NCBI GenBank assembly: GCA_040954595.2
Contig: CM082582.2
Location: 5,502,303 to 5,566,302, forward strand
Source of the DNA: Balanoglossus misakiensis
Lineage: Eukaryota; Animalia; Hemichordata
Length of the DNA: 64,000 bases
Direction: 5' to 3'
The notes beneath the pieces are model-generated. The model ran no database searches and had not been told where the DNA came from. It worked only from the letters and a program-made list of their open reading frames with translations. This document shows positions 1 through 64,000 of this stretch, in pieces; position 1 is the stretch's first letter; the number at the start of each line of letters is the position of its first letter. The position numbers and the translations under genes were made by a program.

Positions 1-1690
1 TGATGGCGGGAGAGGCCAACGACTTCACTTTCAGGTCATTTCCGGCATATTGTAATAATTCTGCAAACATATTCTTCAGAATACAACCAGCTTGTCTCTG
101 GCTTTCTTGATCCCAGGACCACCTTGGTCCAACTGCGTGGATGATAAATTTGGAAGGCAGTTTACCTGCGGTAGTATGGCAGAATTGTCCCGTTCCCAGT
201 CTACCGTTTTTCTTTACATATTCTTTAGATTCCCGGTATACGTGGTGGCCACCTGCATCTGCGATCGCTTTGCTCACTCCGCCTCCGTGGCTCAGTCGCC
301 CATTGGCCGCGTTAACGATGACGTCAGCGTTATTTTGGGTAATATCACCCACATACACAGAAATCTTTATGCCCTCTGCTGTTCTTTTCTTCAAACGTAG
401 GTCTTCCAGACATTTTGTGACATCAACATCTTCCGTTTCTTCTCTGTCAGGAGTAGCCCCACGCCGACGAGATCCACTTTTCTCCGGTCTGCCAAACACT
501 TCTTTGGGTGGACTTTTGGACGTCGACTCTTTGGCTGATTTACTTCTCGTTGCTGGAACGCCTCCTGCACCGTCCGACGTGACACGAACAGCAACGCCCG
601 GCCCTATTGCAGCCAGTGAATTTCTGCTGCCATCGCTTTCTCTACCTCTTTCATTTGGCCTGCTGTGCTTTGATGTTACGTTGTCTGAACTATTTCCCTC
701 CACCTTACCAATCGCTGTTCCAGAAAAACTTTCCTTGTCGTTTTTTGACGTGCTCAATTTTGTTGCAGGACCATCCCTAGCTGTCTCTGGGCTGCTGGTT
801 GGTGGACGATTAGACCCTTTCTTGGAAACTGAGGTTCGGGACGTCTCTTTCACTTTCACAGAAGAACCACTTTCCTTGTCATCGGATGAAAACTCGTGCC
901 TAATCATAGGTACGCCATCTCGTCTGTCTGGGCTGCTGCTAGTTGAGTTATCGTTTTCCACTCTGGCATCACCACCAGTTGAGGTTGGCGAAGTGACGGT
1001 AGATAGCTTAGTTTCCATCCCAGTCTTCGCCACAGATCTCTCGTCACAATCTCCGCCGCGTGTCACACTTTTGCCGGATGAGTGCAGCGGACGCGAGGAC
1101 TCTGCCGTCACATTTCCTTGCGATTCCTTATTTGAATTCGTCGTGTCTCCACTGCGCGTGATGTCATCAGACTCTGTGAAATTGTGATTCTGTATAGTTA
1201 CATCTGACTCCGGCGTTGGTTCATCGGTTCCACGAGATCCTGCTGTCGTTGCTTTCACATCGTCGCCGTTTGATGATGCTCCGACGCTATTTGCAGATAA
1301 CTTTCTGGATGATCGACCTTGGTCTGTTGTTGTCGATTTTTCTTTCCAACTTTCATTTCCTCCTTCTACTTTGAGAACTTCTTTCGTGACAGGTGATTTT
1401 GGTTGTTTCTCGTCCGCCTTTCTTTTTGCACGTGATACACCACCGCCCACGCTGCCCTTTCCATCCGCTGAAGCCGATGCACCTTTTGCAATGCTTGGAC
1501 CCTTGCCTGTCTTCACGATATCGAACAGTTGCGTCTGTGCTTCCTTCAACTTCTCAAGTGACGCTGCATAAATTACGTTATCTTCAATTTCCACGCCTTT
1601 TATTGTGTTTATACTGCGGATGTCACTTTTGCTCATAGTATAGAAATGAGGGAGCCACGGTACTATCTCTGCTTGAATTGTCTCGAATAC
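1..1690 (-). CDS. Large exon of the macrodomain gene (KH-like segment, linker, macrodomain)
   Basis: CAG acceptor at 1691-1693, then about 563 codons open to the window edge, with NAAN, HGGGV and HAVGP macro motifs. Confidence 0.88.
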
Positions 1691-3778
1691 CTGTCCGAAT
1701 AAATAATGTTTATAATACGATTTTAGTATCACAATTCCCCCTATAAATACAAAAAGCGTACAGTATCAGTTCGCGTCTTGAAAAAACACCGTCCGCACAC
1801 ATTAGCTTTTCACGATGACACAGAAAATTGTTTTTTTGCCTCTGGTGATAGATATCTGTGGACAAACAAGCGCCAACTTTATTTTCAAATTTCAATGACA
1901 AGACTGTTTACAGCTTTTGACAAGAATGTGGTTCACTATAACGAATGAAAAATAGTTACTACATGCCAAGCATGGGTCACTTTATCAGAAATACATAGTC
2001 AGTCGACGTCACTCCTCCGTATTTAATTACGACCGCCTGTCTTCGTCTCGGGGGTTTGCAGCAATCTGTCGATTTACTTCCCCGAACCTCCTTGTCCTCT
2101 GTCGCTTTTGTATCAAATCAGCTACCTTGCATGTTCGAAAAGATAATAAACCTGACACTTTTTTTACCTCCTGATGTTCCGTTAAGTCTGGCATTTCCCT
2201 GGTGGCTTGTTTCTGTTTACTTGCACACGATAGGGATGCAGCTACTGAAAATAAAATAACGGGGAGGGGGGCTTTAATATTAATATTGACAAAATATATG
2301 GAGATTTTCTCGCTTGAAAGAACAGAGTTATACATCCAACCACAATCACGTCGATCTGTCCATCATGGTGGTTGGATCGTGGTCCAACCAAATTAAATAT
2401 AGTTGGTCGTTGATCTCCTGGAATAACATTATCTAAGAAAAAAATATACATTGATGATTGAAACGAGTAACTTTTCATATCAGAAAAATAAAACCGTACT
2501 TACATTTTATATGCCGTTTGGGTTTACTTTTACCGGATTTCAAAGATTCAATCAGATTCTTTGTAAACGGATCCATTAGTGCGACCGGGCCTGTTGCGAC
2601 ACCCTTTTTCACGGTGATTCCGGCCGTACTCATCGTAATTTTACGCTCCTTTGCTTCGTCTCTAACCGACTGTTTAATTTGTCCAACCGCATTCCACAAA
2701 ACCTGCGACAAGCAAAGTGGTCTCGTCTAAAATGTTTTGATATACCCGTCCGCACCCAAACTGATACTGAAAGCAAGCTAAATTGTGTCAGCGTTGGCGT
2801 GCCGTCTCTTCGTGACCAAAAAAGTCGGACAAATTTATCCTCAGACATTGTAACTTGATTGTCTTGATACTGATTACGTCACTATTTTGGGAAGTGTGAC
2901 ACCTACATTTGCTTGTTGTACTCGCTAAAGCATGTTTACGCAATGATGTACAGGTGTTGACTGGAATATTATCGTCGACATTTTAGTCCGGACAAAATCA
3001 GCTGTCAACAATCACATTTCTGATTTTACGAACATGTATACAATAGGCTGTGGTTACCATGCAGCTGAATACTGGGAATGTCAACACGTTTTAGGGTAGA
3101 AACTGTAGTTGATACGCAGCATGATAAAAGTACAAAACGTGTTATTAAAAGTTAAGACTGTAAGAGGTTTATTCAACTTACGTTGCCACACGGTTCGAGT
3201 TTGAAAATTTTCGGGTGATCCTTTTTCAAAAACGTGTCCATATCTGTCAAGAAGTAACAAAGTGATTTATTCAACGTGAAAGGAACCTGAACTACTTGCA
3301 CATGATATGGTTTCTTGTAAACGAATTACAGAGTTAATGTATCATCTTGTAGACAATCGGTGAGCTCGGAATCTTTAAATTATTAATCTTCGAAGATTCT
3401 GTGGTATCATTTTCTCGTGGTCCCTGTCACTTTGCGGAGGGACTACTTATATCATTTTCCTGATTTTACTTAAGTTGAGCAAACCATGAGTTTTAACAGC
3501 ACAAATAGAAAACGGGTTATTTCCGTCGATCTTTTTCAGACATACAGACAATATCCCACTCGCACGTGTTTTCATCTTAAACAGTGACCCCATAACCTAT
3601 CCATGAAAGTTAATTTGTCGTGGTAATTTAACTTACGTTTTTTCGCCTCAAATGTAATGAGGTAACAAGTCCCATCTTCAGACAATTTGTAATCAATGTT
3701 GTCCAAAATTTTCTTCATTTTAGACTTGTTGACGTCATACAACCAAACGCTTCTTTCCATTCGCCCAATGATCTCCAT
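1..3778 (-). CDS. Macrodomain protein with PARP9/PARP14-like N-terminal layout (RRM-like, KH-like, low-complexity linker, macro); 3' end lies outside the window. Exons 3778-3637, 3243-3182, 1690-<1
   Basis: The minus frame is open from 1690 to the window edge. It encodes GIKISVYVGDITQNNADVIVNAANGRLSHGGGVSKAIADAGG...TTAGKLPSKFIIHAVGPRW...SLASPAI, a canonical macrodomain at about 2-373. Upstream exons have GTAAGT donors and CAG acceptors with matching phases (1, then 0), giving MEIIGRMERSVWLYDV...CYLITFEAKKHMDTFLKKDHPKIFKLEPCGN|VFETIQAEIVPW. The macrodomain call is firm; the family assignment is inference. Confidence 0.75.
2027..2726 (-). CDS. Candidate alternative terminal exons (2726-2504 and 2244-2027) of the macrodomain gene
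   Basis: TAG acceptor in phase 0, GTAAGT donor in phase 1, TTTTCAG acceptor in phase 1, and TAA at 2027-2029. The frame stays open across the join. Confidence 0.4.
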
Positions 3779-3912
3779 TTCAGCGGATCATTTAGTGGTT
3801 CTTCACGTTTTATAGTTTGAGACGCAAAAGATGAGAAATAAATCATGACATCTATGACCCTGAATGACCAACTACAGGGTAGACAGCCAAAGTTGTCGGC
3901 CTTTGATCTTAA

Positions 3913-4614
3913 GGGAGCTTCCCTGTATTTTGAGAGGAGTGGGCCAAAGAAAATTGGTCGGCCGGTCACGTAAACTTTGACCCTTCAGTCTAGTCCTTGT
4001 TTGTAAAAATATGACATCCCCTTCAAAGGCCTATTGTTATTTTTATAGAGGCACACCTCGATACATGGTCACGTGGTTTTGATAACTAGTGTGATAACTG
4101 TGAAATTTGGTGGCTACGGTGGGATAACAGTAACATTATCTGGTGAATGGTATAGTCAGTAAAGTGCAACAAGTCATTTCCAGCAAGATTTGCATTCTGA
4201 CGATGGAGGATGAAAGATCAGTATGGTATGACGACATCATGTACCATACAATTAATTTAGACATAGCTTTTGTTGACATTCTCTGCATGTTCTAATTTCT
4301 TATATTACCTCCACATTTGTGTAATTCAACCTCTCCTCCTGCTAAAGCAGATTTGCGTCAATAAAATTAAGTGCATGCATGTCAGCAAAAAATGTCATTC
4401 TCCTTTACACGTCTACAACCGGAATTTTTTTCAAGTAATATTAAAGTTGGACTTTGACATCGTGTTTTCAAGTGTCCAATTCTATAATGCGACCCTTCCC
4501 CTAGAACAGGTTCATGACATGTGACCCTCCCCCTAGGGCAAGTTTGTCAAATGTGACACCCCCCCCCCGTTCCTCCTGAACATCACCCACCCCTCATTAC
4601 TAATGAAAGCTCCC
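3913..4614. mobile_element. Non-autonomous PIF/Harbinger-like element (about 700 bp)
   Basis: Ends are GGGAGCTT...AAGCTCCC with further imperfect TIR match, flanked on both sides by TAA (3910-3912 and 4615-4617). Internal TGACCCT(T)CCCCTAG repeats are present. Confidence 0.6.
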
Positions 4615-6750
4615 TAATGCCATCGACCTTTGCTACCACAAAATAGTGCGTGATTTATTATGGTACTATAATGTAGTGAGACGCATTTGATATGTTAAGA
4701 CATAGACATCGTAAGAATTAGCACCAGAGCTAGTATAAAATAGTCCAATGTTAATAGCAGTATTCTGCAGATATACAGAAGCACACAGTACGCGGAAGTG
4801 AAACAAAAAAATCCTCTTCCGTGTTTGAGCCCCCTCCCCCATCCGCAATCATAAACACACTTGTGTAGTGTTTAAAAGAAAGTGAGTATGCATTGCTTTG
4901 TCGCAGTTCGTCAACCTTCGTGATACCTCAGTTCAAGAGGGCATATGTCAAAATAACGGGATAAACACATCAAAAAAGGAGGCGACATACCTGTGTACTT
5001 GCATATACGTCGTGTCTGACTGCAGTTGCAGTTTGTTTTCGCCGAACTCATTACATATTAATTTTTATTAACCTTTGCCCACGTTGACCTCAGACAAAGC
5101 GCCACACAAGTCAACACGACCGAGTGTTCATTTCTATGCACCTTCTGTGAATGACATTTAGTTGATTTTCATGAAATTTTACTCTGAAATCATGAATGAC
5201 GTCGACATTTACGAAATACCCACACTTCACACACACACGCTCTCTCTCTCTCTCTGATCAATGTTCGTTGTATTCTAATGTAATGCTATTACTAGGGAAT
5301 TTATAAACTGGTTCCTAAATTTGCCACGTTCGTTTTAAACGTTATTTGACCTCGCGACAACGTATAGTACTGACAAAAGCAACAAATCGAACACCTGCAA
5401 GATCATGTCTGGAAATCTATTTTATTTTCTGTCACCAGGGAACTTATAGTTGTTCATGGGTTGTGACCCCGAAGAGAAAGCATTCACTGGCATTGGGAAA
5501 TATTTCCCTCAAACTTCTGCTCTGTCTTCAAGGCGATCAGAAGAGTCAATTGCAATGGTCGAACCCAGAACACAAGGTATTAAAGTTGTGTATGTTCGAT
5601 GCTAGCTGCTAACAACAAAGTGTTGATGATAAAACAGTACATATGGCCAGCAATCTTCCATTATATTTTTCAAATTTCGAGTATGATATGTGGTTGGACA
5701 CCTTGGCGCACAGAACACCCTTTCACTTTCGATTCTGCTACAGAGCGGTGTCTCTGCCATGGGAAAAAACTGTTGAAAAAGGTTATGTTCCATAATTTCT
5801 CTTTTGTTACTTTTAACATGTCCTATATTATTACCTTGAGTAATTGCGATCCAAGCGAATAGGCCTGTACACATGTGAATGAGCAATTATTTTTGAACGC
5901 ATCCTCACCAAAAAAGAACGCGCATGCAGTAAGACAAAACCATCATCATGTCGTTGGTGGCGCTCGATATATTCTCTCCAGTCTGACATTGCAGTCCGAT
6001 CTGGGTCAATACATGAAAAGTGTCACTCTTCTTTCATACCAACGAAAAACTCACAGTGCATTATATTCCTGAACATTATGTTTATGTTCAGACGTTGTTA
6101 CATTATTAACTCAATAGGGACCAGTTATTGTTATTGACTGAGGTATCAGTGTTGTGGGTTTTTTTTTTTACATGACTGAGTTTATCAAAGTGACCCCCCC
6201 CCCCCCCGGCCCGGGTGAACTCCCACCAATGTGACCAAAACCATGTACCGTATGACTTTGTAACTCGAAGATTTGTGTTCCCAGGGCGCCTATAGTTATC
6301 TTATTGACAGCATGAAGTGCTATGCTTTCAGTGAGCGATTAAATATATGTGTGACTCATTGCGGTTGTGAATGACGTCATGGACATTCTGTGAATGTAGG
6401 GCAGGCCACAGGAAATACTACACGCTCGACACGTCACATTTCGCTCTACCTTGTCATCTATCTGTTTTATGAAACGTCCCCATCCAGCAAACCAATCATA
6501 ACCAAGAAACAAGCAAGTATATCTCTAGTACAACCAACAATACTTCCCATGGATACACAAGGAATAAATCATTCAGAAGAAGCAACAATGTCATTATTCT
6601 AACCTGAACAGCGTCGATTCCTACTTTATTATTACTATTAAAAAGTACATTCAACTCGCGTTCAAACTTCATGAGAAGAGGAATTACTAGATTGGAACCA
6701 ACCCATCCAACCCATTGTAAGAGACTGCCGCAGGATGCCGAATGTTCTTG

Positions 6751-7038
<288 letters not shown>

Positions 7039-7430
7039 GGGAACTTATCTCAATTTCATCTTTTTCATGAATATTCTCATCCATGAAAGTATAAAACTTA
7101 AACACAAAACAGTTTTTCACGGTTTATGTTAACACATACCAATATATACAAATATAAACAAACACTTATTAACATACAAGGAGGAAGAGCTTCCTGTGGT
7201 CTATCATATATTTCATTTCTTTCATGAACATGTATTATATAATGTGCTATGTTGTGCATCTTTCACTCGAAAAAACACCACACAACTTCGAACAGATGGA
7301 CGTGGACTGCGAGAACAAAGTTCCTTCTCGTTTCTCTTCTCGCCCTGAGCGAGATGTTCGGGACTACCGGTTCCGTTAAGACGCATGCGCAAACGAAACA
7401 CGAAGGAAAGTGGCGGTGCGAGAACCTTTA

Positions 7431-7452
7431 ATGGTAAACTTGGTAGAAATGG
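7431..7452 (+). CDS. SEPTIN7: SEPT7 putative first coding exon (MVNLVEM, ending ATG G|GTAGGT)
   Basis: In-frame ATGs at 7431 and 7449 and a donor at 7453, within a CpG-rich promoter-like region. Confidence 0.55.
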
Positions 7453-10400
7453 GTAGGTTTTCCTCCTTTTTGCGCGACTTAACAGTGCGTATGCTATGTC
7501 GAATGAATCGCGGTATTGTTGTACGTTTGCTAGAAGTGTCAGCGTGATCTCGCTCGAGCGATTGGGCAACATTCTACGCCGCTCGGGACTTGGGTGTAAA
7601 AAATTAAGTCACTCGGCCCGGCCTGATACAGTCATGTGTATCGGAAGTGTGGGTCTTTGCCCAAGCTGTCTGAATGGGACGACTTCCTCCCAACACGGTT
7701 CTGAAAAAAGAAAGTCTTTGTCAATTTATTCTTGAAATATTCGACACATCACGGCCCATTTTTTATGCTAGTTCGGCGACTCGTTTCGTTCGAACGTATT
7801 TGGGCGGTACTATCACTATTAGTATCAAGTGTTTCTGTACGACGACTTTGTTTTGGGTAGTGTAACTGTAACTATATTTTGTCATTCTATTCTTGAAACA
7901 CCGTGCACATGCTTGTGCGGCCATCTGCCGTCAAGTAAAGAGCATCGTCGGGTATATTTTAATCACTTTAAATCATCAATGCAAATTAGCTGGAGAAACC
8001 ATAACATGTATGATTATGGAAATGAACAATGAGTTGAATGAAATCCATTGTTTTGACTCGACACACATTATTTGTATAGCGCACAGTGTGTTCATCAATT
8101 TCCTCTCGCAGTGGGCTAAGTCATTATAAATTAGTTTGTCTGGTTTAAATTTTAAAGTATGCGGAGTTGAGGAAGTGTGTAATTAAAGCGACTAATTTTG
8201 TCTGTTTGTTCTTTTTCTCCACTACCACCATTTACTACTCCTCACATTCATCATTGTGGACTGAAATCTGTCATCCATTGAATGATGACAATGACCCCAG
8301 CGGTAAGTGTCACACGAAGTGTAATATTTACTCCAATTCTTGACAGATTTCACATATTCCTTCTCAATTTTCAGTGTATTTGTTTTGACTCGGCCAAATC
8401 TCAAGTGTTTGGTATTTCCAAATTGCTTTGTGTTCAACTTCTTTTCCCTGGCCTGAGGTGACTCTCTCTCTCACACGTTTCCGTTTTTGGTTTCGGTAAC
8501 AGAACACCCGAGCCAAGGAACTGGAGGGATATGTAGGCTTTGCCAATTTACCAAATCAAGTATACAGGCGATCGGTGAAAAGGGGGTTCGAATTCACACT
8601 AATGGTAGTAGGTGAGTATTTTCTACATTAGTCTAGTACCTAGCCTATTAACCGCAGCTAGGTACTAGACTATTTCTACTTATGCTGTAGTCCTGCAAAG
8701 TTTTGTTACCAAATTCATTGAAACTATACACAAGCTTAGCGAATGCAGCATTATAAGTCCCTGTAAGGAACAGAGTGTGTGTTTATCTCTACTTAGCACA
8801 TGCTCTTTCCTTGAGTGTTTATTACAGGAAAGTGTATAGGTAGTATTTTTGATAGTGGTAAGTGATCCATATAATCATGTGGTGAAGTCAGAGGAAGTTG
8901 GCATCCATTAATAGCTCTACTATTCTGTATGTCAGTGTTTCAAAAGAGCCTAGGAAAGTTGATGCATCTCTCAGACTCAGTCACACATCTTTAGTACCAG
9001 GATGGTAGATTTACATGATTTCTAGCGTACAAACTGTGGAGAGGACCCATTGAGTGGTTGTGTGCAAACTAAATATTTTTAGTTTTGCCATGAGCATGAA
9101 ATCACACCATTATTTTCCTGCCAGCAGGTAATAAAAATGAATATTGCCATTCCAGGGCTAATACAATGCTAATGAACCATTTCAGTGACATCCATTGGGA
9201 ATTAACCACAGACAGGTCAAATAAATAGCTATACCAACCAGTGTGCAGATAGATAAGGTTGTACCAGTCAAAATAATAACAGCGAATTATTGTGCCTTCA
9301 AAGCCCTTTTACCATGTTCCTCTTTATGGCTGGAAATAAAACAGATGGAGAAGTGTAGGTTTGCTCTAAAGAAGATCTGATGTCTGTGCTGGCATTTGTT
9401 TTTAATCAGTACGTCAAAAGAAGCCATTGTCCAAACAGTACTGTAGTAAGATAGCTGATACCGTTGAGATATTCATGTGTTAATTCAATGGGTTGTGTCT
9501 GGGCGAGATGGCGATTTAAATGGGTAATTGTAGTAGGTTTTATCAGTCAGGAAGCAGAGGAGGGCTGTATTGGTGCAGTTTGTGATGTTCCAGGGTGTGT
9601 CAGTCTAGTGATTTCGGCTGCCCTACAGAAACACTGCGGCCTGCATTACGTAACACCTCCCCTCCAGGTGTATTTTTGTTGTTGTAGAGATATATACTGT
9701 TCGGGGGCATTATTATTCAAATGGAGATGGGCACTTTCCACTGGAACTGCAGCACTTTCAAATCATTGGGTAAACATAGATGAAATGTACTTGTTTGGCT
9801 GTTTAGTCGGAATGCTGACAAGATGGTTGCGAAGCCAGGGTCGTTGTAGTATTTGTACTCACTACTGTGTGAGTGATATGCTATTTGTATTTCGTTGACA
9901 AACTTTTTCGTGACTATTGAGTTGACGCTCTGCCAGCTCAAAAGTATCATCTAAATGTAGGTATACTGGACATTGCATGGATACAGATAATGTAATATAG
10001 TAACTGAACTATGCTGCAGATACAGGTTGACACTCCCTCTGAAAAAGTGACATTCAACAGGAAACCGTGAGGTGGGCAAACAGTCAGGACATGAACATTT
10101 ATGAACCCATTTGAGTTAAAATGCTTTTTGATCTTGCTTCCTGTTGAAAAAATGGCCGCAAATACCATGGCTTAATTAATGTTCATAGGCTTGGAAATGA
10201 AAAGGTTGGAGAGCTTGATCTAGTGGCAAATGTCCCTCCCTGTAAGCTCATTTGCATGTAACTGAAGTGGCACAGTTTAACAATGTGGGCCGGTCTCACA
10301 ACTTGCTGGCTTGTTTTGCCAGCAATAGTAGTAACCCCACTGACAGGTCCCATGTGATTTATGGTCGCACTGACAATGAGACGATGGCTTTGGGTTTTAG

Positions 10401-13400
10401 CAGTGAAATCAACAGATATCGGAAGGTCAAGCACACTCACAACATTAATAATTAAACTGAACTTGTACAAGTTGTTGGGAGCCTCGAAAGAAATTTCTCC
10501 TTTCCTCCAGTAAACCATGGTGTCCATTGTATGGTGATTGCAACTTGACCTAGTTTCGGAGTTGTAATTTAGTTGGTGACTGTGACATGTTTTCTTGTAC
10601 AATGGTTTAGAAGTGCGCTCGGGGATCATTCGGTGTGACCTTGAATAACAAAAGGTGTGGCCGCTGTTTACCATTGGTTTAAAGTTACATTGCCCGATTC
10701 GGTCACTTTATTTGACTGGACATCCAGGTGTTTGTAGCCAATTTTGTCTAGATCTATACATCGGAATACAACCGCACTGATGTTGGGTGTTTTGAAATCA
10801 ACACAAAGACAGGAATTGGCTTGTACATGGGTAAATGCCTCACCAGCATTTGTGTGCAAATTTACCCAAGATTTCCCCATTTCCTCCTAAACATAAACAG
10901 GTGCATACATAATTTGTTTTACCAAAGTTAAACTTTCCACTTTCAGTAGCAGTGGAAATATAAAGATTGGGAAATCTCAAAAGAATGTGTATGCAGTTGT
11001 AGTAATTTTATCGTTCTATAAATGTCATACAAAATGCAATGATTGAAACATTTGACGGAAGCAGTTGATGTTTTAAATGTTGATTGTGTTTGCCCCTGGA
11101 TTGTGCCATTATGCTACTATTTGCATTCCACAGAATGATAGTAAAGTCATATTGTCACTCGCTGCTTATAGAAATGAAATCAAAAGTATTTTATCTGAAA
11201 ACACTCATGTGTTTAGTCCAGTGGCTTTACGCGTATTACATGTACACATAATCTCTACTCTTGTAAAGATGTTGACAGAAAAAATTTTGATGATCAGGGT
11301 TAGGGATCTTGGTGTCAGTTTTCAACTTTAGTCAAACAAGGATGAGTTGGCTCTCCTGTGGTGTGTGTCAAATGGACTGATTCCTGATTTCATTATGAAT
11401 GATGGAATACCCTCTAGGTTTACTTCTTAAGTTTGTCCTGGCGTCTCCGTCCAATTCCTGCAAAATGGAGCATGAAGGTCATCTGCAGCAGGAAGCAATC
11501 ACGGCTGTGTGAAAGGGAAGGTCGTCATCACAGCACAAAGATCCACTTGTTTGGTTTCGGAATCATGGTCCAATTCCAAAGGCACACACACTTGTACATT
11601 GTAAGCAGTGTTCAGTACCCGGTGATGTCAAGTTCAAAGAATAAAAGATCAGTATGTCTGGCACGGAAGGTTAAGAAGTCAACAGAGCCCCATTATTGAA
11701 GCAGAAGATTTCCTGACAGTGAATGTACATCACCATTTATTCCCAAGAGAGAGTTTGAGCCCGGCCTAGCTCGCGGGCTTTGTGGTTGACAAGGTCGGTG
11801 AATTTAAGAATCACCTTGTCACAAGGTGCAATTGACACCAATTTCTGGATTTCTCAAAAGCCAGTGTGGGGATTTAAGCCAATTCTATCAGCCCAACTTC
11901 TACATCAAGCCGAGTTTTGGCATTTGGGCTAATCTACGTTGACAACATTTTACATGTTTGACATCCCCATATACATTGTATATATCTTCTCTTTGTAGAC
12001 GTGTTGGTCTTTCTCTTTTGGAATGTGTGTATTCGCAAGTGTTTTGGCAATTGTCAAAATATCTACACGAAACTGTGATGATTTGCAGTAACTTATGGTG
12101 TATAGTTGAAAATTTCATCACGAGGCACAGTTTCAACTTGCCCTTTCCCTGCCCATACCGGGAGCCGTCGCTCTCAAAACCCAATCACTTCCTTTTTTCG
12201 CCTTCCACGCTCTTCAGACCAAGTGTCAGTTTATAGCATTTCACGAACTAAAGGATTGTGTCACTGGGTCTGGGAAAGACTCGTAAAAATCAGGGAGTGT
12301 CGTGTAACACGACCCAAAGTATGTCGTACGACTGTTGGTCATACTCGGAGATGAGAAAACATGTTGGTATGCGTCAGCAGTGATACAGAAAGCCACGGTA
12401 TCTGTGTGAGATCGTACGGTTATGGTAAATCAAGTTTACTCCTTGAACCTCCCTCGCCGGTCTGACAAGGGAAGGAGGGGTCACGGGGGTCATGTGACTA
12501 GACTGTGGTTGTGATTGTAAGGAATTATATCAATCATCATTCAAGACACAGGCTATCTATCCATCATGATCATGACTGGTTTGGCTTGTCAGTGGTTTTG
12601 CTTAATTTGGGACAGATTGGTAAATGATTTGGGAACCTTGGTAATATTTTTGTGATCCATAAATATTACTGCATTGGTATAGCAAGGGGAACCCTGGTAA
12701 AATTACTTGGTAGCATTTACCACAGGTACTATCCTTAACAAAACACTGCTTGTATCAGATGCATTCTGTGACTTTGTAAACTTTCTTTTTATCCATTTAT
12801 CCTGGTCCAGAACAGGAACTTGTGAACTTCGGAAGTTTCCTTCTTTTACATGCAAATTGCAAATTATTATTTGTTAGTGGCGATGATTCATTCATATATC
12901 TGTGATTATCAGCATGATAGCAATACCGTTTCATATCATGCTGTTAGTGAATTAAGTTGGTCAGGTCGACTAGCGAGTGAAAGAAACCTAAATTCAATTT
13001 GTGATCAGCGTCAACTTACAATCTTGTAGAGGGGGAGAAAAGACTTGAGTTTTGAAAGCACTGACCTGAATAGGGCATTCTGCGTTTTGTTTGGAGTTTG
13101 TTTTTAGTTGCGGTTACTTCTGGATCTTTACACAAAAGACATGAAGCAGGGACTGCGGGGGCTTGGGTTTCACTCTTGCCGGCAGTGAAATTGCATCTAG
13201 GGTAATGCCACGCTAAGGAGGTGGAAAGGCAAGCGGGTCATGAAAGACATCTCTCTTTTCCCTATACGTGTGTCTCTACAATGATGAAAGCGGGTCTTGT
13301 GAGCGCATATCGGTAAAAGCATGCAGCTTGTCCTCATGCAGTTTGTGTCAATTTGACTTGCAATGAAAGTAGCTTTCAATAATAAAGAATCATCTCATCT

Positions 13401-16400
13401 ATCAGTGGCATTTCTCCAACAAAGTAGAACAGCTTTATTTGTAAACCTCTGACTCTCGTTCATATGTTTTTGCAGCTCTACATAATGCATTTATTGAATC
13501 CATGATAGCCAGACTCGTATTTCATTTATAGTGTGTGTATTCTGATCTTGCGCTATGCTATATATGCCTTGACCTTTAACAGGGTGGAATTTACAATAGT
13601 GTAAAAAGTTTTATTTGAGCAGATGAATGTGTGTTTGTTTGTGTGTGTATTGGTACTGGGGAGGGAGGGGGGACGGGGTGGGTTTAACACAGACAGACTG
13701 TCAAGCAGTTTGTTTAGAAGTACATGATGTACAGTCAGCTATTAGGCCAACCCTTAATATTATAATAACATGACCAGTGACTGAGTATTGAAGATGTAGG
13801 TCACTGAGACATGAACATCTCGGCGTACACGTATCTACTATCTATGATCTCGGCAACGCAATGGAACTGTTAGATGTAGTTTGAATTTGTTGATTTACAA
13901 GGCAATGGTTGATGGCTGTCAGACCAAACACTGCAGTTACCACGCCAAAGTAAGCGTGACCGTGTTTATGCGCACGTGTATACGCTTGCCTGGAATGCCT
14001 TTGAAGTGTGCACTTTCTGTTTGGCTGAACGATGATGCTCTTGGCTTCAACCATGCGTGATAATTATCTGGTGTGCCATCTGGCCAGTTGCCTGTGTATA
14101 GTGGAAAACTCAGTGCAGTTTGGTGTTACATGTGTAACTGTAGTACAGCCACTATATACTGTAAAACACGTTATAATTGCGAGCAATAAATTTTGCGAAA
14201 TACGCGAGAGCCAAAATAGCGTGAAAATAAAAATTCACGTAAATTTTTTTTGAAGATAACGATGCAGTGAATGAAATAAGAAAACGCAAACATTAATACT
14301 CGCAAAACACTGGCCTCTTTCAATATCGCGAAAATTTTCACTCACGAAAATAAAGTGTTTTACAGTACAAGACGACACTAGATTGTTGTCCCATGTTACC
14401 TGTACTGTGTGGTCTGACAGCATACACGACGCAGCCGAAAAAGATACTTATCTGTATGAAAGGAAACCTTGTACGCAGACGGTATCAAAGGACAGAACCT
14501 GAACAGAGTCATTTAGAATTCTGTCAGTGCGATATCACGCTCTCTCAAAACCAGACTGTTGCTGGTTTCACTGAGCTGGACACCACAGGGATAGATTCTC
14601 AACCCACTGACAGATACTCGGTTGTGAGAACGTCTATTGTCCAGGCCTGTCTGAACGACAATTCAGAATTCCTCTGATACACCAGTGACGCTTTGGTAAT
14701 TGAACGACAAGTGCACTAACTAATGTCATGACCTTTTGAGGAATTTCACCCGTACATTAAATTAATGATAGACATGCAGGGTCTATTGTACTGACGTGGT
14801 CTATATATGTATGATGGTAGAAGTGTGAGGATGTACATAGTGAACTTGAGATCGTAGCACGGCGCAGTCCCAATCTGTTCCGCTTCAAATGATGAAGTGA
14901 AAGATCAGAAAACGCACTCTCAGTGAAATTCGCAAACGATTTCTCCAGATACGATTCATCATTGATGGCTATTTACTGCATGTCGGAGTTTTGACAAATA
15001 AATTACAATCTGCGAAAACAGATAAAAAACAAATTCCTTGCATGCTTGAACTATATGGATTCCATGGTACTCGGAGGTCACTTGGGGGGAAAAGACAAAC
15101 ATAAACACAGCCATCAAGATGGTGAAAAAATATGATAATAAACGAGTCAAGAGGTTTTTGTGCGGGTTTATTGAAAACCTGTAAATAATACAAGTTCTGG
15201 TGTTTAATTAATGGGGTACATCTTGAAAAGAAGTGCAGTACATCTTGAAGGAAGTACCAAAATCAAACTCATAATATTTTGTGAGATTTTCACCAGTGAA
15301 TTAATTAAGTGTATTTTTATTGTCTGCGAACGCTATCTAGCATGAATTAATAATTGATGGGTTAATTATTTATTGAACACTTTGTTCTATATTCCAGGAT
15401 GCAAAACGATAACACGTGGAGTTCTGGTTTGTGTAATATTATACAAGCGAGATTTGCTATTCCATAATGCTGTGGGTTAGCTGTACATAATAATCAAATT
15501 GATTGATTTCTCTTCTATTTACCAACTGTACGATGTTAAATTAATATTGATTTGCTGATTTCAAGCCACGCTGGACGCACACAATTGACGGTATTTGAAC
15601 AATGTCTCGGTTTCACAGTCTAACTGGGCAGTGTGCCGTATGCCTTTGGCATTGTTTGTAGTCCACGCAGGTAGCACACAAGGGTGTCTCAAAACTCTCA
15701 AATATTTTTTAGAGATTGAAACTTTTGTTTCATGGCCGCCACAGTTTGCTGGTACACAAGGTGTCCTCGAGCTTAATTAGCTCAGTAGTGTTTTTTCAGT
15801 TTGAAAATGGACACCGTAGCTGTGTTGTCGGGTTGCGTGCTGAGTATCCCCACTGCGAGAGTTTCAGTCCACACGTGGCTCGAAGGGGGGATCTTGCACA
15901 TGATTAGAATTTCATTCATGCGAAATGTGCATTGCTCAGATCAAAATATTTGCCGTTAGTTTAATTAATGTGAGAAAAAAAACGCCTCGATTCCAGACGT
16001 ACTGCTGAGATAAGTATAATTGGATTTGGCCTATACCCCTAGTGGACCTCATATCTCCTATTGTTGGGTAGCGAAACCCTTCCCGAAAGAGGCTCCTATG
16101 TGTGTTTTAATTTGCAAGTACTTAGCCTCGTCCCCCCCAGATCAAACATTGGTACCTTCCCGATGTTTGCTACGCCCTGTTGTGATGTTTCTAAATGGAG
16201 GTTGCACCATTGTTGTCTGTCTGCAGTGAAATCGTTCGCAGAGGCTAATGTCTTGTAAAGCAGTTCTCAAATATTGAATCTGGCTGGCGATGGGCGCTGT
16301 GTGTGTCTGTCAACATCGTTTCTGTTGTAACAAGTCTGAGGCTTGTGGTAATATGTGTACGTCGATTCTCAATCACAAGTTTGATTCTTACAGATCATTT

Positions 16401-19400
16401 CTGTCTGTGTACATGCGCCTTTCGAGTTCTCAAAAGATAAAGTGCCCTCACAATGGGTTTGTTTATTCTAAAAAATAAAAATAATTGATTTCAATTAAAT
16501 TATGCCATGCAACCATTGGAGTCTAGTTTCATGTTAGAAGTCTCTCCCCCCCCCCCCCCCTCAAAACTGAGTTACGTGATGTATGTATGTGTCGAACGAG
16601 TAATCTGAAATTGTTTTATTTCCTTCAGTACTGAACTCACTCTATCCATTATAAGGATATTGACTCTCCAACAATGAAATTAACGATCAAGAACATGCCC
16701 CCCAGCACTGAATATGGATTTAACATTACTTGTACACACATTTCTGACACAGGGAAAATAAATCATTTGTAAAACCAGCATGCATGGATGTCTCAAACTA
16801 AAATATGAATTTCTTAGAAAATGGACATATCAAATCCATTATTGCACATCATAAATCAAAAGAAAAAGAACATATTGAATTTTAAATATTAGTTGTGTGA
16901 AAACTCAATAAATTGACACTACATTTTAAAATTAATATATTACTTATTTTTAAGAATATATATATTTGCTTGGTTACATTTGCAATAACACACCACAGAC
17001 CCAGACAAATATTTTCTTGCTTTTTGGCTTGTATTTATATCTGAACTGCAAAACTGTGTTAATTACTTAATAGTTAGCTATCATCAGTTTTTATCAATTA
17101 TTCTGTCTGGTGATATTTGATGGATTACATCTCCAAATCAATATATTTCAGCACGGCAAGATTATTTTCCTAATCAATACATGTAAGTACCGCATTAGCC
17201 AAATAGAAGAATGTAAATGATGGCCGTGACTTTATTTGACATTTGTAGTATGCGAAAGCATGGGTTCAAATATCAATGGCACCATAAGCCAAACATGCAC
17301 ATGGCATTCTTAAAATAATTTCATGAGTTTGCGAAAATAGGCGTGACAATATTACGCAGAAATAACAACAGTAAATCAGTAGCAATTATCGTTTGGTCTG
17401 TACGTTTGACTTGTTTTTCCCTTCTCAGACAGTCAGAGTGTGTCCACCAATGTGTAAATGTTTCCACATTACAGTTGAGTTTACCATAATGTACTTTGTA
17501 GAGGCATGTGTTTTGGTTTGTGAAGCTTGGCACTTTGATCGATTGCCTTTGTCTCTGCCTCTGGGCAAATCCGTGGCCTGTCATGTTTGCAGTGTTTACT
17601 GTCCGGTGTCCTACATTTCCAACCGCAACTTTACATGCATACGTACATTGTAAACTTCTCTTTGCAGGAGTTTGATGTTACATTTCTCAAATCAAAAATT
17701 TAGCCTTGTAATGTCATACCAACTAAGCCATCTTTGTTTGGTCCATTCTTAGTATATAAAAAAATTATTCAAAATGTATTTGAAATGCATGTTGTTTGGT
17801 TTATACCTATCTGATGTAAATCTTTATGGTGACATTGTTTGTTGTTTCTAATATTGCTTCTGGTTGTCAAGATACAATCAATTTCTAATCTAATACTATA
17901 GTTGTTATTTATATGTATAGGACTACCCAGTCTTCTTGAAGGAACAGAGTTATGTGTAGTGTGGAGTGCAGTCCCCAGAAGCACTTTGCTACAAACAAAA
18001 TTCAACACACACACACACACACATCGATGTGAACACAGAATGCATGAGATTTCCTAAAGCTTCCCCAAGTTGTACTGACTAAGACTTGTCTAGCCATTGA
18101 CAGCCTAATCAGCTGTTGCAGTCAGTTCCTGTCGTGTCCCTTCAGACTTCTGCTGTCCAGCCAAGATAAATATCTGCAGTGCACAGAGGAGACCACATGC
18201 AAATCAATACAAGTTGCACCGAGTTCACGCCCCACTGCAAAGATCACAGCCCCGGCTTTTGTTGCGACCCACAGCAGTTCAATATCGCTGTTTGTTTTCG
18301 CCTTTTCTTCGCCCGTCTACCGACTGACGTCTTTGCAGTATTTCTGGTCATATAGGTTCGCACAATGTGTTTGGAAGTGGGACATGCACATTTCTGATAA
18401 TAGGAGTGCGTACATTGCACTGGTGATGTTTTCAAACACTGTATTCAGTCTTAAGGTCAGGCATCATGTAGGGTTAATCTCCCTCGCTGGATATCAAAAG
18501 TTTAAAGTTCACAATTTCACCAGCATTATCACTTCAGAAGGCGACTGTAGAAATCCTTGCAGTCATAGCAATAAATTGACTGATGGATGTAGAAGGTTAC
18601 TTGTTACATTTTTCATCTACTTCTAAAAATTGTGATTGAATTTTGAAGAAATGACATAATGCTCGATATCAGAAGAACAAATTGGTTAGAAGATAGTTCA
18701 GGTCTATTATTAGTCCTGGTACGTGTACATGTGCCCAATATTTATCAGGGAAACATTTTGTTTATCTGCATATATTATAAAGGTTTGAATGGGTGCATCG
18801 TGTATCATTCTTCAAACCGTACAATGTGCATACATGTAGTGATAAGATGTCAGATTGTGGTACAAGTTGGTGTTTTGTAACACTATCAGGAAGGTGCAAA
18901 CTATAAGTCTGAGTCATACGTGCTGGACAGCGAGTTCACCAAGGCACAAAGTCAAAACTTAGATCATAGAAATGGTAAAGGAGATGGTAGGTTTACTGTA
19001 AAATAAATAAAACATAAAATTAAGATCCGAAGAATCATCAATTTTATATCAAATAAAGGAATCTTTATAGTGGTGTTCAACCTGAAGCAAATTCATGCAA
19101 TTCACCTGTACAGTGTGATAACGTGTATGAAATTATGTATTTGGTCATTAAAAATAACGGTACCTCAATGCATATGTATACAAAGTGTATTGTTGAGAAC
19201 ATTCTATTTCATTATTCTGAACACTGAACAGACCACCCCCCCCCCCCTTCATGTCTTACACTACATGTATGTAGATTCATATAGTTGTGACAAATTAATG
19301 GGAAATGTCACACATCATTACAAAATTTCAAAGGTGAGTTCTAGATGTGATGAAGACACTCAGGGAAAATGTAATGAATACAAAAAAACTGTTGGGCAAT

Positions 19401-22400
19401 ATGTCAAACAAGATTTTTTGATAACACTGTCATTATGCAACATTTTATGCTGCTAATCATGTGTAAATATATTCTATACAAGTAATTTGTTAGATATCTT
19501 ATTTGATTGACATTGCAGTTTTGATTATAATTCAAATTATTTGTTATATCACTTGCAATTTTTTTGTACTGAATCGGACATACATTTGCATGTACCTGTA
19601 CATGTTAGCTTAAATCACAGGTAGAACTATTATTATTTTGAAGGCAATTATTACATCATTACCATTGCTAGCAGTGATTCTTGCTCTATCTCATCCATGC
19701 ATGTATGCACGTAATGTATTATCATTGTGAGAATTCAGAATGACAGGGAATTAGAGTCCATTTTAGAGATTACAGACTACATGCTTTTACTCATTGAAGC
19801 GTGGGATGCCATATCTATTCAGTTTTCAAAAGGTCGACAACCTGGACACCAGTTTGACAATTGTGCTCAGCAGCCTGTACTCCATAAACTTAAAAGCATT
19901 TCGCAGCTATTGTCAGTTCTTGTCACCTGTTTTTCACTTAATTTCACCTGTACATGCACTGTATGTGGGTCTAGTGGTACCAAAAGGAATGGTGGTTAGT
20001 CTAGTTTTGAGGGACAGAGTCACTTCAATTCCATTCATTCATCCATCCATGTGTCTTTTGTACTTGTCATACATGCATGAGTTGATTGCCATTATTCAAC
20101 TTGGCACACGGCCAGTACATCCCAAATTGGCAAGATTTGTCTCTTGGCTAATTTAGCAGTTAATTTCATTTGGATGAGATGGCCGCCCTGAAAAATACAA
20201 AAGGGGAGATTCCGTGCTATTGTTGTCCAATGATTTGAATAGCATGAGCTGTTACCGTAGTTATTAGAAATTTATTCTAATACAGATGAAGTTTCCATCT
20301 ACTGTTCTACATTTGTAAATGATTTTGTCAAAAGTATCATTGAGTTGTGTGCTAAGTGATATTTCATGCAGTTTGCATGTGTACTTTCAACTGAATAGAA
20401 TCACACACTGAATGTGCAACTCAGCGAAAAGTCCTGGCAAAGCTCTGACTCATTGTTCAGAACTGTGACTCATCACCTGGGCTAACCCGGCCAAGTATCA
20501 ACTTACTAGGTGCACCATGTTGTTTACACAGCCCTATTCAATGTTTGCCTCATGTCAATGTCACACTGCCATACTGTTAATTCTGTCATGCATGGAACAC
20601 TGTTGATGGTACATCATTCCAGTGTTACTCTTGTAATTACGGGCTTGGCTTTCATCAGTTTCAGGTGTGATATCTTTATGTCAACTTGCATTTCACATGT
20701 CAATGGCCAAGAGCTAGACAGTCATAACTGCTGTGTTACAGGATAGGAAATGCAGCTGCTGTCTTACACTGGTCCATCGATGTAACTTAGTTCAACGCTC
20801 GACACAACTTCCATCCCGCTTGTATGATATGAGCATAGAAGTAACATGTTCTGCATTGCAATAGACAATATCATAAATTGTCAATTCCATGTGCAGGGAT
20901 GTTTCTGTTGCCTGGTGTACCAAGCATGGTTTTCAAATGTACAGGGATTGTTGGTTTTATGGTATTTTTTTTTTTTTTTGGGGGGGGGAGGGGAGGTGAC
21001 CTTAATTTCTGAGGACACTTGATGCACTGTAATAACTTATTGTTGACTGCTGGTTCCTTGTGGCATTGCTAGTAATGGTTAATATAAACAACATGTCACC
21101 TCACTGAACGATTTATACATGCATATGTACTGTATCTGGTGCTGTGGCAACCACACTCCCAAGTCTACATTTATAGGGTCAAATGATAGGATGAAATGTG
21201 AGGGTGTGTGTTATAAACTTATAAACAGTGATTGCAAAGTTATTCACTAATATGAAAGAGATATGAAATTTTTATCCACAATAATTTTGTGTTGGGCGGT
21301 GTCGTGTAGATCTGCATGTACATATCCATACATGTACATGCAGATCATGCTTGCAAGTTTTAATAAACGGCAACTTAGCAAGCAGAGTGTAATGTGGTTG
21401 GGGTCAATGTCAAGGTCGTGTCTGTGTTACCTAGTATGTCATCTTTAAACACTTACTGTAAGAACAAACAATACGCCATTGACCAAGGCCAGTTGTAAAT
21501 CACTGGGGATTTATTGAGTGTATTTGTGATTTTTGCATTGTTTGTTGGAATGCCTTGGTATTCTGTGCCTACTTGATGTTCCAATTCTTCTTGACATTAT
21601 TCTGAATAGATCCATAAATTTATACTTGTTAGCAGCTCTCATTATAAAGTGGGGTATACTCTATTTAGGTAGTTGCACAGTTGTAAATTCTAAGTTAGCT
21701 CAAAATAACCAATGAAGACATATTGCAGACCAGACCTAATAATTACTTTGAACTCAGACCTGCTTTGAAGTTGATTTGCAATAACTACATCTTGCAACTA
21801 TTCACAAGCATTATTAAAATGTTGAAAATATCTCCAAACCATACATGGACTGAATCAGTCATGAGATTGGCTTCATTTCAGTTCCACTGACTTAAAGTGA
21901 ATGAACTTGACCAGGCTTAGTTGCAGCATGATCCCAGATCCTTGTCAAAACATTTTACATGTTACTCTTGACCTTGACATTGTCCAGTCATGTCTGGATA
22001 AGTGAGGAGAATTTGAACTACTCAGCAAAAATGCCATATGTGCCCAGCAGGCGTCTTGTGTGTAAGTCCCTGCTGAATGCGTTTAGGTGAAAACATGTAG
22101 GCAGTTTTATAGCTGATCTGTCCAAACTTAAATGTGCATGTACACACACATTACACATAGTAGATGCATACAATTATGCATACATGTACCCTATCCAATC
22201 AATTTTAAAATGTTTTTATGCTAAAATTAATTTCGAGTCAGGTCTAACTTTACATACCGGTACTGTGTATGACAGCACACATGTATGTATATGAAATGGT
22301 CAGATAGTTAATGAGTTATTGTCCAATTTATATTTTCCTAATATATTATAAATATTTATATGTCTAGAGCATTTTTTGTATGATATTTGATTTGAATATG

Positions 22401-25400
22401 GTTGATTTTGACCAAGAAGTTTAATCATGATGATCACGGGTAGATAATAAAAAAATAAAAAATATCCTTCTCTGAACAGACATACATTTTGTTGTTGTAC
22501 ATTGTACCTCTATATAAAAAATCACAATTTTCATAAGAATGTATATCTAGCATAGTGCAGTGAAATCTCCTACAGGATAGAGTTGGTAGGAATGAACCCT
22601 GTCTTTCAATTTGCATTGTGGTAATTACAAGGCTTCAGTAAACAGTTACATAACTGCGTGACATGTCACAAATCCAGCCCCGGAGCATTTGCTAGTTCTG
22701 ACATCCCCGCGGACAAAGGTGCAACAATGTCAGTTAATTGGACCAATCTGTGCATCCATTGTGAGATGATTTACATGCAAGTGAGCTGAGCTGAGATGCA
22801 AAAGCGTTTGGGAATTCTTTCTGTAAATAACAATGAACCGGGGGTTATTTTAAGAACGAGAAAACACATCATTTATTCAGATATACACATACCAGACCTT
22901 GATAACATGGTTTCTGACTGAGTGAAGCCAGTGCTCAGAAGGTATTGGCTACCAGTACATGTACTGGGGGAGGGGGGGGGGGGGGGTCTCTGTAGACAGG
23001 TAATTACCCAATTAAAAGAAGGCATATTCTGTATTCTAAATTTTGGCTTTGTATAAAATGACTACGTGTACCATGTCATTCTGAATAAATAATCGACTGT
23101 TTCTACCAAGCCTCAATATTCCGACCCATCCTGGTTGATTATGGTCAACTCATCTCACTTACGGTAACCGTGACACCCTCCATCACTCGGCCATTATCCC
23201 CATTTCTGTTCCATTGCATCTCCATTGCTCACAGTCCATGCCTCAGTGTATTTACTCCGGCCAACCTGAGGCTGTATCATGGTTCACTCACTCACTCGTG
23301 CATGTTCTGATAACTGTACACAAATCCGCCATTCAAGCATGCTTCCTTCAGTGGTTAGATGAAAATTGTGCGACACCAGCTCTGCTACAGCGCTCACACA
23401 CACACAGGTGTGTTACAATACACAGTGCATCATATGAATGGATTCTATGAATAATATATCGACTTTTGTTTTGTTTTGTTACAGGAGAGTCTGGCCTTGG
23501 TAAAAGCACTCTGATAAACTCCCTCTTCCTGACAGACATCTACAATGATAAAGAACATCCTGGTCCATCACTACGAGTGAAGAAAACGGTCTCAGTGAGT
23601 ATATTGTAATAGGTACTTTTTGTAGACACTGAATATGACAGACCAAGAATACATATACATGTATGCTATTTTTTATATTACAGTCAAACCTGTCTATATT
23701 TGTCAGTCAAGGGGCTTTCCTAAACTGGCCTTTATAGACAGGTGGCCTTTACACTTACAGACAGGTCAATCAACGTACATGTAAATTGCACAGGGACTGC
23801 AATAAAGTGGTACTATATAGAGGGGGTCACTAACACAGGTTTGACTATAGATAAAGAATGACCCTCTAAATGAGGTGATTTCTGAATGGCCAGTATATAT
23901 TTCAGATAATCATTCATTATCCAATCAGACACTGAGACAGCAAACGTGTATGCCTGTTTTTTAACACTGTCACCCAAGGTGTACATTTCACACTGGCCAC
24001 TTTACAAAAAATAGTAGTTGGCCTCTGCTCAGCAGTCAGCCTGCTCTCACCCAGTGTAAATGGATTTCGTTATCATCGCCCGTGTCATCACCAACCTGGC
24101 AGACTTACAGGGAATGCAGATCAGTGTCAGCCCCCCAGGTCAGATGTCAAAGGTCGGGGAAACCGGATCGGCAGAGACTGTCAAATCAGTCTAAATACTA
24201 AACCAACAACAGTGAAATCAGACATTCGCCTTCTTAAGTTAACTGACACGAGGGTTCTTCAAGGCAGAGATAGCGTCAACCTATGCACTTACAGAGTTCA
24301 CTTTTAATGAACTAAACGTTTTAAACACATAGATCAGTATTTGGGTTTCATCCCTGTAGCCTTGGTCACAGTTTGTAATCTTGAGTGATTTTATTTTCTC
24401 TGCAAAATATGACAAGCCCACAAAAAATACCATACTTGGTTCATGACTGGTATTAGAATGTAACCAGTGAACTGTGATGAAGTCAAATCCATTGACAGGG
24501 GAGCTGGGTTATAGGCTTTTAGCTTCTCATAGGATGCATGATTTGACAACATCCACTGTACATACAGAGAGAGAGGGAGAGAGAGACACACACACACACA
24601 CACACATGCACACACGCACACACACACACACAACGTGCACAGACATCCAGACAGTAGAGCTGTAAAACAATCTGTGTAGGGAAACTGGATCACTGCCTCC
24701 TTCAAGACGCACCAATTGGTTGTGTTTGGACGTCTGGACATTGAACAAGTCCTTGCACAGTTGCAAACAAACCGACGCCCGCCACTAATTGGCGCGCCCT
24801 GGCAAACATTTGTGTAAATATTTGACTGCCAAGAATAACTGAAGTCCTGGCCAGGAGGTTGGCCACCTGTGTACTGACCTCCCAAGAAATCTGAAACACC
24901 AAATCTGGCTTGGCGTGCTGAACCAGATGCACATGGAAACATTTACAAATATTCTCGATAAGATGCCACTAGAGAATGTCTCATTTCCAGACTCGTTAGT
25001 GGATGCTGTTCACTTTACGTGCAATCAGTCTAGGACCTGGGCATGGCCGAAAATATCCTCTCTTGGGTTAACTGTGCTATGTGTTTACACTTACGCATTT
25101 GCACTCAGTGCCTGACTTTTGGCAGGCAAAATTAACAGTGTCTTCTCGATGCCCCCAAATCAACAGAGAGATGCCCAGCTGGGACCAAGGCCAGCATAAT
25201 GCAATCTGCATTATTCGGGCTACAGTTTTACGCTGACTCAAACTCTAGGCTGAACCTAAACCCCGTCCTATATGGCAAATTGAGACTGAAATCTGGCTGA
25301 GGTCGGACTTGGCATGACCAACATAAACTGCCTGAATTAAAGCCTACTTCTGACTGGGTCCGATATGATAGCTGAAGGGCTTGGTCTGTGTTTACCACTG

Positions 25401-28400
25401 GAAAGTACTAACTCAGGCCGAATAGGTAGAAAATATTGTGAATGTTTTATTTAGGAAAAAAAAAACATTTCAAACAGAGTAGTTATTCAATTCATTCAAC
25501 TCCAGTAGTTCATATATTACCAATGATGTGTTGGGTACTACACTGTACATGGGCGTGTGTGTAAACACTGTCAAGCATCAGTGTCAGTATTTCCTGTTTA
25601 AAGATGATGTCAGCAGCTCACACTGCGAAAGTCTTCAAATTCAGAGAATTTCTGCAGACTAAATATTTAACACAGACATCCCCACAACGTAAATTTCTAA
25701 ATTGTCCAGTACATGTAATTAGTATCATACCTGTCCAGAAGACCTAGGAAAATGACTGTCAAGGGAGAACACAAGTTTACTTATTCTCAAAGTGAAATTT
25801 TAGCCAGGCAAGCCATGTATGAGTCTGTCAATAATTTTGAAATTATTAAATATCATAGAGATGAGTTGGTTCACAAGAAATGCACATGTGGGAAGAACTG
25901 AATAATTCTATAGTTTTGGGGATGATTAAAATAATTTGTGAGTGATTGTCAATGCTAACATTTCTGTCAGTCTCACTATGCATGCCATTAGGGTAACACA
26001 TGGTATTTTGCTGGACCTGCGTTCTGTAATTATAGTTCTGTACACCTGCTACCCTGGCTGTGGTTCCCTGGAAATGAGTGCACATGCAAACATTGTCACT
26101 AAATGGCTAGGTTCAAGGAATTTCCTGATAGTTCAGCTCATATACAGATTGCTTTCATTTCTTCTTTTCCTGTTTCTATAAGGCGAACAGTGCAAGCGTT
26201 TCTTTGAAAGTGCTTTCACTGTTTTTTACAACCAGGTCTAGACTGTAGTCAGACTCCCTAGTTTCACAGACAGAGACAAAATGGCAGACCATATTTTAGC
26301 ATGCTATATATATACACGTATATCACCCTTAAAACTAACACCATATATCATATTTATATTTAGAAACATTTATTATTTACCACGCCTGATTAGATTTCCA
26401 CATAAAATATCGTGAAACGTGGGGGCCTAAAATAGATGATAGCATTTTACAGTGTTGACTAGTGTCCAGTTTCATCAACGTTATCATTGACATAATCCAA
26501 TCAGTGATTGGCTAATCATGGAAATGATAATGTGATTATAGCATTGCCAGTGTTGGGATCTGTGTTGGTTTCATCGAAAGTCAATGTTGATTTGGCATCG
26601 CATTCCTTTCTCGTCATTAGAATAACATGCTCTGTATCAATTCGAATTGATAATCGCATTTGATGACGTACATGTTCTACATTCATGTATGCAGGTCTGT
26701 GTGTACAATACAACTAACTCGATGCTAAGCCACTAGGAAAATTTTGACAGCAACACATCGTAACATCTGAAAGATACGCATGGCTGACTGCCACCAGTAG
26801 TGTACTCTGGACACACTGAAGATTCAGCGTGTAATACAGAACAATGTTTGACTTTCAGAGATCAAAACAAAGTCCAAAGTAGATAAACAGATGCCGTTTA
26901 CGTGAATTACCAAAGCAGAATATTAACAGCTATGCCGACATACATAACACAGATGATGAATTTAACAGACGGCCCAAGGTTGAGGACCTGGCACGTCTGA
27001 AAACAGAGCTGTCGACTTTTGGCAAACAGCTGTAACTAATAAAATTTTATTCCCAACATTGTTAAATGTGAATATTTACGTTACAAGTCAAGGAGATCTG
27101 CCAAGCATAGTTCATCATAGTGCTGATAATGCAGATAATGTAAAAAAAATCAGTGAAGAAATGTATGTTTTGACTTTTCATGTGTCTGTAAAATCCCCTG
27201 TCTTGCTACTTGTCAATGCTACAAAGCTGGTTCCAGTGTACAAGGAAGTGGTCCATGTTGCCACTTGGATGCATATGGTTCATGCCCTCGTTGGGATGAT
27301 AGACAAGTACATGGACATACACATAAAATTCAGATTTTACAATTTGGTTATTGATCAGCTTTATACAGTATTTCAGGGATGGTGTCAATCAGAATAGTTG
27401 GGAGTGACATCGTCTTTCTGGTATCATGTCAACATTTGACATTGTGCATCATTCTAATCTTATTCGATACTCTCAACATTGTTACATGGTACATATGAAA
27501 CTCAGTTGTCAGCTGTGGAACCCGGGTCTGTTTTCCTCATTCGAGCACCGAAACACTAAGCTGTAGACAAGCATTGATCGCAGTTGTTTGTGATATCCAG
27601 CGAAAGTGGCCAAGAGATCACAGTACAACCTGTGTCACTCCATGTCAATGAATACATCCCATACATACGCGCGCGCGCACACACACACTCTTGACTTGAC
27701 TTGCCCTCAAGTTTGAGCAGACTCATGGGAATATACAGATCTTGGCTTCCGCCATCATCACCAGTCGGGTCATGATTTACTGTGATGGAGACCCCAGGGG
27801 GGATCGTGGTAAGCTTTGAGATGTCAGCAAGCAGTGTGGGATCCAATGGTGCATTCCCACTCGAACACACACACACACGCACACGAGACATGGATCTTGG
27901 CACCAAATCTTCACCAGCTGAGCATTGCAGATCAATGGATCACTGGAATGTATAGACATTGTAGTCTAGTCTGCACTCATATAAATATGTGAATCTATAA
28001 AATAAAGATAGCTCCGCTCAATATTTCCTCATCTCTGTTGATGAAGAGAGAATTACTTATCCCATAGTATATTTACATGAGATATATTTCATTTAAATGT
28101 AAAATCTTGAAGTGCAAAAAGTTCCATGCCATGAAGCTAGTGATTGAACCACTAGGGATGATGAATACGTAGTATTAGATTTTTCATGAAGGAAATTATT
28201 TAATGAAAAGTTCATCAACAACAATTCTGCTGGCAAATGTTAGCCCTGTGCTTTTGTTGTGCAACAAGGTTATAGTAACTTATTAGGAGTGTCCATTCCC
28301 TGAACACAGCTGCTGTTTCTTATTCCTCAATGACATCATACTTCTGAGCCACAAGACCAATTACTGGCAGATTACCAGATGGCTTGTTGCATAAAATATT

Positions 28401-31400
28401 GACTCAAACTCATTATCGGCACCCACACTGTGTGCTTGGTTCTATCAGAGTGAACTTTCCTTGAACCACAACTGAAATGAAATCCAGCATCACAACTAAA
28501 ATTCTCTGCAGTCATTTCCTTCTTGCCTCACTGACGTCACACAGAGGGCAGTTGGTCATGCAAAGGTCATATTTATGTAAGACTTATGTCTGGCTGAAGT
28601 CTGAATATGCTTTCCCCCCCCCCCCCCTGCATCAAAGGTGATGATAATCACAATATGCCATCCGTCAGAAATAAAAAGTTTGGTAGCTATGCTTGCTACA
28701 CTGATTCAGTTTAAGAATACAGACACCCCCCCCCCTCCAGTACATGTATCTGAGTACTGCACTTGTAGACTATAATATAGATGAATGGTATAAGAAGTAC
28801 ATGTATGATGTAATGAGGAAACAAGTGCTATCTCCATGGTAACGAAGCCAAATCAGAGGTTAACCAAGTCATGTGATATATATTCTTATTTACAGGTGAA
28901 TACATCCAAAGTTTTAATCAAGGAGGGTGGTGTACAGCTTCAACTGACAATCACAGACACGCCAGGATTTGGAGATGCTGTCGACAATAGCAACTGGTAA
29001 GTTTCGACACCCTTTGTCTGTAGACGACTTTCTCAATTTCCAATTCCATGTCAATATACATCAAAACGTGTATTGTCAAAGTTATGATTGGCAGTGGTCA
29101 CAATATGTAAACAGACACAACACCAATGGCATATGGTTCCTAGATACAATATGAGCAAATGTAACTTATAGTATACATGTATATTCATGTGACTGCATTT
29201 AGTACAGAAAGACTCTCTATCAAATTATTCTAAACTTAAACATGTATGTCTTCAGCAGACTATCTGTTTTGAAATTTACCACCATAAAGGTTAAAATAGA
29301 TGAAAATTTTGATAAAAAGCAAGCTTTTTTAAGAAGTTATGAAATTCGATATACATGTATTCCCCACCCCTTTTCAAATTCCCAGTTGAAATTGACCCAT
29401 AGAATTCAATTGAACTTTCGCCAATGCATGGGGATTTCAAACGGTAAATATTCTCAAAAATGAACCATCCTGGGTGTTCCTCTGCAGTGTTTCTGATTGC
29501 ATTGCGATGTTCTGTTCTTCATTCTAGTTGGCAACCGGTCATCGATTTCATTGATAACAAATTTGAAGACTATTTAAATGCAGAATCAAGGGTAAACAGG
29601 CGGTCAATGCCAGACAATAGAGTCCACTGCTGCCTGTATTTTATTGCTCCTACTGGGCATGGGTAAGTCTTGGTTCGATCCAGAATGAGTGGATAAATTC
29701 AATAATACGGTTGGCTGTTTCAGAGTTTAAACTCGAAATGTTTGACTCACACTTGTCAATAAAAGTAGGTAGAATTTACAATGAACAGCAGGAAATAACC
29801 AAAATATTAACAAAGTCATGCCCAAAGCAGGTGTTGAATTTAATAATACTTCCTGTTGATATGCAAATTTACAATGTTTCATGCATAAATAATGAAGTTA
29901 CAGATTATAGTCATTATTTGGAAACATACACATGACTCTGTGATATGCGAATGAATTAGTTTCGCAACTTTCAAATTTTAGTCTGAAACTCACTTCTATG
30001 CCAGACCTTGTTGCCTGGGACACGCAGACTTACATTCAGAGTTCCAAATATCCAATAATCTGTTCTGATTTGATGAATTTTTGTATTTCTTTGCAGGTTG
30101 AAACCGTTAGATATAGAATTTATGAAGAGACTTCATGAGAAGGTGAACATTATCCCATTAATAGCTAAAGCAGACACGCTGACCCCAGAAGAGTGCAGAC
30201 AATTCAAAGAACAGGTAAATGTTATTAGAATACATTATATTGATAGAATAGGTAGATAGTTTTTCCGTGTACAACATTGGTGTACAGATGGATCACCCAC
30301 GCTTTAGTAACAATCGCTGTCCTCAACCGTAGTCATTCACGAACATTACCAAATACCACACACATCCATGAGAAAATGATGCATACTACCATATTTACAT
30401 ATAAGACAGTACATGTGTTCTGCAGTAAAGTACTTGGTTTCCCCCCACCAAAGACGACTGCAGTCACCAGATATGAACAGATCATGATGCGCACGTAATT
30501 GCTACTGGTCTCTGCGGATTTCTTCATCTGATATTGACGAGATGAGTGTCGGGGATGTATTTGGCAGTACCGGTCTCTCTGCAGAGTAGATTCTCATCAA
30601 TAGGTCAGCTGAGGTCATTCCACATCCTCAGAATGGTTTGGAACACATGCTGACAACTAAACAAAACTGAGATCAAATTATGTATAACATAGGATTCAAT
30701 TACTTAAGTTCCTGGTACATGAACTGAGATTTGTCAATTTCACATATTAGTTAATAACAGTCTGTGGGTTATGTGGTGCTCAGATGCAATCTTAAATTTT
30801 ATGTTAAGTCTTCAACAAATTATAGTGTACACAGATTTGGCTACTTTCTTTGCTAAAAATTATAACATCTGCCCTTCTTCAAATTACTTAACATGTTCTG
30901 TTTAATACCATTCTGTGATGTAATGTAACAAGAGTGTGTTTCTTGTTACACTATGAGTAAAGCTGGTAACATCAAAAGTCACAAAACACACACTGCCTGT
31001 TTCTGTGCTATATGTAGTCATACCTGATATTACAAGACAAGCTGATGACAAAACATAACTTGCTTTGATGAGTTCAGGATGAGGCAAGTCTCTTTGTCAA
31101 TGGTTAAAACAATCTTTATGGTTCGACCACACTAAGGTGGTCTTCTTCAGGGTTCAGATTGACTGGTCAAGCAGAGTGTACTCTCAGGTTGTAAAAGAGT
31201 GAATGATGCATTTCATTGATAGTATGTGGTATTCATATGAAAATAATGTGTCAAGGCACTCTACATACTCTCTGATATCCACAATCCACAATCTTTACTT
31301 CTTGCTGCAGATTATGAAGGACATTCACGCCAACAAGATCAAGATCTACGAGTTTCCCGAAGTGGAAGAGGAAGATGAAACGAAAGAGAACAACTCCAAA

Positions 31401-33082
31401 AACACCCCACCACCTCCTACATTCAAGGTAAACTAACAATTTGAGATTTTACAGTGACTTTGAATATTTAAAACACTTTAACATGACTTTTATTATAATC
31501 ATATTTCAACATTACTGACTGTAAGTGTAAGCATGCTTCATCAGTATCCAATTTCAGTGCAGCTCTCAGACTTCATACAAGATATTGTTTGCTCGTGTAT
31601 TTTTTATTACATAGAGATGTTAGGAAAGAGAGGCAGCTAGCTTTTCATGTGTTTTCCAGATGGAGTATGAAAAGCATCATTACATAAAAACACCACAAGA
31701 CATATGCATAACACCTGCTAGCTGAAATATATTCATCCTTGTCAGCCAATTATGCTGGCTATTTTGACTTCTGGTAGAAAATAATGTTTTTAAAATCTTG
31801 AGGTTAATACTTCAGAAAGTTCAGTGTATGCTGCCCACGTTTGACATCTCTCGAATGCATAGAAAACAATATCTTACCCAAGTCTGAAGCTGCATTGAAA
31901 TTGACAATTGTATAATAATTATGGTTGAAGGGATTTAAGTGTGTAGAATACTTGAAACCCCTCCGATTTAATTAACCATGGTATAACTTTTGTATTTCAG
32001 TACTACTAGTTGGTTGCAAGGCGTAAGCATGATTGGTGTATATTGCATGTAACTCTCCCTCTCCCTTCCCCCTCCCCCTCCCCTTCCAAGCATTATCCTG
32101 TGTGAGCAGCTTCTCTTCTAAGAATATTGTAAATTTTTCTTTCTTTCCTCTGTAAGTTCCTTCTCAGTGTTCCATTGTTACTACGTACTCACCTTTAAGT
32201 TGCATAAAGGGCTGTCTTTGAGATTATAAGTGTATTGCCCGCTGTGTTCTGTGAAGCTGTAAAAACAAAAGCAATGGGCATTATGTCTCTAGGTGGCACC
32301 ACTTCTCGAAATGATTTTGCATCTGGCGAACTACAAACTTACCCAAATTATATTCTGTGCAAAGAAGCACCCTCTCTGGCTACTTTTAAGTTCCAACATC
32401 ACAAATCTAGCTTTGACTTTCTGTACTGTGAAGTGGCATGATCCTTGATAGACCAATTCAGCTTTTGCAGTTTGTTTTGGTCTATGAGGAAAACAAATGA
32501 CTCTGTGGAAAAGGGATGGTAACTATCCATCTATTTTTCAGACTCTAGCAATTCTGTTCTTCTGAATAATCTCAACGAAAGCCCTTGCAATCAAACACAA
32601 AGGGTGTTTCTCTTCTGTTGTGTGCTTTCTGTCTGTTATTTATTTTTCTTTTGTCTTTGTGTATGAATGTTTCATTGCTTTATTTCTGTCATCAGAGGAG
32701 ATTTGACACTAAAGAGAAAGAAAAAGAAAGAGAAAAAGAAAAAGTTAAGGAAAAAGAAAAGCACAGTTTGAAGGTATCTACATCCTCAAGCTCAGTCTAC
32801 ATAGTAATAGACTTCACCAAGTAGCACACTGACGCAGTGTGTGTATGTGTTCTCACACAAACCAAGTTTGCATGTCTGTACGCCATGTCCAGATATTCTG
32901 TATGCAAGAAGTTTTGAAAAATGGAGATCACTGGCCAGTGTATTGAATAGTTAGCAACATAATAGAATGATATGAACATTTCATTTGGACGATTGTATAT
33001 CCTTTGAAGACTTGTCCGTAAGGACAAAACATTCTGTGACATCAAGGTGATGTACAAAAACAGTTATCAATCAAACGACCAA

Positions 33083-33130
<48 letters not shown>

Positions 33131-36100
33131 CAAACAGTCATAATACATGTGTTATGCATTAAATAACTGAGATAACAAGGTTGATCTCTGTTTTCTCAAC
33201 TTCCTGCAAACATAAACCAGTTGTGAGGGTCTCAGCTGGACACTGGCGATAGTGTATATAAAGATATAACCATAGCTGCATCTTTACACTTCCAGCTTTC
33301 CTCTAACGACTAGTGCTTGCCTTGCATGCTCTGTGTTACTGCTACAAGTGCTGCGACTCTGCTGCTGCTGTTAGGCACGTAATCTGACTGCGGCGCAATA
33401 ATCAACGCTTCTTCGTTCACAGTTGACGTTTTACTATTGACTTATTCTGTGTTATTATTAATGGATTGTCACAGACATTGACTTTTTCCCCCTGGTAACA
33501 CTACATCGCCTGTGTGTTCACAGGCTTCATGAAATTGTAAAAAATGACCTACATTTAGTATTACTAATGTTGGGTTAATGTACAATGTATAGCTCATGAA
33601 AACTGGGTACCATTTGAGCAGAGAGAAAGACATGTTTTCACAACTTCATGTTGCTTTAATAATTTGATTCATGGTTTGAATGTACCCATAACAAGACTGG
33701 ATTAACTACTGACTTTTTGCTCATGTACTTAATTTTTTAATTAACGCAAAATATTTGCCTCTTCAGTAGTGTTAAAATTATGAATAACTGGTTTACAAGG
33801 AATCGGGTGTATACAAGTGTGAACAATGTAGGATGACCTATTATCACCATGGCAACAACCATGATTCTAATAATCATTATTGACTGTGGTGCACACACAC
33901 CTAATTTCATTAATGCTTGATTGGTTTCTCATCTCACAGTTTGTGTAATATACTTTAGACCCAAAGTTACAAGAAGAAATGGAGTTATTGCATGTTGATT
34001 GGTTTGTGTCTGTCTGTTTATTTGTTTGTTTTCAGTTTGTGTTTCTATTCTCTGTGTTCTCTCTGTCTCTGTCGTACACCACACACAACAAAACAACACA
34101 ACACAACACAACACAACAAAATCACTTTCTAAGTTGTTGGACTCGTCATAGCAAGTGACAGATGAGAGTGATAATTGCATAGCCCGTTGCTTTTTTGAAG
34201 ATGGGCCAGTATCAAACTTTAACAACAGACTTCACCCGATCAACTTTTCTGTGAACAAGTGCATCATTTAGTGACCTGAATCTTCACATTGGGTTTTGTT
34301 CTCTAAAGAGGAACTGGGGGTGAACTGGAAGGGTTAAACAAGGCAATGTCTTTAGTTAGAGTCAATGTGTTGTTCATTTGAACTCTTTCAGGAGAGAGTG
34401 CCCTTTGCAGTGGTCGGTAGTAACACAATTTTAGAAGTCAGCGGGAAGAAAGTAAGAGGACGACACTATCCATGGGGCATTGTTGAAGGTACGTTTTGCA
34501 TATAACGCGTGACCTCAACTGGAATTCAAATTGAGATGTTCTATACATGTAGGTCAGTGGTAACAAACCCTAAATCCCACTGCCACAAGCTTGTGCTATT
34601 GTCATATGCATCCTGTTTATGAAATACTTTTGAAAAATATATGTCAATATGAAAACAGTTCATTGGTGTACAAGGTACTGTTTCGTCGTTCAGAAAAAGG
34701 GAGGATGTAACCATGTAATTTCATATATGCCATTTCCTTTCTGTTCTCTCAACAGTTGAAAATCTGGAGCACAGTGACTTTGTCACACTTCGGAATCTTT
34801 TACTCCGAACACACATGCAGGACCTGAAGGACGTTACAAACAACGTGCACTACGAGAACTTCAGATGTCGAAAACTTACGCAAGTTACTGCGGGTGACAA
34901 TAAACCGACCAGGTCCAACAAGTAAGCTCATGCGCTGTTTTTTACTGTGTATGAAAATGAAAAGAGGAGAAGTTGGTGTGAATTGGATGGAAAGCTCACA
35001 TAACAATGATTGTGGTTGTGACAGATTGATCTGTACTATTCGACATAAGCTTGTAAATAAAGAAGAACCAAACTTGAGATTATTTTTGCAGGCATGTGCT
35101 CTTATAGAAATGGAAAATTAGCAATGTGTTCATATCTCCAGACCACTATGAACTGAGTATTAGAATTCAGTATTGCATATCAGTTGACTGTCCCATGGCA
35201 GTATGTTGGTCTGCTGTATGACGTTACCGTCAAATGGTATTCTCGTTACCGTCGTACATTTTGCAGTATCACTGATGTGACTCTTCTGATCTTTGCAGGG
35301 TTTCCACCAGGAATCCGATAACGCAGTTTGAAGAGGAGAAGAAGGAGCACGAGATGAAGATGAAGAAGATGGAGAGCGAGATGGAACAGGTCTTTGAGAT
35401 GAAAGTGAAAGAGAAGAGACAGAAACTGAAAGATTCAGAAATCGATGTAAGTGTCTGAAACAGTCATCATTTGTGATGTCCGCAGAATTCTGTTTGAGCA
35501 GAATAAACATTTTATTTTCAATTCTAATTCAGCGGTTCTACGTGGTGATCTACAATGCTTAAATCAAAACTTTTCACTTTCCTGTTTCTGAATTCAACAT
35601 AAGATCCATTAGTGTAAGTGACCGAAAGTAACCAAGGGATATTTATTTGTAGTTTTGGAGACTTGTTCTATTTGCTGTCATAGTAAATTTGAAATTTGTC
35701 TTTCATCACTCATAAAAGTTTCGTCCTTTAAATATTCAAATACTCATGTCAAATTATTTTTTCTTCAATCTTTAGTTACAAAGGCGATATGAACAGATGA
35801 AAAAGAGTTTGGAACAACAACAGAAGGATCTGGAAGATAAAAGACTTCAATTCGAAAGAGAGAAACACGACTTTGAAGAGAGACAGAAACAGAAGGAAGA
35901 TGAACTGAAAAGGCGACAGTTAGAGAACGCTAAGTAAGTTGGTGATTACTTTGTCTTGAATATTCTAGGGTGATTTCCTAGCCTTGCAGATGTAGCTAGT
36001 GGGTCAGAGGAACAAAGCAACTGTCTTATTTACAGTGAGAATTAAAGATTGCCAGGAAAATGAGCAACCCAAGTTAATATTGTTACCTTTGTAAAGCATT

Positions 36101-36198
36101 GTCGCACACATGATATTGATGATAATGCATCTTGTTTTCACAGGACACTGGACTACAACAAGAAAGGCAAAGAAAAGAAGAAGACCTCTCTATTTTGA
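7431..36198 (+). CDS. SEPTIN7: Septin-7 (about 445 aa). Exons 7431-7452, 8301-8302, 8503-8611, 23485-23594, 28896-28996, 29528-29662, 30097-30214, 31311-31427, 34392-34488, 34756-34921, 35299-35446, 35776-35933, 36144-36198
   Basis: The spliced translation contains [46 protein letters not shown] (G1), DTPGFGD (G3), AKAD (G4), VPFAVVGSN...GRHYPWG (septin unique element), a coiled coil [24 protein letters not shown], and a basic tail KKTSLF*. All junctions are GT-AG and phase-compatible. The first two exons are less certain. Confidence 0.95.
8301..8302 (+). CDS. SEPTIN7: SEPT7 candidate 2-nt microexon (CG)
   Basis: CCCCAG|CG|GTAAGT, with branch point GACTAAT at 8190-8196, a pyrimidine tract and no AG until 8299. 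It converts phase 1 to phase 0. Confidence 0.65.
8503..8611 (+). CDS. SEPTIN7: SEPT7 exon ([36 protein letters not shown])
   Basis: AG acceptor, GTGAGT donor and the septin polybasic region. Confidence 0.95.
8629..8672. mobile_element. 44-bp TAG...CTA hairpin element with a near-perfect 9-bp TSD
   Basis: TIR TAGTCTAGTACCTAGC / GCTAGGTACTAGACTA, with flanks TTTCTACAT and TTTCTACTT. Confidence 0.7.
12590..12748. mobile_element. CAG...CTG-ended MITE (hAT- or P-like); sister copy at 55464-55634 in the opposite orientation
   Basis: Ends are CAGTGGTTTTG...CAAAACACTG. Internal GATTTGGGAACC(C/T)TGGTAA and ACTGCATTG blocks are shared with the second copy. Confidence 0.6.
14157..14367. mobile_element. 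TA-flanked MITE (Tc1/mariner-pogo-like)
   Basis: TIR TACTGTAAAACAC...GTGTTTTACAGTA with internal CGCGAAA motifs; a partial second copy lies at 60818-60948. Confidence 0.85.
23485..23594 (+). CDS. SEPTIN7: SEPT7 exon with the P-loop ([20 protein letters not shown])
   Basis: TTACAG acceptor and GTGAGT donor. Confidence 0.96.
23681..23847. mobile_element. Tigger/pogo-like MITE
   Basis: TA|CAGTCAAACCTGT...ACAGGTTTGACTA|TA. Confidence 0.75.
24563..24631. repeat. (GA)n(CA)n compound microsatellite
   Basis: Directly visible in the sequence. Confidence 0.85.
28896..28996 (+). CDS. SEPTIN7: SEPT7 exon ([33 protein letters not shown])
   Basis: G3 motif with canonical splice sites. Confidence 0.96.
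29528..29662 (+). CDS. SEPTIN7: SEPT7 exon ([24 protein letters not shown]...[16 protein letters not shown])
   Basis: Septin motif with canonical splice sites. Confidence 0.96.
30097..30214 (+). CDS. SEPTIN7: SEPT7 exon ([33 protein letters not shown])
   Basis: G4 AKAD motif with canonical splice sites. Confidence 0.96.
31311..31427 (+). CDS. SEPTIN7: SEPT7 exon ([22 protein letters not shown]...TPPPPTFK)
   Basis: KIKIYEFP motif; phase 0/0. Confidence 0.93.
32696..32773 (+). CDS. SEPTIN7: Candidate SEPT7 cassette exon ([26 protein letters not shown])
   Basis: 78 nt, phase 0/0, long U-rich AG-free tract upstream, purine-rich body and an AAG|GTATCT donor. Confidence 0.6.
33085..33130. repeat. 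(GATT)n microsatellite
   Basis: Directly visible in the sequence. Confidence 0.92.
34392..34488 (+). CDS. SEPTIN7: SEPT7 exon ([32 protein letters not shown])
   Basis: Start of the septin unique element. Confidence 0.96.
34756..34921 (+). CDS. SEPTIN7: SEPT7 exon ([36 protein letters not shown])
   Basis: Septin unique element. Confidence 0.96.
35299..35446 (+). CDS. SEPTIN7: SEPT7 coiled-coil exon
   Basis: [43 protein letters not shown]; a second in-frame acceptor AG lies at 35309-35310. Confidence 0.93.
35776..35933 (+). CDS. SEPTIN7: SEPT7 coiled-coil exon
   Basis: [27 protein letters not shown], with canonical splice sites. Confidence 0.94.
36144..36198 (+). CDS. SEPTIN7: SEPT7 last coding exon ([17 protein letters not shown])
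   Basis: Basic C-terminal tail typical of SEPT7; TGA at 36196-36198. Confidence 0.92.
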
Positions 36199-38420
36199 AA
36201 AATGGCAATCCATGTGCATGGCCTAGTATAAGGTTCTGTTATTATTATATCACTATTGTCGAAATTAATCCGGCAAATGGCTGGGCTATGGTGGTGTCTA
36301 ACAGCTCGCGAAAGGGCCTTTCCCATGATGCAGTGCTCAGTCCTTGATACAGTGAAAAAGGGGGCAGCCAAGTTTTTGGCCCTGGTTCAGAACAACACAC
36401 TTGAGAATACAGTGTGTTTCCAAGTAAATGAATAATGATGGCCAGTCTTGGAAGTGAAAACGTATTCAAATTTGTTTTATTGGGGGTTGCCTTAGTGACA
36501 TATTCTTGGCTGTCTAGGGATTTCAATGATTGACCCAAGCCGTTATTTTCTTCATTATATTTTGGGGGAATTGAAAAAAAAAACAGTGTGCATACCAAAC
36601 ACTGCAGCTGCTGACAATCGAGTCGCACAAATTCTGCACCGGCCACGAGCAAACCTGAACCGCCATGACGCCAATTTGTAGCAAACACAGTGCACTGCAT
36701 CATGGGATAGCCATTTTCTGCTCGCTGCGTGACACAGACCAACTGTCATGTCATGTCAACTGCAAGTATTGGTGGCAGAAAAAAAATTGTGAATTTACAG
36801 AACAATCTTCATCCTGTTTTTTTGCAACTAGGGTAGCTAGCCAGTGCAGTGTGATAGACGTCGTCGTCCTCAGTGACATTTTTATAACTTAGCATGTTAC
36901 CATAGCAACAGCATTAAATAGTGGCAGACTGTATCTAACGTGTCATTATATCAGAAAATGATAGAAATCGTATAATCATTAAAAGCACTCAACACAGGAT
37001 GCAAATATTTTGTACTCGAAAGAAATTTATAGATTAACCCAGCTTCCCAAAATAAGAGCATATATCATGTTTCAAGAACTTAAATTGCTTTTTTGAGCAA
37101 AAGTTTTCTGATTGCAGCTAATACAAAAAATGTTGTAGTTTAGAAATTGAAAAAAAAATGTTAAATTTCCCAGTTGTCTACAAACACAGTCGATTCGTGA
37201 TTTAAATTCTAATATTGGTGCTGATGATGATAAAGAGAAGAGAAAATTTCATTCTTATGCTTTTCTTTCCTGCATTCCAAAATCTCAACACAAAAAGATA
37301 CAGTTCTCTACGTGTGTTCTGTACTGTCATTACTTACATTTAATGAATTAGAATCTTTGTTGTTGCAGCTGTCATTTCATAACATCAAAATTCTACACGG
37401 GATGTTTCATGTCCATAGCAGACAACAGTGTGGTTGGATGGGGGGCCATGTTTAAAAATCTTTTTACCGCCATAACCATAAAAATATGTTTGATCTCAAC
37501 CAGACTGCATACAAAAATCTTAATTTTACTTGATGTAGTTGCAATTTAATGACATTTGGAAACAAGGACAATTTTACGTATCAAAATCGGGAGAGTTTCG
37601 TTGAGACAAAAATTGTGATGGTGAGGAATCTGCTTCTCACAAGTATGTGTTTCTCCAGGCAGAAGCTGCACACACCTTCAAGACAAGTGGTTGACTCCTG
37701 CGGTGGTGTCAAAGGTCAACAATCATTTCAGGTTTTATTTCCTTGGTTCAAGTATTATATCCTAATCCAGGATTCATTCAAATATTGGCTGTAAAACAAG
37801 TCAAACATGAGATATTGGCAAAATCCAAACCACACTGTATAAGAGCTGTGCTACGGACTAAAAAAAACTTTGCTTTATTCCAATCCCTTATATACAAATA
37901 ATCAGTAGATGGTAGTTATATTTAAAATACATGTACATGTAATATAATAATACTTTGTTTCGTTATTTTAAGAATGTACGTTTGCTTGCTTTGTAGATCT
38001 ATAATCGTCACTGTCTACATTGTTTACAATGTGCTAAAACTATGCATATGTATGTTTATATCATATTCTTTATGCTCGGTATTTTTATGTATTTTAGGGG
38101 AGGGTGTAACTTTACCAGAAATGGGGGGTTGATGCATGTTTTACTGTAAGGAAACATGCCGCATCTGATACCTACAATAGTATTATATGATTTTGTTTAT
38201 AAAAGCTAACCAGTTTTTGTGTCTGGCGAAAGTTTTTTTTTCCATCTTATAATTTGAACATATTAAGCTAACAAAAAAAAAACTTGCTCTTGTTTAACGG
38301 ATTATCAGTTTTGCTTGTATTTTGTAAACATTTCTGTCCTACATATCCCTTCCCACACTCCCCCCGAAGTTTTGTCCCAAAACTTCATGAATCATGCAGG
38401 GCAATCTCAAGACAGATGAA

Positions 38421-38513
38421 TTAACCCTTTCACCCCCAGTTCCCTCTTTAGAGGTCCAACCTTACCATAGAAAACAATGGGTTTGGACTGAACCATGGTG
38501 GTGAAAGGGTTAA
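38421..38513. mobile_element. TTAA-flanked piggyBac-like MITE (about 85 bp)
   Basis: TTAA|CCCTTTCACC...GGTGAAAGGG|TTAA, nearly identical to 55637-55729. Confidence 0.88.
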
Positions 38514-39229
38514 ATTCTAGTTTTCAGGAAGGGCCAGTTCAGTGATCCATTTACCCCTCCCCTCCAAAATTATGTTGCCAAGAAAGCCTGTCTATAAACA
38601 AATTGGGTCATACCAAAGCATCTAAAAAAAACGGGGGAGGAACCTCTCATCTCAGCCTCTGGCAAATACACATCTTAGTGCCTTGTCTTGCTTAACTCAG
38701 TTACCATCAGTGATAAATCTAGATCAGGCTAAAATGCAATAGTCCACATTGACCTTGCAATGATCAGGATCTTAGTTTTACTGATGTGGTTTGTGTATAA
38801 GTTTTAAGAACAGCAACGTGACTGCTCTTTGAGAATGACTCGCTTGGTAGTCTAAGCAATTAATTTGTACACCTGGTAGCTAAGCTCCTGTTTTCTTGTC
38901 CCAAATGGGTGTTAAATTTGCATTCTAGTATAAGCGTGAGAACCAGTTGCTGAAGTCTGATTACCATTTGATGTTGACTATACACTTCACACACACAGCC
39001 CCTATATTGACATTTATGAATAATGCTTAACTTTTCAGTTTTATCTTTCCAAATTTCTACAGTTGTACTGTGTTGTCATTTATTGTCAATTTGACTCTCA
39101 TACCGACTCGTAGTAGCATCAGTTACTTAGGGTAGAAAATAGTGTGCTTGAAAAAAGGGGTTTTATCAGCCTCCATTTCATTTCCAAGGACAACTTTGTT
39201 CATTGCAAAATTTGTTGAAGTTCATTATT

Positions 39230-39235
39230 AATAAA
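39230..39235 (+). terminator. Candidate poly(A) signal ending a SEPT7 3' UTR of about 3 kb
   Basis: AATAAA followed by U/GU-rich sequence after a long AU-rich tract. Usage is inferred. Confidence 0.4.
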
Positions 39236-41089
39236 GTAGCTCTTTGTCTTTTCAAATGTGACATGTAGATTGTATCTTCCAGAAGGTTTCAGAGTTAAAG
39301 CCCTGCAGTTAGTCCTGAAAATTTCCATTGTGTTTGAACCAAATGAAGCATTTCTTTCTTCCGTTGTTGAGAATCCAATATCCATTCCTTGTCTCTAACT
39401 GCCATTGTTATTGTATTTATTTGTCATTGTTTAGATTTAGGCTGTTTTCTAGCAGTGCTTAGAGGTACACTGACATGGTGAGACTATAACTTGGTATGAG
39501 AAAACGTCTGTTTCAGACTCCATATTGTAGCACCAGACAGCAGGACTGCCTGAAGGGCGCCCCCTACCACAGGATTCCTGCTTGGGGGCGCGCGCCGCGC
39601 CTCCATCATTAATAGTGATGGCATCCTCCAAACTGTGCTGTAGACTAGGGTCTATGTGTAGACACAGCGCAGGTGACAGACTGGTGGCTCAAATGAATCA
39701 AGTGTGGGCATCTTCAGCAAAAGTAAAGATGCAGCCTAGCTCTACATCTGATATTACTCAAATTGTCTCAAAGCCTACTACATGTACTACTGCCACCATC
39801 TTTAGAAAAGCTCGTTTCATCCAAACCTGTCACAGACCATTGGAGTTTACAGTAGAGAGGAATATGTTCTGTGAGCAGTCTAGAAATAAAGAGTCAACAC
39901 AAAACATCATACAGAATGTATCATTTTCAAGGTATATCAACAGCAAATGACCATTTTTTTCTTGCAAATGTACAATCAGTGTATGAGAGGGGAAAACAGA
40001 TTTTTTTTCTATTGAATGTGCTTCCATGATGTCTCCCTTTTTTGTTACATAAGTCAAACCACATTACATCAGGTAAAACCCAAACAATTTTCATCAAACA
40101 ATAAGTTTTTTTTTTCCTGTTCTGATTTATTTTTTATCAATTAAATATTAATGGCATTTATTCCCAGCAGTGTACAGGACTTTTTTTGTATCAAGTGTGT
40201 ATTTTTATGTTAAGTTTAACTTTTCCCAGTAGAAACGAACCAGTCAATTGATATAAGTCCCTAGTTCGTAGAAGAATAGGAAAATAATACAAAGCAATGT
40301 AACTTTGCCAGATAATAGCGTGACTATATTTCACAGTGCTGGTATCAGTGTTGCTTGAATTTCAGGTGTGTCAAAGACCAGTTTTAATTATTCTTTGCTC
40401 ATGCATCGGGTACAGTGTGTCCCCATAGAATTTTTTTATAGCAGATATCACTGAAAGAGACAAATAAAAATAACAGCACTGGAAATTTGAATGTTGTGTT
40501 TCTTGTTTTCTGGTCAGATTGTGTGTGTGTGTGTACATGCATATTGGCTCTTTTTGCAATCTTTCCAATGAGTGATCCAACCCTCTCCTGATACAAATCC
40601 ATGATGGACCTGAAATAACTGAATAAGCTTGAAACTAGGAGTGGAGCGAAAAAATCCCAACACTAACCCTAACCCTTGAATATACCCTAACATGTCAACA
40701 AACAAGGGTGACCATATGTGTTTGTTTATTATGCCAATCAATAACAACAAACAAACACACTCACAATGAAAGCACGGAGGGAGCGCCCCCTGTGTCCCCA
40801 CTTGAGTATTGTGTACGTTTTCGGTGTTTATGTCGTCATGCGCCATTATAACTTTCTAACTTTTTTAATATCAACAATAGTGGGTGTGGACTGGGAAAGG
40901 GGTCAACGTTCTGATTTTGGAGGGCGTTACTATCATCTTTGATAATTGATGAATCGATGTACCAGAGAAGAATTGATGTGTCGGCCGCTTAGGGTGTGGT
41001 TTAGCTAACTTTGATATACAGAATACAGTATAAGACATGCGGTTGTGTCAGTCATCCAAGTTCAATAAACTTTGTTTCGGTCATTTAGT

Positions 41090-41261
41090 TAGGCCTGCGC
41101 AGTGACCCCTGACCTCCAGCTGGTTTCGTCGCCAATGTGTACAGCAACAGGGGGAAGGACGTGCCGACGTCAGACCGAGCGATGTTTCGACCGTTTCTGT
41201 ACAACATAGCCCAAATGTGAGACGGAAAATCTACCAGTATGATAAGGTGACGACCATGAAG
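41090..41261 (+). promoter_or_regulatory. EEPD1: Putative EEPD1 promoter and non-coding first exon
   Basis: CpG-enriched patch ending in a strong AAG|GTAAGA donor, upstream of the acceptor at 46484-46485. The start boundary is approximate. Confidence 0.55.
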
Positions 41262-41637
41262 GTAAGATTTTAGCCAAAAGATCTTATTATTTTGAAATGT
41301 TCATTTCATCAGCGTTCACTTTCATGGACGTACGTGCTGTCGATGTCAACCATGTTTATTTGGCTTGCGTTCTGCAATATACAATGGTGCCAACCATTTT
41401 CTCGTCGATGATACTCCACGGATGGAATATTTTTTTCACCATATGTATGTTTTCTTTGGAAATAACATGGAAAGAAGCCTGCAAACGTGTGATATGTATA
41501 TCATTTTTTGTCAACATTTAACATTTCGTTTAAAATAGTTCGTCTGCTGTGGTACTGGTGATGTGTATCACTGTACCAGCAAATGTATTATCCAGCTACA
41601 GTCACAGTAGTGTAGGTTTCATTCTCGCGTCTCACGC

Positions 41638-41682
41638 TAGCCCGGAGACACAGGCGTCGATCTAGAATACGTCTCCGGGCTA
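41638..41682. mobile_element. 45-bp internally deleted TAG...CTA element with a perfect 9-bp TSD
   Basis: GTCTCACGC|TAGCCCGGAGAC...GTCTCCGGGCTA|GTCTCACGC; it matches the reverse complement of 6862-6926. Confidence 0.85.
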
Positions 41683-43127
41683 GTCTCACGCATACACGGC
41701 CCGGCATGGCAGTCATGATATGATGAAAAGTTCTTTCAACCAGGCAACAGCGTTTACATTTATCATTAACAATGAAATAACCTTATTGTATTGCAACCTT
41801 TGACTAATTCAAAGTCCGTATCTGAAGAGGTACATGTACGGTACTCCAACATGCCCCAGTTGTGGATGAGTGTCCGCGTGGCCAGTCAGATCAGATTTAT
41901 AAATAGAAATATCATTTCAGCTGGTATGAAATGTAGAGAGAGACAAGCGTTATTGTTAAGGCCTGAGATGTTCTGTGAACAATGACAGTGTAGAAAACGA
42001 CATGTTCAATGTTGCAAAATTCCCAAGGATGAAAATGTAATTTCTAGCTCTGTATTAAAAAGCAGAAAACTCATTTATGATATAGCCCTGAAATTTTGTA
42101 TCACTTCATGGACATTACAAAATATTCACAAAACAAATTTTAGGATCATTTGAAGAGGCAAGTTGATAAGGTGAGACTAAAAGTTATGATTACCCCGTTT
42201 GTGGTAACTTTGGTGTATGAAGATCTATACGTACAATGTATTGAGATTTGGTATCTGCCTAGACGGAAGAGTAGAAGCTGTCTATATATGGTACTGAAAA
42301 GAACAACCACATTGTTATGTCACTTTTGAGGCGTGTAACAGCTAAACGGATTGCCTGTTAACAGGGGTTAAGCGAAGTTCAACAAAGAGCAGGCATGTCT
42401 CATAAAGGTGGTTCTTTACGGGGTTTAGGGGTGGGGCAGTGGGTGCAAAGCGACCAAATGTAGTGGGAGGATTTTTGAAATATGTAAATAGGAATTTAGC
42501 ACCGCCTTACTTTAGTACAAAAAAATTGGTGGTGATAAACACAATGGACTGATAGCGTGCTGTTTACATCTTTGAGTATAAGAAATAAATCAAGTTTGAA
42601 TTTCTTTGGTTAAAGAAAAAGATTTCTTGGTGGAGGACTAAGCAAACGGTCAATAAAAAAAGTCCAAGTAGCCAGTTATAAGCTACTGGCACTTAACTAC
42701 ACCTGTGTGCAAAGGTAGAAATGTCAAGATATGTGTCTGACTCTAAAGAGGTGTGTGGCCAATATTTGCAATGTGCAGGCCACACAACCCAGGCCATGAG
42801 TTTAGTGGGTGGTAGCACATAAAGTTTGATTGTGTAGTTATGTGTATAGGCATTACAAGGTTCTGAGAGCCACCAGGCATCATAGTAACATTTCTAATCG
42901 GCTTTGCATTTTTCTAGTAACTGTGACTCTATGTAAACATCATTCAGCTCTGTCATGCAGCTGACTAGTATATGATTTGCTGTGAATTTTATTTGATTCA
43001 CACAATGGCTTTGAAACGAATCATACCAGACTGCTATCTACTATGTAGGTCACTATTGAATTGAAGTAAAACACGCCTCATAAAGCCAACAATTGAATAA
43101 GTGGCTTTTTCACATTGGGTCCAGACA

Positions 43128-44248
43128 ATTAACAGTTAACTCTGATTTCTGCAAAGTTTGTGATTGGTGTCGGGCTAATAAACTCACTATCAATGTTGAC
43201 AAAACAAATTATATGATAGTGAAAACATCCCGCAAACATGTAGTCATCAATGGGACTTTAGATATTGACGGGAAAAGACTAGATTGTGTCCCATCAGCCA
43301 CATACTTGGGGGTCACTCTCGATCAAAATATCAACTGGAAAACGCATATCCAGAGGGTCGTAAAAACTATTGCCCCGAAAATCGGTATTATCTCTCAACT
43401 TCGCCACTTTGTTCCAAAATATATTCTTCTCCTGCTCTACAACTCGCTTATCCTCCCACACATCACTTACTGCATCGAAATTTGGGGCAATACTTTTACG
43501 ACTTTCTTGGAACCAATTTTTCTTTTACAAAAGAAAATCACTCGCCTGATAACGTTTTCCGACTTCCGTGCCCACACTCCCCCCTTATTTAGACAGCTTG
43601 GTATCTTAGACGTTTTTAAGTTATGTAAATTTCAAACTTGTCTTTTTGTTTTTGATATGTTAAACGACCATTATGCCCAGGACAAAACCCGTTATATTCA
43701 CTCTATTCCCCACAACTATCCCACCCGTTTTTCCACTGATGAAAACTTTTATATACCCAGAATTAGTCTTACACAAAGTAAACACCACATAAAATATGCA
43801 GCAACCAATCTATGGAATTCCCTCCCAATACATATAAAAAGGATCACATCTCGACACTCATTTAAGAAAATGTTAAAAGCCCACCTTCTCCATGACGAAC
43901 AGATTGCGTAAGACTTCCACCGATTTTCTGATTTACAAGACCATGTATTTATCTATTTAACTTTGTCAATTTATTTATATATCCATTTTATTTCCCTGCC
44001 AAATATTGTTTACTTCTTTTATAGTATATAATTGACTCCTCAGTTCAGCACTCGTGTATTTTCCTTTTTCAATTGGAATCTTCCATTTGTACTGGTCACG
44101 GACTAGACTAGTTCCTAACGAACTAATTCCGTGACCATATCGGATGAATAGTATTTTATCTTTTTCTTTGTTCCAATATTCATATGTATATAATTTTTTC
44201 ATTCGATAAAATAAATCAATTACAAATTACAATTACAAATTACAAATT
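43128..44248 (+). mobile_element. 5'-truncated non-LTR retrotransposon (CR1/L2-group): RT C-terminus, 3' UTR and (TTACAAA)n tail
   Basis: The ORF to 43911 contains WCRANKLTINVDKT, YLGVTLDQNINWKTHI, LYNSLILPHITYCIEIWG, LQKKITRLI and LWNSLP. AATAAA followed by short tandem repeats at about 44210-44248. Confidence 0.92.
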
Positions 44249-46542
44249 AAAATACCAGATAACTGCTTTGGAATAGAATCAATGACATGCACTCAGCTTG
44301 GCATTTACTACCAATTGTCATATGGGGAAATCCTTCCATTGATTGTATCATAACTTGCTGGTCAACTTACTTCTGTCAAGCCTTATCAATATCAGATATC
44401 ACATTTCACTTTACATGGTCTTACCAAACTTTTCTCTTGAGAATAACAATTTAGCTGAAGTTGTGACTTAAGTTTATGTGAGCAAATTTCAGTGAAAATA
44501 TTCACAAAATCTTCCGATGTTATCACAAAGTATATACACAACTTTATGAATGATGGATACATGTTTGACAAACCATATGTGAAGCGTAGAATTCAAATGC
44601 AGCATGGTTCAAACAAGACCACGTGTATAAAATGACCTTTGAAATATAGTATAATGCCAACATATGCTCTCTACCACGTGTATTTGTTTGCCCTATCATC
44701 ATGTAACTTCTTCAGCATACTTTTTTTCTGGAGAACGCTAGTGCAGTCTTTGCATGATATATTCCATAGTAGGCCTGTTCCAGGATAATTCATATGTAGG
44801 TTATGTAACTAGAAAGGTTCCAGTTGGCAAGAGCATTGAATATGTGTTACACGCTGTAAATATGTGGATTTAAATGTCATATAAAAATTGAAGTCAACAA
44901 AAAGTAGACAGCCACGTACATACACATGTATCTGAAGATCAAATTTGATAATGTTAATCATAGAAATGTGAAACAAAATTTTCAGTTTTCCCTCTTTGTA
45001 CACTCTATTTTCTGTCTTTCGTGTTCCTGGTAACAGCTGGTTTATGCATGTCAAACATAGATAACACAAGCTCGTCAAAGAAAAAGTTTTCGTGATACAT
45101 CAGTTGGAAATTGAACAATAAAATAATTTCCACCAAAGCAACAGTGGTAAAATTTGATATTGTAGCACGATAACAGTAGCTTCCTAACTACCAACAGTGC
45201 CTATCAGTTGTGTGTTTGCTGTCTCACAGCAGCTTCTGACCTGCTGAGGTCATTATGTAATCTTCTTATGTTGTAAAGATAGATTGGTAGACAGAACAAT
45301 TACTCAGCTAGGCTACTGTGTCAACTACTTAACAGATAGTCTGATGGACTGTGATTGGAATCTTAAGTAACTGTCCTCAGTTATGGTATTCACGACAACT
45401 GGAAACACACTATTATCAATGTTTTAAATTCTTGAAACCGATCTCTTTCCCGTAGATGTCTGTAGTAATCATTTGAACTGTGCTTAGTTGACATTAATAA
45501 CCAAACCTATGCTGTCTCATAAAATCAGTTTTGTTGTCTAAATAGCCATGATTGAAACTGCAAGCTCTTGGTGTTTCAATCATGCATTTCAAGGTAATAT
45601 CTCTTCCGTGTATGGGTATTGTGTCTGGCTTTACTCAATGTTTGATCATTAACAAATGCTTTGATGTAATTGGCTCGTAACTAGACTATTTTAATTTAAC
45701 TTGGTCGGAAATATACAAGTGACTGGACAAGTCAAAAGATAAAAAAATGACGAGTTTGGGTTTATAATTTTCACTCTAACCACCTGTTGGACTTGCGTTG
45801 AAATGTTTCAATTCTAAAATTGTCTTTCTTCTCTACGTTGTACCACATAGCCCAAGTAGAGACTTGTAAAACAAAAAAATTAAATGTCCTATGACAGTGT
45901 ATGAGTCACCATTTACCTTGCAAAATAACCTTTAGTAGGTGGGGGTGTCAAGGTTTGGGGGTTAATCTACCATCCTAGTAACCAAATAATATAAAAATAA
46001 AATAAAGCGAATTTATATAAAACTGTTTGCCAACATGGTTTGGTTACCAGACAATCAGCATAATAAAAAAATAATATAAATGTTTTATTATGGATTCTTA
46101 CAAACCAAAATTATTTTTATAGTGGTTCTACAGTAGGTCTTTGTTGGTATAAACTATCCTTGCATGACCTTTTACCTCTAGAGTGAATCACCCAGATGAG
46201 CCACTACTATCTAACAACAGACGAGGATAGGTTAATCGATAACAGACTGTTGGCTCTTTTGTATCAGATGTGGCAGGTGGGTGCGACCGTTGTGGGGCCA
46301 GTTTCTGGATTATTTCGGCAGCCAGTCCTCGAAACATTCGTTGAAGTTGTGTAATTTTACGTCGGCCCTTGTTGATGTGTAAGTTGTGTGTGAGAATTTA
46401 CTTGTTTGAAAGGTATTAGGTGTAATACATATATTATTAGGATAACTGTAACATCTCTATTCTTTTGTCTGTTGGTTTTTCGCAGCTGTGCTGAATAGTC
46501 CTGACCGAGAACAGTGACGATCACCAACCAAGATCAGCAAAC

Positions 46543-47513
46543 ATGGGGAATAACATGGTCACTACATGCTGCGGACGGTGCCCCAAGAAGAGCCGGCTCC
46601 GGAGCGACTACGATCTGGTGCCGCACGTGAAGGGTCGCAAGCGCGGCGATGTGAGCGCCACGTACAGCGCCAAGGACCTGACGTACACCTTCAACAAGTT
46701 GAACATCAACACGGCCACGGAGGAGGAGTTGATGACACTGCCCGGGGTGACTCGCATCGTGGCCAGGAACATTTTCGAGTACCGGAAGCAGATCGGCGGC
46801 TTCCGGAAAGTCGAGGACCTGGCGCTGGTGACCGGGGTCGGGGCGGTCAAGCTGGCGCACATCCGACCCGAGATCTGCACGGGCTCCGGCGCCAAGAACG
46901 GGAACGGAACGCCGATGGGAAGCGACGGCGGGATTTCCCGGAGTTCTTCGGCCACTGGGAGTCGCATCAACGCCGCCGCGTCCCAGCACGCGCAGCAGAA
47001 CCACACGTCGAAGCCCACTGATGTCAACACTGCCACCGTAGTACAGCTCAGTCGAACTAACGGCCTGGGCGAACACCTCGCCAAGAAGATAATACATTAC
47101 CGGAACACCCACGGACCCTTCCACACGTACGAGGAGATCCGGGACATCCCGGGAATCGGCCAGGCCACCCTGGACAGAATACACGATCACGTCACCCTCG
47201 GGGAACTGGAACACGCCAACAAGCCGGTGAGCTTCACCATCGGGGACGCGCCGTACAGGCGAAGGCTGCACAGGACTAACAGCCGCAGCAGCTACACCCA
47301 GACGGACTTTGCGATGCTGCACCTGCCGATTGTGCCGGCCACGAAGCCGGAGACCGCCGACGTGATCCGGGACCCGGTGGAGGAGTTCACGGGAGTCAAG
47401 AACGGTTTGCCGGTCATCAGGATCGGGAGCTGGAACCTGACCAGGTTCAGCAAGGAGAAAGCGTCAAACCGCGGGGTCATGGAGGTGGTGTGTAGAACCA
47501 TTCTCGAAAATGG
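46543..47513 (+). CDS. EEPD1: EEPD1 first coding exon (two HhH modules and the start of the EEP domain)
   Basis: Matches ORF 46543..47517, with donor GG|GTAAGT. Confidence 0.96.
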
Positions 47514-50500
47514 GTAAGTGTGTGAAATTTTGAATTCAATTAAAGGGACAAAGTCTCTCTCTCTCTCGCTGCCCTTTTTTCCATTAATCACATTTAATAC
47601 AAGACACCATGTATGTTAATGTACATGTTTATATGTAGTGAATGAATGTTCAACCACACGCAATTCCATCCCGCTTGTAGGATATGAGAGTAAAAATTCA
47701 CCCAAAATGAATAAATGGTAAACACCGATTATTCATTTTGGTTAGTTTATTCACTCTCATGTCTAGAAACAGGATGGAAGGTGTGTGTGGTTGAACGTTG
47801 ATTCACTATATATCCACATACACATTAACATAAACAGTGTCTTGTATCAAACATAATTAATGGAAAAAGGGCAGCGAGAGAGAGAGATACTTTGTCCCTT
47901 TAAATGTAGCACTGCAGTTGTCCCAACTCCAAATGAACACATTCTCCAGTAAATAAGCCTCGCAGCAATAAAGCACTTACATGCTTTTGTACTATTCTCT
48001 CATGGGTCACTCACTGGCATCATCACCTGTTGTGCTGTCTGGTTCTGTTCAAGTGGAAAATGATAGCAGAACAGGTGAAGACGCCAAGGTGTCTATATTT
48101 CAAGAGCAGTCTGATGTTATGTTCAATCAAACCCCCCAGACTGGGCCTTTAATGTACTTTATTTGAGACTGAAAGAGCTATTACAGTAGATTCAGGGGGA
48201 GGTACCAGTAGTAGGAGGAAGTTTAATGAGAAATAAGTTTGTAATCAGACATTGAACTTTACTCTAATGAAAAAGTTGCTGTGCTGTTGACACAACCGTG
48301 GCCATGACAACAGCAGAAGCCTCCTTTTGTTACACACCTCCAACTGAAGGCAAAATCTGTCTGAAACAATAACTGTATTTAAAAATAAACTCTTCAAGGA
48401 GAGCTAGCATTTTATGGCACTTTTATAAAAAGTGTTTTATTCTTTCAATGACAGTGTTCTTCTTTTGATAAAACAATTCCAGTGTCACTGGCAACAGGTG
48501 TACTTTGGAAAGAGATTTGATTGCACGGCTTAATTCATTTTGGCCAAGTTGCAGATTTCTTTCTTTGCTCGGGTCAATATGCAGTATAGTATAGGCAAAG
48601 TTTAATCAGTGGCAATCAATTTATAAGATACAGGTGTCTGCCAAGTGTAGATGACAACATGTCATGATTGCCTATCAAATGTTCATTGCCGTAAGATTTT
48701 CAGTGATCAGATCTGTTTGCCTTCATGTCTGTCTTTGTCAGTCGGTCTGTTCATCTTTCTGACCGCTATCTTTATTGTTCCATTCTTCATTTCATGCGCA
48801 ACCTAAATGCTTCTTTGATTCCTGTTTCTGTTTTGGACTTTGTAAACCGAAAATATTGTTTCCATTTGCACGTACTTTATAAAATATTAAATTAAGAAGT
48901 TCAAAACTATGAAATATAATAAGCCTGTGGTATACTTGATAGAAGGTAACATTAGAATTTAAGGTATTTATTATCATCAATATAATTGAAGTCGTGTTTT
49001 GAGGGTCACACTTAAAACTATGGTCATGTCAACATAACCTTGGTGTATACTATATAAGGGTATTAGCATACTGTCAATCAATGTTTATGGATCCATGTGA
49101 AAATAATGAGTTTTAATAGCTTGTTTGTGCAGCACAAGGGTGGTGGTAGTGTATTGTTGCATTCATAGTGGAGGCTAACCAGTGTAAAAACAGAATACTT
49201 TAGATGATGATAAGGGGTTTTTACCTGTATGAGTCAGGGTTATTTATTAAACGTACATGTCATTCCGGGCATTGTATTCAAGTTAGTTCCGGGTTGTTGA
49301 AGGAAGTTTCGCATCCATTAGTGCAACTACCTTCTGTGAAATTGGAAACTTTCCAGTGTGACTTGTAATATTTCTATGCGCACTCACCAGACACAGGCTC
49401 AGGTGTGGCCCAGGCTATGGTTCAGTTCATCTCTATCATCATCACTTCTATGCTGGTGTCTTATAATACTTATTTATTGTACATAATTGATTTGTTTCCC
49501 ATGCAATGACTTCCGCAAGTTTCAACTGGTTCTTGTGCTGTACATAAGAAAAATCTGTGGTTTCTGAAAATTACACTTTGAAAATCATAATTTGCCATCG
49601 CATTGTTTGAAATATCAAATAAACTTTTGTTATCCAGTAAAATGGGATTATTAGTTTACTTTTTATTTGGTTGGGAAGTGCTGGAGTGGATATGTCTCGT
49701 TATGCCAAGTTTACAGTGACTTTCATTTTGTTTGTATAGCAACAACAGTAACCATGACAAATTCACAACAGAGATTATACCCATAAATAAAGTACACGTA
49801 GAGTTACTCTGTAGGGCATGCAAACAATACAGAAATCTCTCCGTATTATCGAAGCTTGCAAACCTTTCAGTTTACATGCAAGTACATGTATGCTTAGAAA
49901 GTTTAATAAAAAAAGGCTAAACCTTAACCATTCATTGTATTGCCTAAAAGTAAACGCACACCTGTTAATGTATTAGTGGTCTTTATGAAAAGAGTGATTA
50001 TACAACTATGTGGACAGTCAGATTGCCCTGTAGTGAAATGGATGAAAACATACCAGATATTCATAACTGACGGAGACAATGTTGAGGAAAATATCCTGTT
50101 TTTTATTTAGCGTAGATTTCTGGCAACAGATGTTTGCCTCGGTAAAATGAAAAAAGTGATGAACATTGGAGTGAATGAATGGTGCATGAAATGCTATCAC
50201 ACCCCCAGCATTTATCTAATGGCTATGCCGCTATTCACTTTCACGTATTGAGCTGTAAACTAGACTAGCAGAGTTCTTTGTCGCAGGCTTTTACACACAA
50301 ACAAACATGACAAAGACATGATGTATTATTTTGGTGAATAAGGCTCAAACAGTTTTGGTGTTTTAATACCCCATTGCAGTTCAAAACATTACTTTGTATA
50401 AAGAGGGAAGTGAATTGTCCATGAGTGGATGGTGTCTTGCTAACTGTAAACATTTTGGGAAGAAACATAATAAAATATTGGTAGATAAAATTTGGCCACT

Positions 50501-53500
50501 TTTTCTTAATAAATTGTACACAATATTTATATACTTTATTAGACTGATATTTTGCAAAAAATTAAAAGCATGTGTATGTGTGAAGCATCAAAAAGCACAG
50601 GTAGGGGTCATTTAATGATTTATCAAAACAAAACAAACAACGACAACTTGACCATGAAACTATGCAAATTGACAGTACCAGCAAAAGCTATACACTGCAC
50701 TGATTCAGATACATGTATCTTAAAATTCAACAGCTTTCCATCATTTCACTCTTAATAAAACTATCCCATTTTGTATTTTGTAAAAAGTGTTTAAAACTTT
50801 TTTTTATTGTTTTGTTTTAATGTGTCCTTCCAAAGGATTACATGTATGCAGTTCAAGGGTAGGATTTGCAGCTGAAAAAGTTTCCAACAATACTTACAAA
50901 CACTTCAATAAATATTATTGATTTTATATAGTGCCTATCCTAGTAACCAAGGTCTGTGTATCGATTCTCATAACAAAACAATGATTGATTTGTTTAAGGT
51001 TAATTTGTCATAGTCTAATGATATTTTTATGTTCCCCTTTATTACATTACAACAGGCAGTGTTTCTCATTCAGTTTTAGTGTTACAAGAATTTAAGATTT
51101 AAAGTGGCAATCAAGATATTCTTCCAATGGACATAAGGACAGAATAACTTTGTGTGAGCCACGTTTCTGAATTGGATTCTGATTTTCATCGTGTGTCACT
51201 TTTGGAGCGTGAAATGCAAAGTGTGAAACTAAGTTAAAACCTTGTTAGCTTGGATTAGAATGAATGACGGTATGCATTGATTCAGGGATTAAAAGTGGAA
51301 ACGTGGATTAAACATAGCCTGTGCTTTTATCAGTTTCTGCCTAAATGCATTGGCCATATTGTTAACTTGTTCATTCCACTGACTTATTCTGAATGCCTGT
51401 TTCACTTTCATGTAGACTTTATGATGAAGTGTCAGACTGGTGTTTGTGTTGATTTAAACAATGCTTCAGAAGACAGCACCGTAGAAATATGTGTATGCAT
51501 TCCCACAGAAATTGAAATTAACCTAACTCTTGAGTAATTTTTTATTCAGTTTTATTAGGTCCAATTTGGTATTCAGAGATTCCATCAGTTAACCCTTTCA
51601 CTACCATGGTTTGGTCCAAATCCGCAATCTCCTCTGGTGAAATTGGACCTCTACAAAGAGAAATGGGGTGAAACGGTTAATGTATACAGCTATAGTGGAG
51701 CAGTACACAGGGGTTAGATCCTAGCCTTGTGACCTCGCTCACAAAAGACTTTATGATCACCATTGTAAAATGATAAATAACAACTACTTCAGTTTGCAGC
51801 CTAGCACGTTGTCTACAATGGTGTTGATGGCTGGGCAGTCGTGAAGAATTCGTCCTTGCAAGCAGGGGTTACTTTTGAACTCTATCGATTTGAGGTCATT
51901 TATAGTGACATGATCCAACATTCAGATTCTGATATCGATGAACTGCATTCTGTTAGCTTTTCATAGAACATTTTCATACCATTTCAGGTATAGGTCATGT
52001 TTTGTTTTCAAAATCATGTCATATCTTTGGAGTTTGAATGAGCTGAACTGATTAAAATCTGTATGAGCATGATTTAATACTAATTCTGTACATTGATAAA
52101 ATTTGAAGAGGTGTTTATTGATGACTTACAAACAAACTGGCATAACACAAATAAAAAGGTGACCCAATTCTAATGAATTCCATCTCGGTCACTTTCTTAG
52201 TCCAAGTGTAGATGAAATTTACTGTCAGAAACAAACATCAAATCTAAACAGAGTTCACTTGAACTTTGTCCTTAAGTGAACTCTGTCTTAAGTGACTTTA
52301 AGTATATACAAAAGGCTTTGATAATCTCCCTTGTGAATAGCTGTTTAGGATATTGACATTGACAATCATTATGTGTATGTGAACTGCAGAAGGGTCACCA
52401 TTATTAGTGCCCTGCAACAGTATAGTTTGGCTTGTAGCAGATCTATAGCTATCATCGGAAATTGACATGTTGTTACCATTATTCTCAATGAAGTTAACAC
52501 AATGCTGGGAGCATCACCTTGCAAAGGTTATTGGCTTCAAAACATTCGTTTTACTGTCGTTCCCATCTGGATTCGAACGATAATGTTGATCTAAATGTTA
52601 CCATACTTGCACATTTGGTTTGCCAAGTTGTTCCTTATCTTACTTCAGTTTCGGCGCCCAGTTGCTGATGTTGCGGTAAATTCAAAGAGGTTATATCGAG
52701 ATTGATAACAATACTAACAGTGGGGTATTACTGGTGTCGTAAGAGGATCGTCTTACACTTTAAACAAACTGGCGAAACATCCTACCATTAATCCTGTTTG
52801 TGTTTGCCGCAAAGCATATAAACTGTACAACAACTGTAGCAAAGTTGGAATCAACTTCACAAACCAATTACACAAGTGTGATAACATTTAGATCAACATG
52901 AACGTTCGAAGCCAGATGGGAACGACTGTAATATCACTGTTTAGAGTTTTAGATTACAAATGTCTTGAAAAGAATCGTTCTCCAAGATAGATGATATCAC
53001 ATGAAATGTTATCAGGGAATGAGACTTTCATTTCCCTTGGTGCAATGCAAACTCATACATGATTCACAGCTTGCATAAGGACGTGCTTTTGTTGCCATTG
53101 TGCAAATAGTAGTGAAAGGTGAGACTGGTTGTAATCCCCAGTAAAGTAAGAAATCCCTGAGGGTTCAACAATTATGAATGTCATACCAAGAGCAATTACT
53201 GGTAGGAATATCTCACAGATCAGCTGTTACATGCTTCTAGGCCTATGGATATTCCATACATGAGAAGCAAATTACCGTTTAATTATTGTTTGCAGAAAGT
53301 CTGGCCTGAAAGAATTAATGTCTATAGCTATGATGTCAATCTCCTAAGGCAAGTTTTGTGCATTATAATGAGCATTCAAAATAAGTACAATGGAATGGTA
53401 TCTGTATATTTTATATACAACTGGTAAAATTCTGGGTAAATTTGGAAAACAAAGGATTATCAGAATTGTAATAGCCTGAATCGTAATACTAACCACAACA

Positions 53501-55315
53501 AAACAGACTCCATCATATGAATGGGGTTAATGGACTATATCTAACGATAATTTGAGTTGCCTCCTGGCTACTAACGTATTACCACTCAGAAGAATGACAG
53601 TTGCGTCAGCTTCTAGTTCTAGTAATAGCTTAGTGAAGTTCTATGCATAGCCATGTTTTAAAATCTTGTATCTGCTGTACAAAACTTGACTGATAACAGT
53701 TTTTACATAAATATTTATATACTGGCATATGCAGACCTTTTTCTAGACTGTATTGACTCAAATTTCACCATTATGTGACAGGAAATAGAGATATCAGGCA
53801 AGACTTGAAATATTGCAAAGGGTTATGAAAACTAACTGAATTTCAAATAACAATAAGTGAATAACTGTATACACTACTGTTATATTGAACAACATATTCA
53901 GAATGGTAAATGGAGGATCCATCGCTAATGCCGTAATGTGCCATCTGCGCTAGGGTTACAAAAGACACTAACTAGCTATGTTACATAAACACATACTGGT
54001 ATATGGGAAAATATGAAATTTGCTGTTAATATATGTTAACACAATCCTGTTGTTTTTGTAATTAAAACATACTTAAACTTCCCAAAATCGTATAGATCAG
54101 AATCGCAATGTTTCACACCTCCAAAAAATTCACAGAATGGATATTTCTGAGGGAAAAAACAGTATATCCAACAGCGGCTGAAAAGTTTATTGACCCTGGC
54201 CAACTCAAACCTTCATGCAAAATACTTGTTTATGAAACGAACATACTGGTAATGTATTTATAGCAATTTAGCAATTATTGTTATTTTAGAATTAAATAAG
54301 CACAGTTGTGGGCATATGTCTTCACTCATTAAAGCGTTCATCAACACACCGCAGATGTTTTGACAATATCTTTGTGCACACATGGGCTTTCAATTCAAGT
54401 CATTAATTATTATTGTAGTGTTTTAAGGGATAAACATTTCATTGATATTCAATTATCAAAAACCCATGTGTACAGACTTGATAAATGTTCTCAACATGTC
54501 AAGTGGAATTGTTGAATTTCTGCATGAAATTTAATAGCCATAACAAAAATTGTGTCGTTACCGGGGTATGTAGTAAAAGTGATCCTTGCTTTGACAGTTT
54601 TCCTGAATGATTATTTTCTTGCATGTAGTAAATTCTGTTGTGTTCATTTGCTTATAGTGTAGGGACTGTAATGTTGGGCTCTTGAAATCCAGGGCAGAAA
54701 AATGATACTTTTTTCTAACAACTGAATTCTTGAAAAAAAAAAATTTGTATATTACCTCAAATTATATTCATTATATATTATATATTATATGTTCAGTAAG
54801 ATCTTGGTATGTTCTTTTTCAGATTAAGCATAATAGCATTTCAAGAACTGATGGACCAGGCTGCTCTCATCATGGTAAGGGATGCTTTCTTAAAACATAG
54901 TAAGAGTTCTCTATCTCGGGTAGCATTTTTGATTTTGCCAACACTTCCAAACAACTTTTGGAAGAATCATTCAGTTTCAAAACTGATGGAATAGTTGGCT
55001 TGCTTTGGCTGGGTGGTATTCGGAAACTACATGAATGTGGTCTAATTTGTTTCAATCAAAATGGGGGTCATTTGCCAGACAAATGGGCGTTCACTCAAAG
55101 TACTGTAGACATAGATGTGGAATCGTTACATATTATATGCTGGCAGTTACTCTTAGAATCCTTGGTATGCTTTGTTGAACACCCAGACCTGTGTGGTAAA
55201 TATCTCAATAAAAGGTATAGACCCATCACATCAAATTTAATTGATCTATGGATTAAGCAACAGTACATACTCTAGGGTAAGGTTTACATTTGGTTTTCTG
55301 AGATAAAATAAGCCC

Positions 55316-55346
<31 letters not shown>

Positions 55347-58300
55347 GCATACACATCTGTTATTTGGTGCCACGGGTTTGAAGATAAATACCAGTGGATG
55401 TTTTTATTCAGGTTTGAGATCGCATGATCCGATAATTATTTTCTGCAACCATTGTCCTTTAATCAGTGTTTTTGTTCAGGGTGGTACCCAGGTAAATGTT
55501 ACTGGGGTTCACCAGTAACCTTACCAGGGTTCCCATTGGCATATCAATGCAGTCTTATTAACAGGTAGCAGAAGCGTTACCAGGGTTCCCAAATCAGTTA
55601 CCTAGTATGTTTCCCAACCTTAGCAAAAACCCTGCCTTAACCCTTTCACCCCCGGTTCCTTCTTTAGAGGTCCAACCTCACCATAGAAAACAATGGGTTT
55701 GGACTGAACCATGGTGGTGAAAGGGTTAATGGGTTATAGACAGCTGAAGGAAGTCTCCATTTCACATTTTACCCATCCCCTGTCTTTAGGTACTGCATTG
55801 TATGTGAATCAATGCTTCTGTGCATTGATGATATCATTGCATGTATGATCAATGTAGCTCACGTTTTATATATGTCATGTGACTTAACTCGCCAGGTGTG
55901 TAATGAATTGAACCGGCCAACACTGCCAAATGTCGTCGAGTGGACCGGTCACCGCGGTCGCTGGGAATGTCAGGTGTCAGAGGTTGCTGGCAGAATCAAC
56001 CAGGTTGGTAGGCCTTTTTAAGGTTTGCTCAGTAAACACAGCATTGTCAGACAATCTTTTAGACGTGTGTGTTTGACACATTCAATGATTGCTGTCTCTA
56101 AGGAGTTTTTAGTTGGGGGAGGGACTGCCATACTCCTGTCTACAGAATATTGTGTTTACTTTATGGGCGTGGACAGGTATTACCTCAAACCAAAATGTTT
56201 ACTGTCTTATTGACTTATATTTGTTATCCTCTAGAGGAATACTGTTTAAAGGTATACGGTCACCTATGCAAATATAACTACAGTTACCATGGCAAATTGA
56301 GATCTAGCCAATCACAGATTTTCAGTGGGTGGCACATGTGAAAAAGGAGCGCCACCATATGTTCTTTAGAATGTTCAAATACGCCATTTCTGACATATAT
56401 GGGCGTATGTAAATTGGAGGTGACCGTATACCTTTAACTGTAGCGTCAGTCATATTATATCATTGTTGTGTTAAAGCTCCATCAGCTGTAACTTTTTTCC
56501 CCTGGAGACTTTAAACATGTTGCTTGACAAATGAAAATTAGAAATCAGAAACATTCATGGCTCGCAAGTATAATACATCACTGACTCTAACTCAACTAAT
56601 CTGTTTTTAGTCACTGGAATATAATGGTTTTCTGTGGGATAAAAGTCGCGGTATATCACAGAAGGATGCCTGGTTGTTAGATCAAGTCAGAAAACCTCAA
56701 CACCAGCAGTTTGCGAGACATCCATACATCGGATTATTTCAGGTAATGAAAGTTCAAACGTAACAAAGACAGTAGTAATGATACAGTCTGTGAAATCTGA
56801 ACAAAAATTCTGCTTTCTCCATGTTCAGAGTTGTTACTTTTATTCAAGTGAAAATACTCTTCCAACAGGTGAACTAAGATTGAAAGACTCCTGGCATAAA
56901 GAGTACTAGTACTCTCCAGAGGAAGGTCATGAAGAGCGCCATCTAGTGACAAATTGTTCACTCCCCTTCAAAACCTTCCGTGTTCTTCTCCCACTACCTA
57001 CTCAAATAATGATTGTCTGCAGTGTGGGATAAGTAAAATAATTTTAGGGAAATACCACTCCAAAATAACTTTTTATAAATATCTGGAGTAGTAAACCATG
57101 GAATATTTAGGATTTTTGCTAACTAGCACACTTGATATGGTTCAGAGAACAGTGTGCATGCCCTCTATGTCAGTGTGATGCGTCACTGACTTTGCAGCGT
57201 GTTGGCTACTCAAAACATTACAGGGATGACACAGAGAATTTGTTTAAAATTTCAAATTTAATAAGCCTTTAAAATATAGCTTGATAGAGGGCAAACTGGC
57301 TCAACATATACATGTTGATTTGGCAAAGTTTTTCGGGAGAATTTCACCAAAGGACAATTGAAACAATAGGGTAGTGGCCTTCGGTTATGGGACAATTTGG
57401 AAATTATCCAATTTACACACTTCTTATAAGCTGCAAAACATTGGTTTGTATACAATTACTAAAATAGTGGCAATGCAAAACTATGTGAAATAATTTTCTT
57501 TGAAGTTTGTGGATCAACAACATTGATTACGCAATTGCGCGTTACTGGAATTTGTGTTATCTATTATATTATTCACTGTTTACAAATGACATTTCTTGTG
57601 GATGTACCAGTTAACAATGTCTTTTATTTTGGCATTGTCTCTGTATAACAGGCGGCGAAGTTAGAAGTGGTACTGGTCAGCGTACACTTACAATTGCCAG
57701 ACTCGCACCACCACACCAAAGATAGAAATCAGGTCAGTGGGTAAAGGTCAACCTTTGTGTCATAAGGTTGATACCAGTTATCATCTCTGGCTGTTGTCTG
57801 TTGACATTCTTGTTTCAGCCGTGTGACTGCCCACTCTGAGTCATGCGCCAGTCAGTCAGTGCTCGTGCATGGACCCTGATTTGAGGTCACATGCCTGGAC
57901 CACTGGCTGGACGCGTGGTCATTTTTTGGTCAGTACTGAGTCACAATTGAAGTTACCCATGTGTGAATGACTCATAGATGCAAATCATTATCTCTTTATG
58001 ATCATCAGGGAATTAATTCTTTCTTGAATATGGTTTTCATCAAACTTGTTTAAAACTGCATTTGGAAGTTAATGCAATGTGGTCATGATATTTACGACCC
58101 GTTTGAATTAAATTAGGAATTTAATTTTGATTTTGACTGCAGGAATTTCACACTGATGTATGTGTTAATCCTTATAAACTTTATTCAACAAATCAGAGAA
58201 AATTATTTCTCTAATATTCTTCACGTGAAATGTTTGCAGTGTTAATAGTGGTTTCTTATTTCTACTTAACATTTTGCAGGATGATGTTAAGAAGCTGCCA

Positions 58301-59517
58301 TATCTGATAGAATCCCTTCAGGAAGAGCTTCCAAGTAAGGACCAATTTTATAGCCATAATGTTTTCTGTAGCATTGTCTTGTACGGCACTTACAGTTATA
58401 TATATGAGTTTCATAATCATATTTACTACAGTTACATATACATGTTTCATAATCATAGTTACATCAGCACCATAGCCTTGTACAAATTGTATCGTTACCC
58501 AACAGTAACTGCCCTTTGCCCTGCACTTTCAGAGTTTGTGCATAATGTCGTAATGTCCATATTAAAAATGGTTTTATTCCTTCTTTGTCTTGCGTCAAAG
58601 CTTTCATAACTTTTTATTTTCAGAAGTCAATGACATATTCATCTGTGGAGACTTCAGCTCCAGTCCAGAAGCATCAGAATTTGCGATCGTGAGGAACCTC
58701 GGATTCAGCAGTTCGGTTCCTGCAGATGCATACACCAACATCCACGCCGGCGACGTAGATGGTTCGCTCTCCCACGACAACATATGGATGAGTAAAGGCT
58801 TGCAGAATGTCCAAACAGGTGGGTGTGGTTGTATATATCTGCAGCCAATCAGCAACGAGCTGTCATTTCTGATGTGTCGTTGACCAATCTGTGTGGCTCT
58901 CTCTGAGAGTTTTTGGTTGATCTTTTAATGCAAAAACTTATATGCAAAATTTCACTGAGTTTTGTTCGGATACCAGGTGTGATAGCAACCCTTTGGTAAC
59001 GTCTGATATCTTATTACTAAAGACATGGTAAGTGTAAAATAGAAGAGATTATGCTGTTCACTGGCAAAAAGATTTCACAAGTGTCAAGTGCTAAGTAACT
59101 GGTAGGTAGGAGGTCTGTCAACCAGTGTGTTATAATCTATTGGAACCACGAACCCCAGGTGAAATAATGGATTCCTTGGAATTTTTTTTGACATTAGGGG
59201 AAAAGGGAGTCATCCGGACTGGCTTACGGCATCCCTGCATTCCCGATGGCTGGAACTGGAATGGTTTCGCATCGGAGCACTGCCCTGTGTGGACGGAAAT
59301 CTTTGTGAGCGAACAGCTGGAACGGAATTATGACACGAACAGTACTGCAGTAAATAATACTACTAGTACTTCCACAGCCCACGATAAAGTCACTGGCAAT
59401 AACCTCATAAACATCCGACACCACCACAGCTACATGGCCATGCTGAATGGACAGATCGATAAGATGGACGACGATCTGCAAAGCAGTGAGGAGGATATAT
59501 TCTTTCCGGCCCTCTAG
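46543..59517 (+). CDS. EEPD1: Endonuclease/exonuclease/phosphatase domain-containing protein 1 (about 637 aa). Coding exons 46543-47513, 54823-54874, 55896-56003, 56611-56742, 57652-57732, 58280-58334, 58624-58818, 59198-59517
   Basis: The MGNN...CC start suggests myristoylation and palmitoylation. Two HhH modules follow (LNINTATEEELMTLPGVTRIVARNIFEYR...GFRKVEDLALVTGVG and DVNTATVVQL), then EEP motifs IGSWNL, IAFQEL, CGDF, HDNIW and IPDGWNWNGFASEHCPVWTE. All junctions are GT-AG and in phase. Confidence 0.94.
47544..47899. mobile_element. Kolobok-like fold-back MITE with TTAA TSD
   Basis: TTAA|AGGGACAAAGT...ACTTTGTCCCT|TTAA; the arms pair over nearly the full length. Confidence 0.85.
51589..51680. 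mobile_element. Diverged piggyBac-like MITE copy in reverse orientation
   Basis: TTAACCCTTTCAC...GTGAAACGGTTAA. Confidence 0.75.
52551..52931. mobile_element. Fold-back element of about 380 bp with long imperfect TIRs
   Basis: GTCGTTCCCATCTGG.TTCGAACG...TGTTGATCTAAATGTTA is mirrored by TAACATTTAGATCAACA...CGTTCGAA.CCAGATGGGAACGAC. Confidence 0.8.
54823..54874 (+). CDS. EEPD1: EEPD1 exon (LSIIAFQELMDQAALIM)
   Basis: EEP QE motif with canonical splice sites. Confidence 0.9.
55464..55634. mobile_element. CAG...CTG-ended MITE, sister of 12590-12748
   Basis: CAGTGTTTTTG...CAAAAACCCTG with shared internal blocks. Confidence 0.65.
55637..55729. mobile_element. piggyBac-like MITE
   Basis: TTAA TSD; near-identical to 38421-38513. 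Confidence 0.88.
55896..56003 (+). CDS. EEPD1: EEPD1 exon (VCNELNRPTLPNVVEWTGHRGRWECQVSE)
   Basis: EEPD1-typical ELNxPTLPN segment; phase 0/0. Confidence 0.92.
56250..56433. mobile_element. Kolobok-like MITE with TTAA TSD
   Basis: TTAA|AGGTATACGGTCACCT...AGGTGACCGTATACCT|TTAA, a perfect 16-bp TIR. Confidence 0.85.
56611..56742 (+). CDS. EEPD1: EEPD1 exon (SLEYNGFLWDKSRGI...RHPYIGLFQ)
   Basis: GFLWD and PYxGxF motifs with canonical splice sites. Confidence 0.92.
57652..57732 (+). CDS. EEPD1: EEPD1 exon (AAKLEVVLVSVHLQLP)
   Basis: EEP 'xHL' strand; phase 0/0. Confidence 0.85.
58280..58334 (+). CDS. EEPD1: EEPD1 exon (DDVKKLPYLIESLQEELP)
   Basis: Canonical splice sites; phase 0/1. Confidence 0.85.
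58386..58463. repeat. Imperfect tandem duplication with a unit of about 36 bp
   Basis: TACAGTTAyATATAy...GTTTCATAATCATA occurs twice. Confidence 0.65.
58624..58818 (+). CDS. EEPD1: EEPD1 exon (NDIFICGDFSSSP...YTNI...HDNIWMS)
   Basis: EEP GDF and DNIW motifs; NAGNAG acceptor. Confidence 0.92.
59198..59517 (+). CDS. EEPD1: EEPD1 last coding exon (GVIRTGLRHPCIPDGWNWNGFASEHCPVWTE...)
   Basis: SEHCPV motif and a TAG stop at 59515-59517. Confidence 0.93.
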
Positions 59518-60127
59518 TTGTAACATGCCGAACGGAAAATATCCGTGGAAAGTGTCAACAGTGAAACAATGTCGCTGGAAAACTTTGAGACTTCACAATA
59601 AATGGGCCGACTACACATGAGTTGTGTTCACTAAAAGTGCCAGAATGTTCCGTTGAAAAAAATGGTAAATTTGACTGATTTTAGAATTTTGCCGCAGCGT
59701 AAGACTGATACAGGGTGATTTTATTCTGAAACATCTCATTGATAAATTTTTAAATTTTTGTTTTCTTTTCCTAAAAAAAAACCTTTCAGTCATATTTACA
59801 TTGTGTTATTTCCTATTTGCTCAGACGGCACAGTGGTGAAGTTGTTTTATATATATATAGGTGTTTTATTTGATATAAAGACAGTAAACTTTCATCCCTA
59901 GGTTCCAACATGGAGGTCCCATCCATATGTTGCAAACAGTAGACTAAACTAGAAAACAAAATACTTGTAGGCTGATGTCAAAGACATTCCCAAAAGATTT
60001 AGTCATATGTGCGCTGTTTCAAACAGCAGTGGCCACAAAAAGTGTTGCAATAAGGGCATACATATCCTTTCATTATTCATATTGCCATGCTGTAAACAGT
60101 AACTATCACCAGATGCTGGTGTTAATT

Positions 60128-60203
60128 TTAACTTTTTCACCCCCAGTTCCCAACTATACCATAGAAAACAATGGGTTTGGAACCATGGTGGTGAAAGGGT
60201 AAA
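60128..60203. mobile_element. Degenerate piggyBac-like MITE copy in the presumed EEPD1 3' UTR
   Basis: TTTCACCCCCAGTTCC...CCATAGAAAACAATGGGTTTGG...AACCATGGTGGTGAAAGGGT. Confidence 0.75.
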
Positions 60204-60817
60204 GAGAGAGAAAAACATAAAACATAAATGCGATCAACTCAAGATGCTGCCAAATTTATTCAAAGTGAAGAATTATATTACTCAGCAGTGTACAGATGTT
60301 TCCCAGCTCTGTTTGTTTACTCGTTTGTTTTATTCTAGTAATTTTATTTCCTTCGAAAGGTGCTGTAAGCTGTGTGCTAACTTTTTACTCGAATTTTGTT
60401 CAGTTAGCTTTGTTCCCAAAATATAGTGTCAGAGAATGTGCTTTCAGCAACACTACCAGACCAGATGAAATTTTAGTGTTTTATTTGTCAGTATTTGTTA
60501 CTTGTCCGAAAGTGTTCCTTTTGCCCAATGCAAGACAAGGTGTTTGTAGAAATGCAAATGTTTATCAAGATGAATTTATGACATGAAAACCAATAGAATT
60601 ACCAGATAATTTATGAAGAATTTATTGATTTTGAAAGATATATAAACAGTCAATGCAAGTCTTTAGATTGATATGGCTAAATTGTGGCAGCAATTTTTGT
60701 CCGTGTCTGTCTTTTTTCAAATGCCCCCTAAAATCCCCACCATAATGGTATAGTCCTGTGTTTCCATTTACAAATAATTGTTTCATTTTGAATTTAACAA
60801 GTAAATAAGTAAAAAGT

Positions 60818-60948
60818 CGCGTAAATTGTTTTTGAAGATAACAGTGCAGTGAATGAAATAAGAGAATGTGAAAATTAATACTCGCGAAACAGTGGCCTCT
60901 CTCGATATCGCGAAAAATTTAATCGCGAAAATAAAGTGTTTTACAGTA
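60818..60948. mobile_element. Right half of the MITE family seen at 14157-14367
   Basis: TGAAGATAAC..TGCAGTGAATGAAATAAG...AATAAAGTGTTTTACAGTA is shared. Confidence 0.85.
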
Positions 60949-63900
60949 CAATGTAGTTACCAGACAATCTTCATGTGATGAAGGGTCTCTGTTAACAATT
61001 GATGTTATTCTAATTGCACATATTTATGTTCTATCAATGTTACTAATATTACTGCAATGCTGTTGTTTCAGTACTGAGAAAAATCTAAGCAACAAGACTT
61101 GCCACAAAGTGACCTTAATTTGACCCTTGACCTTAAACATTATGTTTTAACAAGTATGGTGCTCTAAGTCAATTATAGGTGTGTGCTTTCTTTGTGATAA
61201 AAAAAACTGATCTCCAATGCCCTTTTTCATTTTTTTCTCGATTTGTATAATTTCATGAAGTCAGCTCTCTATTTAACCCTTTGCACAGTGACCCTTTTGT
61301 GACCTATGATGTCATTCAGAAGTTTTATTCTGGGTCGGGTTCAAAGTTCATACAGTGGAGAGCTCTCATCCATAAAATAAAACTGTTTATTCTGCAGTTT
61401 AGTATAAAGGCACTCATGGTTCCAAGTACATGTAACATGATTTTGATGTGTCCCCATGCACATTATGATGTACTGTTTGAAGGAAATGAAATACACTGTG
61501 TGATTGCTGAAACTAGCAATTTAAGATCAATGTGTATAAACTTGCATTGTCAATGTAACATACTTTTTGCGGTCAGTTGACAACAATATATTGAGTGGAC
61601 AGTTTTATGATAAAATAGAATGCCATAGTCATACAGAGAATATGTAAGATATTTCCACTGTTTTGCATAGGTTTGGAAACCTAACCTGTTCAAAGGTACC
61701 GTCTAGTTTCGATTTTGTCAGAGGCAGACCAGATGGAGGGGAGACTCGTGTGAAAACTGTGAATTAATTTTAATGAAATTTGGGTGACAGTGTCAGCAGT
61801 TCAGCAGTTGTAATGACTGGAATATAGCGCCCTCTGTAGACATAATCCTAAGTTACATTGTTTTCATTTTCATGTCAAGCAGCTGAGAATTAAAGGTGTC
61901 CAAGACTTGTAATGTTATTGAATGAATGATGAAAGGTAGATATCAAATATATTATTTGATAATAAAGTGGTATAAATTTCACAAATTTGAATTAGTTAGA
62001 CTTTTACAATGAATTCTTGTTTTTAACTCGCACATGCAGGCATGGTGTAGACTTGGTGGTGTAACCACAGCTGTTCATATTTTCCTGTAATTGTTCCACC
62101 TTTATTAGTTACACAATAAAATACAATGTTGCCATCTGTGGTGTTTGTGATTTTCTTTAAGTATGTACCCGCAGAACATAGACTGGAAAACTGCGCTCTT
62201 TCGCCCTTTCCCATAGGTTTACATTGAGAATAGCTGGAAACCCCAACTTTACTCATAGCTCAGTCAAGCAAAAATAAATTCATCGGTCAAATAAAATCGT
62301 GCGGTCACCGCTGTCTATTTGAGATAATTTTCGCTAAAATATTTGCCCATGGACAAACCATTGGTGGAAAATGCTGACTCAGAAGTTTTCTTCATTATCG
62401 ACGAAATTCGGGCTTTGTATTTCAAACTGACAAGACCCCTATATTTTATAACAGTACGGATGTTCATCATCATCATCAACCGCCCCCCCCCCCCTCCCCC
62501 GCTTTGATTTGTTCAGGCCCTAGCAGTTACACTTTACTGTGAGCATGGTGAGTCTGATCGCAGTTTCGTGGGTCGCGAGCAGGTCGCGTGTCCCGGACCT
62601 GACCCGGGCTTCCTTGATCTGCTCTATATCACATGCAATGGTAAAACAGGATATGATCTGCACATGCGTCGTGCGAATGTAACCTTTCGGCGACGGAAGT
62701 TGCGATCACGTGTGTGTGTGTGATTCTCCGGCAAGACTCAGTCAGGAAAGGCGCTGGCACTCTTTTTCCATCAAATCTTGGCGTGAGGTCGATAATCACA
62801 GCCTAGTCATTTCTACTGTCGTCACCTTGTAGCAAATCACTGTAGATTTCTTCGCAAATGGTTGAACTCCCGACCGACCGGCGATCGACCCGTGTCCGCG
62901 CATCACAGCCATGTGCGTGTGTAAAGACCGGCTCTTCTCAATAGCCATGCGTTGTTCGTTCACAACTGGCCGGGTTGTGTAAGAGGTCTGGCGTGACTTG
63001 GCAGTTTATTGTCCGCCCTAACAAAGCGGTATTTAGTTCCCATGCCAGCGCGTTATGCTAATGAGCTGAATATTAAAATCCGGCGTTGACCGTCATAGTT
63101 GCACTACACACGCCTTCGCCTTCAGTAAGTCAACCGGTACCATCTTCCAACTCGTCAGCTTGCTGCTTTCTCAATCTGGTCTCCCAGTGTAACTAGCCGG
63201 TTACGGTAAGTCGCTTTTCTCCCTTACGTCATCATTCGAGGCACACTTACCGTTTATCCAAACATGCACATGTTTAGTTATAATATAACGGTATCACATG
63301 TCAGATGAACTTGATTTTTATTTTCCTGGTGTGAACTGTTTTGTTTTGTTTTTATCATACCAGATATTTATATATTTATAAAGTAATCACAATGATATAG
63401 CTTTCTGTCAGTCAGGGCGTGCCGGCCGGCGTTTCCAAGGATAAGAGACAATGATCGATACAATGTAGCCATCAATTTGTAACATTTCTGAAATATACCA
63501 AGCGGTCATCATTGCACTGTAATTTAAAAAGGGCGAGATATTTAATTAATCGAAAATTGGTATGCGACGGTTTTAGCTGCATGGATGATCACAATGCCAT
63601 TTGAAAATTTTAAAAGGTACCGGTTCGCGAAGTCGCCGATAGTAAGTGGTGTACTGTGACACGCACATGGTGAATCTTTCCGGGTGACAGACTCGAGGCG
63701 CTACTCGCTGCGGATCGGTCGTTGACCCAGCCCACCTTGTTGAGAACCACTGACGTTCTTCCCGTCATGATCACCTGGTAATTTTTTGCAGACGGCCACA
63801 GAAAACCTTTTTTTGCTGAAATTGGCCATCAATAACCACGGAATTTCAGTCGTCCGACTGACTGTGCGCGGTTGCCATGCCAAGATCGCCTGACAGCGTG

Positions 63901-64000
63901 GGGGAATAATTCGCCCCGGTGAATGAACACGTGAAAGTTATATAATCACTCATGATTTGGCCGGCGTAAGCTTTCATAATGGCTTCCGCAAGGATTGATT

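Follow-up and report, generated by a model that had tools for sequence, protein, structure and literature searches.

How is the first coding exon of septin-7 joined in frame to the conserved core of the protein? This locus of the acorn worm Balanoglossus misakiensis raises the question: exon 1 ends in phase 1, and the next full exon starts in phase 0. The first-pass annotation of the window (the whole stretch of 64,000 nt analyzed here) proposed that a microexon of only two nucleotides, CG, lies between them. The layout that it described is indeed present, with ATGG/GT in phase 1 (slashes mark splice junctions), CTAAT, an AG-free zone of about 110 nt, AG/CG/GTAAGT, and a phase-0 exon 3.

The Septin-7 Front End and Its Gene

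The features of the locus are the following:

7384..7391, + strand: promoter-proximal motif CATGCGCA
7449..7452, + strand: 3' end of exon 1, ATG (7449-7451) plus G (7452), phase 1
7453..7458, + strand: donor of intron 1, GTAGGT, 6/9 matches to the donor consensus
8189..8298, + strand: AG exclusion zone, 110 nt without AG
8191..8250, + strand: predicted distant branch point (CTAAT, A at 8195, or -106) and pyrimidine tract
8282..8302, + strand: extended reading MMTMTPA, in frame, with the same donor as the microexon
8301..8302, + strand: candidate 2-nt microexon CG (acceptor AG 8299-8300, donor GTAAGT 8303-8308), completing the Ala-2 codon
8503..8611, + strand: exon 3, phase-0 start, 97% identical to Saccoglossus septin-7 over 38 residues
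23485..36200, + strand: remaining septin-7 coding exons, nine mapped at 23485-35933 and the last near 36145-36200

Introns 1 and 2 measure 848 and 200 nt. The acceptor of the microexon stands apart from the other ten mapped acceptors of the gene, whose AG-free zones span 25-57 nt as against 110 nt here, and whose pyrimidine tracts adjoin the AG, whereas none lies beside the microexon AG. No second AG that would give a 5-nt form of the microexon was found in the window. Including CG restores the frame and skipping it shifts the frame, as the first-pass annotation had stated. With CG the frame stays open across 12 exons, and skipping leads to a stop at codon 44, in exon 4, with at least eight junctions downstream.

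A further in-frame ATG upstream of the exon 1 start (7431) and two phase-0 donors (7434 and 7443) had been overlooked. These donors could in principle reach exon 3 without the microexon, and match the consensus at 5 and 4 positions, respectively, versus 6/9 for GTAGGT at 7453. We rejected them as the main route because they are weaker and because relatives keep Ala-2.

The motif CATGCGCA, which we take to be an NRF1-like promoter motif, is also present 91-123 nt 5' of the exon 1 ATG in seven of the nine coral-type loci described below. By eye, we also noted a long (GAT)n repeat (6756-7038) about 500 nt 5' of exon 1; the tract is broken by two perfect inverted arms of 21 bp (6862-6882 / 6906-6926) that flank a loop of 23 nt, and may represent a small mobile element.

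The gene belongs to the septin-7 group. The exon at 29529-29663 has a Pfam Septin match, and the translated exons are 97% identical to Ptychodera flava septin-7 over 378 columns. In the tree, the protein is sister to P. flava septin-7 (100/99), with Saccoglossus adjoining, inside a 16-row clade that is separated at 100/100 from two SEPT2 rows, the sole outgroup. A Lys/Glu-rich optional exon at about 32696-32775 (+) matches the insert of P. flava isoform X1.

Other observations concern the surroundings of the gene. On the same strand, 3' of septin-7, an ORF at 46543-47517 (+) carries two helix-hairpin-helix blocks (Pfam HHH_3) and is EEPD1-like. Human SEPTIN7 and EEPD1 are neighbors, so this linkage may be old. 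Upstream, a divergently oriented gene occupies 1-2700 (-), and its stretch near 290-370 looks by eye like a macro domain. A 275-codon open frame at 43084-43911 (+) resembles the end of a LINE-type reverse transcriptase; it had no Pfam match at 0.001.

The Two Bases in Proteins of Relatives

Our survey of septin-7 N-termini covered 37 named species, all of them hemichordates, echinoderms, amphioxus, or anthozoans; vertebrate sequences, two partial proteins, and three hybrid records of Branchiostoma were excluded. Met-Ala directly precedes exon 3 in 14 of the 37 species and a longer front end with a terminal Ala in 25; nine have both forms and seven have neither. For example, Saccoglossus XP_006816945 begins with MANTKAKELE. 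The Met-Ala join is also present in full-length ORFs on three Logan contigs (P0126, P0424, P0426) of 1.5-3.6 kb, which are too short for introns. Because genes were called on the contigs themselves, the join would not be an artifact of genome mapping. In Macaca, both Met-Ala and Met-Val-Ala versions are present (P0030, P0405), a pair that fits the 2-nt and 5-nt forms of the human exon given in the accessible text of PMC9929638.

Several hemichordate models lack this start. In the three RefSeq models from the closest relatives (P. flava X1 and X2, Glandiceps X1), translation starts downstream, at a Met close to the 3' end of exon 3. A more recent model from Saccoglossus (XP_077865661) reads as if exon 1 were joined directly to exon 3 and has no start. 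Standard aligners are described as missing exons shorter than 8-10 nt (PMC7821500, accessible text), which would explain these truncated or directly joined models, although they are also compatible with real skipping. The models of some relatives place a different front end before exon 3: Exaiptasia and Actinia have a Met-Ser start, and the front ends of Acanthaster and Amphiura do not end in Ala. In the extended form of Patiria, Phe precedes Ala, so no AG acceptor can be encoded there. Five further models (P0418, P0420, P0451, P0184, P0256) have Met-Gly before exon 3, as expected if the predictor had read two bases into intron 1 for frame repair.

In all likelihood, CG (8301-8302) is a genuine septin-7 exon of two bases, and we predict its inclusion in nearly every message beginning with exon 1. 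That the exon is real and included seems to us very probable.

Recurrence in Other Loci

By chance alone such a layout is rare. YAG-NN-GTRAG occurs three times on the + strand of the window, and AG/CN/GT[AG] preceded by 90 or more bases free of AG is found once. We scanned metagenome contigs with an exon 3 alignment, which gave 126 confirmed matches, and analyzed 80 of these. In the window plus the 80 loci, both strands (873,406 nt), the AG/CN/GT[AG] pattern was found 13 times, and 11 of these lie just upstream of septin-7 exon 3; the remaining two are on opposite strands and have a poor donor.

Among the 80 matches listed, 29 continue into exon 4. A further 14 are genomic and show a phase-0 acceptor in front of exon 3, and 36 are genomic without a visible exon 3 acceptor (in one of these, L066, the contig begins at exon 3); one more, L049, was left unparsed. 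No coral- or deuterostome-type exon 3 start was found in the 29 listed loci that continue into exon 4. The microexon layout (AG/CN/GT after 95-141 AG-free bases) is present in 10 of the 14 listed genomic loci that bear an acceptor, nine of them coral-type and one fish-type (L037). We assigned loci to corals because named coral proteins match them; exon 3 of L071, for instance, is 100% identical to Orbicella faveolata septin-7 across the matched part. Seven of the nine coral loci are near-identical (Orbicella-type), leaving about three independent coral types.

The two bases are CT in L037, CG in eight coral-type loci, and CA in L075, and Ala is always kept. The first base is invariably C and the second G, T, or A, as would be expected if the latter is the free third position of an Ala codon. 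Exon 1 ends with ATGG/GT in eight of the nine coral-type loci (the ninth is too short), and coral intron 2 measures 91-107 nt. In the other four loci with an acceptor (L039, L046, L048, L052), neither a microexon nor an exon 1 donor of the form ATGG/GT[AG] was seen in the 224-1380 nt inspected upstream; lacking a donor of the searched form, these loci are uninformative.

Thirty-five protostome-like genomic loci (e.g., L001, L007, L010, L023) have no intron before the equivalent of exon 3. Instead, 34-139 open codons precede it and encode a long charged N-terminal extension, resembling mollusc or arthropod proteins.

The layout and its recurrence are plain in the DNA. Conservation is deeper than the first-pass annotation had proposed, reaching corals in addition to deuterostomes. 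In a comparison of corals, fish, other deuterostomes, and protostome-like loci, the 2-nt exon would date from the cnidarian-bilaterian ancestor, and the arrangement appears to have been lost in protostome-like genes. The microexon had been called obligatory, which holds for transcripts that start with exon 1 but not for septin-7 as a whole, given the other front ends joined to exon 3 and the 35 loci without an intron there.

A Predicted Extended Form Sharing the Donor

The AG-free zone of the window contains three ATGs (8282, 8285, 8291), all in frame, and the first-pass annotation had offered MMTMTPA as an alternative first exon. An open in-frame ATG is present in all 11 AG-free zones examined. 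After shuffling, one would be expected in 16-28% of cases, which, multiplied over four lineages treated as independent, gives about 0.003, a post hoc figure. Coral DNA upstream of the microexon encodes extended peptides known from proteins: MASIKKTSTKA is found in Orbicella XP_020628728 and on a Logan contig (P0414, P0428), and its counterpart in L057 matches P0448. Full-length extended ORFs are also present on short, unnamed contigs without introns (P0042, P0428, P0448).

The extended peptide differs in length between coral genera by whole codons. When eight of the nine coral-type loci are aligned, the extended frames of the seven close loci differ only at two synonymous third positions, one of which is the second base of the microexon. 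L057 differs from these seven in the extended frame by a 3-nt indel, one synonymous codon, and two replacement codons. In four sea urchin species MPAYTGAA or a one-residue variant is kept. Between phyla the extended peptides are unrelated, and no extended hemichordate protein was found among the proteins of relatives. The fish septin 15 group (P0175, P0326-P0339), a group of vertebrate paralogues, has a conserved front end that starts with MIERP, is mostly Ala-terminated before exon 3, and loosely resembles the extended frame of L037; it may descend from the extended exon.

We infer both spliced forms from the proteins of relatives. The extended reading is in frame and has an extended counterpart in 25 of the 37 species, nine of which have both forms. 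Rather than an alternative to the microexon, it appears to be another conserved way of using the microexon donor. MMTMTPA is predicted to be the 3' part of an alternative first exon or of an exon that retains intron 1; a start in intron 1 and retention of intron 1 predict the same junction. The microexon junction and the extended-exon junction are expected side by side, not one instead of the other. Overall, we lean modestly toward a functional extended form.

A Proposed Distant Branch Point and Coding Spacer

We propose the following mechanism. In messages starting with exon 1, CG would complete the codon for Ala-2. An exon of 2 nt would be too small for the acceptor- and donor-binding complexes to sit side by side; if branch point and tract are shifted upstream by about 100 nt, clear of the strong donor, the factors that mark the two ends could avoid collision. 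The spliceosome would pick the first AG downstream of the branch point, so no other AG would be tolerated in the zone; this is a known rule for distant branch points (PMC1431707, accessible text). The spacer, AG-free but otherwise free to code, would double as coding sequence for an alternative N-terminus that runs up to the microexon donor, and transcripts that start in intron 1, or retain it, would give septin-7 a few extra N-terminal residues.

The window has the sequence hallmarks of a distant branch point, namely a long AG-free zone, a branch motif at its 5' side, and a pyrimidine tract. Similar branch-point-like motifs lie at -102 in L037, at -82 in L064, and at -86 or -88 in the seven Orbicella-type loci; in L057 the candidates are less clear (-83 and -105). 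Of the human AG-free zones that span at least 100 nt, only 20-50% indicate a distant branch point (PMC1431707, accessible text). By analogy, we consider it probable that the distant branch point is used, and the order of splicing is likewise suggested by known systems.

Weighing the Alternatives

The microexon could be real and the extended form a mere splicing intermediate, with intron 2 removed first, that was made into gene models. Short microexons tend to lose the downstream intron first in an SRRM4-dependent set (PMC10250204, accessible text), which would produce exactly such an RNA, and the lack of relationship between the extended peptides of different phyla points the same way. However, an intermediate would hardly keep its frame across coral genera through whole-codon indels, carry an in-frame ATG in 11 of 11 zones, or appear as full-length extended ORFs on the short intronless contigs P0042 and P0448, and we find this account rather unlikely. 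The converse, in which only the extended exon is real, AG/CG arises by coincidence within coding sequence, and exon 1 either does not code or is joined through a phase-0 donor, can draw on the strong donor at 8303, on the donors at 7434 and 7443 with the ATG at 7431, and on the several gene models that join exon 1 directly to exon 3. Yet it leaves unexplained the Met-Ala proteins of 14 species and of intronless contigs, the conserved ATGG/GT of exon 1, and the branch point, pyrimidine tract, and AG-free zone that lie 5' of the extended ORF in corals, fish, and worm; we hold it to be very improbable.

An on/off switch for septin-7, as suggested by the first-pass annotation, would make the microexon a regulated cassette whose skipping causes a frameshift and message decay. 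The stop at codon 44 with at least eight junctions downstream suits this idea, as does the enrichment of long AG-free zones in alternatively spliced exons (PMC1431707, accessible text), but regulated skipping was seen in none of the data examined, the AG-free zone has no TGC motif, the extended form would bypass the switch, and the comparable MPC1 exon is constitutive (PMC9929638, accessible text). We regard such a switch as improbable. The same annotation had also considered a recursive-type site. In a recursive splice site, AG is directly followed by GT and nothing is left in the mRNA. An acceptor and a donor 2 nt apart do recall a ratchet for the removal of a long intron, but the introns are short (848 and 200 nt, the second 91-107 nt in corals), the acceptor is followed by CG and not GT, and the frame requires the two bases, which appear as Ala in the proteins of relatives. 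A ratchet is therefore extremely unlikely, and the zero-length site in the strict sense is contradicted by the Met-Ala proteins and by AG/CG/GT.

A real 2-nt exon with a displaced branch point, a donor shared with the extended form, and cnidarian-bilaterian age is, in our view, quite probably the best explanation overall. A broader version, to which we give even chances, is a 110-nt module with three roles (distant branch point, AG-free spacer, and coding alternative front end with its own start) that predates the coral-bilaterian split, lets corals, echinoderms, amphioxus, and fish choose between two N-termini, and was lost in protostomes.

Implications

If this explanation is true, an exon of 2 nt, the shortest class annotated in human, belongs to an arrangement older than bilaterian animals. 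Cnidarians and bilaterians split more than 600 million years ago, and the exon would have survived since then even though fusing it to its neighbor costs no protein change. Such long survival despite cost-free fusion would suggest that the splicing arrangement as such has a function, and one candidate open to testing is the donor shared with an extended N-terminus. The locus would also offer a natural multi-species model of exon marking by the spliceosome where the complexes that bind the two ends do not both fit, and coral introns as short as 91 nt suit minigenes. Finally, it would account for truncated or odd septin-7 N-termini in public models of P. flava, Glandiceps, and several corals and fish.

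Comparison With Known Systems

The first-pass annotation had mentioned a human SEPTIN7 exon 2 of 2 nt or 5 nt, and both lengths are indeed in print: human SEPT7 exon 2 is given as 2 bp, the shortest exon class together with GRK6 E16 (PMC6549324), and SEPT7 microexons of 2 bp and 5 bp are described as alternative, the 2-bp one as untranslated (PMC9929638). The window CG shares with it the gene, the length, and the position between the ATG-G of exon 1 and an exon of the conserved core, and is likely its orthologue, the human side resting on the published length. The accessible parts of these two papers give a length record only, without invertebrates, a branch point, or dual use. In the literature outside subscription papers, we found nothing on invertebrate or cnidarian conservation, age, or dual use of SEPT7 exon 2, and SEPT7 does not appear in the main text of five splicing papers (among them PMC7821500, PMC1431707, PMC10250204, and 10.1101/2021.05.27.446076). 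The accessible parts of PMC8632122 and PMC11233389 mention SEPT7 in other contexts; the former reports a C insertion in SEPT7 RNA.

According to the accessible text of PMC9929638, the 4-nt exon of human MPC1 is constitutive, uses branch points at -64 and -68, and continues to be spliced after shortening to 2, 1, or 0 nt. Like the septin-7 microexon, MPC1 exon 2 is tiny and frame-shifting, and its branch points and pyrimidine tract are displaced upstream; its branch points lie at -57 to -68, versus the predicted -82 to -106 here, and no coding use of the spacer, as proposed here for septin-7, is reported there. Exons with distant branch points similarly have the branch point and pyrimidine tract 5' of an AG-free zone of about 100 nt, but the verified cases in the main text of PMC1431707, where SEPT7 is absent, are alternatively spliced.

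Neural microexons of the SRRM3/4 type are also very short and combine a strong donor with weak acceptor signals nearby, but are described as tissue-specific, with a UGC motif near the AG (PMC10250204, 10.1101/2024.09.17.613571, accessible text). Skipping of the septin-7 microexon, in contrast, shifts the frame. No TGC is present in the 110-nt AG-free zone of the window, and we rejected an SRRM-type microexon.

Hybrid first-internal exons, as described in the accessible text of 10.1101/2021.05.27.446076, likewise use one donor for an internal and an upstream-extended exon. Both forms were found in nine of the 37 relatives, none of these a hemichordate. In septin-7, the internal form is only 2 nt, the extra codons fall within the AG-free spacer, and the pattern extends from corals to fish. 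The human 2-bp exon type is thus already known; what seems new, against the literature covered, is its probable age and its architecture, with the proposed dual use of one donor.
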